Source: Terriglobia bacterium (GTDB lineage Bacteria; Acidobacteriota; Terriglobia; 2-12-FULL-54-10). From it: 64,000 nucleotides of DNA. The notes under the pieces are model-generated. The model saw only the letters and a program-made list of their open reading frames with translations, did no database searches and was not told where the DNA came from. Each line of letters opens with the position of its first letter. The stretch's first letter is position 1. Made by a program: the position numbers and the translations under genes. Positions 1 to 64,000 of the stretch are shown here, piece by piece. The DNA is taken from positions 320,001-384,000 of the forward strand of contig CAXVYR010000003.1 in NCBI GenBank assembly GCA_963666975.2, in the 5' to 3' direction.

Positions 1-348
1 GAAACGGTCGTGTCCGCGCTCATCGAGCACGCCAGACAACTACCGACGGAACTCTATAAATCGCTGACGTGGGATCGGGGTTTGGAAATGGCCGATCACA
101 AGCGGTTCACCCTGGCGACAGACATTGCTGTGTACTTCTGCGATCCGAAAAGTCCATGGCAACGGGGTTCGAACGAAAACACGAATGGTCTGCTCCGACA
201 GTACTTTCCTAAAGGGACGGACTTGTCCCTATACTCACAGGAGTATCTGGACAAGATCGCACGGAAACTCAACGAACGGCCCCGTCAGACGCTGGAGTTC
301 GCAACTCCGGCTGAGACATTTATCTCATGTGTTGCATCGACCGGTTGA
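1..348 (+). mobile_element. IS30-family transposase, C-terminal part (5' end outside window)
   Basis: Motifs LTWDRGLEM and YFCDPKSPWQRGSNENTNGLLRQYFPKG are typical of IS30 DDE transposases; the ORF ends in CVASTG*, running into the presumed right end. Confidence 0.92.
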
Positions 349-413
349 GCTGGCACGGCTTCTGGGAAGTTAGGGGCGAACGAAACGGTGCTTCCAAATT
401 TTCTTCCAAAACG

Positions 414-2582
414 TCAAGCAGTACGCAAGTCTTCTGCACGGATGGGCAAGCGACGGATGCGCTTGCCCGTAGCCGCGAAGATCGCGTTGACTACGGCCGA
501 GGCAATGGGTGGGGTGGACACCTCGCCAGCCCCGCCTGGACTTTCCGTGCTCGGCAGGATGTGCACCTCCACCTCGGGCACTTCGTTTATGCGCAGCATC
601 GGGTAGTCGTGGAAATTGCTTTGGGCGACCCGACCGTTCGTGATGGTGATCTCCCCGTGGAGAGCTGCCGTGAGACCAAAGACGATCCCGCCCTCCACCT
701 GCGCCTCAATGGTGTCGGGATTGATAATCCATCCGCAATCCACGGCGCAAACGACGCGGTGCACCCGCACCTTGCCGTCCGGCGCCACCGAGACCTCCGC
801 GACCTGGGCGACATAACTCCCAATCTCCTCTAGAACAGAGATGCCCCGAAAACGCCCCCGGGGCAGCGGCGTGCCCCAACCGGCTTTTTCGGCTGCGACA
901 TCTAAAACGCCTCGCAGGCGAGGCTCTTTGTCCAGCAACTGGCGCCGGAATTCATAAGGGTCTTTTCCGGCGGCGGCGGCGAGCTCGTCAATAAACGATT
1001 CTGTGACGTAGCCGGCGACCGAACCGCCCGGGGCACGCCAAAAACCGACCGGAATACCTGGAAGATAGTTGATGTATTCGGTGCGCCGGTTGGGAATGTC
1101 GTAAGGCATCGACCGTATCCCACCGACGGATATCGGATCCACGCCCATCCTCTCCACGACAACCGGTGCAACCCGGGAGAAAATGGAAGGTTGCATTATG
1201 CGCGCCTTCCAGCCGATGGGCATTCCGGATTCATCCAGCGCGGCCCAATACCGAACATACGTCACAGGGCGGTAATAGTCGTGCTGCATGTCATCTTCCC
1301 GCGTCCAGATAACTTTGACCGGACGGCCAACCGCTTTGGAAATTTCGACCGCTTCAGCAACATAGTCTGCTTCGCCTCGCCGTCCGAAGCCGCCGCCAAC
1401 ATACTGCGGGTGTATCTTCACCCGGGATTCAGGCAGTCCTGTGATCCTCACGGCGGCATGATGGGCGCTCGTCTGCGACTGCGTGGGCGCCCAGACATCG
1501 CAACCGTCTTCGCGCACATCCGCGGTGCAGTTCATCGGTTCCATCGTGGCGTGGGCCAGATAGGGGAGTTCGTATGCGACCTCGAGTTGTCTGGCTGCGC
1601 CGGCAAATACTCTGTCGAAGTCGCCTTCGTTTTGCGCCACGCGGCCGGGTTGCCGAGTCGCCTCGGCCATCTCTCGGCGAATGCCCTCCGAATTCAGTGT
1701 GGCGAGGGAACCCTCATCCCAGTTCACGTCCAAAACTTCCAGGCCCTTCGTGGCCGCCCAAAACGTGTCGGCAACGACCGCAACGCCAGCACCTGAAGGA
1801 GAGGATTGAATCTCCATCACGTGTCGCACGCCCGGAATGGTCCTAGTCTTCTCGGCGCTAAAACTGGCTACCCTCCCGCCGAAGACGGGACAACGCAGGA
1901 TCCTGGCGATGAGCATATTGGGGACTTTGACGTCCATTCCGAAGGTCGCGCTTCCATTGACCTTTGCCGGAATATCGCGGCGGGCCCGCGGCTGGCCGAG
2001 GAGCCGGAAATTGTTCGGATCCTTGAGGGAGACCTGCTCGGGGACTGGCAGGGTGGCTGCCTTTTCTACGAGTTCTCCGTATCGAAGATGGCGGCCGCTG
2101 GCCGTGTGGGTGACCACTCCCTTTTCGGTCGAGAGACTCTCTTCGGGGACTCCCCAGGTCTGCGCAGCGGCAGTCACAAGCATGGCGCGCGCCGCAGCGC
2201 CGGCCTCGCGCATCGGCTTCCAGTACCCTCGCACACTTTGGCTGGCAGCGGTCGTCTGATCTCCGTCCATGTTGACGTTGCCATAGGCCTTGTCGGCTCC
2301 CACCCATTCCAGTTTCACCTTGTTCCAGTCGGCGTCGAGATCCTCGGCCACCAGCATCGGCATGGCGGTCATCACGCCTTGCCCCATTTCGATCTGCGTC
2401 AGTAGGACTGTCACGCTGTCGTCCGGGGCAATGCGCAGCCAGATGTTCGGCGCGAAGACGCCGACTTGGCCTTTGGCCGGTTTCAACAAGCCAGGAAGAT
2501 AAAGGCCGATCACCAAACCACCGCCCGCCGCGGCTCCTACCTTGAGGAAGGTTCGTCTTGTGAGATTCGTTGCTGTGCCCAT
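414..2582 (-). CDS. Xanthine dehydrogenase family molybdopterin-binding subunit (isoquinoline 1-oxidoreductase beta-like), Tat signal
   Basis: N-terminal TRRTFLK twin-arginine motif; [23 protein letters not shown] and GGAGE Mo-hydroxylase motifs. Confidence 0.92.
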
Positions 2583-2583
2583 G

Positions 2584-3048
2584 TTACGCCTCCGCTCGGA
2601 TCGTTTGCGCCGCGCGGTGAATGGCACGGCGGATGCGCTGGTAGGTCCCGCACCGGCAGATGTTGCCCGACATGGCGTTGTTGATGTCCTCGTCGGTGGG
2701 GTTGGGGTTGCGGACCAGCAAGAAAGCTGCCGACATGATCTGTCCAGACTGGCAATAGCCGCACTGGGGCACCTGCTCGGTGATCCATGCCAGTTGCAGG
2801 GCGTGCGTGGAATCGACCGAGAGGCCTTCGATGGTCGTAATCTTCTTCCCGGCAGCCGTCGAGACTAGAGTGCTGCAAGAGCGGACTGGAGTGCCATCCA
2901 GATGCACGGTGCAGGCGCCGCACTGCGCTATGCCGCAGCCGAACTTCGTTCCGGTCATTCCCAGCGTCTCCCGGATGACCCACAGCAAAGGGGTGTCCGG
3001 GCTGACGTCCACTTCGCGTTGCTTTCCATTGACGTTCAGAGAAATCAT
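2584..3048 (-). CDS. (2Fe-2S)-binding subunit of Mo-hydroxylase (IorA/CoxS-like)
   Basis: [25 protein letters not shown] and NICRCGTY motifs; adjacent to the large subunit. Confidence 0.95.
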
Positions 3049-3239
3049 GGCCAACTCCTGAATGTGCGAATTCCCTGCGTGAATTTAAGTCGCCCGCAGA
3101 GAAGGGATCTGGTATGGCAAAGTTTATCCATTCCCGGTGGCGTGAGCAAGGAGGAAAATGCAGATAAATGGTGGTAGTGGGCAAAGTCACTACACCCACT
3201 ACAGGGTCTGTGAAGGCTGCCAAATCGCCCGACCACCAA

Positions 3240-3268
3240 TTGCTTTTCCCTCTTCACTCGTGTAATCT
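3240..3268 (+). promoter_or_regulatory. Putative sigma70 promoter of the kinase stub (TTGCTT-17 bp-TAATCT)
   Basis: The same hexamers and spacing, with shared ctcgtg, recur at about 33311-33339. Confidence 0.45.
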
Positions 3269-3302
3269 TTTCCCGATCTATTCAATCTGGCGGGGTTAAA
3301 GC

Positions 3303-3506
3303 GTGCCCATATCCCCAGGTGCCCGTCTTGGCTCATACGAGGTCCTCAGCCCGCTAGGTGCGGGTGGGATGGGAGAGGTCTATCACGCACGCGACAGCGG
3401 GCTGGGGCGCGAAGTCGCCATTAAGGTTTTGCCGGATGCCCTCGCGCAGGACCCCGATCGGCTGTCGCGGTTCGAGCGTGAGGCGCGCCTGCTGGCTTCC
3501 GTGAAT
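3303..3506 (+). pseudogene. Ser/Thr protein kinase, N-terminal fragment only
   Basis: [20 protein letters not shown]...VAIKVL...[11 protein letters not shown] (subdomains I-III), after which homology stops. Confidence 0.9.
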
Positions 3507-3687
3507 TACATTACTAACGGGACAAAGGCATCGCATCAATATCTTGTAGCGAACGAAGTCCGATTCAGGCGGGGACAAATTTGGCTGAATGCGGAAGTGG
3601 TTTCTTAGGTGAAGATTCTTGGCTGAGAGACCTTACCAACAAATCATCCTTTGGTCCCTGTTTCCGAGTGAGGAGGTTTTTCTTAAC

Positions 3688-5685
3688 ATGATCCTTCCGA
3701 GACGGCGAAGAATCCATACTTTTGTTTTGTTGCTTGCCTTTATGGCCGCCCACCAGATTGGCTTGTCTCAGCAACGACCTGAAGGGGGGCTGATGGTCTT
3801 GAAAGGCGCAACCTTAATTGACGGCACTGGAGGACCACCGCTCCCGGAGGCGGTGATTGTAATCGAGGGGGATAAATTCAAAGCCGTCGGTGGAAAGGGA
3901 ACCACTTACCCATCCGACGCCACAGTCTTGGATCTCTCAGGGAAATTTGTGATTCCCGGGTTTGTCGACGGTCATACTCACTATCGGCCATGGAGTGCGG
4001 AATTGTATCTCAATCACGGTGTGACAACGATTATTTTCCAGGGCGCGAGAAACTCCAATGGCATTGGCGAGGAGGCCTATCGAGCTTCGCAGCAGAGTAG
4101 CGTCAGAACACCGAGAATTTATGACCATGGGGGCCACTGGTTAACATTGTCTGCTTCCATGAACCGCGAACAGCTTAGATTGGCCGTTCGCGATTGGCTG
4201 AAGACGAATCCGGATAGTGCCCAGCTGCCAACCCTTACCAAAGGTGGTAATAAGGACGTGGTCCCATGGCCGGAAGTGTTGGGAGAGGGGCCCTCCCTTG
4301 CCGAGAGTAATCAGCAAGTGATCCAATGGGCGGCGGAGGAAATTCATGAGGCGGGACTGGTCACATTAGGACACACGGAGGATTGTCTGGATTCTGTCCG
4401 AGCGGGGCTGGACATTATTGAGCATTTGTGGGGATGCGCTCAGCATCTGATGACTCCGCAAGAGCTGGAAGGCTTCCAAAAGGGCGAGTATCTGCATTGG
4501 GGTTCGTTCTTGAAAGGTCAGACGAAAATCGACCAGATGATCAAAGAGATGGTTCAACTAGGAGCCTATATCAATCCTACCCTGGTTTACGTTTTCGCTG
4601 GTTTCTCCCCTTTGGCCCACAAACACGAGCTGGAAGCCTACAACCTCTATAGAGACCCTGCGCTGATGACCTACTACTCGCAGAATCTTGCCCTGGGATT
4701 GCTTCAGAAATTAAGATCCGTCCAACAGTATTCGACGAAATACCCGGCGCAGGTTGCCATCAAACACCTTAGCGACAAGGATTGGCAGGAGCTTAAAGAG
4801 GCCTACCGCCTACACGGCGCATTTGTGAAGAGGTGGGTCGAATTGGGGGGGAAAGTCATGGGTGGGGTCGATGATCCCCAAACAGGAACCGCAGGGCTCA
4901 GTAACCACTGGGAAATGGCAATGCTTGTGGAGTCTGGGCTGACACCGATGCAAGCGCTACAGGCTCAAACCCTCTGGAATGCGGAATATCTCACCGCGAG
5001 ACGAAAAACTCCCACGAAGCCCATGGTGGGATGGGTTGGGCCTGGAACTTATGCCGACCTGGTCGTTCTTACAGCTAACCCATTGGACAATATCGAAAAC
5101 ACAAAAAAGATCGAGCGGGTGATGAAAGGCGGGCAGTTTGTGAGGTTAGGCTACACGCCTTACTTTACAACGGGGGTGACCGAGGCCCAGCAAAACAAGC
5201 AAATCCTGGACTATGTGATCAGCACGGGGATGTTTGCCTCGGTTGAGTTGCATGAGGCTTTGGATCGACCTTCCTCATCCGCATTAGGGATGATGGGGCC
5301 GCTCGTAGCCGTTTTTCCTACCCCAGAGCCCGAGATCAGCGCTATTGCGCCCCATACGGTTGCGGAAGGGTCTCCGGAATTCGAGATGCTGGTGGAGGGC
5401 GTAGGTTTTGTGCTAGACTCCGTCGTCCAAGTGGATGGTGTGGCAGTCCCCACGACCTTTGTCAACCTCCGCACCCTGAAGGCCAAGATACCAGCGAATG
5501 CTGTTGCGAGCGCCATACCGAACCGGTTCACCCCGGCTGGAGCTTCTCAGCGAGTAGGAATTTACGGCGATCGTACAGTGAGGATTACTGTGTTTAATGG
5601 TCCTCCAGATGGCGGAACCTCAAACAGTGTTTCGCTGAGGGTGATGGCCAAGTGGTTGGCGGATGAGAAGAAACTGGTAAATTAA
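3688..5685 (+). CDS. Secreted amidohydrolase family protein with C-terminal IPT/TIG-like domain
   Basis: Signal peptide, LIDGTG, IPGFVDGHTH, GLTPMQAL, ADLVVL; C-terminal PEISAIAP...TTFVNLRTLKAKIP; aggagg upstream. Confidence 0.85.
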   Translation: MILPRRRRIHTFVLLLAFMAAHQIGLSQQRPEGGLMVLKGATLIDGTGGPPLPEAVIVIEGDKFKAVGGKGTTYPSDATVLDLSGKFVIPGFVDGHTHYRPWSAELYLNHGVTTIIFQGARNSNGIGEEAYRASQQSSVRTPRIYDHGGHWLTLSASMNREQLRLAVRDWLKTNPDSAQLPTLTKGGNKDVVPWPEVLGEGPSLAESNQQVIQWAAEEIHEAGLVTLGHTEDCLDSVRAGLDIIEHLWGCAQHLMTPQELEGFQKGEYLHWGSFLKGQTKIDQMIKEMVQLGAYINPTLVYVFAGFSPLAHKHELEAYNLYRDPALMTYYSQNLALGLLQKLRSVQQYSTKYPAQVAIKHLSDKDWQELKEAYRLHGAFVKRWVELGGKVMGGVDDPQTGTAGLSNHWEMAMLVESGLTPMQALQAQTLWNAEYLTARRKTPTKPMVGWVGPGTYADLVVLTANPLDNIENTKKIERVMKGGQFVRLGYTPYFTTGVTEAQQNKQILDYVISTGMFASVELHEALDRPSSSALGMMGPLVAVFPTPEPEISAIAPHTVAEGSPEFEMLVEGVGFVLDSVVQVDGVAVPTTFVNLRTLKAKIPANAVASAIPNRFTPAGASQRVGIYGDRTVRITVFNGPPDGGTSNSVSLRVMAKWLADEKKLVN

Positions 5686-5699
5686 CAGCGTACCAACCT

Positions 5700-5862
5700 T
5701 TCGACTGTGACGTGCACCGGGTTGCCAACTATGACCTCGTACCCGATGGACAGCGGTTCCTGATGATTCAGCCTATTGAGCAAGAAGGCGCTAGTATCCA
5801 AATCAACGTCGTCCTGAACTGGTTTTGAAGAGCTGAAGCAGCGTGTACCAACGGGGAACTGA
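5700..5862 (+). pseudogene. Ser/Thr kinase (TolB/PD40-tail type), extreme C-terminal fragment, frameshifted
   Basis: Reads NYDLVPDGQRFLMIQ...QINVVLNWF/(+1)EELKQRVPTGN*, a tail I recognise from acidobacterial kinase-PD40 proteins. Confidence 0.7.
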
Positions 5863-5935
5863 TGAGTCTGAAATCCGGCAGCCACTACTCATCTTGCAGC
5901 AGATTCATTTCTTCCAAAGGAGACCGAATACTCCT

Positions 5936-5992
5936 ATGACAAAGGCCGACTTGATTGCCAAAGTTTCGCAAGCAGTGGAGATGACTCGGAAA
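5936..5992 (+). pseudogene. HU/IHF-family DNA-binding protein N-terminus, truncated by IS6
   Basis: MTKADLIAKVSQAVEMTRK with upstream aaggag, ending exactly at the IS6 inverted repeat. Confidence 0.7.
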
Positions 5993-6788
5993 GGCACTGT
6001 CAAGTTAACGGAACGAAGGCGAGATTCTCCCCAAAACGACCGGAGTCCACAATCTCTCAGCAGACGCACGTCACCTCTCTCCAATCGGAAAAAGCCCGGT
6101 CCCGAAGGAGTCGGTGATGAGCGGCCTTAAGATGATGACGACCGACTCGGAACAGGTTTTGAATGGGACCGTGAACTGAGAGAAAACGTTGGGCCTGTAC
6201 TATTGATTTGAATCGTCTCATCTGGCGTTCTTGCTGACGCGTTGGCTGATGAGAAACTTCAGCCCGGTTGTTCTCGTATTGACCGGTGCGATGAACAACG
6301 GAAGGGAATATCTCCCGATGTGCAGCCCCATAACTCCGCAACTTGTCGGTGATCAGTTGCCAGGGTGCTTGTCTCTGATGTTTCAACATTTTACGAAAGA
6401 AGCGCGTAGCGGCTCGACGATCTCTACGCTTGGTAACCAGAATATCGATCACGTCTCCATCCTGATCGACGGCTCGCCATAAATAGAGGTACTGCCCTTG
6501 GATAGTGATGAAGAGTTCATCGACGTGCCAGATATCGCCGAGCCGCCCCTGCTTCCTCCGCAGATTGCGCGTATAGGCCGGACCGAACTTCAGACACCAA
6601 AACCGAATTCCCTCGTAAGAAACAATGATGCCTCGCTCAGCAAGCATTTCCTCGACGTCTCGAAAGCTGAGCGTGAACCGATGGTACAGCCAGACGGCGT
6701 GGCTGATAATTTCAGGTGGAAAGCGATGCCCTCGATATTGTGATTCCATCGGTCGATTGTCGCCGACGGACGTTAACTTGACAATGCC
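5993..6788 (-). mobile_element. IS6-family insertion sequence
   Basis: Terminal IRs GGCACTGTCAAGTTAAC / GTTAACTTGACAATGCC enclose the transposase. Confidence 0.95.
6057..6749 (-). CDS. IS6-family transposase
   Basis: YRGHRFPPEIISHAVWLY, WHVDE, YLWRAVDQ, ITDKLRSY, NNRAEVSHQP. Confidence 0.95.
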   Translation of the reverse strand: MESQYRGHRFPPEIISHAVWLYHRFTLSFRDVEEMLAERGIIVSYEGIRFWCLKFGPAYTRNLRRKQGRLGDIWHVDELFITIQGQYLYLWRAVDQDGDVIDILVTKRRDRRAATRFFRKMLKHQRQAPWQLITDKLRSYGAAHREIFPSVVHRTGQYENNRAEVSHQPTRQQERQMRRFKSIVQAQRFLSVHGPIQNLFRVGRHHLKAAHHRLLRDRAFSDWREVTCVC

Positions 6789-9700
6789 ATCACGACTGTA
6801 GCGGGTACGACATGGATCTTCCGGGGCGACGGCGGTCCGGCGATCGATGCGCCGCTGGGACGGGTTGGGGGAGTCGCGGTGGACCCGTCCGGTAATCTGT
6901 TCGTGGCGGATTCTGGCAACCACCTGGTGGTGAAGATTTCTCCCACGGGCATTCTCACCGTAGTGGCGGGAAACGGATTCTATGACTTTTCCGGAGATGG
7001 CGGGCCGGCCCGCAGTGCCTCACTGGGTGAGCCGAACGACGTTGCAATGGACGCCGCAGGCAACTTGTACATCGCAGACTCCGGCAACAGTCGCATCCGC
7101 AAGGTCAGCCCCGACGGGATTATCACCACCGTGGCGGGCAACGGGGAATACGATTTTTCCGGGGATGGCGGCCCGGCCACCAGTGCCTCCCTGAATTTTC
7201 CCCGGGCTGTAGCGGTGGACGCGGCCGGCAATCTCTACATCGCTGACACTGAGAACCACCGCATCCGCAAGGTCAGCCCCGACGGCATTCTCACCACCGT
7301 GGCCGGGGATGGGTTTACGGACAGTTTCGGGAACGGGCGGTATGCGGGCGACGGGGGCCTGGCCATCAACGCCTCGCTCAATCTTCCAGAGGACGTGGCG
7401 GTCGATGCGGCCGGCAACCTCTACATCGCCGACACGGAGAACCACCGAATCCGCATGGTCAGCACCGAGGGGATTACCTCAACGGTAGCGGGCAATGGAG
7501 ATTTAGATTTTGCCGGTGACGGCGGCCCAGCCAGCAGCGCCTCTTTGTACAATCCCGCCGGCGTGGCGGTGGATTCGGCGGGCAACCTGTATATCGCCGA
7601 CACCTTCCACAACCGCATCCGCAAGGTCAGCTTTCTAGGGGATATCACCACCCTGGCCGGTAATGGGATGGGAGCTTCTCCTTTTCCGGGGATGGGGGGC
7701 CGGCTGCCAGCGCCTCGCTGGGAGACCCGGAGGGTGTGGCGGTGGATGCGTCCGGCAACCTCTATATTGCGGACACGCGGAACCTTCGCATCCGCAAGGT
7801 AAGTTCTTCCGACGGGACCATTAGCACCGTGGCTGGCAGCGGTCAGTTCAAATTCGCGGGCGACGATGGTCCAGCCACCAGCGCCTCCTTGAACAACCCC
7901 AGCAGTGTGGCGGTGGATTCGTCCGGGTACCTGTATATCGCAGACGAGTTTAACAACCGCATCCGCAAGGTCAGCCCCGGCGGGATCATCACCACGGTAG
8001 CTGGCGAGGGGATGTTCGGCTTCTCCGGCGATGGCGGGTCGGCTACCAGTGCCAGGCTGGATAGCCCGAAGGGTGTGGCTCTGGATGCAGCCGGGAACCT
8101 TTATATCGCCGACACGGACAACGCCCGCATCCGCAAGGTCAGTCCCGACGGAATCATCAACACCGTGGCTGGCGGGGGAGAGATTTTTCCCGGCAATGGC
8201 GATGGCGGGCCGGCCACCAGCGCCAGTCTGGATTCTGCCGTCGGTGTAGCCGTGGATACGGCCGGCAATCTCTACATTGCCGAACGTGGCAGCGCCCGGA
8301 TTCGCAAAGTTAGTTTTGTAGGGATCATCACCACAGTAGCTGGCAACGGGACGTTCGGCTTTTCCGGGGACGGCGGTCCGGCCACCAGTGCCCAACTGGA
8401 TTTTCCCGTTGATGTAGCGGTAGACGCGGCTGGAAACCTGTACATTGCTGACACCGATAACCATCGCATTCGCAAGGTCGATTCGGGCGGGATCATCACC
8501 ACCGTGGCTGGCAACGGAGTTGACTCCTTTTCCGGAGATAGCGGACCCGCTACCGACGCCTCTATAGATTTGCCCTCCGGGGTGGCCGTGGATGCAGCGG
8601 GCAACCTGTTTATCAATGACACTTATAACTTCCGGATCCGCAAGGTCGATTCCAGTGGGATGATCACCACCGTGGCCGGAGGCGGAGAGGATTTTGGGGA
8701 TGGGGGGCCAGCTACCAGCGCCGTGCTCGATTTTCCCTTTGATGTTACGGTTGATGGCTCAAACAACCTATACATCGCCGACGCCGGCGGCGACCGGATT
8801 CGCAAGGTTTTGGCCATCGCTCCTCCTTTCTCGGTTGCTCCCGCAATTCTGAGTTTCACGGCACCAGCCGGTACGCAGATACTCTCTCCTCAACAGATTA
8901 CCGTTTCCAGCAGCGCCTTCGGTCTGCTGTGGAGCGCGCAGGAATCGACGGTAACCGGCGGCGGTTGGCTAGCCCTTTCTCCTGCCTCCGGCTCGGCGCC
9001 GGGCATTATAGACGTTTTCGTGAACGCGGCCAGCTTGACTCCGGGGACCTACGCCGGCGCGGTGACGGTGGAAGCGCCGGGAGCTTCTCCCTCGACTCAA
9101 GCCGTGGCGGTGGAGCTAACGGTGACGGCGGCGGCGGCGGCACAACTGGCTGTGGAGCCTGCGGCGATGACGTTTGAGGCCGCTTCCGGGTTCGGCAACC
9201 CGGCTGTGCAGGAGTTGCGCATCGGCAACGCCGGCGGCGGGACGCTCAACTGGACGGCGCAGGCCTCGACGGTCGCGGGCGGCAACTGGCTGAATGTGTC
9301 GGCAACGTCCGGGACAGCCTCGGCTGGCTCGCCGGCTATGGTAGCGATCAGCGCCAATGTAGCCGGGCTGGCAGCGCCTGCGGTGTATTCCGGCTCGATC
9401 GTGGTGGACGGAGGAAGCAGCGGGACGAAGACGGTGGCGGTGACATTGCTGCTGACCCAGGCGACACAGACGATCCAGCTCAGCCAGAGCGGGCTGCTGT
9501 TCACGGGAGTGGAAGGCGGAGGAGTGTCGCCGGTGCAAACCTTCGGGATTGCGAACGCGGAACAGGGCACGATGAACTGGACGGCGCAAGCGACGACAAT
9601 CTCGGGAGGCAACTGGCTGACGGTTTCCCCGATGAGCGGCAGCAGCGTGGCAGGGACGGCGGAGGTGCCGCGCGTGGAGGTCAGAGCGAACGCCAGCGGG

Positions 9701-11251
9701 CTGAGCGCGGGGCAGTACGGCGGGCTGATTCAGATCGACGCGCCGGGAGCGAACAACGCGCCGCGGTTTGTGAGCGTGACGCTGAACGTGCTGGCGGCGG
9801 GGAGCAATCCGGGGATTCAGGCGAGGCCGAGGGGATTGATCTTCGTGCGGCAGGCGGGGACTTCCTCGCCGGGCTCGCAAACGGTGCAGGTGGCGACGGC
9901 GGCTGCGGGCAGCCTGGAAGTGGTGGCAAACCCGTCCACATTCCAGGGCGGGAACTGGCTGGAGGCGGTGCCGCGGAACGTGACGTTCGCTGCGGGGCAG
10001 CCGAGGACGATCACGGTGCAACCGAAGCTGGGGACGCTGGCTGCGGGGGAATACTTCGGGGCGTTGACGCTGCTGTTCAGCGACAGGACGTCGCAGACGG
10101 TGAACGTGTTGTTTGTGGTGACGCCGGCAACGACGACACTGTCGGAAGTCGAACCGTTGCGCTCGCTTGACGGCGCGGCGCAGCAGCATTGCGTGGCGCA
10201 GCGGCTGTTTACGACGGGGAGAAGTCTGGGAAGCAATTTTGCCTCGCCGGTGGCGTGGCCGAGCCGGATCGAGGCGCAGGTGAAGGATGACTGCGACAAC
10301 CTGGTATCGGATGCGGCGGTGGTGGTCAGTTTTTCCAACGGCGATCCGCCGCTGGGGCTGGTTCCCCTGGGCCGGGGACTGTATGAAGGCACGTGGCGTC
10401 CGGCGCAAAACGGTTCGGTACGAATCACGGTGCGTGCCGAGCGGACGGCGCTGACGGCGGCGGAGGCGGTGCTGGACGGTCAGGTGACGGACAATCCGGC
10501 GGCTCCGGCGCTGTTTGCGGGTGGAATCGTGAATGCGGCGAGTTTTGCTCCGAACGAAGCGCTGGCGCCGGGCAGCATCGTCTCGGTGTTTGGGCGAAAC
10601 TTGGCCGAGGGGCTGAACCTGGCGACCGAGTTGCCGCTGAGCAAAAGGTTGGGCGGGGCGACGCTGGTGGTGGGCGGGATCGAGCAACCGCTGTTTTTCT
10701 CGAGCGAAGGACAGATCAACGCGCAACTGCCGTTTGATCTGACGCCGAACAGCCGGCCGCAGGTGGTGGTGCGGACGCAGCGGGGAGGCGGAGCGGAAGT
10801 GATCGGGGTGCCGGAGCCGATCACGATCGCGGTGGCGCGGCCGGGCATCTTTGCGCTGAATGCGGCGGGCACGGGGCAGGGGGCCGTTCTGCTGGCGAAT
10901 TCGGACGTGATCGCGGCTCCGGTTGGAAGCATACCGGGGCGGGCGGCGCGGCCGGCCAACCGCGGGGAGTTTCTTTCGATCTTCTGCACCGGACTGGGAG
11001 CGGTAACGAACCCGCCGGCGAGCGGAGCCGCGGCGGCAGGCGATCCGCTGTCGGAGACCATGGCGGCACCGAGCGTAACGATTGACGGCGTTCCGGCGAC
11101 GGTGATATTCTCCGGGCTGGCGCCGGGCTTTGTGGGGCTGTATCAGGTGAACGTGCAGATTCCGTCAGGAGTGGAACCGGGACCGGAAGTGCCGCTGGTC
11201 TTGTTCCAGAACGGCGTGCCCTCCAATACCGTCACTGTCGCCGTGCAGTAG
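6789..11251 (+). pseudogene. Large NHL (teneurin-like) repeat protein with BACON-like domains and Solibacter-type (TIGR03437-like) C-terminal domain; 5' end removed by IS6, frameshift near 7670-7700
   Basis: Many GDGGPA...VAVDAAGNLYIAD...RIRKV repeats; GGNWL-V-P domains; VNAASF...APGSIVSVFG...GLAPGFVGLYQVN tail; starts mid-repeat at the IS6 end. Confidence 0.88.
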
Positions 11252-11334
11252 TTACTTCGAGAAGTTAAACGGCCAACCGGACAAGTGCCCTTGTTTCGCG
11301 CAAATCGCAGCGACAAGGACGTCACCTCTCGATG

Positions 11335-12448
11335 ACAGGCAGCGGTGGAGGCTGGGAGGAACTCGGCCGATTGATCGTAAAGGTCTCCTCCAACCCTTCG
11401 CGCAAGCTGGCGGCTGCTGCCGGATGATCGCACTCGATCATCCCAGCGAGCTTTTTTATGCGCACGATGCCTTCCTCGGTTGGGGCAATCGCCAGGCGGC
11501 CGGATCAGCGACCGCACCTGTCGCCGCATTTTGTCGCCCTTTGGTAACCGAGCCACGTTGCGCAGCTTATGAGTACGGCAACGCTGCACCACTGATTGCT
11601 GCCTACTTCCTCGATCCGCGGGGCGCTTTGGCGCCGTCGATCAAACAGATAGCGCTGATCCGTGCGCAGACCTTGCGGCGCAGGCGGGTGAGAAGGTCTT
11701 TCCGCAGCGGCGTTTTCGGTCGCGCCCAGTTGAATCCCCAGCAATGCTTGCGGCCCTGCTGTCCACGCCCACGGCGCTGATGACGTGGTGGGAGCCGAAC
11801 CGCATTTCCTTCGCCAGAATCTCGACCTCCTCCCAGCGCCGCGCCAACAGTTCTTCCAGCCGCCGCGCTCCTTGCTCGGCCGCTTCCCGGCTCACCTGAG
11901 ACTTCGACACCCCAACTGTTGGCCATCTCCGGGATCACCTCGCGGTAGTTCCGCGTCGAAACCCCCAACAGTGCCTCGAACATCTCCTCGCCCGTCTTCT
12001 CGCTTTTCCGCGCTTTAGGCCGGCACCGCTTCTTCCCCTCCGCCCTTCCGGCGCACCGGGGCCGAGCAGCTGGCGATCGGCCAGTTTCATCAATTGCCGG
12101 CCATGCCAGCGCACCTCTCCGCTCGCCTTCCCGGGACTCTTTGGCCCCGCGATTTGCTCTGCGCTCATGCTCAGAATCGTTTCAATCAAACCTCGCCCGG
12201 CCCGATCAATCACCTCATCCACCGCCAGACGCGCCTCCGTGATCAGATCCACCACCGGCAACAGCATCTGTCCGTTGGTTTGGCAAAACTTCTGGATGGT
12301 TTCTTCGGCTCCCTTGGAACCCAGTTCCAAAACGTGATATTTTCCCTTCATTCGGCGGTTCTCCTTCTATAGGATTTAGGCTTGGCCCGATTCTATTCGA
12401 TTCGGGCCGAACCGCCGTTCAACCTTCAACTATGTATGGGACACCCTC
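11335..12448 (-). mobile_element. IS256-family element, degenerate/truncated copy of the element at 61264-62712
   Basis: Near-identical to the 61264 copy at the left end and 5' coding region, then many small deletions; right end missing. Confidence 0.9.
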
Positions 12449-12723
12449 AAGTTAAACGGCCAACCACAAGTGCCCTTGTTTCGCGCAAATCGCAGGACAA
12501 GGACTCACCTCGGCCGCCACTTGGCGACTACACAGGACCTATCCGGGGAAAAGCGGCCAAACTCCATTCAAACCAAGTGCTTGCAGCAGCCTTTCCTTCG
12601 CCGAAACCCAATTGATCGTCCCGTTATTCGGCCAATCGTCTCGGCAATTCTTTGCAAGGCGCTCCCGATCAACGCTAACTACTAGTCAGGGGGTTATTTC
12701 CCACAACGCCGTTTTCCAGTTTC
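12449..12723 (-). repeat. Dispersed non-coding repeat, copy with ACGGC(C/G) core sites at both ends
   Basis: 12520-12723 is the reverse complement of about 36815-37035 (for example gctgctgcaagcacttggtttgaatggagtttggccgc). Confidence 0.85.
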
Positions 12724-12796
12724 CGAGTCGCCGACCATAATATCCCGGAATGGGTCTGTTGCCGACGCACTCGGGCACTATCCCGGATTTCCTTTT

Positions 12797-13072
12797 TGGA
12801 CGTTCCCCCCTCCCTGCTTCCTTTATGGAAGTTTCGTCGGCAACCTTCTGTCCAACGTTAATATTGATGGGAGTTCGAGCGTCAACCTTCCAGAGGTGTA
12901 AACCCATTGGTGAGAGCCAAAAACAGGGATTTCAGTTTAGGTCTGACCTTACGTGATATGGGACAGGAGGAGAATGGAATAAGTTATTTACCTTCAGTGG
13001 GCAGGCGGGGAAACTGACTTTCACTTCCAGCTTCGTGGACGTTCCCCCCTCCCTGCTTCCTTTACTGGAAGT
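12797..13072 (+). repeat. 36/37-bp direct repeat pair TGGACGTTCCCCCCTCCCTGCTTCCTTTA(C)TGGAAGT
   Basis: Copies at 12797-12832 and 13036-13072 differ by one inserted C. Confidence 0.9.
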
Positions 13073-13448
13073 AGTGTGCGAAGAAGGCTCTGGCTCCGGC
13101 GATAACGTGGGCATTCCCTTTGGCCTCTTTGCATTCAGTGTACCCCTTATCGGGTTGTGCTCACGGTGACAGTCGGTGGGATTACAGTCGCTTCGGCCAC
13201 GGCTTCCTTCACCGCACAGTGAACTGCCTTTCAGTTCGGGACTCGTTATTGGGTGGCAAACCCCCTACATAAGGTGTTGGGTGTATAATTTACGCGACCA
13301 GGTTGAAATGGAAATTCTCGATGTCAAGACCCTGATGACTGCGATCGTAGGCAAGGTAGTTTTCAAAGACCCCATTTTTAGCTGGCCGAATGGGTTAGCA
13401 AGCTCCTGAGAGATTAGCACTACGTGAGGCTGCGACAGAAGGAGGGTT

Positions 13449-13832
13449 TTGGTGGCGGAACTATCTGCGAAAATTAATCAGCTTGTTTCAAAAATGCTAC
13501 AGAAGCGGTTCTTTGTCGTGCACCTTGTCCCACTGAAAACAATGGACAACATGCTGCCGATCTTACCGGAGCATCTTGAGTACATGATAGGCCTCGAGAA
13601 CCGGGGTGTCCTATTTGCCTCGGGCCCTTTCCTCGAGGCCGAAGGCAAATTGTCTGGTGAAGGGATGATGATTCTTCGAGCGTCTTCGTCGGAACAGGCA
13701 ATGGCTATCGCAGCAGAGGACCCCTTTCATAAAGCCGGGCTAAGGAACTTCGAGGTAAAGGAATGGCAGGTCAATGAGGGGCGGCTTAACGTGACCGTAA
13801 ATTTTTCTAACGGCAGCTATTCGATTGAGTGA
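13449..13832 (+). CDS. YciI-like protein
   Basis: EHLEY...LFASGPF...GMMILRA...AAEDPFH; RBS aaggagg. Confidence 0.85.
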   Translation: MVAELSAKINQLVSKMLQKRFFVVHLVPLKTMDNMLPILPEHLEYMIGLENRGVLFASGPFLEAEGKLSGEGMMILRASSSEQAMAIAAEDPFHKAGLRNFEVKEWQVNEGRLNVTVNFSNGSYSIE

Positions 13833-13868
13833 AATCTAGCAATCCTTGGCGCCAATGCTGACTGGGAT

Positions 13869-14789
13869 ATGCCTAACGAACACCGGAAGGGAAATGAGGT
13901 GCCCACAAGAGTCGGAGTCATCGGACTCGGGCAGATGGGCCTGCCCGTCGCAGTAAACCTCCTCAAGGCAGGTTTCCAAGTCAGGGGATACCGCAGGTCA
14001 GCGATGTCCGACTTTGTGGCGGCCGGGGGCATAGCTGCCAGTGCGTGTCGCGAGGTTGCCGAAAACTCAGACATTGTCATAACCTGCCTGCCGACTAACC
14101 AGTCCCTCGTTCAAGCGGTGTCTGGGCCTCAGGGTCTGACGACCGGCGCGCACGAAGGCTTGGACGTCATAGAACTCAGCACCATTCCGCTGCAGGTTAA
14201 GCTGGCGCAGAAGACCTCCCTGGAAACGGTCGGAGCAACCATGCTCGATTGTCCCATCAGCGGTGTCCCCGCGATGGCCGAAGCAAGAACTGCCGTTCTT
14301 TTCATCAGCGGTGAAACAGATGTTGTCGAACGGTGCAAGCCGGTTTTCGAGGCCTTCGCTCCGAAAAATTTTTATCTAGGTGAGTTCGGTCGCGGGCTGA
14401 AGATGAAGCTTGTCGCGAATTTCCTGGTCGCCGTGCACAACATGGCAGCGGCCGAGGCCATGGTACTGGGCACGAGGTCCGGATTCGATCCGCATCTCAT
14501 GGCTCAAGTCATCAAAGCGAGCGCCGCCACCTCTAAGCAGTTCGACATCCGCGCCCCGCTGATGGCGAAGAGAGCCTTCACAGAGCCAACCGCGCCCACA
14601 ACATTATTGTGGGATTCTATCGAGATCATCTCGACCCACGCAGCCGATCTCGGTTTGTCAGCACCGTTGCTTACTGCCGCCAAACAATATTACCGTAAAA
14701 TGCTCGATCTCGGTCGCGGCTCGCAGGACATCGCAGCGATGTTTGAGGTGCTGGATGAGGAAGCTGAACCCGCTCCGAATGGTGTTTGA
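13869..14789 (+). CDS. NAD(P)-dependent beta-hydroxyacid dehydrogenase family (3-hydroxyisobutyrate dehydrogenase-like)
   Basis: VGVIGLGQMG Rossmann motif, LDCPISG, MKLVANF. Confidence 0.9.
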   Translation: MPNEHRKGNEVPTRVGVIGLGQMGLPVAVNLLKAGFQVRGYRRSAMSDFVAAGGIAASACREVAENSDIVITCLPTNQSLVQAVSGPQGLTTGAHEGLDVIELSTIPLQVKLAQKTSLETVGATMLDCPISGVPAMAEARTAVLFISGETDVVERCKPVFEAFAPKNFYLGEFGRGLKMKLVANFLVAVHNMAAAEAMVLGTRSGFDPHLMAQVIKASAATSKQFDIRAPLMAKRAFTEPTAPTTLLWDSIEIISTHAADLGLSAPLLTAAKQYYRKMLDLGRGSQDIAAMFEVLDEEAEPAPNGV

Positions 14790-14948
14790 TAGGAGGGTCT
14801 GTGGGGTGCCGAAGGGCGCCTGAATCATGATGGATCGGCTGGCGGACCGTTCTGGTCTAAATTAAGCTCACGTTTTCCAGTGTTATCTTGAACCGGGTTC
14901 CCCAGAATGAGCGAGTTATATCTACGAGGAGATTTCCAGGAGGTATTC

Positions 14949-17024
14949 ATGGGAGTCATTTGTTGTATTGATGTGGGCGGCACGTTTACCGACTGTCTGG
15001 TGCTGGACGAAAGTGGGGAACTGAAGGAATACAAGGTTCTCTCTACTCCGCAGGATCCCAGTTTGGCTGTGATGAATTCCCTAGAGAAGGCAGCGGCATC
15101 GAGAGGAGAGCGTTTTCAGGTTTTCACAAAGGGAATAGACCGGATTATTCACGGAACGACCCTGGCAACTAACGCTTTGCTCACAGGCAAGGGGGCGAAG
15201 GTGGGGCTCATTACCACGAAGGGATTTCGTGACGTATTGGAGATCCGGCGCGGGTATAAGAATATTCGCACGACAATGTTCAATGTTTTTATTCCTCCCT
15301 ACCAACCATTGGTTCCCCGCCACCGGCGATTGGGAGTGGAAGAACGGATAATGTATTCTGGAAAAGTTTTGGTTCCGTTGAATGAGAAGGAGACAGAAGA
15401 GGCCGCGCAAAAACTGAAAGAGCAGAACGTCGAGGCGGTGGCCGTGTGTTTCTTGCACAGCTATGGGAACTCTGAGAACGAGGTAAAGGCCCTGGAGACT
15501 TGTAAGAAGGTCTTCAATGGCGTCTATTTGACAGCTTCCCATGAGGTGCTCCCCGTTGGAGGAGAATACGAACGGTTCAGCACAACGGTGGTCGGAGCCT
15601 ACGTTGGACCGCTCTTGTCCTCTTACCTTGACAATTTGGAAAGCCGGCTGAACAAGGCGGGGTGCAAGGCTAACTTCTTGTTGGTGCAGGCAGATGGCTT
15701 GGTGCAATCTATAGCCGAATCGAAGAGGAAGGCAGTTTATATGGTGGAATCGGGGCCGGCGGCTGGCCCCAGCGCTGCCATTTATTGTGGCTTACAAACG
15801 GGGTTCAAGGACCTGATTTCGATCGACATGGGAGGCACAAGTTTTGACGTTTGCCTGATTCGGGAGGGTGATATTCCCACAACTCACGAATCCTGGAAGG
15901 GCGACGAGCGCGTGGCGATTAAGATGGTGGATGTGCGTACCGCCGGAGCGGGAGGAGGCAGCATAGCCTGGATCGACAGCCTGGGCCTAATGCGAGTGGG
16001 TCCCCAGAGCGCTGGCGCAGATCCTGGGCCAGCCTGTTATCAACGCGGCGGCACGGAGGCAACTGTTACCGATGCAGACGTACTGTTGGGCTACATTGCT
16101 GCGGACAATTTTCTCAGGGGCGAGATGAAGCTCGATTCCGACCTATCCCAAAAAGCCATCTCCGCGTTGGGGAAGAAGTTGGGCACCGACTCAATGGCCA
16201 CCGCACAGGCGATTTTTCATACCGTAAACTCCTTCATGGCAGACCAGATCACCGAGATCTCCACCAAACGGGGCTATGATGTTCGGGATTTTGCGATCGT
16301 GTCCGGTGGGGGAGCCGGTCCCGTGCATGCAGCCGGTTTGGCGGACATTTTGGAAATACCCGTCGTGTTGGTGCCCGGGTTCCCAGCCTCTTTTAGCGCA
16401 TTTGGAATGTTCACGTCGGAGGTGGGCCGGGAGTACGTGCGCGCGTACATTTCTATGGCCTCCCGGGCCGATCTTTCAGCCATAAATTCTATTTACCGCG
16501 AGCTGGAATCCGAGGCTTTACAAGCCTTCGCCTCGTTCCAGATCAAGCCGGAACAGGTGAAGCTTTCGCGCCTGATGGAACTACGCTATGCGGGCCAGTA
16601 CCACCAAGTCGAGATTGCCAACATCCCGCAGGCTGTCCTTGAGGCCAAAGATCTGGATGGAATCTTGGAGCGCTTTCACCGCCGACATGAGGAACTCTAT
16701 ACCTTTAACATGCCTTTCCGCGCTGTTGAGATTCTGGCCTTGCGCGTGAAGGCCAGCACCCCCAACCCCCCCATCGAAATGAGCAAGATAGAAGAAGGCG
16801 GAGCCGATCCGGGCCCGGCGTTTAAGGGCACTCGTGAATGTTTCTTCTCTGATCAAGGAAGATTCGTCAAAACTTCGGTTTATGAGGGGCCCCGTCTTCG
16901 TGCGGGGAACGAGATTCCCGGCCCCGCCTTGATTGAGGAAGGGACCACGGTTGTGGTGATTCCCAGCACCTTCCGCTGCGTTGTGGATCGGTCTAAGAAT
17001 TATATTTTGAGGAGGAATTCATGA
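14949..17024 (+). CDS. Hydantoinase/oxoprolinase A subunit (ATP-binding; acetophenone carboxylase gamma-like)
   Basis: IDVGGTFTD, HGTTLATNA, ESGPAAG, DMGGTSFD, GAGGGSIAW, GADPGPACY. Confidence 0.93.
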   Translation: MGVICCIDVGGTFTDCLVLDESGELKEYKVLSTPQDPSLAVMNSLEKAAASRGERFQVFTKGIDRIIHGTTLATNALLTGKGAKVGLITTKGFRDVLEIRRGYKNIRTTMFNVFIPPYQPLVPRHRRLGVEERIMYSGKVLVPLNEKETEEAAQKLKEQNVEAVAVCFLHSYGNSENEVKALETCKKVFNGVYLTASHEVLPVGGEYERFSTTVVGAYVGPLLSSYLDNLESRLNKAGCKANFLLVQADGLVQSIAESKRKAVYMVESGPAAGPSAAIYCGLQTGFKDLISIDMGGTSFDVCLIREGDIPTTHESWKGDERVAIKMVDVRTAGAGGGSIAWIDSLGLMRVGPQSAGADPGPACYQRGGTEATVTDADVLLGYIAADNFLRGEMKLDSDLSQKAISALGKKLGTDSMATAQAIFHTVNSFMADQITEISTKRGYDVRDFAIVSGGGAGPVHAAGLADILEIPVVLVPGFPASFSAFGMFTSEVGREYVRAYISMASRADLSAINSIYRELESEALQAFASFQIKPEQVKLSRLMELRYAGQYHQVEIANIPQAVLEAKDLDGILERFHRRHEELYTFNMPFRAVEILALRVKASTPNPPIEMSKIEEGGADPGPAFKGTRECFFSDQGRFVKTSVYEGPRLRAGNEIPGPALIEEGTTVVVIPSTFRCVVDRSKNYILRRNS

Positions 17025-18790
17025 ACACGGTCGAATCCCCAACAAAACTGCATCCTGTAACTGTCGCCACAGTCTGGCATTCTATGCAGACGATTTGCCA
17101 TGAGATGCGGCACGTCATCGATCGGACGGCTCAGTGCTTCCTGATTGCGCTGCTGCACGACATCTCGGTCGGCATCTGGGATGGCCAGGGTCGGCACACC
17201 ATCGCTATTCCCACTGGGTTGCCGGTTCAATTTATGGGTGGCAAGTACACGATGCGCTACATCCTGGAACAGTTCGGAGACGAAATCTACCCAGGCGACG
17301 TGTTTCTCACTAATGATCCCTACCATGGCGCGAGTTGCCATCTGCCGGATTGGGCCTTCATTCGCCCGATCTTTTTTGAAGACGAGATGGTGTTCTTTAC
17401 GATGGCGAGGGCCCACCAGTATGATACTGGTGGCTCCTTCCCAGGCGGCTATTTTCCGAATGCATACGACATACATGCCGAGGGGATCTGTATCCCCCCG
17501 GTTAAGGTCTTCGAGCGCGGGGTGGAGCGCAAAGATATTTTTCAACTGGTATGGAACAACACCCGCTGGCCGGAAGGAGTTCGGGTAGACAACTACGCTA
17601 TGATCGCCGCCACGAAGGTCTGCGAGAAACGACTGGTGGGGTTAATGAAGAAATACGGGAAGGAAGTCGTCAAGGAGTGCGTTGACGAGATGCTCCGTCG
17701 CACGGAGAAAGCGGTGCGGGCGGAGGTTACCAAAATTCCTGACGGCACGTACTCTTCCGAATCCTCGACCGACGATGACGGGACTGAGCTAGACGTGCCA
17801 GTCACGGTACGGTTGGACCTGACGGTCCGCGGTGAGGAGATGATCCTGGACTTTTCACGCAGTGACGGGCAACGCAGGGGGTTTGTGAACAGCATCTATG
17901 CCTCCACATACAGTAACGCCATGGCGGCGACTCTGATTTTTTTCGATCCCGAATTGGCGGACTTTCACAACGAAGGAAGCATGGCGCCGATTAGCATAAT
18001 CGCTCCGGAAGGGTCCGTGTTGAATGCGCGCTATCCTGCCACCGTCGGGGCCTCCCCCGTCGCGATGGGGACTCACACGATGGAAGCGGTGTTGTTGGCC
18101 TTATCCAAGGCGATGCCGAACCACGCCGTTGCCCCATGGGCACGACACTACTCCCACTACATCTTCGGAGTCGATCCGCGGACCGGTGTGCAATATGTGC
18201 AGACGACCTTTGACTCCGACGGAGGCGCTGGGGCTATGAGCGGTTATGACGGATTCGAGGGAGCTGCCACCCTAGCCACGCTGGCCGAGGTCAACCGGTC
18301 CAATACGGAGGAGGTGGAGATCCGGGTGCCCTGGCGGATGCTGCACTACGAATTCGCCACGGATACGGCCGGGGTCGGTAAGTGGCGTGGGGCTTCCGGC
18401 GTACGCTGGGAAATGATCAACGAAGGTGGAGATTCTGGGATGGCCACCGGCAGTGCGGACGGGGAACATCCTGGATGCAATCCCTCCGGAGTGCAGGGCG
18501 GCGGTGACGGTCCGCTCAACCAGTGCCACATCATCCACAATGGGGAGAAACGGGTTGCCCTGGGCCATCGTATGCACTCCCTCAAGAAAGGCGATATCGT
18601 TGCCAAACTGGCCGGAGGCGGTGCCGGGGTGGGTAACCCCGCCGAGCGTGATCCGGAAAAAGTCCGCGAGGATGTCCTTAATGAATTCTTCTCGACCGAA
18701 AAGGCGCGGGATGTTTTCAAGGTCGTTTTCAAACCGGGCACCCTGCAGATTGACCGTGAAGCCACACAGGCTCTTCGAAAGAAGGCTTAG
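17021..18790 (+). CDS. Hydantoinase/oxoprolinase B subunit
   Basis: PGDVFLTNDPY...HLPD, AHQYDTGG, GVGKWRG, GGGAGVGNP; ATGA overlap with subunit A. Confidence 0.93.
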   Translation: MNTVESPTKLHPVTVATVWHSMQTICHEMRHVIDRTAQCFLIALLHDISVGIWDGQGRHTIAIPTGLPVQFMGGKYTMRYILEQFGDEIYPGDVFLTNDPYHGASCHLPDWAFIRPIFFEDEMVFFTMARAHQYDTGGSFPGGYFPNAYDIHAEGICIPPVKVFERGVERKDIFQLVWNNTRWPEGVRVDNYAMIAATKVCEKRLVGLMKKYGKEVVKECVDEMLRRTEKAVRAEVTKIPDGTYSSESSTDDDGTELDVPVTVRLDLTVRGEEMILDFSRSDGQRRGFVNSIYASTYSNAMAATLIFFDPELADFHNEGSMAPISIIAPEGSVLNARYPATVGASPVAMGTHTMEAVLLALSKAMPNHAVAPWARHYSHYIFGVDPRTGVQYVQTTFDSDGGAGAMSGYDGFEGAATLATLAEVNRSNTEEVEIRVPWRMLHYEFATDTAGVGKWRGASGVRWEMINEGGDSGMATGSADGEHPGCNPSGVQGGGDGPLNQCHIIHNGEKRVALGHRMHSLKKGDIVAKLAGGGAGVGNPAERDPEKVREDVLNEFFSTEKARDVFKVVFKPGTLQIDREATQALRKKA

Positions 18791-18949
18791 CTCAGACTAG
18801 ACCGAGCGGGTGATAGACCGTCGCAGCAGCGCAGGCCATTATTCATGGTCATTTGGTGAAAGTCGGACCGCTTATGTGCTCCGGATTCGGTTGGCCCAAA
18901 AGTATCTATGCGGATCGGTCACTCGGAACATATGTCCGAGGCGAAATGG

Positions 18950-20059
18950 ATGACAACTCCCCGAAGGAACTTCCTCAAAGAGCTGGGATGGTTAACTCTT
19001 GGGATGGCCGGTTTCTCGGTCTTCCCCATGGCAAAATTGCTGCCCGCCCAAAGCTCTTTTCGCAGAATTGACGTTTTTCCTCACATCTGGCCGAAGAAAT
19101 TCTTTGACCGTTATCGGAGGAAGACAGTCGGCTGCAACTTGGATAGACTGAACAAGGCCTTTCCGACTCTATCCGATCTAGATCGCCGATTCCGCACCAT
19201 GGATCAGTTTGAGAATTACTTCCAGGTGCTGACTCTTGCCTCCCCTCCGGTTGAAGAATGCCTTGGGCCGCAGGATAGCGCTGAGCTGGCGCAACTGGCG
19301 AATGATGAGATGACGGAACTGGTTTCCCGGTATCCCCAGCGCTTCGTGGGCGCGGTGGCTTGTTTGCCGATGAATAACCTCAAAGCTGCCAGTCTAGAAT
19401 TAGAACGAGCAATCGAGCAACTGGGTATGAAAGGCGTCCAGCTTTATACTAACATCAACGGCCAGCCTCTCGATCGGCCGGAATATCTAGAAATCTTCGA
19501 CCAGATGGCTCGTTATGACCTTCCCGTATGGATGCACCCATGGCGCGTTAATGCCCTACCCGACCATCTTTATCCGGACTACCCTCGCGGGAAGGAGTCC
19601 CTTTACGAGTTCACGCTCAAGATGGGTTGGCCCTATGACACCACACTGTTCATGTTTCGCCTGGTCTTTACCGGTATTTTCGACCGGAATCCGGATCTAA
19701 AAGTTATCATTCACCATCTGGGGGCCATGATTCCGTACTTTCGGGGGAGAATCGAAAATTTCGTTCCAGGCCCTGCCCTCCAGAGGTTAAAGCAGCAGCC
19801 GTACGAGTATTTTCGGATGTTCTACGCCGACACGGCCGTACAGGGCGGCGCGAGCCAGGGCATTGCTAGCGTTATGGAAGCGGGAATCGATTTTTTTGGG
19901 CCGGATCATGTCCTGTTCGGCACAGACATGCCTTTTGATCTCGAGGGGGGAAAGCATTTTACCGAGGAAACGATTGTCGCGCTGGAGGCCGCACGGTTTT
20001 CGGCAGATGAAAAAAGGAAGATGTTCGAAGGCAACGCTGTCCGGTTGCTTGGATTATAA
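18950..20059 (+). CDS. Amidohydrolase_2 family (ACMSD/decarboxylase-like) with twin-arginine signal
   Basis: PRRNFLK; IDVFPH, VWMHP, IIHHLG, FYADTA, LFGTDMPF. Confidence 0.88.
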   Translation: MTTPRRNFLKELGWLTLGMAGFSVFPMAKLLPAQSSFRRIDVFPHIWPKKFFDRYRRKTVGCNLDRLNKAFPTLSDLDRRFRTMDQFENYFQVLTLASPPVEECLGPQDSAELAQLANDEMTELVSRYPQRFVGAVACLPMNNLKAASLELERAIEQLGMKGVQLYTNINGQPLDRPEYLEIFDQMARYDLPVWMHPWRVNALPDHLYPDYPRGKESLYEFTLKMGWPYDTTLFMFRLVFTGIFDRNPDLKVIIHHLGAMIPYFRGRIENFVPGPALQRLKQQPYEYFRMFYADTAVQGGASQGIASVMEAGIDFFGPDHVLFGTDMPFDLEGGKHFTEETIVALEAARFSADEKRKMFEGNAVRLLGL

Positions 20060-20245
20060 GTTGTGGACCCGCTGACGCGAGCTAGTGGAAACCGGACCCG
20101 AGGAAATACGAGTTCGTCTGAGGACACAATGTGAAGCCGTTTGGCGAATGTGGTGATGGCAAAGGCAACCCGTTTGGCTGAGGGAGAGTTGGCGAATGTT
20201 TACGACAAAGGTCATTCCGGCCCAGAAGGTTCTTGAGGTCTAAAC

Positions 20246-20506
20246 GTGAAGATTAAGATTAAGATGCCCAAGCTAGGGATGAGCATGCAAAGTGCAGTCA
20301 TTCTGCAATGGCTGAAGTCCGAGGGCCAGCAGATAAAGAAGGGAGAACCGCTGGTGGAGATTCAGACGGAAAAGGTGGACACGGTGGTCGAGTCCGCTTT
20401 CAACGGGACTCTCCTGAAGATCCTTGCAGAGATTGACAATAACGTTCCGGTGGGAACGGTAATCGCGGAGATTGAGAGTACCCAAACAAGTGAGGCGATG
20501 AGATGA
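20246..20506 (+). CDS. Stand-alone lipoyl carrier domain protein
   Basis: MPKLG...EPLVEIQTEKVDTVVES...VPVGTVIAEI. Confidence 0.9.
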   Translation: MKIKIKMPKLGMSMQSAVILQWLKSEGQQIKKGEPLVEIQTEKVDTVVESAFNGTLLKILAEIDNNVPVGTVIAEIESTQTSEAMR

Positions 20507-21519
20507 GTACCACTGCTGCGTTCACTTCAGATAAGGATTTTCTGGCAGGCATGTATCAAAAAATGCTCACGATTCGCCTGCTGGAGGAGAAAGTCCTTCA
20601 GTTATTAATGGAAGGCGAAGTTCCTGACCTCTATCCTTGTGCAGGCCAAGAAGCAGTGCCGGTGGGAGTGTGCGCCGCCTTGCGCCCGCAGGATTTGATC
20701 ACAGGAACATACCGCGGGATGGGACACATGGTAGCCAAGGGTGCCGACTTGAAGCCTATCTTCGCGGAGCTTTATGGAAGGAAGACCGGTTGCTGCAAAG
20801 GCAAGGGTGGCGCTAAACACCTAGCTGCTTTTGACAAAGGAGTCATGGGTGCTTATGCCATCGTCGGTGCCAGCATCCCGATCGCAGTGGGATTGGCTCT
20901 GGCGGCTAAGATGTTAGGCAAAGATCAACTGGTTGCGTGTTTCTTTGGGGATGGGGCATCTAACCAGGGGAGCTTCCACGAAAGTTTGAACCTGGCATTT
21001 ATCTGGAGAGTGCCCGTGATCTTCGTCTGTGAGAATAACCTCTATGCTGCCTCAACCCCCCTGAAGACCAGTACCGCTGTAGATCATATCGCCAAACGCG
21101 CCGACGGCTATGCGATCAAAGGCTTGACGATTGACGGAAATGATGTGGAAGCGGTTTACCAGGCAACCAAGGAAGCAGCTACCCGAGCGTTGCGGGGAGA
21201 ACCAACGCTTCTGGAGTGCCTGACCTACCGTTATGGAGGCCACTTCGCCGCAGAGGACCGGATCGGGTGGAACTACCGCACCGCGGAGGAAATTGCGAGG
21301 TGGAAGAAACAGGACCCTCTAGAGCGTGCCGAGATCATCTTGAAGGACCGGTTCGGTTGGTCCAGTTCAGAAAAGAAAATGTTAGAAAAGGGTATCCGCG
21401 AAGAGATCGAAGAAGCGCTGGAGTTTGCCCGGCAGAGTCCGCCCCCGCAACCCTTGGAAGCGTTAGAGGATTGCTACTTTGAAATGGACCATAATTTTCT
21501 CTGGCGTTGGCCGGAGTAG
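20503..21519 (+). CDS. TPP-dependent dehydrogenase E1 alpha subunit (AcoA/PdhA-like)
   Basis: GQEA, KGKGG, FFGDGASNQG...CENN, TYRYGGH. Confidence 0.93.
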   Translation: MSTTAAFTSDKDFLAGMYQKMLTIRLLEEKVLQLLMEGEVPDLYPCAGQEAVPVGVCAALRPQDLITGTYRGMGHMVAKGADLKPIFAELYGRKTGCCKGKGGAKHLAAFDKGVMGAYAIVGASIPIAVGLALAAKMLGKDQLVACFFGDGASNQGSFHESLNLAFIWRVPVIFVCENNLYAASTPLKTSTAVDHIAKRADGYAIKGLTIDGNDVEAVYQATKEAATRALRGEPTLLECLTYRYGGHFAAEDRIGWNYRTAEEIARWKKQDPLERAEIILKDRFGWSSSEKKMLEKGIREEIEEALEFARQSPPPQPLEALEDCYFEMDHNFLWRWPE

Positions 21520-21530
21520 GTAGAAAAAGC

Positions 21531-22505
21531 ATGCGAGAGATACGGTATATACAGGCAATCAACGAAGCATTGAGAGAAGAGATGAGGCGAGACCCCCGAG
21601 TGTTCGTACTAGGGGAAGACATTCGCCAAGGGGCCTTCGGGCAAACCAAAGGTTTGGTTCAGGAGTTTGGGGAGACGCGGGTTTTGGATACGCCCATCTC
21701 CGAAAACGGTTTTTGCGGTGCCGCTGTCGGAGCCGCCATGAACGGCCTGCGGCCGGTGGTGGAACTCATGCTCTCGAGCTTCGCCTACCTGGCGATGGAG
21801 CAGATTTTGATGGAGGGCGCACGAATGGAGGGCCGTTACACCTTTGGCAGTCAGATACAGGTGCCCGTCACATTTCGCTTCTTGACTGGAGCGTCCGGCC
21901 ATAATGGACCGCAGCACTCCGACCAACCGTATCCCATGTTCATGAACAATCCTGGACTCAAGATTGTCTTACCATCCACTCCTTTTGATATGAAAGGTCT
22001 GCTCAAGCAAGCCATCCGAGACAATGACCCCGTGTTGGTTTTGGAAAGTATCAACCTGCTGGGGAAACAGGGTTCAGTGCCGGAAGGTGACTACACAGTC
22101 CCTTTCGGCCAAGCCACGTTGCGGAAAGAAGGCACGGACGTCACGGTCGTAGCGCTACTTCACTTAGTCGACGCGGCCTTGGAGGCGGCGCAGATACTGG
22201 AACAGGAGGGGGTTTCTGTTGAGGTCATTGACCCGCGTACACTGGTTCCCTTAGATCGCAGGACCATCTTGGACTCCGTAGCCAAGACCGGACGGTTGGT
22301 GATTGCAGACGACTCGCACCGCACCTGCGGTGCTGCCGCCGAAATAGCCGCCGGGGTGGCCGACGAGGGCTTCGGTTTCCTGAAGGCTCCTATCAAGCGG
22401 GTTACTCGACTGGATGTTCCCATTCCCTACAGTGAGCCTCTGGAAAAGTATGTCCTGCCCAATAAGGACCGAATTTGCCAAGCCGTACGGGATACTCTCC
22501 GCTAA
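21531..22505 (+). CDS. TPP-dependent dehydrogenase E1 beta subunit (AcoB/PdhB-like)
   Basis: GEDI, DTPISE, GLRPVVE, EVIDPRTLVPLD, KTGRLV. Confidence 0.93.
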   Translation: MREIRYIQAINEALREEMRRDPRVFVLGEDIRQGAFGQTKGLVQEFGETRVLDTPISENGFCGAAVGAAMNGLRPVVELMLSSFAYLAMEQILMEGARMEGRYTFGSQIQVPVTFRFLTGASGHNGPQHSDQPYPMFMNNPGLKIVLPSTPFDMKGLLKQAIRDNDPVLVLESINLLGKQGSVPEGDYTVPFGQATLRKEGTDVTVVALLHLVDAALEAAQILEQEGVSVEVIDPRTLVPLDRRTILDSVAKTGRLVIADDSHRTCGAAAEIAAGVADEGFGFLKAPIKRVTRLDVPIPYSEPLEKYVLPNKDRICQAVRDTLR

Positions 22506-22758
22506 CACCTAAACTGACCGCAGCCCTGGGACGCTTCAAAACGAAGGCATGTAGTTTGAACGCCGGTGGAAGTCCACGCGGCAAGCGTTCGGTAGAAACG
22601 CGGCTCGGGTCGTTGAGCCCAGGGGAGAGTTCCTCCAGTTCTCAAGTTGGGACTTTTAGGGGGATGAGGTGGGAAGAGGCGGGGAGGTTGCCTCCCATAG
22701 AGCCCTTCCACCGCAGTCAGGAACACCGCCACCTGGAAGGCAGGCCGGAAGTTCGGAG

Positions 22759-23148
22759 TTACTGCTCTATGACCTTCTCTGATCGGACAGTGAATTGCTG
22801 ATGGACCCGACTCGACCCTTGCCCTTGCGTGATAAACAGCGTGTCGCCAAGTTGCCGCACGTCCAAAAAATCCCCAGGGCGTGTTCCCAGTCGATTCGGA
22901 ACCAAGGTTCGGCCAACAAAGAGGTTGCAGCTTTTCGGTCCTTCGACGGGCTCATGCTCGCCCGACTTGTAGAAGTCGCACGTTGCCGTAATCTGAACGC
23001 GAGTGTGCTCTTCGTTGTTTACACGGATGAGGGTCCATTCACCTGAAGACGCTTGATGGCTCAAGACTTGGTAAAGCTCGGTGGGCTCTCGCCTAGTCGT
23101 GCAGGCCAGTACAAGCAACAAGAGAAAAGGAACTGCGGCGTGTTTCAT
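22759..23148 (-). CDS. Hypothetical lipoprotein
   Basis: MKH + hydrophobic stretch + LAC lipobox. Confidence 0.6.
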   Translation of the reverse strand: MKHAAVPFLLLLVLACTTRREPTELYQVLSHQASSGEWTLIRVNNEEHTRVQITATCDFYKSGEHEPVEGPKSCNLFVGRTLVPNRLGTRPGDFLDVRQLGDTLFITQGQGSSRVHQQFTVRSEKVIEQ

Positions 23149-23613
23149 GTCAGGTCGCCACGCTTATTGGCTGGAGATACGCCAGAGTCTACCACGGCAA
23201 TAGCTCATTCCGGCTTCCGAAGCCCGCTCTGAGCTTCCCGCGCTTCTTCGCATTCGGCTCCTTGTCGTGCTCCTTCTTAATCAGCTCCGCGGCTTTGGTG
23301 AGGTTAGTGGTCAATTTCCAATTCTTCTCTCAGCCTGTTCTTTCTTCCTTCGTCCGCATCTTCAAAAGCTTGAGGCAACGTCACAATCCTCATTTCCAAT
23401 ATTTCGGTAGCGCGACGGATTGCCCATAATACAGGGAGCGTGCCAAGAAACACCGCAAGAGCCATTTCCCCAAAACGTCATAACTACCTCCATTCTCTTA
23501 CTGCCAGCCTCACTGCCGGCGCGGCTTGATTGTTGACGGGATTTGCCGAGAGACTACCACGTCACCGGCCTATTACTGCCAGCCAGAAAAATTAGCCCAG
23601 GCCGAAAAAGAGC

Positions 23614-23641
23614 TTGACATTATGAGACCCTAGAATATCAT
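23614..23641 (+). promoter_or_regulatory. sigma70-like promoter (TTGACA-16 bp-TATCAT), near-leaderless for the HTH gene
   Basis: Perfect -35, with the ATG 7 nt after the -10. Confidence 0.55.
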
Positions 23642-23648
23642 AGTGCCT

Positions 23649-23891
23649 ATGAGCCCTATTTCGACACTTGAAGCGGCAAAGAAGGGCGGGGTTAGCAAGG
23701 CGACGCTGGAAAGGTGGTTGGCCCAGGGCAAAATTAAAGCTCCGAAGCCGCTCCGTGTAGGGCAAAAGGTGTTCCGCCTCTGGACCGACCAAGATATTGA
23801 GCGAGTGAGGCGGCACAAAAAGAAGACGTACTGGAAGGGCCGAGGCCCAAAGCCGAAGGCGGAAGGGCCGAAGCCGAAGGCCAAACGATAA
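23649..23891 (+). CDS. Small HTH DNA-binding protein (excisionase/MerR-like)
   Basis: STLEAAKKGGVSKATLERWLAQGKI...RLWTDQDIERV with a basic tail. Confidence 0.75.
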   Translation: MSPISTLEAAKKGGVSKATLERWLAQGKIKAPKPLRVGQKVFRLWTDQDIERVRRHKKKTYWKGRGPKPKAEGPKPKAKR

Positions 23892-24027
23892 CAAACGCTC
23901 CGCGCCCGGTGCAGACACACCGAACGCAGAGCTAACCACAGCAACCTGCAAGGAGGTCGCAATGGCTGCAAGTATCGTATCACCCACCGAACAATTCCAG
24001 CCGATTCCGAGTCCCGCTACAGCTTCC

Positions 24028-24618
24028 ATGAAAAAGGCCGCCCTCTACGCACGGGTGAGCACCCAAAATGGCCAGAACCCGGAGATGCAACTTAACGAAC
24101 TGCGCTCCTACTGTGAGCGCAGAGGATTGGAGATCGCCGGGGAGTACGTGGACAACGGTGTGAGTGGCGCGAAGGAGCGCCGCCCGCATTTGGACCGTCT
24201 GCTTGCCGATTGCCGACGTAGGATGGTGGATGCGGTTGTGGTGTACCGCTATGACCGCTTTGCCCGGAGCCTGCGCCAACTTGTGAACGCGTTGGAAGAA
24301 TTTCGAGCCTTGGGGATCGACTTCATCAGCTTGCATGAGGGGGTGGACACCAGCACGCCCAACGGCCGGCTTGTGTTCGGGATCTTCGGCAGCATCGCGG
24401 AATTCGAGCGGGAATTGATTCGGAATCGCGTGAAGTCTGGTCTCGCCCACGCCAAAACCAAGGGAGTGAGGCTGGGAAGACCCCGCGTGTATGTGGACCG
24501 CTTCAAGATTGTCCATCTCCGCGATCAGGGACTTGCATGGGCCATGATTGCGAAACAGTTAGGGATTGGTGAAGGAACCGTGCGAAGGGCCTTCCCAAGA
24601 GCGTCTATTTCCAATTAG
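24028..24618 (+). CDS. Small serine recombinase (resolvase/invertase family)
   Basis: YARVSTQ...Q, DNGVSG...RP, DRFARS, IAEFERELIRNR, LGRP + C-terminal HTH. Confidence 0.93.
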   Translation: MKKAALYARVSTQNGQNPEMQLNELRSYCERRGLEIAGEYVDNGVSGAKERRPHLDRLLADCRRRMVDAVVVYRYDRFARSLRQLVNALEEFRALGIDFISLHEGVDTSTPNGRLVFGIFGSIAEFERELIRNRVKSGLAHAKTKGVRLGRPRVYVDRFKIVHLRDQGLAWAMIAKQLGIGEGTVRRAFPRASISN

Positions 24619-24639
24619 CCAACATTGCATCCAGTAGAA

Positions 24640-24695
24640 CGCAGGATAGGTAAACACAACGCCGTTTATCGTGATCTATTCCGGGAGTGCCGTTC
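24640..24695 (+). repeat. Repeat-family core site (ggtaaacacaa CGCCGT ttatcgtgatc) plus flank
   Basis: Aligns with 33153-33206 and 28476-28503. Confidence 0.75.
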
Positions 24696-24929
24696 ACTCA
24701 ACGACCGGATACCCTGAGACTCGGTTCAGCAATTCTGCTGAGGCGCGAGCGGCGGCGGATGTCGCAAAGAGACCGCGAGCACCTGAGCCTATCTGACTCC
24801 CTTTAGCCGGCATTCTTGTTGCAAGAATCCGAGTAGTTAAGTTAACTTAGGTGAGGAGGGTGGCTGTTTAACAGCGAAAAAGCCTATAACCTGGAAAGAG
24901 CGATCCCCGAACGTCCCAGCGGCTCGTTC

Positions 24930-25728
24930 CTATTCCACGGGCCGCGCCGCGTAGTAACCATCGCGGTGCCGTACTGCGTACTTGATTTCCTTACCCTTCG
25001 GATCCGTGACCATCAGCGCGTGGCCGTCCGGTACTACCATCTCCACCTTGATTTTCCGGAATTTTCCGTCTTTTGCCGAGTTTGTCGGGCCGTAGCTGAT
25101 CTGGTATTCGTTGCGCAGCGCGGCGGAGATATCGCGATAAATCCCCGGAAACTCAGCTTCAAACTGCGGGAAGTAAGCACGTCCCCCGGAGAGCCGGGCG
25201 AAGCTGCGGAGCTGGTTGTCGGCTTGCAACAGGGTGATATTGCTGACGGTCGTACAGTTCGTCTCCGATCCCAGCCCCGTCCGAAGAGCGTGCCGGATCG
25301 CGATGGGGTAGATGGCCGTGTCCGAGCCTTGCGCCGCCTTAAGAGCCTGTTCGTAGAGCGTCTTGCTGAAGGTGTCCAAGCCGCTCGAGATCAGCACAAT
25401 CGCGGTCCACTTCGGTGGCAAAGCGGACGGGCGCATCCCGGCTGGCACGTTCACTGACCCTCTGTTGTTGTCGGTCGGAGGGTCGGCTGGGCCGCCGACG
25501 GGGAACCACTACGGTTTCGGCCACGTTTCGGTTTGGGCCGCTCTGCGGCACGGCAGCAGGCCTAGACCTTTCCGTGGAACTGGGTGGCTGGCTCTGCTCC
25601 TGGTTTTCGGGCCGAGCTAGACCCTGCACCGTCCCGGCCAACAAAAAAAAGAGAAGCCCGAACAATAGCACCGCCAAGGAGACAGATGGTCTTTTTCGCA
25701 TGGGATGCTTCTGAAATGGAATTCCCAT
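24930..25728 (-). pseudogene. Acidobacterial VWA-domain protein, internally deleted and frameshifted
   Basis: Signal peptide plus VRFATEVD in one frame; AIVLISSGLDTFS...SGGRAYFP...LRNEYQISYGPTN..KDGKFRKIKV...VRHRDGYYA in another; middle missing. Confidence 0.75.
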
Positions 25729-25766
25729 TATGGCCTCCCGGCAGTGGCAATGATACACCCGTGAGT

Positions 25767-27002
25767 CTAGGGCCTGCGCCCGCGGCCCCGGTTCGAGTTC
25801 GGTCCCCGAATCGAGTTCGATCCCCGAATCGAGTTCGGTCCCCGGTTCGAGTTCGATCCCCGAATCGAGTTCGGTCCCCGGTTCGAGTTCGGTCCCCGGT
25901 TCGAGTTCGGTCCCCGAATCGAGTTCGATCCCCGGTTCGAGTTCGGTCCCCGAATCGAGTTCGGTCCCCGGTTCGAGTTCGGTCCCCGAATCGAGTCCCG
26001 GCCCCGATTGGAATCCCGGCGAGGGTCGCCACTCCTGATCTGGCCTCGCCCCCTCCTCGCATGACCTCCCCCGATGACGATTCGAGGGCTGATGAATCGG
26101 GGGCGGTAGGTGTGCGGGCGATGGATGTGCGGGCGATAGATGCGCGGGGACGGACGAATCACGACGGTGGGTCCGTACACGTGGCGGGGATACGGATCGT
26201 AGTATCCGTAGGGATATCCGTAGTATCCGTAGGGATATCCGTAAGAGAAATGGATGGAGGGTCGGCTCTTGTAATGCCGGCGCGCGGGAACGGCCCGATG
26301 CGTGCGACCGCGCCGCTGGAGCGCCACCGGCTCGTAGTCTTCCTGCCGGACGAGCTGGAAGGCTGCTGCCGAGGAGGCCGTCTCGACCGTGAGCGGCGAC
26401 AGTGTGCGGAAGGTGAGCGTAGACTCGGGATAGACTTCTGTGGGCTTGCCACGGGTGGCCAGAACCCCGATGGTCGAGGCCGCCGCTCCCGCGATCGCTC
26501 CCATGCCTGCGCCAATCCCGCCGTCTACGGCTGCGCCGATCGCCGCTCCGATTCCCGTGGCGGTGCCGATCGCGACTACGTCATTCCCGACAGAAGTCGG
26601 CCCCGCATGCTCGATCCATTCTGTAACCACGAGCAGTTGCGTGCCGTCGACGAGGCTGATCTCGGTCAGCTCCAGACCCAGACTCGACGTTCCGGATCGC
26701 CGCCCGGCTTTCTGCGCCACGACGATGCGTCCCTCCACGGTCTGGCCACGGTGGGCGATGACGAACCCGTTGGCCACCAGCGGCTGCGCCAGCGAGCCGA
26801 TGAAGTAATCGCCCGGCAGATTGTGGTCGCTCGAAATTGGCTGATTCACTCGAATCGAAATCCAAGAGCCGGCCGGCAAGTTCAACTGGGGCGGGGGACT
26901 GCTCCAGCCTACTTGCTGCGCGTTTGCGGACACGGCTCCATTCCAGAGAACCGCGACTGCCAGTGCAAACGAACCGATCGTTATCTTGTGTTTGTTTCCC
27001 AT
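25767..27002 (-). CDS. Secreted hypothetical protein with glycine-zipper-like segment, YGYP repeats and C-terminal RGPNS(N/I) repeats
   Basis: RBS aaggag, signal peptide, LPAGSWISIRVNQPISS beta domain, low-complexity tail. Confidence 0.75.
   Translation of the reverse strand: MGNKHKITIGSFALAVAVLWNGAVSANAQQVGWSSPPPQLNLPAGSWISIRVNQPISSDHNLPGDYFIGSLAQPLVANGFVIAHRGQTVEGRIVVAQKAGRRSGTSSLGLELTEISLVDGTQLLVVTEWIEHAGPTSVGNDVVAIGTATGIGAAIGAAVDGGIGAGMGAIAGAAASTIGVLATRGKPTEVYPESTLTFRTLSPLTVETASSAAAFQLVRQEDYEPVALQRRGRTHRAVPARRHYKSRPSIHFSYGYPYGYYGYPYGYYDPYPRHVYGPTVVIRPSPRIYRPHIHRPHTYRPRFISPRIVIGGGHARRGRGQIRSGDPRRDSNRGRDSIRGPNSNRGPNSIRGPNSNRGSNSIRGPNSNRGPNSNRGPNSIRGSNSNRGPNSIRGSNSIRGPNSNRGRGRRP
25786..26019. 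repeat. 18-bp tandem repeat, about 13 units (CCCCG[GT/AA]TCGAGTTCG[G/A]T)
   Basis: 11 regular plus 2 degenerate units read directly. Confidence 0.95.
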
Positions 27003-27221
27003 GTTGATTCTCCTTTAGAGCAGTTGGGATGTCCGTTCGGGCCCCGCATATAGCCGGAGCCGATGTACTTCCAGCCTTCTGGCAACTGCGGATCCTGTTG
27101 GGCGATGAGAAATAGTGGGATTGCAAGCGTGACGGTCAAGGCAGCAGCGAGTTTCATCTTACCCCCTGTTGTTGAGTTCCTGGAGTTCCCGCCAAGTCCA
27201 TGCTAGGAGCCAATAAGAATT

Positions 27222-27256
27222 AATGCAACATAAAAATTGTTGTATTATGTTGCATT
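27222..27256. promoter_or_regulatory. 12-bp inverted repeat AATGCAACATAA-11-TTATGTTGCATT (operator-like)
   Basis: Perfect IR in an AT-rich patch between divergent genes. Confidence 0.65.
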
Positions 27257-27314
27257 CTCATGATCTGTCTTGTATTCTGGAACGATAAGGATGTAGGACG
27301 AATTGCATAGCCAT

Positions 27315-28361
27315 ATGGCCTCTCGCGCCGACCAACGAGCTCAGAAGGAACTGGCGATTCTCCGCGAACGCTTTACTTCCTTGGAAGAGATGGCGGAAGC
27401 CTTGCGCGTCCATACAGGGTTTGAACAACTGCATCGCGCCACCCTATCCCGATGGATGGAACGTCCATCCGCCCGGTCGTCTCTGGCGGTCCAGATTCTG
27501 AATGCCCGCTTGCCTCCCGCGCGGCTTCGCATCGCGGAGCCGCATAGCTTGTCAGTACTTCCTTCTGCAATGCTCAGTTGGGAAGCGCAACTGCGCAAGC
27601 CTTATGGGCTGCTGCAAAAGCGATACGGACTTGCCACGGCAGAAGAGAAAACACGGAGCGGGGGTGATGCTTTCGAGTTGCTCGCCAAGGCCCGGGCGGA
27701 GATCGCCCTGGGCTCCACGGACCTGCTGACTCAATTGGGGCCCGATTGCCTGCGGGTCTGCTCTTTGTCGAAAGTTTACATCACCGGCGTTGCGCGTGTG
27801 CGGATTGAATCCGTGTCGGACCTGCAGGGCAAAACCTTCGGGTACTTGAAAGGTTCCGCATTTGGGATGCGACTGGAGCATCTCACCCGGACGTGGGGAA
27901 TTCGCCTGCCTACGCCTCTGAGTCTGGAGACGGTGAAACACTGCTGTCGGGCACTCCAGGCGGGAGGGATTCAAGGGATGTTTGGCTCGGAGCCATCCGT
28001 AAGCCAGGTCTCCCGGGCTCTCGGACGGTCGGTGCCGCTTTTTCCCATTCGGCAGGGCCTTCTCGGCTCCACCGAGATGCACGTGGCGGTCAACCTGCGG
28101 ACGGTGCATCCGGCGACAGTGCGGGCTTACTTATCCAGCTTGCAGGAAGCAATCCGTTACACGAATGGTCGAAAAGCGGTTCCGGCGTTCCATGCCGAGA
28201 TCGCTTCTCGATACCAGATGAATCCTTGGGACGTGCGGAACGTCCTCACGAATATTCATTTTTCTCTGGGTGACTTCGAGCCGGCCGCCCTACTCCGACT
28301 CTGGGAGCGCGAGGTCGTGGAACTGCGCAAGGGGGTTTGCGGGCCCGTCGGGGAGCGTTGA
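27315..28361 (+). CDS. Hypothetical protein: HTH-like N-terminus fused to periplasmic-binding-protein type 2-like domain
   Basis: SLEEMAEAL...LHRATLSRW; IESVSDLQGKTFGYLKGS, GGIQG...EP, AYLSSLQEAIRY resemble SsuA/NMT1 folds; no signal peptide. Confidence 0.6.
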   Translation: MASRADQRAQKELAILRERFTSLEEMAEALRVHTGFEQLHRATLSRWMERPSARSSLAVQILNARLPPARLRIAEPHSLSVLPSAMLSWEAQLRKPYGLLQKRYGLATAEEKTRSGGDAFELLAKARAEIALGSTDLLTQLGPDCLRVCSLSKVYITGVARVRIESVSDLQGKTFGYLKGSAFGMRLEHLTRTWGIRLPTPLSLETVKHCCRALQAGGIQGMFGSEPSVSQVSRALGRSVPLFPIRQGLLGSTEMHVAVNLRTVHPATVRAYLSSLQEAIRYTNGRKAVPAFHAEIASRYQMNPWDVRNVLTNIHFSLGDFEPAALLRLWEREVVELRKGVCGPVGER

Positions 28362-28512
28362 TCAGGAGCGCCTCGGTGCAGTGCATTGCTAGTGCAACTA
28401 CTTGGTTTGAATGGGATTCGGTCGTGTTTCGCCGGATAGGTCCTCACTAGTCGCCTAGCGTTTACCTATCCGGCTCGCAGGATAGGTCGCCACTACGCCG
28501 TTACTCATTACC
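28355..28512 (+). repeat. Dispersed non-coding repeat, internally deleted copy ending in a CGCCGT core site
   Basis: Shares agcgttgat..ggagcgcctcggtgc, acttggtttgaatgg and ccggataggtcct...gtcgcctag.gtttac with 36855-37044. Confidence 0.8.
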
Positions 28513-28991
28513 TATCTCCGCAGACAGGTCCACTGAGGGTGATTCTGCTGGGGAGCCAACTTCGGAAATGGGGGCGATTGATCCAGAGATTGTCCGCGCG
28601 AGGCTGCCGTCTCCAAACTCCTGGCTCTTGCAAGCAGCCCGGCGCAGTTCTTAGGAGATCTTTTGCCTTGACACCGCCTTCGCCCTTATCGATGGTATAG
28701 AAATTCTCGGATCGGTCAGGCAGCCGAAGCATTGCATACGGCACCTTCCCTTTTTTTCTTGGTGACCGGTTCTTCTTTATGGCAAGCGGCCCTCCATGAC
28801 CGCTGACCATTAATGAAGCTAGGAACCTCAGCGACGCATAGTTCCCGAGTGCTCCCTCAACAACCCATTCCGGGAGTATGGTCGCCAACTCGGAAAAAAT
28901 CCCAGTGCCTTGCGGCTCCTCCTCTGACGCAGCGGCCGCCTGGCCTAATCGGCATACCGAAAAGGTGAGCCGCGATCTGCATCGCCACGGC

Positions 28992-31196
28992 TCATGAGTC
29001 CGCTACAGTGGCGATCGGTTTCAGCCGATGGAGAAGCCCGGAGTACCGACGCTCGGTCCTGTTATTCTTAACCGCCATCCTGAATGCCTTCCTTTGTCCC
29101 ACGGTAACGACCAACTTCTTGCCCCGGGTTATCCCTGTGTAGATCATGTTGCGTTGAAGCAACATGTACTGCTCCATGGCCAGAGGGATTACAACGGCGG
29201 GAAATTCCGATCCCTGCGATTTGTGGATCGTGATGGCGTAAGCCGGAGAGATCTCATCCAGTTCTCCATAGTCATAGACGACAGCACGGTTGTCGAATCG
29301 AACGACAACTTCGCGCTCGATCAGATCGATGGTGTGGATCTGGCCGATGTCGCCGTTGAAAACCTCTTTCTCGTAATCGTTTTCGGTCTGGATGACCTTG
29401 TCCTGGGCCCGAAATATCCAACCAAACTTCTCTATCTCGGTTTTCTCCGCGCTCGGAGGATTGAGGGCTGCCTGCAAGCGTCCATTCAACTCCCGAATGC
29501 CGAGCAGACCACGATTCATAGGGCAAAGCACCTGGATATCCCGGATCGGGTCGAACTTGAACTTTTCTGGAATACGAGTTTGGACGAGTTCCAGCAACGT
29601 TTTGGAAGTCTGCTCCGAATCTGCCCGTTCGATGAAGTAAAAGTCGGAGTTCGAATCTGCCTTTTCGGCCGGCATCACTCCGTTTTTGATGCTGTGCGCC
29701 GATATTACGATCTGGCTGTTCTGGGCCTGTCGAAAGACTTCGGTCAGTGTCACCACGGGAATTATGCCACTTTGAATGATGTGGCTCAGGACCATGCCGG
29801 GTCCGACGGACGGCAGTTGGTCCACATCTCCCACAAGTATTAACCCCGCGTCCCTTGGGAGCGCCCGCAGAAGGTCACTCATCAGCAGAACGTCCAACAT
29901 GGAAGATTCGTCGACCACCAGCAGATTGCATTCGAGGGGATTCTTTTCATTTCGAGCGAATCGTGAGGATCTCGGTTGGACTTCGAGCAATCGATGAATC
30001 GTCTTTGCTTCTAGCCCCGTCGTCTCCGTAAGCCTTTTTGCTGCTCTGCCCGTCGGGGCGCAAAGCAGGCATTTCACTTTCTTGGCCCGGAGGATCATCA
30101 GGATGGAATTGATCAGGGTTGTCTTCCCGACCCCCGGTCCTCCTGTGATTACCACGGCCCGATGGCTGAGCACTTGGCGCAGAGCCGTGACCTGGCTCTC
30201 GGCCAGGGTCTTCCCAGTCTTTGCCTGACACCAGGAGACCGCACTCTCAAAGTCAACTTTGGGATAGGTCACTGGGTTTTCCGCCAGGCGCCTGATCGTT
30301 ACAGCAATTTCCTCTTCTGCCCTCAATAGATAAGGCAAAAAGATCAGGTCCTTGTCATTGATTTGTTCAAGGATCAGCTCGCCCTTGGTCACCATCCATC
30401 CGAGCGCCTGTTCGACAATACCTTTATCCACGCCCAACATCTCAACTGCCTTGGATTGCAGTACTTTCAGCGGGAGTGCGCAGTGGCCCTCGTTGGTTGC
30501 TTCCCACAACACATGGCTCAGCCCGGCGCGCGCACGGATGGGAGAATCCTTGGAAATGCCCACGTTCTGAGCAATCTGGTCTGCGGACTTGAAGCCAATG
30601 CCAAGGATATCCTTGGCGAGCGTGTAGGGGTTGCTACGAACCTGCTCGATAGCGTCGGCTCCGTAGGTCTTATAAATCCGGACTGCGCGGCTGGTGCTCA
30701 CCCCGTGCGAATGCAAGAACAACATGATTCCGCGAATGACCTTCTGCTCCGCCCAGGCGTTGGTGATTTTTACCCGTCGTCCCGGACCAATTCCCTTAAC
30801 CCTTTCCAAGTTTTTCGGGCGATTTTCAATCACATCAAAGATGTCTTCCCCGAATGCCTTTACCAGCTTTTTCGCATACACCGGCCCGATCCCTTTGACC
30901 ATTCCACCGCCGAGGTATTTCTCGATTCCCTCTCGCGTGGTCGGAGGAATGCACTTGAGTTGGGTCGCTTTGAGTTGTCGCCCGTGCTCTTTATCGATGA
31001 CCCAATTTCCTTCAGCGGTGACCCATTCGCCAGGGGTAACAGCGGGCACTGAGCCGACCACGGTCACCAGATCGCGGTGGTCCTTGGCTTTGACCCGAAG
31101 CACGCAGAAGCCGGTCTCTTCACTGAAAAAAGTGACGCGTTCGACGAGGCCCATGATTTGGTCGGAGCTCGACTGAGCTGGTTGATGGGTTGTCAT
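28992..31196 (-). CDS. recD2: ATP-dependent RecD-like DNA helicase (RecD2)
   Basis: VKGIGP HhH, ITGGPGVGKTT, APTGRAAKR, VVDESSM, GDVDQLPSV, YAITIHKSQGSEF, YTGITR. Confidence 0.95.
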   Translation of the reverse strand: MTTHQPAQSSSDQIMGLVERVTFFSEETGFCVLRVKAKDHRDLVTVVGSVPAVTPGEWVTAEGNWVIDKEHGRQLKATQLKCIPPTTREGIEKYLGGGMVKGIGPVYAKKLVKAFGEDIFDVIENRPKNLERVKGIGPGRRVKITNAWAEQKVIRGIMLFLHSHGVSTSRAVRIYKTYGADAIEQVRSNPYTLAKDILGIGFKSADQIAQNVGISKDSPIRARAGLSHVLWEATNEGHCALPLKVLQSKAVEMLGVDKGIVEQALGWMVTKGELILEQINDKDLIFLPYLLRAEEEIAVTIRRLAENPVTYPKVDFESAVSWCQAKTGKTLAESQVTALRQVLSHRAVVITGGPGVGKTTLINSILMILRAKKVKCLLCAPTGRAAKRLTETTGLEAKTIHRLLEVQPRSSRFARNEKNPLECNLLVVDESSMLDVLLMSDLLRALPRDAGLILVGDVDQLPSVGPGMVLSHIIQSGIIPVVTLTEVFRQAQNSQIVISAHSIKNGVMPAEKADSNSDFYFIERADSEQTSKTLLELVQTRIPEKFKFDPIRDIQVLCPMNRGLLGIRELNGRLQAALNPPSAEKTEIEKFGWIFRAQDKVIQTENDYEKEVFNGDIGQIHTIDLIEREVVVRFDNRAVVYDYGELDEISPAYAITIHKSQGSEFPAVVIPLAMEQYMLLQRNMIYTGITRGKKLVVTVGQRKAFRMAVKNNRTERRYSGLLHRLKPIATVADS

Positions 31197-31468
31197 AGCA
31201 GAGCCGCAAATTATTATGAGGCCTCTTGGCCCGGGATGGACACCCGGCGAGGCGGGGAAGACCCCGCGCCGCTTTCTCTCAGACGGTTCCGCGGACCACA
31301 CCCTGAATGGAGGCAATAATCTTGTCGTCGGGGGGAAGCGGGTGAGGAACAGAGAAAGGGGAATTATTGCCGTGCTATTCTTTGAGTCGGGGGACGTCCT
31401 TGGGGTCCTGGGAATCCGCCTCTCCGCTGAGCTCCGCCGCGTTCGTTACGGCAGGCGCCGTGCTGTGT

Positions 31469-32239
31469 ATGAAGATTGCGACCTATAACGTCAACTCCAT
31501 TCGCAAACGCATGCCCATTGTCTTGGAATGGCTCAAGCTGCATGAACCCGATGTGCTGTGCCTACAGGAAACCAAGGTCCAGGATCAGGATTTCCCCTTT
31601 GCAGCGCTCAAGGATGCTGGGTATCACGTATCCTATTGGGGGATGAAGAGCTACAACGGCGTCGCGACCCTGAGCCTGCGGGAACCGGACAGGGTGATCT
31701 ATGGACTCGATGACCGCCCCGATAGCGAGGACGCCAGGATCTTGCAGACCGTCATTAACGGAATCCCTATCGTAAACTCTTATGTTCCGCAAGGCTCCAG
31801 CGTCGGCTCCGACAAGTATGCATTCAAGCTGGAGTGGTTCAGACTTTTCCGTCAGTATTTAGAAACGTATCTCCATCCCGACAGCCCGGCAATATGGGTC
31901 GGGGACCTCAATGTTGCCCCAGAAGCCATTGATGTCCATGATCCGGACAGCCGAGTCAGCGACCCAGACTTCCACATCGATGCACGCAACGCCTATAAAA
32001 ACGTTGTGTCCTGGGGATGGGGCGACGTTTTTCGACAACTGCACCCCGAACGAATCCAATACACCTACTGGGACTACTTCAGAAACGCGTTCACGAACAA
32101 CCGGGGCTGGCGGATCGACCACATCCTAGCGACAAAACCACTCGCGGCAACCTGCACAGCAGCAGACGTAGACCTCGCACCACGAAAGCGCCCGGAACCA
32201 TCCGACCACACCGTCGTTTGGGCAGAATTTACCCCCTGA
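31469..32239 (+). CDS. xth: Exodeoxyribonuclease III
   Basis: MKIATYNVNS, LQETK, YNGVA, GDLNVA, YTYWDY, GWRIDHIL, SDH. Confidence 0.95.
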   Translation: MKIATYNVNSIRKRMPIVLEWLKLHEPDVLCLQETKVQDQDFPFAALKDAGYHVSYWGMKSYNGVATLSLREPDRVIYGLDDRPDSEDARILQTVINGIPIVNSYVPQGSSVGSDKYAFKLEWFRLFRQYLETYLHPDSPAIWVGDLNVAPEAIDVHDPDSRVSDPDFHIDARNAYKNVVSWGWGDVFRQLHPERIQYTYWDYFRNAFTNNRGWRIDHILATKPLAATCTAADVDLAPRKRPEPSDHTVVWAEFTP

Positions 32240-32279
32240 AATCTACCTAAGATCCGCAGTCGCGCAATAGATGAACTGT

Positions 32280-32828
32280 ATGACGCTCACCGCAACCATT
32301 TACAACTTCGACATCGAACTCGCAGACACCGACCGCCACGTCTACGAGTCGCTCGCGCTGCGGGTCGCGCGTCATCCCTCCGAAACCGAAGAGTATCTGG
32401 TGGCGCGCCTGCTCGCGTACCTACTGGAGTTCGCGGAGGGCATCGAGTTTTCGCATGGCCTGTCGGACCCTGAAGAGCCGACGATCGCGGTCCGAGATCT
32501 GACCGGAGGGATCAAGGCGTGGATTGACATCGGCACGCCTGATGCGGCGAGGCTGCACAAAGCGTCGAAAGCCGCAGACCGCGTCGCCGTATACACGCAC
32601 AAGGACCCGACGCAGTTCCTAAAACAGCTCGCCGGTGAAAGAATTCACCGCGCCGAGGCGCTGGAGCTGTACGCGATCGATCGTGCGATGGTCAGTGCGC
32701 TCGTCGCGCGCCTGGAGCGGCGCGTCGCCTTCAGCCTGACAGTCACCGACCACGAGCTGTACTTGTCGATCGGCACCGACAACATTACGGGCGCCGTCGT
32801 GCGGCTAAATGGTGTCCCGAAAAGGTGA
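32280..32828 (+). CDS. yaeQ: YaeQ family protein
   Basis: MTLTATIY...ARHPSET..YL..RLLAY, FSHGLSDPEEP, WIDIGTPD. Confidence 0.9.
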   Translation: MTLTATIYNFDIELADTDRHVYESLALRVARHPSETEEYLVARLLAYLLEFAEGIEFSHGLSDPEEPTIAVRDLTGGIKAWIDIGTPDAARLHKASKAADRVAVYTHKDPTQFLKQLAGERIHRAEALELYAIDRAMVSALVARLERRVAFSLTVTDHELYLSIGTDNITGAVVRLNGVPKR

Positions 32829-32970
32829 GGCGCTGTGGTCCTAAAGGGCTTCTTCCTTGACTCCGTTGTGACTCCATTCGCGTGGTTTGATGGAGAAAAC
32901 TTGTGAACTTGGCGGGCTTTGGTGAACGCTATTGTGTGCTATGTCGTTGAGGAAATGAAGTGGGAGCGTT

Positions 32971-33015
32971 TTCCCAAGCTGGACGTCGTGGGTTCGAGTC
33001 CCATCTCCCGCTCCA
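32971..33015 (+). other. 3' half of tRNA-Gly(CCC): integration att core
   Basis: ttCCCaagctggacgtcgtggGTTCGAGTcccatctcccgctCCA; no D-arm or 5' acceptor strand upstream. Confidence 0.88.
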
Positions 33016-33152
33016 ACTTTCATACACTTACGGCCCACCCCCAGGGTCGTGACTCCAAAAGACTCCATTCGACAGCTTTTCGGTGACATTCCTTCCGCCA
33101 CATTCTGGGGAATAACCCTCTTCGGGAAATCTTCCTCGCTGGAACAAATTAC

Positions 33153-33223
33153 CAGATAGGTAAATCCTTCGCCGTTTATCGCGATCTATCCCGGCGAGTG
33201 CCGTTCGCCCCTAACTTCCCAGA
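33153..33223 (+). repeat. Repeat-family core site (ggtaaatcctt CGCCGT ttatcgcgatc) plus flank
   Basis: Aligns with 24645-24695; its distal cgttcgcccctaacttcccagaa is inverted at 360-382. Confidence 0.75.
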
Positions 33224-33567
33224 ACTAGACTTATGGGAAGTAATCCGGGACTTGCCTTCCTCGCCCGCACTCGGAGCCCGGCTACAGGCTCAGCAAACCC
33301 CTACTAACAATTGCTTTACTGTCCCACCTCGTGTAATCTCTCGCTGATATTTCCATCCGAGCGGGGGCAAAAATGCGGCAGTTTCCCAGGGTAAAAAGCT
33401 TCCTTTGGACCGCCATACCACACCAAATTAGCCCGGGCGATTTGCGCTTGACCCGGCAGGGCAGGCGGCATAGGTTTTCGGGTGAGCGGAAGCTCAAAAG
33501 GATATTCCGCATATACTAGGTAATCTGTCCAACATCCAAAACAACAAAATGAACTGCGGAGGAGATC

Positions 33568-36500
33568 ATGGCCAAAAGATGGAGTTGCCGGGCGGGTTGG
33601 GCAATGGGGCTTTTGCTCTGTCTAAGCCTGCAAACTTCGGCGCAGGACAACGACGCTCGCCTCGCCGGGACCGTCCGGTCGCAATCGGGAGCGCGGCTGG
33701 GGCTAGTGAGTGTTCTCGTCGATGATCCCGCCTCGGGCGTCCGCCGGACTCTCCAGACCGATTCGGAAGGCCATTACCATGCACCGGGTCTCCCACCCGG
33801 CAACTATCGAGTGACGGTTTCGCTTTCCGGTTTCTTCACACAAGTCCGGGAAGGGGTGGAACTGGCGACGGGCCAGGTGGCAGAGGCGAACTTTCTGCTG
33901 GAGCCAACCGGAGAGGCCTCCGCGCCGGAGGCGCCGACAGCGGGGAGTGCGCCGGCCGGGGTGATAGATGAATCGCAACTGGTGGGGCTGCCGATGAACG
34001 GGCGTAGCTATACGCAACTGGCGACGCTGGTAGCGGGGGTGAGCGACCCGACGGGCGGAGGCAGGCAGGGGGGCACGGGCAGCAGCATTACGGTCTCCGG
34101 CGGGCGCGGGGAGTGGAATAGTTTTTTGATGGACGGGACGGACATCAACGGCACGGACAATCGAGTGCCGCGCAGTGCCGCTGGAGGGCAGTTGGGAGCC
34201 GACGCCGTGCTGCAGGTGCAGATATTCTCCGCCAACTACGGGGCACAGTACGGGCGTGCTGCCGGTGGGGTGATGAATGCAATTACCCGCTCGGGGAGCA
34301 ACGAATGGCATGGGGGCTTGTTCGAATTTTTCCGCAACAGCAAGCTGGACGCGCGCAATTTTTTTGATCCGTCAGAGCCCCCGCCGTTCAAGCGAAACCA
34401 GTTCGGAGCGACCGTTACGGGACCCATTGTCCAGGACAAAACCTTTTTTATGGCGAGCTTCGAAACCCTGCTCAACCGGTTGACGGAAACTATTGTGCTC
34501 TTCGTCCCCGACAACGAGGCACGTCTCAGGGCCGTGCCCAGCGTGGCGCCCTATGCGAACCTCTATCTGCCCGCGCAGTTCCCGGTTCTGAGAGAGGGGA
34601 AACCCACCGGTGTGGCGGAGAACCGTTCGCCGGCGACCCAGCCAACAGATGAGTACTTTTTCGTGGCCCGGGTAGACCGGCAACTCGGGGACCGAGATGC
34701 CTTGTTCGCCCGCTATACCTTTGATGATGCCACTCAAACCAGCGTTGGTACTTCACCTATGTTTCCCACGGTGACCGAGAGCCGACAGCAATATGTGACC
34801 CTGACGGAGACGCATTTCTTTTCTCCGGCCCTGATCAGCACCGCGCGGCTCAGTTACACCCGGCCCGTGACGCAGTTTCGCATGGAACCCGCTGTTGAGA
34901 TACCCCGCTCGCTGTTTTACGTGCCCAGCTCTCCGCAAATTGGCAATCTTCTGGTCCCCGGATTGACGATTTTGGGTCCGAATCCCCAAGCTCCCTGGGC
35001 CCGGGTCTTGAATTCCTATCAGGTTGGCGAGGATGTTATTTACAGCCACGGGGCCCATACCTGGAAGGCCGGGATGTTGATGGAACGCTTTCAGTGGAAC
35101 GTGTTCGACAGTATGTCCAAGGGAGCGCGCTGGGCCTTTAGCAGCCTGGATGACTTCCTGCAAGGGGGTCCTGAGGGCACCGCCTTGCTCGTGGCCCTTC
35201 CTGGGTCGGACTCCTACCGGCATTTCCGGCAGACACTGCTCGGTTTTTATTTGCAGGACGACTACAAGGTCCTTCCGGAGCTGACCTTGAATCTGGGCCT
35301 GCGGTATGAATTCACTACGATGATTCATGATAGGCAGGGGCGAACCGTGCACCTGGTAGATGAGTTGCGGGATTCGGAGCCGCAGGTAGGCCCGCCGATG
35401 AAGCGCAACCCCTCCCTGCTTAATTTCGCACCCCGCATCGGTCTGAGTTGGTCTCCGGGGAACGATCCCAGCATGGTGATCCGGGCCGGGGTCGGCATTT
35501 TCCACAATCAGATCATTGAATACTCGGTGGACGGACTTCGGAACACGGCTCCCTTCTATAATGTGGTGGTCCTTCCCAATACGGACACCTCCGGGAGAAT
35601 TCCAAATTCCCCGGCATTTCCGGATGCCGTGGCCGTTGCCGGGGACGCAAAGGCTTCGCAGCTCCGCATCTTTGAATACAACGACCCCAAAACGCCCACC
35701 GTCTATCGGTACAGCTTGTCCCTGGAAAAGGAACTATTTCCTGGTTTGCGGGTGGGGGCCACTTATGTCGGGGCTCGGGGCAACCACTTGCTGCGGACGA
35801 TTGAAACCAACCAGTTCCCCTTCCCTGAGCGCCAGCCGGATGGGAGGCTGTTTTTCCCGAAGGACCCGGACCCGGACCCGAGGCTGGGACCGGACAATTC
35901 GATGAACCCGGCTTTTGGCAGCATCCAGAAAGTTCTGACCGATGCGCAATCTTTCTACAATTCCTTTGTGGTCTCCGTAAACCGTCGTCCCTGGAGGGGC
36001 CTGACCTTGGGTGCGAACTACACTTACTCCAAGAGCGTGGACGATGCCTCTTCGGTCGGCGGCGGCCTCGGTGGAGCACCGCAGCAGTACGGCCTGGACC
36101 GGAAGTTGGACCGAGCCCTTTCCTCTTTTGATATTCGCCACCGTTTCTCTCTGCGGTACTTCTACAGCCTCCCGTTCGGTTCCGGCCGGCGATGGTTGGA
36201 CTCGGGCTGGCTGGCGCACCTTCTCGGGGGCTGGCGGGTGGGAGGCATTCTGAGGACGCGCACCGGCCAGACGGCCGATGTGCGGTACAGCATCCCCGCA
36301 GAGGGCTTTCTGTTTGTCTCGCAGCGGCCGGATCTGAAACCGGGGCACAGCAACAACCCTACCAAGGGCGTAACTGCCGGTTGCGAGGGGGTCGAGGCTG
36401 GCCAAGAGCTGGGAGGGCCGGACCTATATTTTGACCCTTGCGTCTTCGAGCCTCCCGAACCGGGATTCATCGGGAACGCCGGCCGCCTCATCCTGATCGG

Positions 36501-36744
36501 ACCTCGCGTGGTGAACATGGACCTTTCCCTGCAAAAGGAATTTGCGATTGATTCCCAGCGCAGGCTTCAATTCCGGGCGGAGTTCTTCAATCTTCCCAAC
36601 CACACAAACTTCCGGCCACCGCAGAGGGGAAGCGCGAGCGTCTTCCGCGGTGCGGGTGGGATAGTCAACCCCAGTGCCGGTAGATTGAGGTCCACAGCCA
36701 CTACCCCCCGGCAGATACAGTTCGCCCTACGGCTCTCCTTCTGA
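33568..36744 (+). CDS. TonB-dependent receptor, Oar-like, with N-terminal carboxypeptidase regulatory-like domain
   Basis: Signal peptide, LPMNGRSY, RSGSNEWHG..FEFFRNSKLDARNFF, RNQFG, QFRAEFFN..NHTNF, C-terminal RQIQFALRLSF. Confidence 0.93.
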   Translation: MAKRWSCRAGWAMGLLLCLSLQTSAQDNDARLAGTVRSQSGARLGLVSVLVDDPASGVRRTLQTDSEGHYHAPGLPPGNYRVTVSLSGFFTQVREGVELATGQVAEANFLLEPTGEASAPEAPTAGSAPAGVIDESQLVGLPMNGRSYTQLATLVAGVSDPTGGGRQGGTGSSITVSGGRGEWNSFLMDGTDINGTDNRVPRSAAGGQLGADAVLQVQIFSANYGAQYGRAAGGVMNAITRSGSNEWHGGLFEFFRNSKLDARNFFDPSEPPPFKRNQFGATVTGPIVQDKTFFMASFETLLNRLTETIVLFVPDNEARLRAVPSVAPYANLYLPAQFPVLREGKPTGVAENRSPATQPTDEYFFVARVDRQLGDRDALFARYTFDDATQTSVGTSPMFPTVTESRQQYVTLTETHFFSPALISTARLSYTRPVTQFRMEPAVEIPRSLFYVPSSPQIGNLLVPGLTILGPNPQAPWARVLNSYQVGEDVIYSHGAHTWKAGMLMERFQWNVFDSMSKGARWAFSSLDDFLQGGPEGTALLVALPGSDSYRHFRQTLLGFYLQDDYKVLPELTLNLGLRYEFTTMIHDRQGRTVHLVDELRDSEPQVGPPMKRNPSLLNFAPRIGLSWSPGNDPSMVIRAGVGIFHNQIIEYSVDGLRNTAPFYNVVVLPNTDTSGRIPNSPAFPDAVAVAGDAKASQLRIFEYNDPKTPTVYRYSLSLEKELFPGLRVGATYVGARGNHLLRTIETNQFPFPERQPDGRLFFPKDPDPDPRLGPDNSMNPAFGSIQKVLTDAQSFYNSFVVSVNRRPWRGLTLGANYTYSKSVDDASSVGGGLGGAPQQYGLDRKLDRALSSFDIRHRFSLRYFYSLPFGSGRRWLDSGWLAHLLGGWRVGGILRTRTGQTADVRYSIPAEGFLFVSQRPDLKPGHSNNPTKGVTAGCEGVEAGQELGGPDLYFDPCVFEPPEPGFIGNAGRLILIGPRVVNMDLSLQKEFAIDSQRRLQFRAEFFNLPNHTNFRPPQRGSASVFRGAGGIVNPSAGRLRSTATTPRQIQFALRLSF

Positions 36745-36808
36745 GCCTTCGACGGAGTGTGTGCGAAATACCCACCGGCTCAATTCTAGGATGGTCTCTC
36801 ACACGGAA

Positions 36809-37047
36809 GTTGGACATAAACGGCGTTGTGAGAAATAACCCCTGATTAGTAGTTAGCGTTGATTGGGAGCGCCTCGGTGCGGAGAGCTGCGGAACGGGGG
36901 AGACGATTGGCCGAGGCGTTTTCGATAACGGGACGATAAGTCAATTGGGTTTCGGCGAGGGAAAGGCTGCTGCAAGCACTTGGTTTGAATGGAGTTTGGC
37001 CGCGTTTCCCCGGATAGGTCCTGCCTTGTCGCCTAGTGTTTACTAAT
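36809..37047 (+). repeat. Dispersed non-coding repeat starting with dif-like site gttggacataa ACGGCG ttgtgagaaat
   Basis: Inverted homolog of 12520-12723; direct homolog of 28355-28468. Confidence 0.85.
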
Positions 37048-37284
37048 CTTCAGCCAGTGGTCGATCAACGTCCATTCAAGAAGATTGGACGAATCGCTTC
37101 CGATGTAAACTGACCAACCACCGACTTTCTGGCCGTTTGACATACCTGGTCACTCCCGCCATTTCCGCTCGGCATCCTTGCCTCGGAGGATGAACCGTGG
37201 TCTAATCGGCGGCATTGTGATCGGCCGACCAGGACCGGTTGAATGTAGGTCAGCTTAAACGATAGTTAGGCCGCAGGAGGATAA

Positions 37285-37938
37285 ATGAAGCCGCGAATAT
37301 TGTGGATCGCGCTGCTCGTGGTCGGAAGTCTCACACTTGGCTGCCAGATCGAGGGACCCGTGGGTTGTATCCCAGTCAGCGAGCGGGCCGGACGACAGTT
37401 CGGCTGCTTTGTCATTGCGAATCAAGTCGTGGGCCAACTGGGTCAAGCGCCAGTCTACTGGCATCTGAACCGCTATCCGACGCGTGCCGCCGCGGAGGCA
37501 GCTCAGCGGCCTGGCGGTACAGTGGTGGAGTCTCTCGGAAGCGTGTGGCTGTTCGCCATCGCAGATCCCGGGTGGCGGCCACCCAGCGGCGAGCATGTCA
37601 TAGAGATTGGTCCTCTGCCAGTCGCTACGGGTGTAGGGTACACGGCGCAGTACATGGAAGCGATCTTTCGACCGGAGATGAAGTCGTCTGTGCATCGGCA
37701 CCCTGGACCGGAGGCTTGGTACACACTGACCGGTGAAATCTGCCTGGAAACCCCTGAGGGAACCAACGTGGGACGCACCGGTGGCCAGCACGTCATTGTA
37801 CCAGGCGAGACGCCCATGGAACTTACCGCCACTGGCACCGAGGTGCGACGTTCACTCGTGCTGATCCTTCACGATTCTTTGCAGCCCCCGGGCAGTCCGG
37901 CACACGATTGGACGCCGAAGGGTCTGTGCAAAACGTGA
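37285..37938 (+). CDS. Cupin-domain exported protein (probable integron gene cassette ORF)
   Basis: aggagg RBS, hydrophobic N-terminus with LGC, VHRHPGPEAWY.L.GE cupin motif. Confidence 0.8.
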   Translation: MKPRILWIALLVVGSLTLGCQIEGPVGCIPVSERAGRQFGCFVIANQVVGQLGQAPVYWHLNRYPTRAAAEAAQRPGGTVVESLGSVWLFAIADPGWRPPSGEHVIEIGPLPVATGVGYTAQYMEAIFRPEMKSSVHRHPGPEAWYTLTGEICLETPEGTNVGRTGGQHVIVPGETPMELTATGTEVRRSLVLILHDSLQPPGSPAHDWTPKGLCKT

Positions 37939-37999
37939 GCATCTCGCTTGAAATGCACAGCTTTCATGAGGACAACGAATCCGCTCAGCGGGGCGTGCT

Positions 38000-38069
38000 G
38001 GCTAACCATCGAATGGAACCGACGCGCGCCCAACTGTGAACGCGCGCGGCTCATTCGTAATCGTTAGAT
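38000..38069 (+). other. Integron attC site
   Basis: GGCTAAC-catCGAATGgaaCCGaCGCGCG...CGCGCGCGGctCATTCGtaatc-GTTAGAT: imperfect 70-bp palindrome with AAC/GTT triads. Confidence 0.75.
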
Positions 38070-38149
38070 GGCGGGTTGGATTCGGAGGACCTCGTGGGCT
38101 TTCTTCAGCAAGTTCTTCAGCAGCAAGCCAACCTGCTTCCATCGTGGAA

Positions 38150-38226
38150 GGGCAAGACCGCGAGATGCAGAACCAGTGCGCGGAAATCAAACTGAGGGCT
38201 GAGCGAAGGGCTGGGGAGTTGCTTAG
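38150..38226 (+). pseudogene. Short phage-like protein fragment
   Basis: MQNQCAEIKLRAERRAGELL resembles a motif I recall from phage/MGE proteins; no full gene present. Confidence 0.35.
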
Positions 38227-38319
38227 CCAGTTCCACTTCCGCCTCCCGTAGATGTCGGATGATCTGTTCGGCTGCGTATCTCTTCTTCGGCATTCCTCCC
38301 CCCTTTCCATGTCCAGTCC

Positions 38320-38371
38320 AAACCCTAAACTCTAACTTATCAACTGGACCGATTTATGGGGGGGCAGGTCA
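38320..38371 (+). mobile_element. Isolated IS3-family right end (remnant)
   Basis: ctctaacttatcaactggaccgatttatgggggggcaggtCA resembles the complement of the IS3 end at 53200-53235. Confidence 0.5.
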
Positions 38372-38644
38372 ATCAGAACTGCGGCGGATGACCTCGGAAG
38401 GGTGACAATCTCTCAGCCGAGAGATCCCTCTGTTGGAGGCAAACGGATGTATACTTGCACCCGTCGGAGGCCGAAAACCCAAGTCCGGCTGACGAGCTTT
38501 TCTGCGCTCCCTACACTCAGCCCGATGCCTCGTCGGCCCTATATCTGCAGCGGAAAAGAAGCCACGATGCGCCCACTCGCAACTCTGTCCTCGGGAAGCT
38601 GTAGTGATGGCGTTCCGATTCCCACACACCGCTCCATTGCGGTC

Positions 38645-41600
38645 ATGGCTCTGATTCCGACTCTTGGCTTCTGGCTTCTGGCTCCCGCTCTTTCATCCGC
38701 CCAGGGAGTCACTCCCCAAAGCGTCATCACCACGGTGGCGGGCAGCTCCTGGGTTTTTCGCGGCGACGGCGGCCCGGCGATTGATGCGCCGCTGGGAAGG
38801 CTCGAAGGAGTTGTAGTGGACTCCATTGGCAATGTGTTCGCGGCTGATAGTGAATCACCGCGTGGTGAAGATTTCCGCCACTGGCATTCTGACCGTGGTG
38901 GCCGGTAACGGACTTAGCGGCTTTTCTGGCGACAATCACCGCGTGGTGAAGATTTCCGCCACTGGCATTCTGACCGTGGTGGCCGGTAACGGACTTAGCG
39001 GCTTTTCTGGCGACGGAGGCCCAGCCACCAGTGCCAGCTTTTTTTTTATCCAAGGTGTGGCGGTGGATGCGGTCGGCAACATTTACATCGCCGACTCTAG
39101 CGTAGACCGCATCCGCAAAGTCAACCCGGACGGGACTATCACCACCGTGGCAGGCAATGGGAGCCGAGGCTTTTCTGGTGATGGCGGCCCGGCCACTAGC
39201 GCCTCACTAAGGAGCCCTAGGGGCCTGGCGGTGGATGCGGTTGGGAACCTCTACATAGCCGACGCCTACAATAACCGCATCCGCAAAGTCGGCCTCGATG
39301 GGATTATCTCTACCGTAGCCGGGAGCGGTCCCACCGGGTTTGGAAACGGAGGCTTTTCTGGCGATAGTGGGCCGGCCACCAGCGCCTTGTTAAATCTTCC
39401 CTTTGATGTTGCCTCCGATGTGGACGGAAACCTCTACATCGCCGACAGTAATAACCGCATCCGAAAGGTAAGCCTCGACGGGATGATTTCCACAGTAGCT
39501 GGCAACGGGAATTTCGGCTTTTCCGGCGATGGCGGTCCGGCCACCAGCGCCTCACTAAGGAGCCCTGAGGGCATGGCAGTGGATGCGGTTGGCAACCTCT
39601 ATATTGCTGATAGTAGCAACCTCCGCATCCGCAAAGTCAACCCCGACGGCATTATCACCACCGTGGCGGGCAATGGGACAAACTCATTCTCTGGCGACGG
39701 GGGACCGGCCACTAGCGCCTCAATGCAAATCATTTCCGGAGTCGCAGTCAATAGGGCGGGCGACCTTTATATCGCTGGTACTTTCAGCCACCGCATCCGC
39801 AAGGTCAGCCCCGACGGCATTATCAACACGGTGGCCGGTAACGGACAGTTCAGATTCGCGGGTGACAGCGGGCCGGCCACCAGTGCCTCGTTAAACTTGC
39901 GTTGCTGTGGTGTTGGTGTGACGGTGGATGCGGCGGGCAACCTTTATATCGCTGATGGCGACAACTTTCGAGTTCGCAGGGTAAGCCCGAGCGGCATAAT
40001 TACCACCGTTGCGGGCAATGGAATTCGTGGTTTCTCCGGTGATGGCGGCCCAGCCACCAGCGCTTTACTCAATCGTCCCCATGGTGTGGCACTGGATGCG
40101 GTTGGGAACCTCTATATCGCTGATGATTCCAACCGCCGCATCCGCAAAGTCAGCCCCGACGGCATTATCACTACCGTGGCAGGCAATGGGACATCCTCTT
40201 TCTCTATCCGAGACGGCGAACTAGCTACCACCGCTCAAATTGCTCTCCCAGCTGCTGTGGCAGTGGACGCGGCCGGCAACCTTTACATCGCCGCCAATAA
40301 TAACCGCATCCGCAAGGTCAGCCCCGACGGCATTATCACCACCATAGCCGGCGGCAATGGTTGTGAGCCGCTCCTGGAAGATTGCTTTTTGGGCGATGGC
40401 GGTCCGGCAATCAGCGCCTCATTGAATTCACCCAAAGGTGTGGCGGTAGACTCAGCCGGCAACCTTTACATCAGCGACACTTGGAACAACCGCATTCGGA
40501 AGGTTACTCCCGACGGGATTATCAACACCGTGGCCGGTAGCGGCGCGGTGGGTCAGAACAACGGATGCTTTTCCGGCGACGACGGTCCGGCCATCAATGC
40601 CTTGATAAATCCGGGTTGCTGTGGTGGTGGAATAGCGGTGGATGCTCTTGGCAGCCTCTACATCGCTGACACCAATAGTAACCGCATCCGCAAGGTCAGC
40701 CCCGACGGGATAATTACTACTGTGGCAGGGAATGGGCAATCTGGCTTTTCTGGCGATGGCGGCCCGGCGACCAATGCTTCGCTGAATTTTCCCGAGGATG
40801 TGGCGGTGGACGCGGTTGGGAACCTCTACATCGCCGATAAAAGTAACGACCGCATTCGCAAGGTCCTGGCAACTCCGTTATCCTTCACCGTCTTCCCGCA
40901 GAATCTGAACTTCTCGGCCCAGACAGGCGCCCCTGCGGTCGCAGCGCAGCGCATCACCGTCTCCAGCGCCGTTGCTGGCCTCAGGTGGAGCACGCTGGCT
41001 TCCACCCAAACCGGCGGCAATTGGCTGTCTGTTTCGCCGTCGGCTGGAACGGCCCCGAGCACCATTGACGTGAGAGTGGATGTCGCCAGTCTGTCGGCAG
41101 GGATTTACCAGGGCACGGTGACGGTCGATGTGCCTGGGGCTTCTCCTCCGACCCAAGCCGTAAGCGTTGAGTTGACGGTTACGCCCGCCTTGCCTGCCGA
41201 GCTTGCGGTCGAGCCGTCCTCGCTCACCTTGGAAGGCTTATTTGGGGATGGCAGCCTCCCAATAGAGACGCTGCGCATCAGCAATGCCGGCGGCGGGACG
41301 CTCGACTGGACGGCGCAGGCCAGCACAGTTACCGGCGGCAACTGGCTGAGCGTGTCTCAGTCTTCCGGCCCGGCCTCCGCCGCCTCCCCGACGGAAGTCC
41401 AGGTCGCCGCCAATTTGATTGGTCTTGCGCCTGCCGTGTATTCAGGCTCGATTGTGGTTGAGAGCCCGGAAAGTGACCCGAAGACTGTGGCCGTGACTTT
41501 GCTCGTCTCCGAGGTGACGGCTACCATTCTAGTAAGCCAGAGCGCGCTGTTGTTCACGGGGGTAGAGGGCGGCAGAATCGTTCCTTCGCAGACCTTTGGG

Positions 41601-43286
41601 ATTTTGAACACGAAACCGGGCACCATGAACTGGACGGTGGGAGCCAGTACTCTCGGAGGAGGTAACTGGCTGACCGTGTCCCCAGAGAGCGGCAGCAGCA
41701 CGGCAGGCTCGCTAGAGGTTCCACTAGTGGATGTGGGACTGAACGTCGGCGGGCTCGGTGCCGGGCAGTACAGCGGTCAGATTCGTGTCAGCGCGCAGAC
41801 GGCAAACAATTCCCCGCAGTTTGTGACCGTGACCCTGAACGTGTTGCCGGCGGGTAGCATTCCACCGGTGGTGGTGCGGCCAACCGGGTTGATCTTCGTC
41901 CGGCAAGCCGGGAGTTCCTCGCCGGGCTCGCAGACGGTGCGGTTGGCCACAGCGGCCCCCGGCGGTCAGGAGGCTGTGGCCAGACCAATCACCTTTCAAG
42001 GAGGCGAATGGCTGGAAGCGCTACCTTCCAACTTGGTGTTTTCCCCGGACGAGCCGCGAAACATCGTCGTACAACCCACGCTGGGCTCATTGCCCCCAGG
42101 GGAATACTTTGGGGCGTTGACCTTGGGCTTCCTGAGCGACCGCAGTTCCCAGAATGTGAATGTGCTGTTCGTGGTGACTCCTGCTGGGGCAGCGCCTGCC
42201 GGGGTTCGCACATTGGATGGAAACGGCCGTGCCGCCCAGCAGGAGTGCGTGGCCCAGCGCCTGTTTGTCACAGGCCGCAGCCTGGGGAACAATTTCGCCT
42301 CGCGGGTAGCTTGGCCTAGTCGGATTGCGGCACAGGTCAAGGATGACTGCGACAACACGGTTCACAATGCCACCGTAGTTGCCCGCTTCTCGAACGGTGA
42401 CCCGCTGCTGGCGCTGGTGGGCTTAGGCAATGGGCTCTACGAAAACACTTGGCGACCGGTAAACGCCGGCTCGGTGAGAATCAACGTGCGCGCCGAGCGG
42501 GCCTCGCTGGTTCCGGACGAGGTGCGGGTGGACGGTCAGGTGACGGGTAATACCGCAGCTGCTCCTGCCCTGTTTACCGGAGGTATCGTCAACGCGGCCA
42601 GTTTTGCTCCCGGTGAAGCCTTGGCGCCGGGCAGCATCGTCTCGGTGTTTGGGAGCAACCTGGCACAGGGAGTGAATCTTGCGGAACAGGTGCCGCTGGG
42701 GAATACGCTGGGCGGAACTACGCTAATCGTCGGAGGCCTGGAACAGCCATTGTTCTTCTCTAGCGGCGGGCAGATAAATGCCCAGCTTCCTTTTGATCTG
42801 ACGCCGAATAGCCGCCCGCAGATGGTGGTGCGGGTCCAGCGGGAAGGCGGCGCGGAAGCCATTAGCGTGCCGGAGACGATCACGATAGCGGAAGCGCGGC
42901 CCGCGATCTTTACCACTAACCAGCAAGGCACCGGACAAGGAGCGATCCTGAACCAGGACTTCTCGCCCAACTCGGCAGAGAACCCGGAAGCGGTGGGCAA
43001 TGTGATTCAAGTATTCTCCACTGGGCTTGGCAACACGGACCCTAGTGTGCCCTCAGGCCAGCTAGCGCCAAGCCAAGAACCGTTGGCACGGGTGCTGGTT
43101 CCAGTGCAGGCACAGATTGGCGGGCATTCGGCGACAGTGCATTTCGCTGGACTAGCACCCGGCTTTGTGGGCCTCTACCAGGTAAACGTGCAGATTCCAG
43201 CAGGGGTGACGCCGGGGCCAGAAGTGCCGCTTGTCTTGTTCCAAAACGGTGTACCCTCAAACACCGTCACTGTCGCCGTGCAATAG
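38645..43286 (+). CDS. Large secreted NHL-repeat protein with BACON-like and Solibacter-type C-terminal domains; frameshift at about 38851 (paralog of 6789-11251)
   Basis: Signal peptide plus ITTVAG...GDGGPAIDAPLG in one frame, continuing in ORF 38826-43286; same C-terminus VPSNTVTVAVQ. Confidence 0.88.
38853..39014 (+). repeat. Exact 81-bp tandem duplication inside the NHL gene
   Basis: 38853-38933 equals 38934-39014. Confidence 0.92.
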
Positions 43287-43310
43287 CCTCGTTGGGACGC
43301 AGACTGGAAT

Positions 43311-43358
43311 AACTGGTTTGAAGAGTTGAAGCAGCGGGTGCCGACGGGGAACAACTGA
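43311..43358 (+). pseudogene. Ser/Thr kinase extreme C-terminal stub
   Basis: NWFEELKQRVPTGNN*; DNA similar to 5817-5862. Confidence 0.7.
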
Positions 43359-43428
43359 AAAGCCTGAGCTTCGGCAGTCATCCAGGCACAGATCAAGGGA
43401 TTCCTGTCCTGACCGGCCGCAGCACCAT

Positions 43429-44205
43429 TCAGGGCTCGAGGGCCGGTTTGAGCCCGAGGCGCTGCCGGAGTTCGCGCGCCGTGAGTACCTTCACGTAGAC
43501 AGAGCTGCCACGGTCGAAGTCTTTGGCCCGAGCCAGCGGGCCCACCACTACCGGTTCGCAGCCGGCGTCCTCAACCAAGCGGGAGGCGACCGCCAGTGCA
43601 GCTTGGTCGTCGCCCGCAAGCGGGATCCCAACTCGTTCTCCGGCACGATGCGCCTCGCTGCTGAGAACTTTATAGTTGATGGCGTTGAATGCGCGGACGA
43701 GCCGCACGCCGGGTAGGAACTCGGCGGAGGCGACTCCTGTCCCCTTCGTCAATGCCTCCTCCGCCATTGGGCCGTCGCGTTCGGGATACGGGTTGCCGAC
43801 ATCGAGCACTACCTTGCCGGCGAGCTCGCCCGCCAGATCGCGACCGACCTGGGGGAGCGCTCCGTAGGGGATCGCGATCAAAATGACTTCGCCAAAGGCG
43901 GCCGCCTCCCGGGGCATTCCGGCTCGAGCACGAGGGCCCACTCGCTCGACGAGCTCCTTAAGCTGATCTGGATGGCGTGACGAAAACATAATCTCGTGGC
44001 CCGCTTTTGCCCAGAGCTCGCCCAGCGTGCCCCCCATTCTTCCCGATCCAATGATGCCGATCTTTATGCTCCGTGCTGGAGCGCTGGTACCAGTTTGCGG
44101 TGCCGCTGGCTGGGCGGCCAGCACCAGGCCCACGACTGCGATGCCGATGGTTCTGAGAAAGGGGACGCGTCTCCTGCCTAGCTTATCCATTATTCTTGTG
44201 ACCAC
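43429..44205 (-). CDS. NADPH-dependent F420 reductase family oxidoreductase with N-terminal signal-like extension
   Basis: IGIIGSGRMGG, FSSRHP, AIPY, LDVGNPY, VRAFN, AGDD. Confidence 0.85.
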   Translation of the reverse strand: MVTRIMDKLGRRRVPFLRTIGIAVVGLVLAAQPAAPQTGTSAPARSIKIGIIGSGRMGGTLGELWAKAGHEIMFSSRHPDQLKELVERVGPRARAGMPREAAAFGEVILIAIPYGALPQVGRDLAGELAGKVVLDVGNPYPERDGPMAEEALTKGTGVASAEFLPGVRLVRAFNAINYKVLSSEAHRAGERVGIPLAGDDQAALAVASRLVEDAGCEPVVVGPLARAKDFDRGSSVYVKVLTARELRQRLGLKPALEP

Positions 44206-44376
44206 CTCTTTGAAGGAAAATTGGAGAATACGGCCACGGGCTGCGCGATCACCATTCCGTCTCCTTAGCAGGGATTGACCAGGCCGATATTCTGTATCAA
44301 TCCCAGTGATGAGGGTTAGCTACCGATTAGGTCTCTCCTCAGGCGAAGTTTCTCTGTGCCTCTTAGAGATAGCTTA

Positions 44377-45492
44377 GGCGCTGTTGCACGATTCAACCTT
44401 GGCGCGAGTCAGGCCGCTTTTCCAACGCCTCGTTCATGACAGCACGGCGTAGGACTTCGGCCTGCCGAGCTCGGCCATCCGGTTGAGGATGTGACACCCG
44501 ATCGTGGCCTCTCTCCTCTGCGCGTTGCTGTTCCTCGCCTGCAGGCTTCCTCCGAGCACTGACTTGTATCGGAAGAACCCGTTCTCAACGCGCGCCTGCT
44601 GTCGGTAGCCCGACTCCTTCTGCCACTCTCGTCGTCCGATCTTACGAATCCTCTGAAGAGCCGCTTCTCGTTGCGCCCACGGGCCGTCGGTGGGCCCCGC
44701 GTCCACCGCACAGCGACGAGGGGGGATCACGATCACGACGTCCTCTGTACCGGCCGCGCCGACCTGATCGTAGATCGACCTGTGGTCGTAGGCCCCGTCC
44801 GCCGTGAAACGCCGGATGGGAGCCTCGATCTGGTCGAGCAGATCCGGCAGGGCGGAGGCGTCGTCCCCGCTGCTCGTCGTGAGTTCGGCCGCCACAATGA
44901 ACCCCTCGTCATCCACTCCGATGTGCAGCTTTCGCCAGTCCCGGCGTTTCTTGGATGCCTTGTACTTGTGCGTGTTCCACTCGCCGCAACCCAGGATCTT
45001 GAGCCCCGTGGAATCGACGATCAGGTGGATCGGGCCGTCCTGGGCTCGGGTTAGGGGCGGCAGCTCAACGATTTGGTTCCGGCGCGAGAGTGTGGTGTGG
45101 TCCGGGGCCTTGAGGGCGAGGCCCATCCAGCTGAGCAGCGAGTCCAGGAAACCCTCGGTCTGGCGAAGCGGCAGGCGGAAGACGACCCGCAGCGTCAACG
45201 CGGTCAAGATCGCGAGGTTCGAGTACCGCCGCTGGCCTCCGCAGAGACCGTTCTTCGGCGGTGTCCACGCGGCGATCGCCTCCTCGCTCAGCCAGATCGT
45301 GACGTCGCCGCGGCTCCTGAGGCCAAGTTCGTATTCCCTCCAGTTCCGGATTCTGTACTTCGTCTTGTACTTGCGGTTGACTCGGCTCGACTTCCCTGCG
45401 GCCATGACGTTGCCCCCCTTGATCTCCATGATGGATCGGGACACCCAGCCAATGCTAGCATGGGAGCCGAGGCTGATTCATGCACCAACGCC
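44377..45492 (-). mobile_element. IS5-family (IS903-group-like) insertion sequence
   Basis: IRs GGCGCTGTTGCACGATTCA / TGATTCATGCACCAACGCC; no target duplication seen. Confidence 0.9.
44434..45405 (-). CDS. IS5-family transposase
   Basis: YRIRNWREY..GL..RG, PDHTTLSRR, VDSTGLK..G.GEW, WRKLH, ADGAYD, GYRQQARVE. Confidence 0.93.
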   Translation of the reverse strand: MAAGKSSRVNRKYKTKYRIRNWREYELGLRSRGDVTIWLSEEAIAAWTPPKNGLCGGQRRYSNLAILTALTLRVVFRLPLRQTEGFLDSLLSWMGLALKAPDHTTLSRRNQIVELPPLTRAQDGPIHLIVDSTGLKILGCGEWNTHKYKASKKRRDWRKLHIGVDDEGFIVAAELTTSSGDDASALPDLLDQIEAPIRRFTADGAYDHRSIYDQVGAAGTEDVVIVIPPRRCAVDAGPTDGPWAQREAALQRIRKIGRREWQKESGYRQQARVENGFFRYKSVLGGSLQARNSNAQRREATIGCHILNRMAELGRPKSYAVLS

Positions 45493-45597
45493 GGAACTAG
45501 GCTAGACCAGTACGAGGTCCGCGAGCTGATTAGTGCGGGCGGCATGGGCGAGGTCTACAAGGCCAGGGACAAGCACCTGGACCGAACAGTTGCCATA
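45493..45597 (+). pseudogene. Ser/Thr kinase N-terminal stub
   Basis: [35 protein letters not shown], beginning at the IS5 end. Confidence 0.85.
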
Positions 45598-45671
45598 CAT
45601 AACGGTTTTGTTGCTGTCCCCTCTGTCATGAGTCGGCTTCAAGACTTTCGCCGCCAGGGAAAATCGACACA

Positions 45672-48570
45672 ATGAAACGAACTCTTGTCTGGCTGAGTGT
45701 GGTTATAACCTTCGGGTTGCTCATCGAAATTGCTGCTCTCGCTCAAACCGGGACAGGAGTGCGGCCACTGCGGGAGGAAGCACCTGCCGCGACCGTGACC
45801 GTTACAGGCATAGGTAACGTTGCCGTCATCCAAGATGATGGGTCGCTGGTGGGGCATCAGAACCTGTTCAATCTCGACCAAAGCACGCTGCGCTTCACGC
45901 CTCGTCCGGAAGGCGGTTACTTCGTAGAAAAAATACCTCTGGTTTGGGACGACGACCCCGGCACGCCCATCAGCTACGAAACTCAATACAGCATCGACTC
46001 TCGAGAAGTCCAGTTTGAATCCATGTTCTTCCCTTTCGGTGGAACGAGTTGGAACTCCCTGTTCATAAACAGCACAGGAAGCATCGCTTTCGGCTATAAC
46101 GAAAGCCAAGAGGGCCGCCCCAGGGAGTTCATTTTCGATGACTTTTCCGCGATCTTGGCAGGTAGCGGAGCACTCATGATTGCACCCCTATGGCACAGGT
46201 TTTCTTTCGATCCCAGCCGGACCTTTTTTAAAGAGATGCAGGACAGGGTCGTCATTACCTGGGATGTCACAGAGATCTTTGGCAACTCATTTTCTTTCTC
46301 CAGAACAGCCAATGAAAATCTGTTTCAGGCAGTCTTGCTAAGCTCCGGCGAGATTCTGCTGTCCTACAATGGCATTTCAACGTTGGATGGGATCACAGGC
46401 GTCTTCCCCGGTATTAAGTCGATCAATCCCCATTTCGACGAATCAAGACCCCCAAGATTTGGAAACTCCTGCACACCTAGATATCGTGAGCGGTCGAGTG
46501 GAGCAGGTCGATGAGTTGAACTTGCGATTCACGTACGATCTACGGGGCGTGATTCCGCCGCCCCGTGAGGGCTTGACGTATCGCTTTGACATCGATATCG
46601 ATCCCCCGTTCGTTGCTGGCGGTATCAACTTCGACGCAGCCGACTGTGTCGTCACCGTGAACGGCTCGCCGAGCGGCTGGCAAGCCACTCACTGCCGAGG
46701 CGAAACCTCATTTGTCATACAAAACAATCAGGTATCTGCACTGCTGCCTCTGAGTGTCATTGGCTTTCCACAGCAATTTAAATGGTTCGGCGATGCGGTC
46801 GATTTCTTCGGCTCGAGATGCTGTAATTTCGACCAAATTCCGACAGTGGTTGCGTCCCCCACTGACTTTGGAGGAAATCGGGAAATTTCGTTTTCTGCCA
46901 GCCTCCTCCGGATTGTGGGTTCCGGTGCGATCTTTGAATCCTTTCACTACCCCGTTCTGCTTGCCAGCGGTGAATCGCTTGCGAAACTTTTTTATCAGAC
47001 ATTTCCGGATTCCGTTGATTTTTTGGCTCTACTCACAAGTATGCGTTTTGACAAGCAAGAGCTCGGCGCGGGTGGCTGGGGCGCTCAGAATACTTCCATA
47101 AGCGGAATCGGCGTTGGGTACGACGGAGCTGCCAATTTTGGGAGTGCAGGCCGACTTCAGGGGGGGATACATCCGAGCTGGGTTAACGGTCCTTTTCTTT
47201 ACGATCGGGCGGGTGAAGACGCTCTCGGTTCCTTTGACAACTATGCTAGGGCTATGGCTTTTATCTCACACGAAATAGGCCACCGCTGGCTTGCGTTTCT
47301 GGATTTCATTGACGACAGCGGTGTTAGCCGCCCTCTGCACGATGTGTTTGGCCATTGGCTCGGCAATGTACCTATTCAGTCTGCTGTAACTTTCAAAGAA
47401 ACTTATGAAGCCTCGCCCATGCAGGGGGGGCCCTTTTGGGTGGAAAATAACGATGGCACTTTCACAGACTACATCCAAAGCTCACCCTCAGGGTACGGAT
47501 TTCTGGATCTTTATGCGATGGGTCTGATGCGACCGGAAGAGGTTCCGGACTTTTTCCTGCTCGAGAATATCTCGGAGTCCAACGCCGTCAATCCCCGGCG
47601 GACTGTGCGGGCAGAAAAAAAGGTAATTTCAATCGACCAGGTCATTGCAGCCATGGGACCGCGTCTTCCCTCGGCTACGGACTCCCAGAAAAGTTTCTCC
47701 ACAGCTTTCATTCTGCTTGTGCCGAATGGGACACAACCGACAGGCGAGGATTTGAATAAAGTGGAGGAGATCCGTCTGCAATGGGAAGAGTATTTCAGGA
47801 AGGCCACGGGCGGCCGCGCCACCATGTCAACCACCCTGGTGACGGCCCCGCCGCCGACCCCACAGGTTACATCCGCAGGTGTCGTCCATGCTGCCAGTTT
47901 TATAACGGGGCCGGTTGCTCCAGGCCAAATCGTTTCCGTCTTCGGCTCCGGTGTCGGACCGAGCACCGCTGCTGGTGGCAGGCTTGATTTTGCCGGTGGT
48001 GTAGATTCGTTTGTCGGAGACACCAAGGTCCTCTTTGACGGCATTCCTGCCCCTTTGGTCTACGTGCAAGGCGGTCAAGTCAATGCAATTGTTCCCTATT
48101 CAGTTGCAGGGAGAACTACTACGCAGCTGGAGATGGAGTATCTGGGGGTGAAATCCAATCCTATTGCACTATCGGTTGCGGATGCGGTCCCGGGAATCTT
48201 TACCGTGGCTGGGGGGATAGGCCAGGCCGCGATGCTGAATGAGAACGGGAGCTTCAATTCCCCCTCAAGCCCAGCGACGAAAGGTTCTATCGTGACGATG
48301 TTTGCCACAGGCGAAGGGCAGACGGACCCGCCAGGGATAGACGGGATGCTTTCTGCTGATCCACTGCCGAAGCCGCAGCTTCCTGTATCTCTACGGATCG
48401 GCGGGCTCACGGCTGAGGTCCTCTACGCGGGCGCCGCCCCTGGCTTTGCAGGCCTTTTGCAAGTCAACGCCCGTGTTCCCAACGACGTCGCTGCTATGGA
48501 TGACGTCGAGGTTCTACTGACTATCGGCAGTTCGACAAGTCAATCCGGCGTAACCATGGCCGTGCGTTAG
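45672..48570 (+). CDS. Secreted zincin-like (HExxH) protein with NIDO-like N-terminus and Solibacter-type C-terminal domain; frameshift near 46420-46440
   Basis: Signal peptide; FPFGG...INSTG.I.F, IAPLW, FQAVL..SGEI...Y; SHEIGHRW, LDLYAMGL; APGQIVSVFG...GAAPGFAGLLQVN. Confidence 0.78.
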
Positions 48571-48648
48571 TTGAAGTATTTCGTCCTAACCATTGAAATG
48601 CCCTTGGTCGACGCAAAATCGAAGTGCAAGAACTTCGCCTCCACGATT

Positions 48649-48702
48649 ACTCCCGTGTAACGGCGAAGGGTAGAGTAATCCTGCCCGCCGGATTAGAAAG
48701 CG
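48649..48702 (-). repeat. Diverged repeat-family core site with TAATCC-8-GGATTA palindrome
   Basis: Reverse complement tttctaatccggcgggcaggattactctacccttcgccgtta aligns with 28461-28502 and 33155-33177. Confidence 0.6.
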
Positions 48703-48789
48703 GTATCCTGAGAGTGTCCGGCAACCTGTCGAGTCTCTGGATTGGCGTGTCGGAGGTGGGGAAGCGAAATCTACTAAACGGAGCGCCCG

Positions 48790-49182
48790 GTGAGTAATCC
48801 ACGATTTCCAAAGATGCGAGAAGCTTTCCGATATGCCAGCAACCATGAATCTCAAAATCTTTGCCGGTTTTGTGGCGTGGTGGTGCCAAGAGGTCGACTA
48901 TATTGGTGTTCTAATAATTGCGTCACGGCCGCACGGCTACAAAATGACTGGAAGTTGATTCGTGAAGCGGTCTTCCGGCGCGATAAGTATACCTGCCGGA
49001 AATGCGGTCGGAGTCGAGTTGATAAGGGATTCGTGCCTGAGTGCCATCACCTGATTTCAGTTGTGGAGGGTGGCAAGCACGATTTGGCCAACCTCGTAAC
49101 GCTTTGCTCGCTCTGTCACAAGGAGGAAACCTCCAAGTTGAGGACTCTGCTGTCCGCCAGGAAGTCCACTGCAGACCAATAA
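48790..49182 (+). CDS. HNH endonuclease with Zn-finger N-terminus
   Basis: CRFCG...CSNNC; REAVFRRDKYTCRKCG...HHL....GG.HDLANLVTLCSLCH. Confidence 0.85.
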   Translation: MSNPRFPKMREAFRYASNHESQNLCRFCGVVVPRGRLYWCSNNCVTAARLQNDWKLIREAVFRRDKYTCRKCGRSRVDKGFVPECHHLISVVEGGKHDLANLVTLCSLCHKEETSKLRTLLSARKSTADQ

Positions 49183-49241
49183 CAATCGAAGCTGTAATTC
49201 CCTTGCTTGTCATGAAGCCATGTCCGATTCAACAAATCGGC

Positions 49242-49496
49242 CTACTTTCCCAACTCCCCGACCCACTGCAGAAACAGGCTTTCGATATACGGCACGACCT
49301 GCTGAGACCGCGCCGCCAGATTCGCTGCTCGATTGAAATCTCTCGTCTCAACAAGGATATTTATAGAGGTTCCCGCATTGCGAGCCGTTATGTGCCACGC
49401 CTCTCGCCGATCATCGAAAATCCGGTGCACGACCGCAGAAAGTTCTTCTTCGAAGTTTTGATCGTTAAGTTCGCATTCAATGGACACGGACATCAA
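49242..49496 (-). CDS. Hypothetical protein
   Basis: 84-aa ORF with natural composition and upstream gaaagggg. Confidence 0.4.
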   Translation of the reverse strand: MMSVSIECELNDQNFEEELSAVVHRIFDDRREAWHITARNAGTSINILVETRDFNRAANLAARSQQVVPYIESLFLQWVGELGK

Positions 49497-49703
49497 AGGA
49501 ATCCCCTTTCCCTGTCATCGGGCATTGAGCCCAGAAAGTTTTTCCATTTTCGCACTGTCTAATCTTCTCGTCAAAACTACCCACTCCAGATCTTCGCGGC
49601 TCGAACCGCCGGTGCTTTCGCATTTGGAATGGCCGATCAAGCCCAATTTTCCAGGGTATGCTCTGCACAGTAGGGACCAAGTGATCCTTATAACCAGGCG
49701 GGA

Positions 49704-50543
49704 GTGGAGGCCTATCAGCAAGGGGATTATCCCGAGGCGGAGAAGCAGTTCTTGGCTGCCCTCCAGGAAGCGGAAAAGTTTGGTCCTGAAGAACCCCGAC
49801 TGGCCACCAGCCTCAATAATCTGGCGGTGCTTTATAACGCCCAGGGCAAGTACGCGGAGGCCGAGCCGCTCTACCGGCGGGCGCTGGCGATCCGTGAGAA
49901 GACCTTGGGACCGGAGCAGCCCGATGTGGGTCAGAGCCTCAACAACCTGGCAGAGCTATACCGTACCCAGGGGAAATATGCCGAGGCTGAGCGGCAGTTT
50001 ATGAGGGCGTTAGCGATCGTGGAGAAAGCCCTAGGCCCGGAGCATCCCAACGTGGCCACAACCCTCAACAACCTGGCGTTGCTGTACGACACCCAGGGGA
50101 AATATGCCGAGGCCGAGCCACTATACCAGCGGGCATTGGCAATTGACGAAAAAGCCCTGGGAAGAGACCATCCGGACGTAGCAACAGACCTCAACAACCT
50201 GGCGGCGCTGTACGACACCCAGGGGAAATATGCCGAGGCCGAGCCGCTATACCAGCGGGCATTGGCAATTGTGGAGAAAGCCCTGGGCCCGGAGCATCCT
50301 GCCGTGGCCACAACCCTCAACAACCTGGCAGAGCTATACCGTACCCAGGGGAAATATGCCGAGGCTGAGCGGCAGTTTATGAGGGCGTTAGCGATCGTGG
50401 AGAAAGCCCTAGGCCCGGAGCATCCCAATGTGGCCCTGGTCCTGGAGAACTACGCTTTGCTGCTACGAAAGATGAACCGGGAGGCCGAGGCGGTGGAAAT
50501 GGAAGCCCGCGCCCAGGCTATCCGGGAAAAGAACGCCCAGTAG
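49704..50543 (+). CDS. Tetratricopeptide repeat protein (42-aa kinesin-light-chain type), probably 5'-truncated
   Basis: Repeats ATTLNNLA.LY.TQGKYAEAEPLYQRALAI.EKALGPEHP. Confidence 0.9.
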   Translation: MEAYQQGDYPEAEKQFLAALQEAEKFGPEEPRLATSLNNLAVLYNAQGKYAEAEPLYRRALAIREKTLGPEQPDVGQSLNNLAELYRTQGKYAEAERQFMRALAIVEKALGPEHPNVATTLNNLALLYDTQGKYAEAEPLYQRALAIDEKALGRDHPDVATDLNNLAALYDTQGKYAEAEPLYQRALAIVEKALGPEHPAVATTLNNLAELYRTQGKYAEAERQFMRALAIVEKALGPEHPNVALVLENYALLLRKMNREAEAVEMEARAQAIREKNAQ

Positions 50544-50622
50544 AACCATCCCCATGGAAACTTGCTATGGGAGTACAATCCAGCCAACGCTAACCCGCCT
50601 ACATGGCAATTTTGGAGGCATT

Positions 50623-51078
50623 ATGCGACACGCCTGCAAAGGATTCCTGCTTCTTGCCTTTCTGATCCCGCATCTAGCCTGCACAAGGGCTGCACACGAG
50701 GCGCTGAGTTTGGCAGCATGGATGAACAACACCGTTGCCGTGCGGGCCTTGCTCGCTGCAGGGGCAAATGTCGATGCCAAAAACGAGGACGGATGGACGG
50801 CCTTGATGAGGGCGGCATTGCATGGCCACACCGCTACCGTGCAAGCCTTGCTTGAAGCGGGCGCAGACGTCAATTCCAAAGAACCGACTAAAGTGACCGT
50901 CTTGATGGTGACGGCAGACAATGGCCACACTGATACTGTTCAAACCTTGCTCGAAGCCGGCGCAGACGTCAATGCCAAAGACGATGAGGGATGGACGGCC
51001 TTGATGTGGGCTCAGGATAGGGTGCACACCGAAGTGGTTGAAATCCTCAAGAAGGCCGGGGCCAAGGAGGCCAAATGA
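50623..51078 (+). CDS. Ankyrin repeat lipoprotein
   Basis: LAC lipobox; GWTALM.AA..GH...VQ.LLEAGADVN repeats. Confidence 0.9.
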   Translation: MRHACKGFLLLAFLIPHLACTRAAHEALSLAAWMNNTVAVRALLAAGANVDAKNEDGWTALMRAALHGHTATVQALLEAGADVNSKEPTKVTVLMVTADNGHTDTVQTLLEAGADVNAKDDEGWTALMWAQDRVHTEVVEILKKAGAKEAK

Positions 51079-52184
51079 ACAGGCAGACACGTTTGCCGCG
51101 GGTTGGAGTTTTGTGCGTGATGCTGATAACTGCCCCGTTCATTGCGTGGGGACAGTCTGCTGACTCGCCGAAGGCTCGCAGCGCGCCGGAGGAATTTCAA
51201 GCGGACCTGGAGCGGCGCGGGTTTAGCGAGCAGGACCTCCGCAAGGAGATTAGCCAGAACCTGAGCATCCAAAATCTGGAGGAAAATCAGGTCAATGGCA
51301 GGATCGAGGTCACCGATGCGGAGGTGAGCAGCTTTTACGAAGCAAACAAGGAGTCGTTCAATATCAAGGAAACCCAGTACCGCATCGGCCAGATTGCCGT
51401 CAGCCCCAATCCCGACGCGCCTTTCGCCAATTTGAAAAATGACAAGGCAAGAAACGAAGATCAGGCTAGCAAGAAAATCCAGCTTCTGGCGAGAAAATTG
51501 GAGGCCGGAGAGGAATTTCAGCAAGTGGCGCGGGAATACTCCGAGCACCCGGGGGCAGCCCAGACGGGCGGCGACTTCGGCTACCATCCCGCCTCGGCAC
51601 TCGACCCCCTGGGGCCGGATTTGAAGATATCCCTCCTGGCGCTTGAGGTGGGCGAGATCACCCCTGTGATTCGGGTGACGGACGGATACATGATCCTGAA
51701 GCTCCTCGGAAAACGGGAGCCGGGCCAGCGCGAGCTGGAAGACCCGGAGGTGCAGCAGAGCATCCGCCAGGAGATCAGGAATCGCAAGTTGGTAGCTACA
51801 CAAGCACCCGCTCAAGAAAATCTCTGGGAGACATACATGAAAGCCGCAACTGAGGCGTATCAGCAAGCCAATTATGCCGAGGTGGAAAAGCAGTTGTCGG
51901 CTGCGCTCCAGGAAGCGGAAAAATTCGGTCCTGAAGACCCCCGCTTGGCCACCAGCCTCAATAATCTGGCGGTGCTTTATAACGCCCAGGGCAAGTACGT
52001 GGAGGCCGAGCCGCTCCATCAGCGGGCCCTGGCGATTGTGGAGAAAGCCCTGGGGCCAGAGCATCCAAACGTGGCCGAGAGCCTGGAAAACTACGCAGCC
52101 CTTCTACACAAAATGGGGCGCAATGACGAGGCAGCAAGACTGGAAGCCCGCGCCCAGGCCATCCGGGAAAAGAACGCCCAATAG
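51075..52184 (+). CDS. PpiC/SurA-like peptidyl-prolyl isomerase fragment fused to TPR domain
   Basis: Signal peptide, VTDAEVSSFYEAN, GEEFQQVAREYSEHP...GGDFG, GY.ILK; C-terminal TPRs. Confidence 0.8.
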   Translation: MNRQTRLPRVGVLCVMLITAPFIAWGQSADSPKARSAPEEFQADLERRGFSEQDLRKEISQNLSIQNLEENQVNGRIEVTDAEVSSFYEANKESFNIKETQYRIGQIAVSPNPDAPFANLKNDKARNEDQASKKIQLLARKLEAGEEFQQVAREYSEHPGAAQTGGDFGYHPASALDPLGPDLKISLLALEVGEITPVIRVTDGYMILKLLGKREPGQRELEDPEVQQSIRQEIRNRKLVATQAPAQENLWETYMKAATEAYQQANYAEVEKQLSAALQEAEKFGPEDPRLATSLNNLAVLYNAQGKYVEAEPLHQRALAIVEKALGPEHPNVAESLENYAALLHKMGRNDEAARLEARAQAIREKNAQ

Positions 52185-52402
52185 AACCCGCAAGAATAAA
52201 GTGAAAGTGGTTTTAGTCGGAATAACCAAGAAGCAATCTCACCGCTGGCAGGCTGTGGCTGCGGTTCCTTAAAAGAAAAAGTGCCGAGCCAGTAAAGTAA
52301 GCCACCACACCCCTTTTAAATCGTTGCCCGCCGAATCGTTAGATGGCTGTTAGATGAGACAACTAAAGGGCTAGAGCGATCAGCCCTAACCCATTGATTC
52401 TT

Positions 52403-52479
<77 letters not shown>

Positions 52480-52563
52480 AAGGCAGTATACCTTAAGCGT
52501 GATTTTTCACCAAGTTGTTTCCTGGCAATGAGCTTGCGGAAATGGGGCAGGGAAGTCATGGGC

Positions 52564-52812
52564 TTAAATTGGGCGGACTAGTTGCCCGTCAGGGGCTGTT
52601 TTTGTAACAGTTTGTAAGAAATCTCCGAACAACTTTTGTTCCAAGGCACGAGCAGCTTCTGGAGTGGCCTTGTTGACGTGCGTGTAGAGTTCAGTCGTTT
52701 TCGAGTTGGTATGCCCTAGATACATTCTTGCCGCCTTCAGGTCGCGGGTTTCCCGGTAAATCAGGGTGGAAGCCGTATGGCGAAATACGTGCCAGCCATG
52801 GGACCTCTTCTC
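52564..52812 (-). pseudogene. Tyrosine integrase C-terminal fragment
   Basis: WHVFRHT...LGHTNSKTTELYTH (HxxR, H and Y catalytic motifs); N-terminus replaced by IS3 sequence. Confidence 0.88.
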
Positions 52813-53235
52813 CCGCACACGCCCGCTGCTCGCTTACCCGATAGCCCCCGCACAGGTATCCCGCTACCGGGCGGCGTCGCGAGGGCTTCAGAATTTTTTT
52901 GCCAAAACGTCCTGCAACATCGTTTTGTCCAAAGTTAGATCGGCCACCAACCGCTTCAGCCGTTGGTTCTCTTCCTGCATCTGCTTCAGCTGCCGGACCT
53001 GGTCGATCTCCAGCCCCACGTACTGTTTCTTCCACCGGTAGAACGTTTGCTCCGAGATCCCTACCTTCCGGATCAGTTCCCCCACCGGCACCCCCACTTC
53101 TGCCTGCTTCAACACTCCCACGATCTGCTCCACAGAAAATCGCTTCCGTTTCACGGCTTCTCCCCCCTTCTTCTGGTCATAGATTCTGCCGCAAAACTCA
53201 CTCTCAACTTGGCTCAAAAAACCGGGGGCCGGTCA
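52813..53235 (-). mobile_element. IS3-family (IS407-like) element, truncated: left end, orfA (52888-53154) and start of orfB
   Basis: TG-started IR; KRKRFSVEQIV..LK...GISEQTFYRWKK.Y...EENQRLKRLVADLTLD; A6 frameshift window. Confidence 0.9.
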
Positions 53236-53492
53236 CTGCCGAAGCCGTCTCGGAGAAAAAATCGTTTATGGAGGTCTCGGTTGGACGCAGTGAGGTATAT
53301 ACTCTCGGTGTGAACGCCAAAAAGGAAATTTCGGTACAAATACGCGCGCCACAATGCTAGTTCGCCGATTCCGCCGTCTGCTAGAATACGCCCTCAATCG
53401 AGTGAAAGATTGCGACTTGCACTATCGGGGCTGAAAAGTACCGTTTCTTAAAAGACTAGATGCCAGTCCGGCATGAGTAACAGGAGGAAATT

Positions 53493-55274
53493 ATGACAAG
53501 CCTTGGCAATAAAATTCTTTGGCAACCGTATACAGGATTTGTAGAGAAAGTATTGACCTTGCTCTTTTTTGTTTTTTTCGCGCCGAATGCCATGCTTGGT
53601 CAGCAGGAAGTTTCTCAGCCGAGATTCAAATGGATCGTAGAGAAAGACGTGAAGATTCCGATGCGGGATGGGGCCATCCTGAAGGCGGATGTGTTTCGTC
53701 CCGTATCCCCGGACAAATTTCCCATCATCATGGACATGACGGCGTACCAGAAGGACTTACTCTGGGTCCCACCGCCGGATCTGGAGGAGAAGCCCAACCA
53801 GTATATGACCTGGGAGACAGGAAACCCAGAATGGTGGTGTCCGCGGGGTTATATTCTTGTTCGGGTAGACAGCCGGGGAAGTGGAAAGTCACCGGGTTTT
53901 GCTGAGCCCTGGTCGAAGCAAGAGGTCCTTGATTTCTACGACGCTATTGAATGGGCGGGCGTCCAGCCGTGGAGCAATGGGAACGTTGGGCTGCTGGGGA
54001 TTTCCTACATGGCGATGAATCAATGGTGGGTCGCCAGCCTCCAACCACCCCACCTGAAGGCAATGATCCCATGGGAGGGGGCCGCAGACCTGTACCGTGA
54101 TGCCGCTTACCACGGGGGCATATTTAACAATTTCATGCAGACTTGGTATTTGGGTCTCATGTTCAATCACCTTCACGGCCCGGCCCAAGTCTACAATCCG
54201 GACGCCATGGCTCTAAACTGGATATGGGAAATCATGCGGAACCGCCTGGATACGGGCTTTTATGAAGGTGTGCAAGCGGAGTGGGACAAGATCGTGGTGC
54301 CGTTCTACAGCGTGGGTAATTGGAGCCACACGATGTTGCACTTGCGGGGGAACACGGAAGCCTTTGTCCGGGCAGCTTCAAGGAACAAGAAGTTGCGGAT
54401 TCACTCGGGCACCCATTTTCACCCCTTTTACTCAGAGGAAGGCAAGATGGACCAGCTGCGCTTCTTCGATCAGTGGCTGAAGGGAATCGACACAAGCATT
54501 ATGTCAGAACCACCCGTCAAAGTTTGCCTCCGCACCGACGCAGATTCGTGCGAATGGCGCTACAACAGTCGATGGCCATTTGACAACACCCGGTGGACCA
54601 AGTTCTATTTGGGTGCCCCAGACGCTGGCGCTAGCAAAGACGCTCAGGGCACGTTGAGCAAAGATGTCCCGACTACTGAAGGCGTGGCCACGTATGCGAG
54701 CCAGAGTGCATACCGTAGCGGTCCTGATCCGAAGGGGGTGACGTTCGTAACAGAACCTATGGCCGAGGACACGGAGGTGATTGGCCCAGTCAACCTAGTG
54801 ATGTTGGTGTCGTCCTCCACTGACGACATGTACATCTTTGCGACACTGAAAAATATCGATCCAAATGGCAAGGAAGTAATGTATCCCCCGATAACACCAA
54901 CCCGCAGTCGCTCACATGCAGCCGTAGGTTGGCTCAAGGTTTCCCATCGGAAATTGGACCCGAAACTTTCAACCCCCGATCGGCCCTACCACACGCACGA
55001 CGAAGAGCAAAAACTCATACCAGGGGAAGTAGTGAAGGTCGAGGTGGAAATCTGGCCGACGGGTACCGTGTCCAAGAAAGGGCATCGGATCCAGTTGGAC
55101 GTTCGACCTACTGGCGCTGGGTATCGAGTCCTCGTGCCCGAAAGTTTGAAGCAGGAGACCAATAGCATTTACACCCGCGGCGACCGCGCATCCTATCTAC
55201 TGCTGCCCGTTATCCCGTCAAAGGGGTCCTCGCCGACTACGAGTAGTAGCAAAACCCAGAGTATATCCCGCTGA
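53493..55274 (+). CDS. CocE/NonD (X-Pro dipeptidyl-peptidase S15) family hydrolase
   Basis: IPMRDG..LKAD, DSRGSGKS, QPWSNGNVGLLGISYMA, FFDQWLKG. Confidence 0.92.
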   Translation: MTSLGNKILWQPYTGFVEKVLTLLFFVFFAPNAMLGQQEVSQPRFKWIVEKDVKIPMRDGAILKADVFRPVSPDKFPIIMDMTAYQKDLLWVPPPDLEEKPNQYMTWETGNPEWWCPRGYILVRVDSRGSGKSPGFAEPWSKQEVLDFYDAIEWAGVQPWSNGNVGLLGISYMAMNQWWVASLQPPHLKAMIPWEGAADLYRDAAYHGGIFNNFMQTWYLGLMFNHLHGPAQVYNPDAMALNWIWEIMRNRLDTGFYEGVQAEWDKIVVPFYSVGNWSHTMLHLRGNTEAFVRAASRNKKLRIHSGTHFHPFYSEEGKMDQLRFFDQWLKGIDTSIMSEPPVKVCLRTDADSCEWRYNSRWPFDNTRWTKFYLGAPDAGASKDAQGTLSKDVPTTEGVATYASQSAYRSGPDPKGVTFVTEPMAEDTEVIGPVNLVMLVSSSTDDMYIFATLKNIDPNGKEVMYPPITPTRSRSHAAVGWLKVSHRKLDPKLSTPDRPYHTHDEEQKLIPGEVVKVEVEIWPTGTVSKKGHRIQLDVRPTGAGYRVLVPESLKQETNSIYTRGDRASYLLLPVIPSKGSSPTTSSSKTQSISR

Positions 55275-55330
55275 GTGATCGGTTTTTCTAACCAGAGGCA
55301 TCCCATCTAGCTACGATCCTGCCACCCGCC

Positions 55331-55401
55331 ATTACGCAGCGGGACCTAAAGCCGGAAAGACCATGCTGACCAAGGCGGGCACGAAGCTACTGGACTTTGG
55401 G
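55331..55401 (+). pseudogene. Ser/Thr kinase catalytic-loop fragment
   Basis: ITQRDLKP/(frameshift)MLTKAGTKLLDFG corresponds to HRDLKP...KLLDFG. Confidence 0.7.
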
Positions 55402-55616
55402 TGCTTCCGCAATCGACTGTTGGTGGGATCAGCATAACTCTAAAATGTTCAATATGTTGGTGGCAGAAATCGTCTTAGCAGTTCTGCAGTGTGGCAAATA
55501 TAGAATCAGCCACTCTGTTTGTTGGAGATAGGGATGCACTAACAACACTAGATTGCGGAAGCGCCGAAGCCCGGCCCCCTAATTTTCTACATAGACATTC
55601 TAAGTGATGCAAGCTT

Positions 55617-56171
55617 TTATTGGATCACACCGCAGGCGACGCGGGCACCTGCATCGCCCGAGGGCTGGCTTTGAACATCGTCTTCCCCAGCGTGGACCAC
55701 GACCGCCTTGCCGCGAATCGAGTTCGATCCTTCCAGGCTAAGAAATTCAAAATGCAAGTCCGCCATGACTTGACCCTCGGCATTGGCTTCCACGTTTCCC
55801 AGATCACCGATGTGGTGTTCGGCAGCATCCGGCGCGCCATGAGGTTTGTCATCGGGGTTAAAATGCCCCCCCGCGCTGCTTGCGTCAGGGGCACTGCAAT
55901 CACCTGTTGCGTGAATGTGGAACCCATGCCTGCCAGGAGTCAGTTCCGTTAAGTTGATTTCAACGTGGGTTTCTCCACTGACTTCCTCAAAATGTACCGT
56001 GCCTTCTACGGTATTGCCTTCGGTAGGTTGCAGGCTCGCCTCAGCGGTTCTCGCCATCGGTTGGGCCGGCGCTTCCGCTTGCTCGGCTGGCTGCTCTGTT
56101 GGCCCACATCCCATGAAGAAAACGATGGGCAACAATAAAAAGAACACCATCCAGCTTCTGTAGTTCAACAT
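55617..56171 (-). CDS. sodC: Cu/Zn superoxide dismutase, lipoprotein
   Basis: HGFHIH, SAGGHFNP, HIGDLGN, VVVHAGEDD, GDAGARVACGVI. Confidence 0.95.
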   Translation of the reverse strand: MLNYRSWMVFFLLLPIVFFMGCGPTEQPAEQAEAPAQPMARTAEASLQPTEGNTVEGTVHFEEVSGETHVEINLTELTPGRHGFHIHATGDCSAPDASSAGGHFNPDDKPHGAPDAAEHHIGDLGNVEANAEGQVMADLHFEFLSLEGSNSIRGKAVVVHAGEDDVQSQPSGDAGARVACGVIQ

Positions 56172-56488
56172 CCTATCCTCCTCAACAAAGGTTTCGGGGC
56201 TCTACCCGGAATTTCCGATTTGAGCTTCCGCTTCGCCCAATAGCATACATCAGCCGCTCATCAGTTCATACCTGAGGGTTCCCGACGCTTCAGTTTTTCA
56301 AACCAGTCGAGGACGACTGGGGCTGGGGGTCAGGGCACCTTCCCGCTCCAAGGGATGATTCATCAGTAATTGCTGGCTCTTGAGTTCACTTTCTCTCCCA
56401 TTCGCGTGGACCGAAGCGAGACCCTAAAAGGCTTATCTTCTATGCACGGTTGACCGTTTTCTACGAGTGCCGCGTCTCGTCTGCGAAC

Positions 56489-57148
56489 CTACTTGGGCTG
56501 GGCGACGACGCGAAGATAGGGTTTAAGAGTCTTCCACCCGCCGGGATATTTTTGTTTCGCTTCTTCGTCCGATACCGCCGGCAGGATGATGACATCCCCG
56601 CCTTGCTTCCAATTCGCTGGCGTGGCAACTTTGTGCTTAGCCGTAAGCTGCATAGAATCTACAACCCGCAAGACTTCATCAAAGTTCCGGCCTGTGCTCA
56701 TGGGGTAGACGAGCATCAGCTTGATCTTCTTGTCCGGACCAATCACGAATACGTTGCGCACGGTGGCATTGTCCGCCGCCGTCCGGCCCTCGCACGACTC
56801 CCCGGCTTCGCCTGGCAGCATGCCATAAAGCTTGGCAACCTTGAGCTCCGGGTCGCCGATCATCGGGTAGGTCACCTTGTGGCCCTGCGTCTCTTCGATA
56901 TCCGCCGACCACTTACTATGACTGGTCACTGGGTCCACGCTCAACCCAATAACCTTGCAGTTTCGCTTCTGAAACTCGGGCTGCAGCCCCGCCATATAAC
57001 CGAGTTCAGTGGTGCACACGGGGGTAAAGTCCTTCGGGTGGGAAAACAGGATCGCCCAGCCGTCCCCGATCCATTCATGGAAGTTGATCTTCCCTTGTGT
57101 GGTCTCGGCAGTGAAATCGGGTGCTTCATTATTTATACGTAAGATCAT
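56489..57148 (-). CDS. Peroxiredoxin (Prx6 / 1-Cys type)
   Basis: FSHPKDFTPVCTTE, YPMSTGRNFDE, ATPANW, PYLR. Confidence 0.95.
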   Translation of the reverse strand: MILRINNEAPDFTAETTQGKINFHEWIGDGWAILFSHPKDFTPVCTTELGYMAGLQPEFQKRNCKVIGLSVDPVTSHSKWSADIEETQGHKVTYPMIGDPELKVAKLYGMLPGEAGESCEGRTAADNATVRNVFVIGPDKKIKLMLVYPMSTGRNFDEVLRVVDSMQLTAKHKVATPANWKQGGDVIILPAVSDEEAKQKYPGGWKTLKPYLRVVAQPK

Positions 57149-57405
57149 GGTTCTCCTCCAAGCGGTCTTCCTCGCTGCTATTTTAGTTCTAAATTCTCCA
57201 GTCGGGAAATTGTACATCATGTCCCGCTCTTCTCGTCAACCTCTTACCGTGCTTAATGCTGCGACCGGCTGCAGGCTCCCTTTCCACGGTCGAGCCCCGT
57301 TTCTACCGGAATTAGTTTTTTGACCCTCCGGCGGTTGCGAGTATGCACCCGTTTGCCTCTTGTAGAGCCCTCCAGGCACGGGGTTTTCTCCCAGAGGGTC
57401 CCACT

Positions 57406-57531
57406 GGCATTGTCAAGTTAAGGCAGAGTCAGGTAGCATTGACAGATGGAATCACTTTCCCGAGAGCATCGCTTTCCACTTGAAATCATCAGTCAGGAAT
57501 CTCGGCTTGGTTCCGTTAACTTGACAGTGCC
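57406..57531 (+). mobile_element. 126-bp non-autonomous IS6 derivative (MITE)
   Basis: IRs GGCATTGTCAAGTTAA / TTAACTTGACAGTGCC match the IS6 at 5993-6788; encloses the transposase start MESLSREHRFPLEIISQ. Confidence 0.88.
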
Positions 57532-57693
57532 CTGTTTTCGGCGATGAAAGTGGGGTGCCGCTGTCAAACTTCGGGGTTATTTCGTAGACAGCAACCACCT
57601 CGCGTCAAATACAGTTCGCCCTCAAACTTCTGTTCTGATACCTGGGGGCGGCAGTCATTGATCCGGAAGAATCACCTGAGCGGGAGGTCTCAA

Positions 57694-59484
57694 ATGAAGC
57701 CAAGAAGCAACCGATTCCTGGGAAGAAAAGCCTCAGTCAGCGCAGCGTTCGTTGTGTGGCTCCTTGCCTTGGTTGGGAATCTGCCTTGTTTGGCGCAAGC
57801 GGTCAAGGTCATTGAGGGTGGCACATTAATCGATGGCACCGGAGGCGCGCCGATCCCCAGCGCAGTCCTTGTTATCGAAGAGAATAGAATCACGACTATT
57901 GCCCAGAGGGGGGCGTTGCAATATCCTCCCGGGGCACAGGTGATTGACGCGACCGGCAAGTATATTCTCCCCGGCTTGATCGAGATGCACATTCATTATC
58001 ACGCCTGGGTCGTCGAACCTCTGCTTCATTACGGGATTACTACTGCGTATGATTTTGGGAATTTGGAGGAATGGATACTCGCATACAAAGATGGGACGGA
58101 AAAGGGAAGGATCTATGGTCCGCGCATTTTTGCGGTGGGACCGATGTTGAATGGGATTCCGAACGAAGGCCCCGGGTCGATTGAGGGATCTCTGCATGGA
58201 TTTGAAGATCCGGAACTTGTGCGAGAAGAGATACGACGCTTAGCGGCAAGGGGGGTCGATGGAATCAAGTTTTACAACACGGTGAGCCTAGAAGTTCTCC
58301 GAGCTGCCACGGATGAAGCCCACAATCACGGACTGCGGGTGGGAATTCACAAAGTGCCATCGGATGCCAACGAACTGGCCGATGCTGGAGTGGATGCGCT
58401 GGTGCACGGAACCGGCATCGGGTTGGCGACTATTAAGGATCCCGCCAAGAGGAAACGGTACCGGGAGGAAACCTTCCCTCCGTTGCCAGATGGCACGTTC
58501 CCACACTACCTCTGGGCTGGGGACCCTTCCAATGAGCCCCACTATCTGATGGAGGAAGAGAACTTCGACGAGACCATTAAGCATTTAACCTCAAAAAGTG
58601 TCTTCATAAACCCCACGATGGTTTTTGGTTGGAATTGTGCCCATGGACGTTGGGCCGAATTTGAGCGTGACATTTTGGAGTTCGTCCGCGATCCCAATCT
58701 CGTCTATATTCCCCGCGAAAATATGGACCGCTGGTTAGATCATGGTTCAGCCGCCTGTGATCAGATGACCGGCGAGGAAAAGCGACTGATGAGGGAGGGC
58801 TATGAGAAGTATCTGCGTTTTCTTCGGAAGTTTGTCCAGGCGGGAGGGAAGATCATCAACGGTTCGGATCCAGTGCACTCAGGAGTCCCCGGTTTAGGAC
58901 TTCATCAGGAAATGGAGTTATTGATTGATGCCGGGCTCACTCCGATGCAGGTGATCTCAGCGACCACCAAGAATAACGCGGAATACATGAAGAAAGATCA
59001 CTTGATTGGAACGCTCGAGGCGGGCAAGCTTGCCGACATCCTAATTGTCGATGCGGATCCGTTGCAAGACATCCGAAATTTAAGGAAAGTCCATCTTCTG
59101 ATGAAAGACGGGGAAATCATGGATACCGCCTATCATGCATATTATAGAAACCCTTTCCCGAGGCCTGAAAACAACATTGTGCTTTTTCAAGAAGTTCCGA
59201 TAATTACACCGACTCTTTCGAGCATCTTGCCAACGACTGTGGTGGAAGGTTCCAAGGGAGTTACGATCACTATCAAGGGCAAATACTTTCTGAGGACAAC
59301 AATAGCTCGCGCAAATGGGGTGAACTTGCCTACAGAATTCGTTAATGTCACAGAATTGCGGGCGAAAATACCGGATGCGATGACAGCAAATCCAGGAGTT
59401 TACTCTATCCTGGTGTTGACACCATCCCAAGGCTCCTCTGATCCTGACTTAAATAATACTCTTTTGCTCGTCACATATAAGTAG
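57694..59484 (+). CDS. Secreted amidohydrolase family protein with C-terminal IPT/TIG-like domain (paralog of 3688-5685)
   Basis: LIDGTG, LPGLIEMHIH, GLTPMQVI, GKLADILIV; PTLSSILP...TEFVNVTELRAKIP. Confidence 0.85.
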   Translation: MKPRSNRFLGRKASVSAAFVVWLLALVGNLPCLAQAVKVIEGGTLIDGTGGAPIPSAVLVIEENRITTIAQRGALQYPPGAQVIDATGKYILPGLIEMHIHYHAWVVEPLLHYGITTAYDFGNLEEWILAYKDGTEKGRIYGPRIFAVGPMLNGIPNEGPGSIEGSLHGFEDPELVREEIRRLAARGVDGIKFYNTVSLEVLRAATDEAHNHGLRVGIHKVPSDANELADAGVDALVHGTGIGLATIKDPAKRKRYREETFPPLPDGTFPHYLWAGDPSNEPHYLMEEENFDETIKHLTSKSVFINPTMVFGWNCAHGRWAEFERDILEFVRDPNLVYIPRENMDRWLDHGSAACDQMTGEEKRLMREGYEKYLRFLRKFVQAGGKIINGSDPVHSGVPGLGLHQEMELLIDAGLTPMQVISATTKNNAEYMKKDHLIGTLEAGKLADILIVDADPLQDIRNLRKVHLLMKDGEIMDTAYHAYYRNPFPRPENNIVLFQEVPIITPTLSSILPTTVVEGSKGVTITIKGKYFLRTTIARANGVNLPTEFVNVTELRAKIPDAMTANPGVYSILVLTPSQGSSDPDLNNTLLLVTYK

Positions 59485-59589
59485 GTCGCTGGTTCGTTAC
59501 TCGGCTTTTATATCTTTCCTCCAGGCGAGTCAAATGGCGTAAAATCGGCTTGCCGAACTGCATTTTTATATACTAAGGAGAAAACGTCG

Positions 59590-59730
59590 ATGAAATGGGT
59601 CGGGATTGTGTTCTTGATTCTGCTATTTTCCTATTGCTCTGGTCCAAGAAGTGAACGGCAAGGGCAAATAAACCCAAGCGCCTCCTTGGTTATTCAAATG
59701 GAAACGCTCTCGAAAGGAAATTTGCTATGA
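59590..59730 (+). CDS. Small 46-aa putative lipoprotein/membrane peptide
   Basis: aaggag RBS; MKWVGIVFLILLFSYC...; stop overlaps the next start (ATGA). Confidence 0.45.
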   Translation: MKWVGIVFLILLFSYCSGPRSERQGQINPSASLVIQMETLSKGNLL

Positions 59731-61115
59731 CCTTCTCAAGAAACAGTGCCTGGACAAGTGCCTTTATTCTGGTTTTGATTTTTCCCACTGCGCTAGGAGC
59801 CCAGCAAAGGCCGGAAGTTCCCCGCTCTCCGGAAATCAGAAAGGTCACCTCTGTGGATGAGCTGATGCCCTATGCTCGTTATTACGTGACCACACAGTAC
59901 CGGGGGATGGTAAGCCTCATGAAGCCCAGTCTGGGAGCGAAAGCGGGAGACAAGATTCTGCTCATCACGGAAATTACCACCGACCCGCTGGTGATCGCGG
60001 CCATTCGGAATGCGGCGCTGGAGGTGGGCGCTGAATTCAACGTCATCGAGCTGCACGGATATCCCGAGATCACCGACCCGGTGGAAACCGAAGTCACCTA
60101 CGTCAACCAGCGCGTCGATCAGATGTGGCCGGACTGGATTTGGCAGGCTATAGAGCAGGTGAACATCGTGGCGGTGGGCTACGGGCTGGAGGTCCACACC
60201 ACCACTGCGGAAATTCGAAAGTGGTTTGCCGACCGGGATATCCGGATGATCCGGTTTCCGTATTACACCCCGGAAATGATGTTGCTGTCGGGAGTGAATT
60301 ATCCCGACGAGTTGTTTGAAGCCATCAGCAGAAAAGTATGGAGTCAGGTTTACGGCGCCCGGGTGATCCGGGTGACCGATCCTCTGGGGACGGATATTAC
60401 GATTCGGCTGGATCCGGGCTACTGGGACCGGAAGAAAAATGCTTATAAAAACTTCTTAACTGACGAGGCCGGTGTCATCTGGCCCGGACACATCATGATC
60501 GTGCCGTTCTTCTCCCGAGAAAAGGCTTCCGGGAAACTGGTCAGCGACACGCTGCATGGCGGGCACATTCCAGAGACCTCGGTCCTCATCCGCGACAGCC
60601 GCTATGCCGAGGTATCCGGGGAGGGCAGCTTTGCCGAATATCTTCGGGACGTGCAGCACCAGTATAAGGATGTGACCTTGCCGGGGGCGCCCGGTCCAGG
60701 CGCCGATTTCTTTATGGAAATTTCCATCGGGACGCAGCCCAAGGCCAGCCGGGCGCCGGTGGAGGATCTGGCCGGCGCGCCGCGCTTTTTCGGCTTCGCG
60801 GAAGGCAGAAAGCGGGCCGGCGTCGTCCACGTTTCTTTTGGCACTCCCACCGCGCAGTTCGTCGAAGAGCAATCGCTCAGCAATGACTTGTTGGATTTCC
60901 TGAAGGAGAAGGATTTGATTGTTCAGCATATGGACGCCGAGCTGTACCATGCCACCTATACAGCCGACGGAAGAAAGATCGTTGAGGATGGGCGCTTGCT
61001 GGTGTTGGACGATCCGGAGATCCGCCAGATCGCTTCCAAGTACGGGGACCCGGACGAGCTGTTGAAGCTAGACTGGATCCCGCCGGTCCGGGCGAATGTC
61101 GCAACCCCTCACTAG
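59727..61115 (+). CDS. Secreted hypothetical protein, distantly M29 aminopeptidase/NicX-like
   Basis: Signal peptide; IRVTDPLGTDITI, EISIGTQPKA, GVVHVSFG, QHMD. Confidence 0.6.
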   Translation: MTFSRNSAWTSAFILVLIFPTALGAQQRPEVPRSPEIRKVTSVDELMPYARYYVTTQYRGMVSLMKPSLGAKAGDKILLITEITTDPLVIAAIRNAALEVGAEFNVIELHGYPEITDPVETEVTYVNQRVDQMWPDWIWQAIEQVNIVAVGYGLEVHTTTAEIRKWFADRDIRMIRFPYYTPEMMLLSGVNYPDELFEAISRKVWSQVYGARVIRVTDPLGTDITIRLDPGYWDRKKNAYKNFLTDEAGVIWPGHIMIVPFFSREKASGKLVSDTLHGGHIPETSVLIRDSRYAEVSGEGSFAEYLRDVQHQYKDVTLPGAPGPGADFFMEISIGTQPKASRAPVEDLAGAPRFFGFAEGRKRAGVVHVSFGTPTAQFVEEQSLSNDLLDFLKEKDLIVQHMDAELYHATYTADGRKIVEDGRLLVLDDPEIRQIASKYGDPDELLKLDWIPPVRANVATPH

Positions 61116-61175
61116 ACCATTTTTATAGATAGTGTATCGCCAGACATCACTAGACACTATCTATAAAAATGGTCT
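61114..61175. repeat. Perfect 22-bp inverted repeat with 18-bp spacer
   Basis: AGACCATTTTTATAGATAGTGT ... ACACTATCTATAAAAATGGTCT. Confidence 0.9.
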
Positions 61176-61214
61176 GGTACCAAAGATCGGTCTGGTCACA
61201 AAAGCCATCGAAAG

Positions 61215-61254
61215 GATTAAGAGTCGCCTGCTCTGCCAGTTGAGCTACGTGCCC
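61215..61254 (-). other. 5' half of tRNA-Lys(CTT), broken just after the anticodon loop
   Basis: GGGCACGTAGCTCAACTGGCAGAGCAGGCGACTCTTAATC then non-tRNA sequence; no T-arm. Confidence 0.85.
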
Positions 61255-61263
61255 TTCGGTGCG

Positions 61264-62712
61264 GAGGGTGTCCCATACATAGTTGAAGGTTGAACGGCGG
61301 TTCGGCCCGAATCGAATAGAATCGGGCCAAGCCTAAATCCTATAGAAGGAGAACCGCCGAATGAAGGGAAAATATCACGTTTTGGAACTGGGTTCCAAGG
61401 GAGCCGAAGAAACCATCCAGAAGTTTTGCCAAACCAACGGACAGATGCTGTTGCCGGTGGTGGATCTGATCACGGAGGCGCGTCTGGCGTTGGATGAGGT
61501 GATTGATCGGGCCGGGCGAGGTTTGATTGAAACGATTCTGAGCATGAGCGCAGAGCAAATCGCGGGGCCAAAGAGTCCCGGGAAGGCGAGCGGAGAGGTG
61601 CGCTGGCATGGCCGGCAATTGGGGAGGGTGAAACTGGCCGATCGCCAGCTGCGGGTGGAGCGGCCCCGGCTGCGCCGGAAGGGCGGAGGGGAAGAAGCGG
61701 TGCCGGCCTACGAAGCACTGCGGAAAAGCGAGAAGACGGGCGAGGAGATGTTCGAGGCACTGTTGAAAGGGGTTTCGACGCGGAACTACCGCGAGGTGAT
61801 CCCGGAGATGGCCAACAGCGCTGGGGTGTCGAAGTCTCAGGTGAGCCGGGAAGCGGCCGAGCAAGGAGCGCGGCGGCTGGAAGAACTGTTGGCGCGGCGC
61901 TGGGAGGAGGTCGAGATTCTGGTGATTTACCTGGACGGAATGCGGTTCGGCTCCCACCACGTCATCAGCGCCGTGGGCGTGGACATCGAGGGCCGCAAGC
62001 ATGTGCTGGGGATTCAACTGGGCGCGACCGAAAACGCCGCTGCGGTGAAAGACCTTCTCACCCGCCTGCGCCAGCAAGGTTTGCGCACGGATCAGCGCTA
62101 TCTGTTTGTGATCGACGGCGCCAAAGCGCTCCGCGCGGGGATCGAGGAAGTATTCGGCAGCAATCAGCTGGTGCAGCGTTGCCGTACTCATAAGCTGCGC
62201 AACGTGGCTGAGCGGTTACCAAAGGGCGACAAAATGCTGGCGAATCAGGTGCGGTCGCTGATGCGCGCCGCCTGGCGATTGCCCCAAGCCGAGGAAGGCA
62301 TCGTGCGCATAAAAAAGCTCGCTGGGATGATCGAGTGCGATCATCCGGCAGCAGCCGCCAGCTTGCGCGAAGGGTTGGAGGAGACCTTTACGATCAATCG
62401 AGCCGACGTTCCTCCCAGCCTCCACCGCTGCCTGGCAACCACGAACCTCATCGAGAGCCCGCAGTCGGGCGTGCGGAAAAAGACTGGCAATGTTTGCCGC
62501 TGGCGCGACGGCGAGATGACGTTGCGCTGGGTGGCAGGAGCGTTTCTGCTGACCGAGAAGAATTTCCGGAAGATCATGGGTTATCACGATCTCTGGGCTT
62601 TGGCATCGATTCTCGGCCGAAGTCCAAACGCTGCTTCCTCTCACAAGGAGGAAGTGGCGTAATATGAACTCAACCCGCCGTCCCAACCTGCAACTGAGTT
62701 TGGGACACCTTC
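61264..62712 (+). mobile_element. IS256-family insertion sequence, intact, with 8-bp target duplication TCGGTGCG
   Basis: IRs GAGGGTGTCCCA / TGGGACACCTTC; DR at 61256-61263 and 62713-62720. Confidence 0.95.
61361..62662 (+). CDS. IS256-family transposase
   Basis: GVSTR.Y, IYLDG, G.K.VLG, VIDGAKAL, QRCRTHK.RNV, TTNLIES. Confidence 0.95.
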   Translation: MKGKYHVLELGSKGAEETIQKFCQTNGQMLLPVVDLITEARLALDEVIDRAGRGLIETILSMSAEQIAGPKSPGKASGEVRWHGRQLGRVKLADRQLRVERPRLRRKGGGEEAVPAYEALRKSEKTGEEMFEALLKGVSTRNYREVIPEMANSAGVSKSQVSREAAEQGARRLEELLARRWEEVEILVIYLDGMRFGSHHVISAVGVDIEGRKHVLGIQLGATENAAAVKDLLTRLRQQGLRTDQRYLFVIDGAKALRAGIEEVFGSNQLVQRCRTHKLRNVAERLPKGDKMLANQVRSLMRAAWRLPQAEEGIVRIKKLAGMIECDHPAAAASLREGLEETFTINRADVPPSLHRCLATTNLIESPQSGVRKKTGNVCRWRDGEMTLRWVAGAFLLTEKNFRKIMGYHDLWALASILGRSPNAASSHKEEVA

Positions 62713-62822
62713 TCGGTGCGCTTCCATATCTTACAGCAAAAACGGGTTGCAGCGCACGCTCCGGCTGATCAGCAAGCGGACCCATACGCCAGTTTTTCAA
62801 TAACCTCTTAGGTGGTGAAGCC

Positions 62823-63275
62823 TTGGCCAATGTTCGTTTCTTGATCCGGGTATTTTCTCTGGCCCACCGAGTTTTATACCGGGCCTCGGGCGGTTTCGTT
62901 GGCGGCTTTGGGGCAAAGGTATTGCTCCTTACCACAGCGGGGAGAAAGAGTGGCAAATCCCGCACGATACCCTTGCTCTACCGCGCCAATGATTCCGGTT
63001 GGGCAGTTGTAGCCTCGAATGGCGGAGATGTCCGCCACCCTGCTTGGTGGCTTAATCTGAAGGCAAACCCTGTTGCCACAATCCAGGTCAGACGGGCCCT
63101 GCAGCGGGTGCGTGCCAGGGAGGCTTCTGAGAGCGAGAAGCGCGATCTATGGCCTCGATTCGTAAAAATGCATTCTGGCTACCAAACCTATCAGCAAAGG
63201 ACTAAACGGAAGATCCCGGTCGTGATTCTCGAACCAGAGACGAATGGCGGAGTTTCTTCACACGCAGAACTTTGA
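62823..63275 (+). CDS. Deazaflavin (F420)-dependent nitroreductase family protein
   Basis: LLLTTAGRKSGKSRT.PL, VASNGG...HPAWWLNLKANP, YQQRT.R.IPVVILEP. Confidence 0.9.
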   Translation: MANVRFLIRVFSLAHRVLYRASGGFVGGFGAKVLLLTTAGRKSGKSRTIPLLYRANDSGWAVVASNGGDVRHPAWWLNLKANPVATIQVRRALQRVRAREASESEKRDLWPRFVKMHSGYQTYQQRTKRKIPVVILEPETNGGVSSHAEL

Positions 63276-64000
63276 TTTGCAGAACGTTGAGTGGTTGAGC
63301 ATCTGGTGACCTCTTGATGCTGCAAGCCCGAGAGGCCGCCCTCGCGCTGTGATAACCCTCTGGAGAACGCCTGCCCTGCGGTATTTCGTGGCGACAGGGG
63401 GCCTTTGAATAGTAAGGTCTGTAAAGCAAGGTTTGTAATGAGACATTAGTCCTATTAAAAAAGGTACTTTCCCACCATTGCCCCTATTAGACCCAGGCCT
63501 CACAGTTCTAATTGTTAGGTGAGATGGAATCTCAAATTTTAGAACAAAAAGGCGTGAACCCATGACAAAGCTTCAACCCCTCGAGAGCCAGGCGAATAAC
63601 CAAAAAACTTCTTACATAATGCTGTTTTGTGCGCTGCTGCTGGTGAGGAATTCCAAGGCCACGCTGGAGCAATCGGTTCGAGTTGCTCCCCTTGCCGGGA
63701 ACGCCAAATGTTTAGCGGAAGAGCTTTTGGCCTAACAGGAGGTAATTTCGATGTCGACAAGCAGCCAGAAGAAATTCGATTTTCCAGATTTTGTCGTTTC
63801 CCTTGCGAATTTCCCGGCAGAACAAATGCTGGGCGTAGTAGAGGAAGAGATAAAAAACATTTCCAGCCGCTTCCCGAATGACGCGATGGAGAAATTCAGG
63901 CAGATGTATTACGGGAAGAAGCTAGGACGATTCCGAGTCTTCCTGCAAACGTGCGAACTCCCGGCAGATATGCCCCCGCGCGAACAGGAAGCCTACCAGG

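Follow-up and report, generated by a model that had tools for sequence, protein, structure and literature searches.

Integrons (IntI, attI, attC) carry attC hairpin sites that point in the same direction, and in shufflons and Fim-type invertible segments inversion swaps a promoter or a gene end. Sites of 11-6-11 build, two 11-bp arms around a 6-bp spacer, are typical of tyrosine recombinases. PMC8138268 gives a grouping of these enzymes (YR) and also names Rci, the shufflon recombinase. Closest to the locus reported here are the dif modules of Acinetobacter. Going by PMC13141974 and PMC6449649, both have 28-bp 11-6-11 sites that fall into two spacer clusters and are targeted by insertion sequences. 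In both, modules lie between inverted sites and are of two types that alternate, some modules lack genes or are mixed (CD-like), and a single module can be replaced via two crossovers.

We analyzed a 64,000-nt stretch (the window; positions 320,001-384,000, forward strand) of contig CAXVYR010000003.1 from Terriglobia bacterium, GCA_963666975.2; coordinates are those of the window unless prefixed C3 or C4. An earlier note on this DNA had described two inverted 28-mers with the same spacer and inward ATAA arms, and we confirmed their coordinates and letters: the minus strand at 33159-33186 reads GATCGCGATAA ACGGCG AAGGATTTACC, and the plus strand at 36809-36836 reads GTTGGACATAA ACGGCG TTGTGAGAAAT. 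The sequence ATAAACGGCG occurs 3 times in the window, whereas 100 mononucleotide shuffles gave 0.1 on average and 2 at most, and the left site ranks 53 among 8,468,518 positions under a model trained on the recombinase-flanking sites of other genomes. The single intact gene said to lie between the sites is indeed there, as one long open reading frame with the Pfam receptor domains OMP_b-brl_4 (E 2.9e-169), CarboxypepD_reg and TonB_dep_Rec_b-barrel. Absent from that note were two sites of a second class, at 33214 and 37017. The former lies inside the pair, and three further ACGGCG sites inverted relative to 36809 occur in the window, so the pair is neither unique nor the cleanest boundary, although it had been called the cleanest instance of the repeat system.

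Table 1. Features of the receptor locus, of related site clusters in the window and of the candidate recombinase
Feature	Position	Strand	Description	Site score (bits)
Class-2 site with worn class-1 site	12512-12723	-	Class-2 site 12512, then worn class-1 site 12696; between them a shortened 180-bp linker copy	
Class-1 site	24649-24676	-	ACGGCG; possible inverted partner of 36809	
Class-2/class-1 pair	28439-28512	.	Class-2 (+) and class-1 (-, ACGGCG at 28485) around an 18-bp linker	
Class-1 site	33159-33186	-	11-6-11, spacer ACGGCG	28.9
Linker	33187-33213	.	27 bp, gene-less; class-1 left arm to class-2 right arm	
Class-2 site	33214-33241	-	Variant spacer GTCTAG; 27 bp inside the left class-1 site	18.0
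Leader	33242-33409	+	Non-coding; also at class-2 ends of other modules	
IS remnant	33410-33509	+	Downstream end of an insertion sequence, presumably IS1380-type	
Receptor ORF	33568-36744	+	1058 aa, intact TonB-dependent-type outer-membrane receptor; cargo	
Class-1 site	36809-36836	+	Spacer ACGGCG; 3' boundary of receptor module	27.9
Linker	36837-37016	.	180 bp, gene-less; class-1 right arm to class-2 left arm	
Class-2 site	37017-37044	+	Spacer GTCGCC; 180 bp outside the right class-1 site	36.1
Class-1 site	48649-48676	+	ACGGCG; direct repeat of 36809	
Lone tyrosine recombinase	C3:313984-314934		316 aa, 39 kb from the receptor, outside the window; one site of each class at its ends	

Across the genome we found 78 such sites, 39 of class 1 (ACGGCG-type) and 39 of class 2 (GTCGCC-type), in both orientations and with modules spread across several islands. 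The exact spacer is kept in 32 of the class-1 and 26 of the class-2 sites, and the arms are much more variable than the spacers. At 17 bits or more, class 1 gave 40 matches versus 0 in a shuffled genome, and class 2 gave 38 versus 4; a class-2 model built from other genomes was poor, with 2 of its top 30 in the then-current site list and a score of -3.7 for 33214. The classes alternate in 46 of the 54 neighbouring pairs less than 8 kb apart, the other 8 being same-class, with a p value of 1.4e-7 that overstates the case because the own-genome models were trained on the scored sites and many linkers are copies.

These intervals follow a grammar set by the arms that face inward. Of the 46 inter-class intervals, 26 are left-left or right-right, and the other 20, which mix a left and a right arm inside, are short direct-orientation adaptors. 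Lengths above 300 bp occur in 12 of 13 left-left intervals versus 1 of 33 with a right arm inside, this one being the interval of the recombinase gene. Two inward left arms thus enclose genes, and two inward right arms enclose an 18-19 bp linker or the recombinase gene, the sole gene in any right-right interval of this genome; 28439-28512 is the empty form of that interval type. Most intervals are gene-less linkers.

The receptor gene's own module runs from class-2 site 33214, its true 5' boundary, to class-1 site 36809. Of the bounds first proposed, 36809 stands as the right end and 33159 gives way to 33214 as the left. Twelve of the 20 cargo-sized intervals have this class-2/class-1 arrangement, and the same 5' end is found on sister modules, one for a PAS histidine kinase (C4:1235831-1238853) and one for amidohydrolases (C3:308293-313858). 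The spacer GTCTAG is unique among the 39 class-2 sites and possibly leaves 33214 unable to pair with canonical GTCGCC sites. Its separation from 33159 is ordinary for a class-1-left/class-2-right interval (26-27 bp in 5 of 10, under 170 bp in all 10), and copies of the 180-bp linker on the other side lie at 12518-12728 in the window and at C3:1176147, C4:721192 and C4:1238852 (81-92%). The leader flank is common to 10 class-2 sites (72-91% identity over 30-170 bp), and in relative G002 a stretch 83% identical over 33239-33509 stands upstream of an amidohydrolase gene; a consensus scan of the leader found no sigma-70 promoter.

Downstream of the leader, the 33410-33509 stretch occurs 14 times in the genome, with most copies losing similarity immediately past one common end motif, and in relative G036 it sits 3' of a DDE_Tnp_1_4 transposase; we take the family to be IS1380. 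IS copies abound in this genome. Since the receptor's 5' junction coincides with this IS end rather than with a recombination site, capture of the gene itself took another route, which counts against the module-exchange reading that we favour below.

Other genes occupy this module type elsewhere, as an exchangeable module would have it, but among 40 relatives we did not find this receptor with the same ends in a second context, only distant paralogues, the nearest long DNA matches being 63-66%. Two near-identical proteins (1057 of 1058 residues) occur in other assemblies. The scanned receptor-bearing loci of relatives had no site of at least 12 bits under an early model, and within the genome itself one of 35 related receptor loci, that at 33568-36744, has family sites within 1 kb on both sides. 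Because recD2, the nuclease gene and yaeQ each matched separately, in 11 of the 40 relatives, and the gene right of the receptor module matched in 0 of 40, we were unable to define an empty site.

In their behaviour the sites resemble recombination crossover points, with halves that reassort at the spacer. Among 741 class-1 pairs, 80 share one flank only and 4 share both; the corresponding counts for 741 class-2 pairs are 86 and 7. The left half of 33159 is 77-94% identical to that of four class-1 sites with differing right halves (29-42%), and the right half of 36809 is 90-94% identical to that of three sites, of which two differ in the left half. For 33214, 7 other class-2 sites share its left half and 2 share its right half, and the left half of 37017 recurs in 6 other sites. 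Linkers, half-sites and the recombinase module were all found in differing contexts, with the breaks at sites. Spacer-sharp homology switches, conserved spacers, alternation and the bracketing of the recombinase argue for past site-specific recombination, not for present activity.

The lone recombinase matched PF00589 with 84.9 bits and fell below the XerC/XerD cut-offs; against the integron integrase model TIGR02249 it scored 48.2 bits over residues 229-300 (cut-off 265). Aligned to XerA 4a8e, it has intact R-K-H-R-H-Y positions, read with what we take to be the catalytic pentad of tyrosine recombinases. From 78 loci of related recombinases we dropped 13 as partial or interrupted. A spacer starting with ACG lies upstream of 21 of 65 homologues versus 2.4% of 2997 control windows (spacer-blind arm model), and one starting with GTCG lies downstream of 16 of 64 versus 1.4% of 2997. 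Just outside the sites, the identity between related recombinase modules drops to 0.25-0.37. This bracketing shows the gene to be a module itself, but not its product to be the enzyme of the system, for which it is a candidate. A 63% homologue, accompanied by three ACGGCG-spacer sites, is present on a conjugative Granulicella tundricola plasmid; on Granulicella pACIX905 our models placed no site directly beside the recombinase, where site-like 28-mers were seen by eye only, and a Paludibaculum plasmid recombinase locus gave no site match. The family occurs in 3 of 41 genomes and the class-1 pattern in 14 of 41; relative G009 (96% complete) has 12 class-1 pattern matches and no match to the recombinase above 30% identity.

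The serine resolvase at 23962-24618, which is followed by a site, was considered as the enzyme and set aside, since that site is the only one nearby and the 11-6-11 build points to tyrosine recombinases. In relative G002, a broken, unrelated integrase remnant between two sites was read as cargo.

We think it probable that two non-interchangeable classes of 28-bp tyrosine-recombinase core sites underlie a system of module exchange, with the receptor as one of its cargoes. Directly observed are the sites, how they alternate, how their halves reassort at the spacer and the interval grammar, and the system is best read as dif-module-like exchange with its own recombinase, whose role and activity we infer. 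The homomeric, Xer-like 316-aa recombinase would bind both classes and recombine matching spacers only. A module with one site of each class could then neither excise nor invert by itself; it would move by two crossovers, one per class, via a cointegrate, or else as part of a circle, formed between two direct same-class sites, that also holds a neighbouring module. The receptor module (33214-36809) would have arrived by such an exchange, and later drift of its class-2 spacer to GTCTAG may have fixed it in place. Counted against this reading are that no recombination event is among the observations, that G009 has sites without the recombinase and that 8 of 54 neighbouring pairs are same-class. 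A wider picture, plausible to us though falling a little short of probable, has one homomeric recombinase on a minimal 1-kb module swapping receptors, hydrolases and kinases among Acidobacteriota islands and conjugative plasmids by double crossover, with an IS110 element targeting the sites and the receptor cassette locked by its drifted class-2 spacer.

It is unlikely, in our judgement, that host XerC and XerD run the same modules as true pdif modules with the 316-aa recombinase a mere passenger. Both genes are present (C4:1261167 and C4:1823268, assigned by score and by sequence features that we assume to be telling), and the sites are built like dif. The host dif that we predict, at C3:603309 and 30 kb away from the skew maximum, scores 11.2 on a spacer-blind arm model, within the 10.4-22.3 of the site family, yet it ranks below 2 million when the class-1 model trained on other genomes, which takes in the spacer, is applied. 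Its arms match those of 33214 at 8 and 8 of 11 positions, but this is an exception: 33159 matches at 5/11 and 2/11 (XerD arm 2/11) and 36809 at 4 and 7 of 11 (7 and 7 reversed). Only 9 of 78 sites reach at least 8/11 on the XerD arm in the better orientation, and the inner ATAA is rare (14/78 left arms, 10/78 right arms). In PMC6449649 the conserved arm of pdif sites is the XerD arm, although two spacer clusters also occur among the Acinetobacter sites there. The sites without recombinase in G009 would suit host enzymes, whereas the recombinase as sole gene of the right-right intervals would not. The label pdif in the earlier note is not supported in its strict sense, given the left site's 2/11 on the predicted XerD arm and a different candidate enzyme at hand.

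We give still less credence to the sites being inert scars or REP/MITE-like selfish repeats in a patchwork island, with the receptor between them by chance. The preponderance of gene-less linkers, a genome full of IS copies, the 1 of 35 receptor loci that is bracketed and the lack of visible activity in run contigs all fit such repeats. Scars would, however, hardly account for homology that switches at the spacer, for spacers far better conserved than arms, or for two classes equal in number that alternate and bracket a recombinase gene across many genomes; moreover, an Rfam search for structured RNA returned tRNA-Met only, with no family matching the sites.

The pair 33159/36809 can formally invert adaptor plus receptor module, and we searched for such forms. 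In runs X3 and X6, which come from two studies, contigs span both sites as arranged in the reference, and the contigs of 4 of 21 runs (X3, X6, X11, X13) listed no strand-changing or receptor-skipping joint at the two sites, a lack that does not show absence because assembled contigs drop rare forms. The joints that do appear are best explained by further repeat copies. A metagenome scan with the right site's left half gave 3 contigs, two with further family sites and, among those examined, none with the receptor. The segment takes in the whole receptor ORF plus 380 bp upstream of it, so flipping swaps no promoter or gene end; since the leader flips with the gene, inversion would be neutral shuffling rather than an on/off switch. 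A dedicated invertible switch or stand-alone receptor cassette, as first proposed, is thus very improbable: the pair has the same spacers in inverse orientation around one gene, such pairs do invert in dif modules (PMC13141974) and relative G006 likewise has its yaeQ interval between two inward-facing class-1 sites, but a class-2 site lies within the pair, the window offers 36809 four inverted ACGGCG partners (33159, 12696, 24649, 28485), the upstream region would turn with the gene and no inverted junction appeared in the contigs of the 4 runs.

Read as module exchange, the system differs from each of its closest counterparts. Compared with Acinetobacter dif modules, its arms lack the host XerD consensus, its GC-rich spacers fall into two nearly invariant classes, its sites are chromosomal (78 in one genome of the phylum Acidobacteriota), and its lone recombinase gene is itself a module, alone filling one module type. 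Like integrons, it combines a tyrosine recombinase gene, immediately preceded by a site, with many passengers the size of a gene; unlike them, it has short double-arm cores of two classes in both orientations, modules over several islands and a recombinase far below the IntI cut-off. It resembles shufflons and phase-variable segments (Rci, Fim-type) in having several inverted sites with a common spacer, between which nested segments could flip, but here a flip leaves promoters and gene ends unswapped and the contigs gave no second orientation. Cre/lox-type systems and engineered cassette exchange with heterospecific sites (PMC10250229) likewise have one recombinase with sites beside its own gene and two incompatible spacers that allow exchange, whereas the present sites differ from lox (13-8-13) in their degenerate 11-bp arms and 6-bp spacer and are natural, with dozens of repeats and a putative activity. 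We found no description of this system in the literature searched, mainly the main texts of open-access papers, and it is apparently undescribed.

If this reading is true, the system would be a third route of accessory-gene module shuffling beside integrons and Acinetobacter dif modules, in a large and poorly cultured phylum. Two natural incompatible sites would make its enzyme a ready-made tool for cassette exchange. The receptor locus is a single, possibly fixed example of the system; it contributes the module grammar, with the arm pair that holds cargo, the sister modules with the same ends and a cultured strain for testing the system. Such shuffling would also help to explain the scattered, paralogue-rich content of TonB receptors and hydrolases in these genomes.

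The receptor gene lies among 28-bp recombination-type sites of two classes, which share an 11-6-11 layout with the spacer ACGGCG (class 1) or GTCGCC (class 2). The earlier note described two inverted 28-mers with a common ACGGCG spacer and ATAA arms facing inward, and we found both as described; the single long ORF between them encodes a 1058-aa outer-membrane receptor of the TonB-dependent type, whose nearest relatives of solved structure are siderophore receptors, the match being confined to the plug region. The 10-mer ATAAACGGCG occurs three times in the window compared with an average of 0.1 over 100 shuffled sequences. This pair does not, however, form the immediate bounds of the gene. 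Given the order of sites (table below), with 27 bp between the first two and a 180-bp linker between the last two, the true bounds are one class-2 and one class-1 site. A neighbouring protein with a Solibacter C-terminal domain points to an acidobacterial host, as do the relatives of the recombinase described below.

Features of the receptor locus, the rest of the window and related loci (positions without a contig name are in the window; C3 and C4 are contigs of the same genome)
Feature	Position	Strand	Remarks
NHL-repeat/BACON paralogues	6879-11251; 38826-43286		70-80% alike in parts; first is two ORFs
Mutator-family (IS256-type) element	11329-12448; 61264-62662		dozens of identical ends in genome; copy near 12 kb riddled with small deletions, flanked by duplicated ~65-bp target-like stretch
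Small HTH gene and serine resolvase	23592-24676		class-1 site directly after
18-bp tandem repeat	25750-26055		~12 copies, inside ORF with DUF1388 repeats
yaeQ	32271-32828		88% identical copy in a relative (G006:C69; L126, L191) between two inward-facing class-1 sites, spacers ACGCCG and ACGGCG
tRNA-Gly(CCC), 3' part	32971-33016		93% identical to intact gene C4:563267-563341; 140 bp left of first site; likely scar left at an attachment site by a tRNA-integrating element
Class-1 site	33159-33186	-	
Class-2 site	33214	-	
Leader	33242-33409	+	
Insertion-sequence end	33410-33509		
Receptor gene	33568-36744		
Class-1 site	36809-36836	+	
180-bp linker	36837-37016		
Class-2 site	37017	+	
Exact 81-bp tandem duplication	38853-39014		
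Candidate recombinase	C3:313984-314934		
Duplicated site pair	C3:316081-316604		
Probable dif, AT-rich spacer	C3:603309-603336	-	30 kb from cumulative GC-skew maximum (~633.5 kb)
Sigma-70 module	C4:715130-721145 (L121:2911-6807)		left-left; methyltransferase and full RpoD-type sigma-70 gene
PAS histidine kinase module	C4:1235831-1238853		

These sites belong to a family of 78 in the 4.23-Mb genome (77 from iterated profile scans and one found by hand); half of them (39) carry an ACGGCG-type spacer, exact in 32, and the other 39 a GTCGCC-type spacer, exact in 26. At a threshold of at least 17 bits the class models gave 40 class-1 and 38 class-2 matches, and after block shuffling of the genome 0 and 4, counts that show coherence more than independent significance because the models were trained on the sites they score. 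The sites are clustered (the stretches within 5 kb of any site add up to 7.4% of the genome), and the class alternates in 46 of the 54 neighbouring pairs less than 8 kb apart. Naming site arms left or right by spacer direction sorts the 46 inter-class intervals into four types; same-class intervals number eight. Twelve of the 13 left-left intervals exceed 300 bp, the receptor's 3567 bp among them, whilst 12 of the 13 right-right intervals measure 18-19 bp and the other, of 1029 bp, has a recombinase gene as its sole content; each of the 20 mixed intervals is at most 180 bp. Elsewhere, left-left modules carry a dienelactone hydrolase, amidohydrolases and a PAS histidine kinase, as well as another receptor from the same Pfam family, which is split. 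The kinase module has the same site order as the receptor module and related flanks at both ends, and thus shows the same ends with other cargo. A sigma-70 gene is unusual cargo for an accessory module. On C3 a class-1/class-2 pair is tandemly duplicated along with a gene-less module of 376 bp, an arrangement that an integrating circle of two modules would be expected to leave.

Flank comparisons argue that the family sites have served as crossover points. Each class yields 741 pairs of sites. In class 1 the 20-bp flank is shared on the left alone in 15 pairs, on the right alone in 65 and on both sides in four; the corresponding class-2 counts are 50, 36 and seven. Many of the half-sharing pairs repeat a common linker and are not independent events. 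One-sided sharing is seen at all four sites around the receptor; at 33159 the left half agrees at 77-94% with that of four other sites, and the right halves of those four match its own at 29-42%.

The 5' junction of the receptor, by contrast, lies at an insertion-sequence end instead of a recombination site. Ten class-2 sites share the leader that follows 33214, and at six of them the following gene is transcribed away from it; the leader terminates in an insertion-sequence end with 14 copies in the genome. The same end lies after a DDE_Tnp_1_4 transposase in one relative (G036), and in another (G002) an amidohydrolase follows this combination of site flank, leader and end. Cargo was thus joined to the leader at the insertion-sequence end. 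A promoter role is plausible, judging by IS1380-family features, but a consensus scan of leader and end found no promoter. In G009, a further relative, an IS110-family element with 12 matches (L178-L189, e.g. G009:C12:246636-247700) lies within class-2 sites, 4 bases inside their right arm, at six of 11 loci compared, with two further readable ends not clearly at a class-2 site. It looks as if it targets the site family, and has no match in our genome at E 1e-30.

We found no evidence for present mobility of the receptor module, which the earlier note had proposed to be invertible or exchangeable. Contigs from two sequencing runs of separate studies (X3 and X6) span 33159-33241 and 36809-36836 in the reference arrangement only, and no strand-changing joint at either site is listed among these assembled contigs, which hide rare forms. 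Inversion would flip the leader along with the gene, and is one of several formal options because 36809 has four inverted ACGGCG partners and one direct partner in the window. The spacer at 33214, GTCTAG, differs from GTCGCC at three bases and is found at no other site of the genome, a drift suggesting that exchange at this end may have been lost. The same receptor with the same boundaries was not obtained in other contexts among 40 relatives: related receptors reach at most 64% protein identity, and no family sites were found at the related loci scanned. One related receptor (G006) is followed by part of the 180-bp linker, and another (G001) ends 66 bp ahead of a class-1 site. Sites on both sides were found at one of 35 receptor-type loci in the genome, so the system is not receptor-specific; the receptor locus is one ordinary instance of it, perhaps now fixed.

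Among 28 Phage_integrase matches in the genome, the candidate enzyme is a single-copy, 316-aa tyrosine recombinase 39 kb from the receptor, whose gene is flanked by a class-1 site 44 bp upstream of the start and a class-2 site 34 bp downstream of the stop. A section of PMC10250229 states that genes of such recombinases typically have target sites beside them. The protein is Xer-like, yet its scores stay under the cut-offs for XerC, XerD and integron integrases; it lines up with XerA at the catalytic positions, and its relatives are mostly from Acidobacteriota. A genome scan gave 78 homologue loci, of which 65 near-full-length ones entered flank tests. A symmetric, spacer-blind arm model picked an ACG-starting spacer upstream in 21/65 (2.4% of control windows) and, on the other strand, a GTCG-starting spacer downstream in 16/64 (1.4%). 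Tighter motifs occurred upstream in 22/65 and downstream in 37/64, against 0.45% and 2.8% in controls. Identity beyond the sites was 0.25-0.37 in recombinase-module pairs, which were picked for a common inner side. A class-1 model built from foreign sites only, with its anchor motif taken from our genome, placed 19 own-family sites among its top 30 and ranked 33159 53rd and 36809 492nd of 8.47 million positions, with host dif below 2 million; the matching class-2 model performed poorly. A 63% homologue lies at 11959-12912 on pACIX905 (NC_015060.1; L199), a conjugative plasmid of a cultured Granulicella tundricola strain, which carries three ACGGCG-spacer sites (1108, 4784 and 8831).

Against this assignment, the recombinase family was found in three of 41 genomes, compared with 14 for the class-1 and six for the class-2 pattern, although many single class-1 matches are at the level of a reversed control. 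G009 (96% complete) has 12 class-1 matches and the same module layout, yet nothing in it matches the recombinase at more than 30%. Loss of the gene, its action from passing plasmids or the work of a different enzyme would explain this. Host XerC/XerD is one such candidate: our genome encodes XerC- and XerD-like proteins and has a plausible dif close to the skew maximum, the predicted dif arms fit the arm model at its low end, and 33214 is dif-like. However, 33159 matches the predicted XerD arm at 2/11 bases, and at least 8/11 is reached at only nine of the 78 sites. The earlier description of a pdif-module-like cassette was broadly right in the module idea, with different boundaries and probably a different enzyme. 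An integron is ruled out by the recombinase's score under the integron-integrase cut-off.

Acinetobacter dif modules are described, in the sections concerned, as alternating, gene-less and mixed types with single-module replacement via a cointegrate (PMC13141974), and their pdif sites as two spacer clusters with a conserved XerD arm (PMC6449649). The system here likewise has alternating, gene-less and mixed modules and two spacer classes, but its sites fail the XerD-arm test. No description of it was found in the literature searched; a section of PMC8138268 makes no mention of Acidobacteria, and sections of PMC3469429 and PMC3414803 give counts or networks of acidobacterial integrases but no sites. 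The site system appears to bring its own recombinase, and is apparently an undescribed variant of dif-module shuffling.
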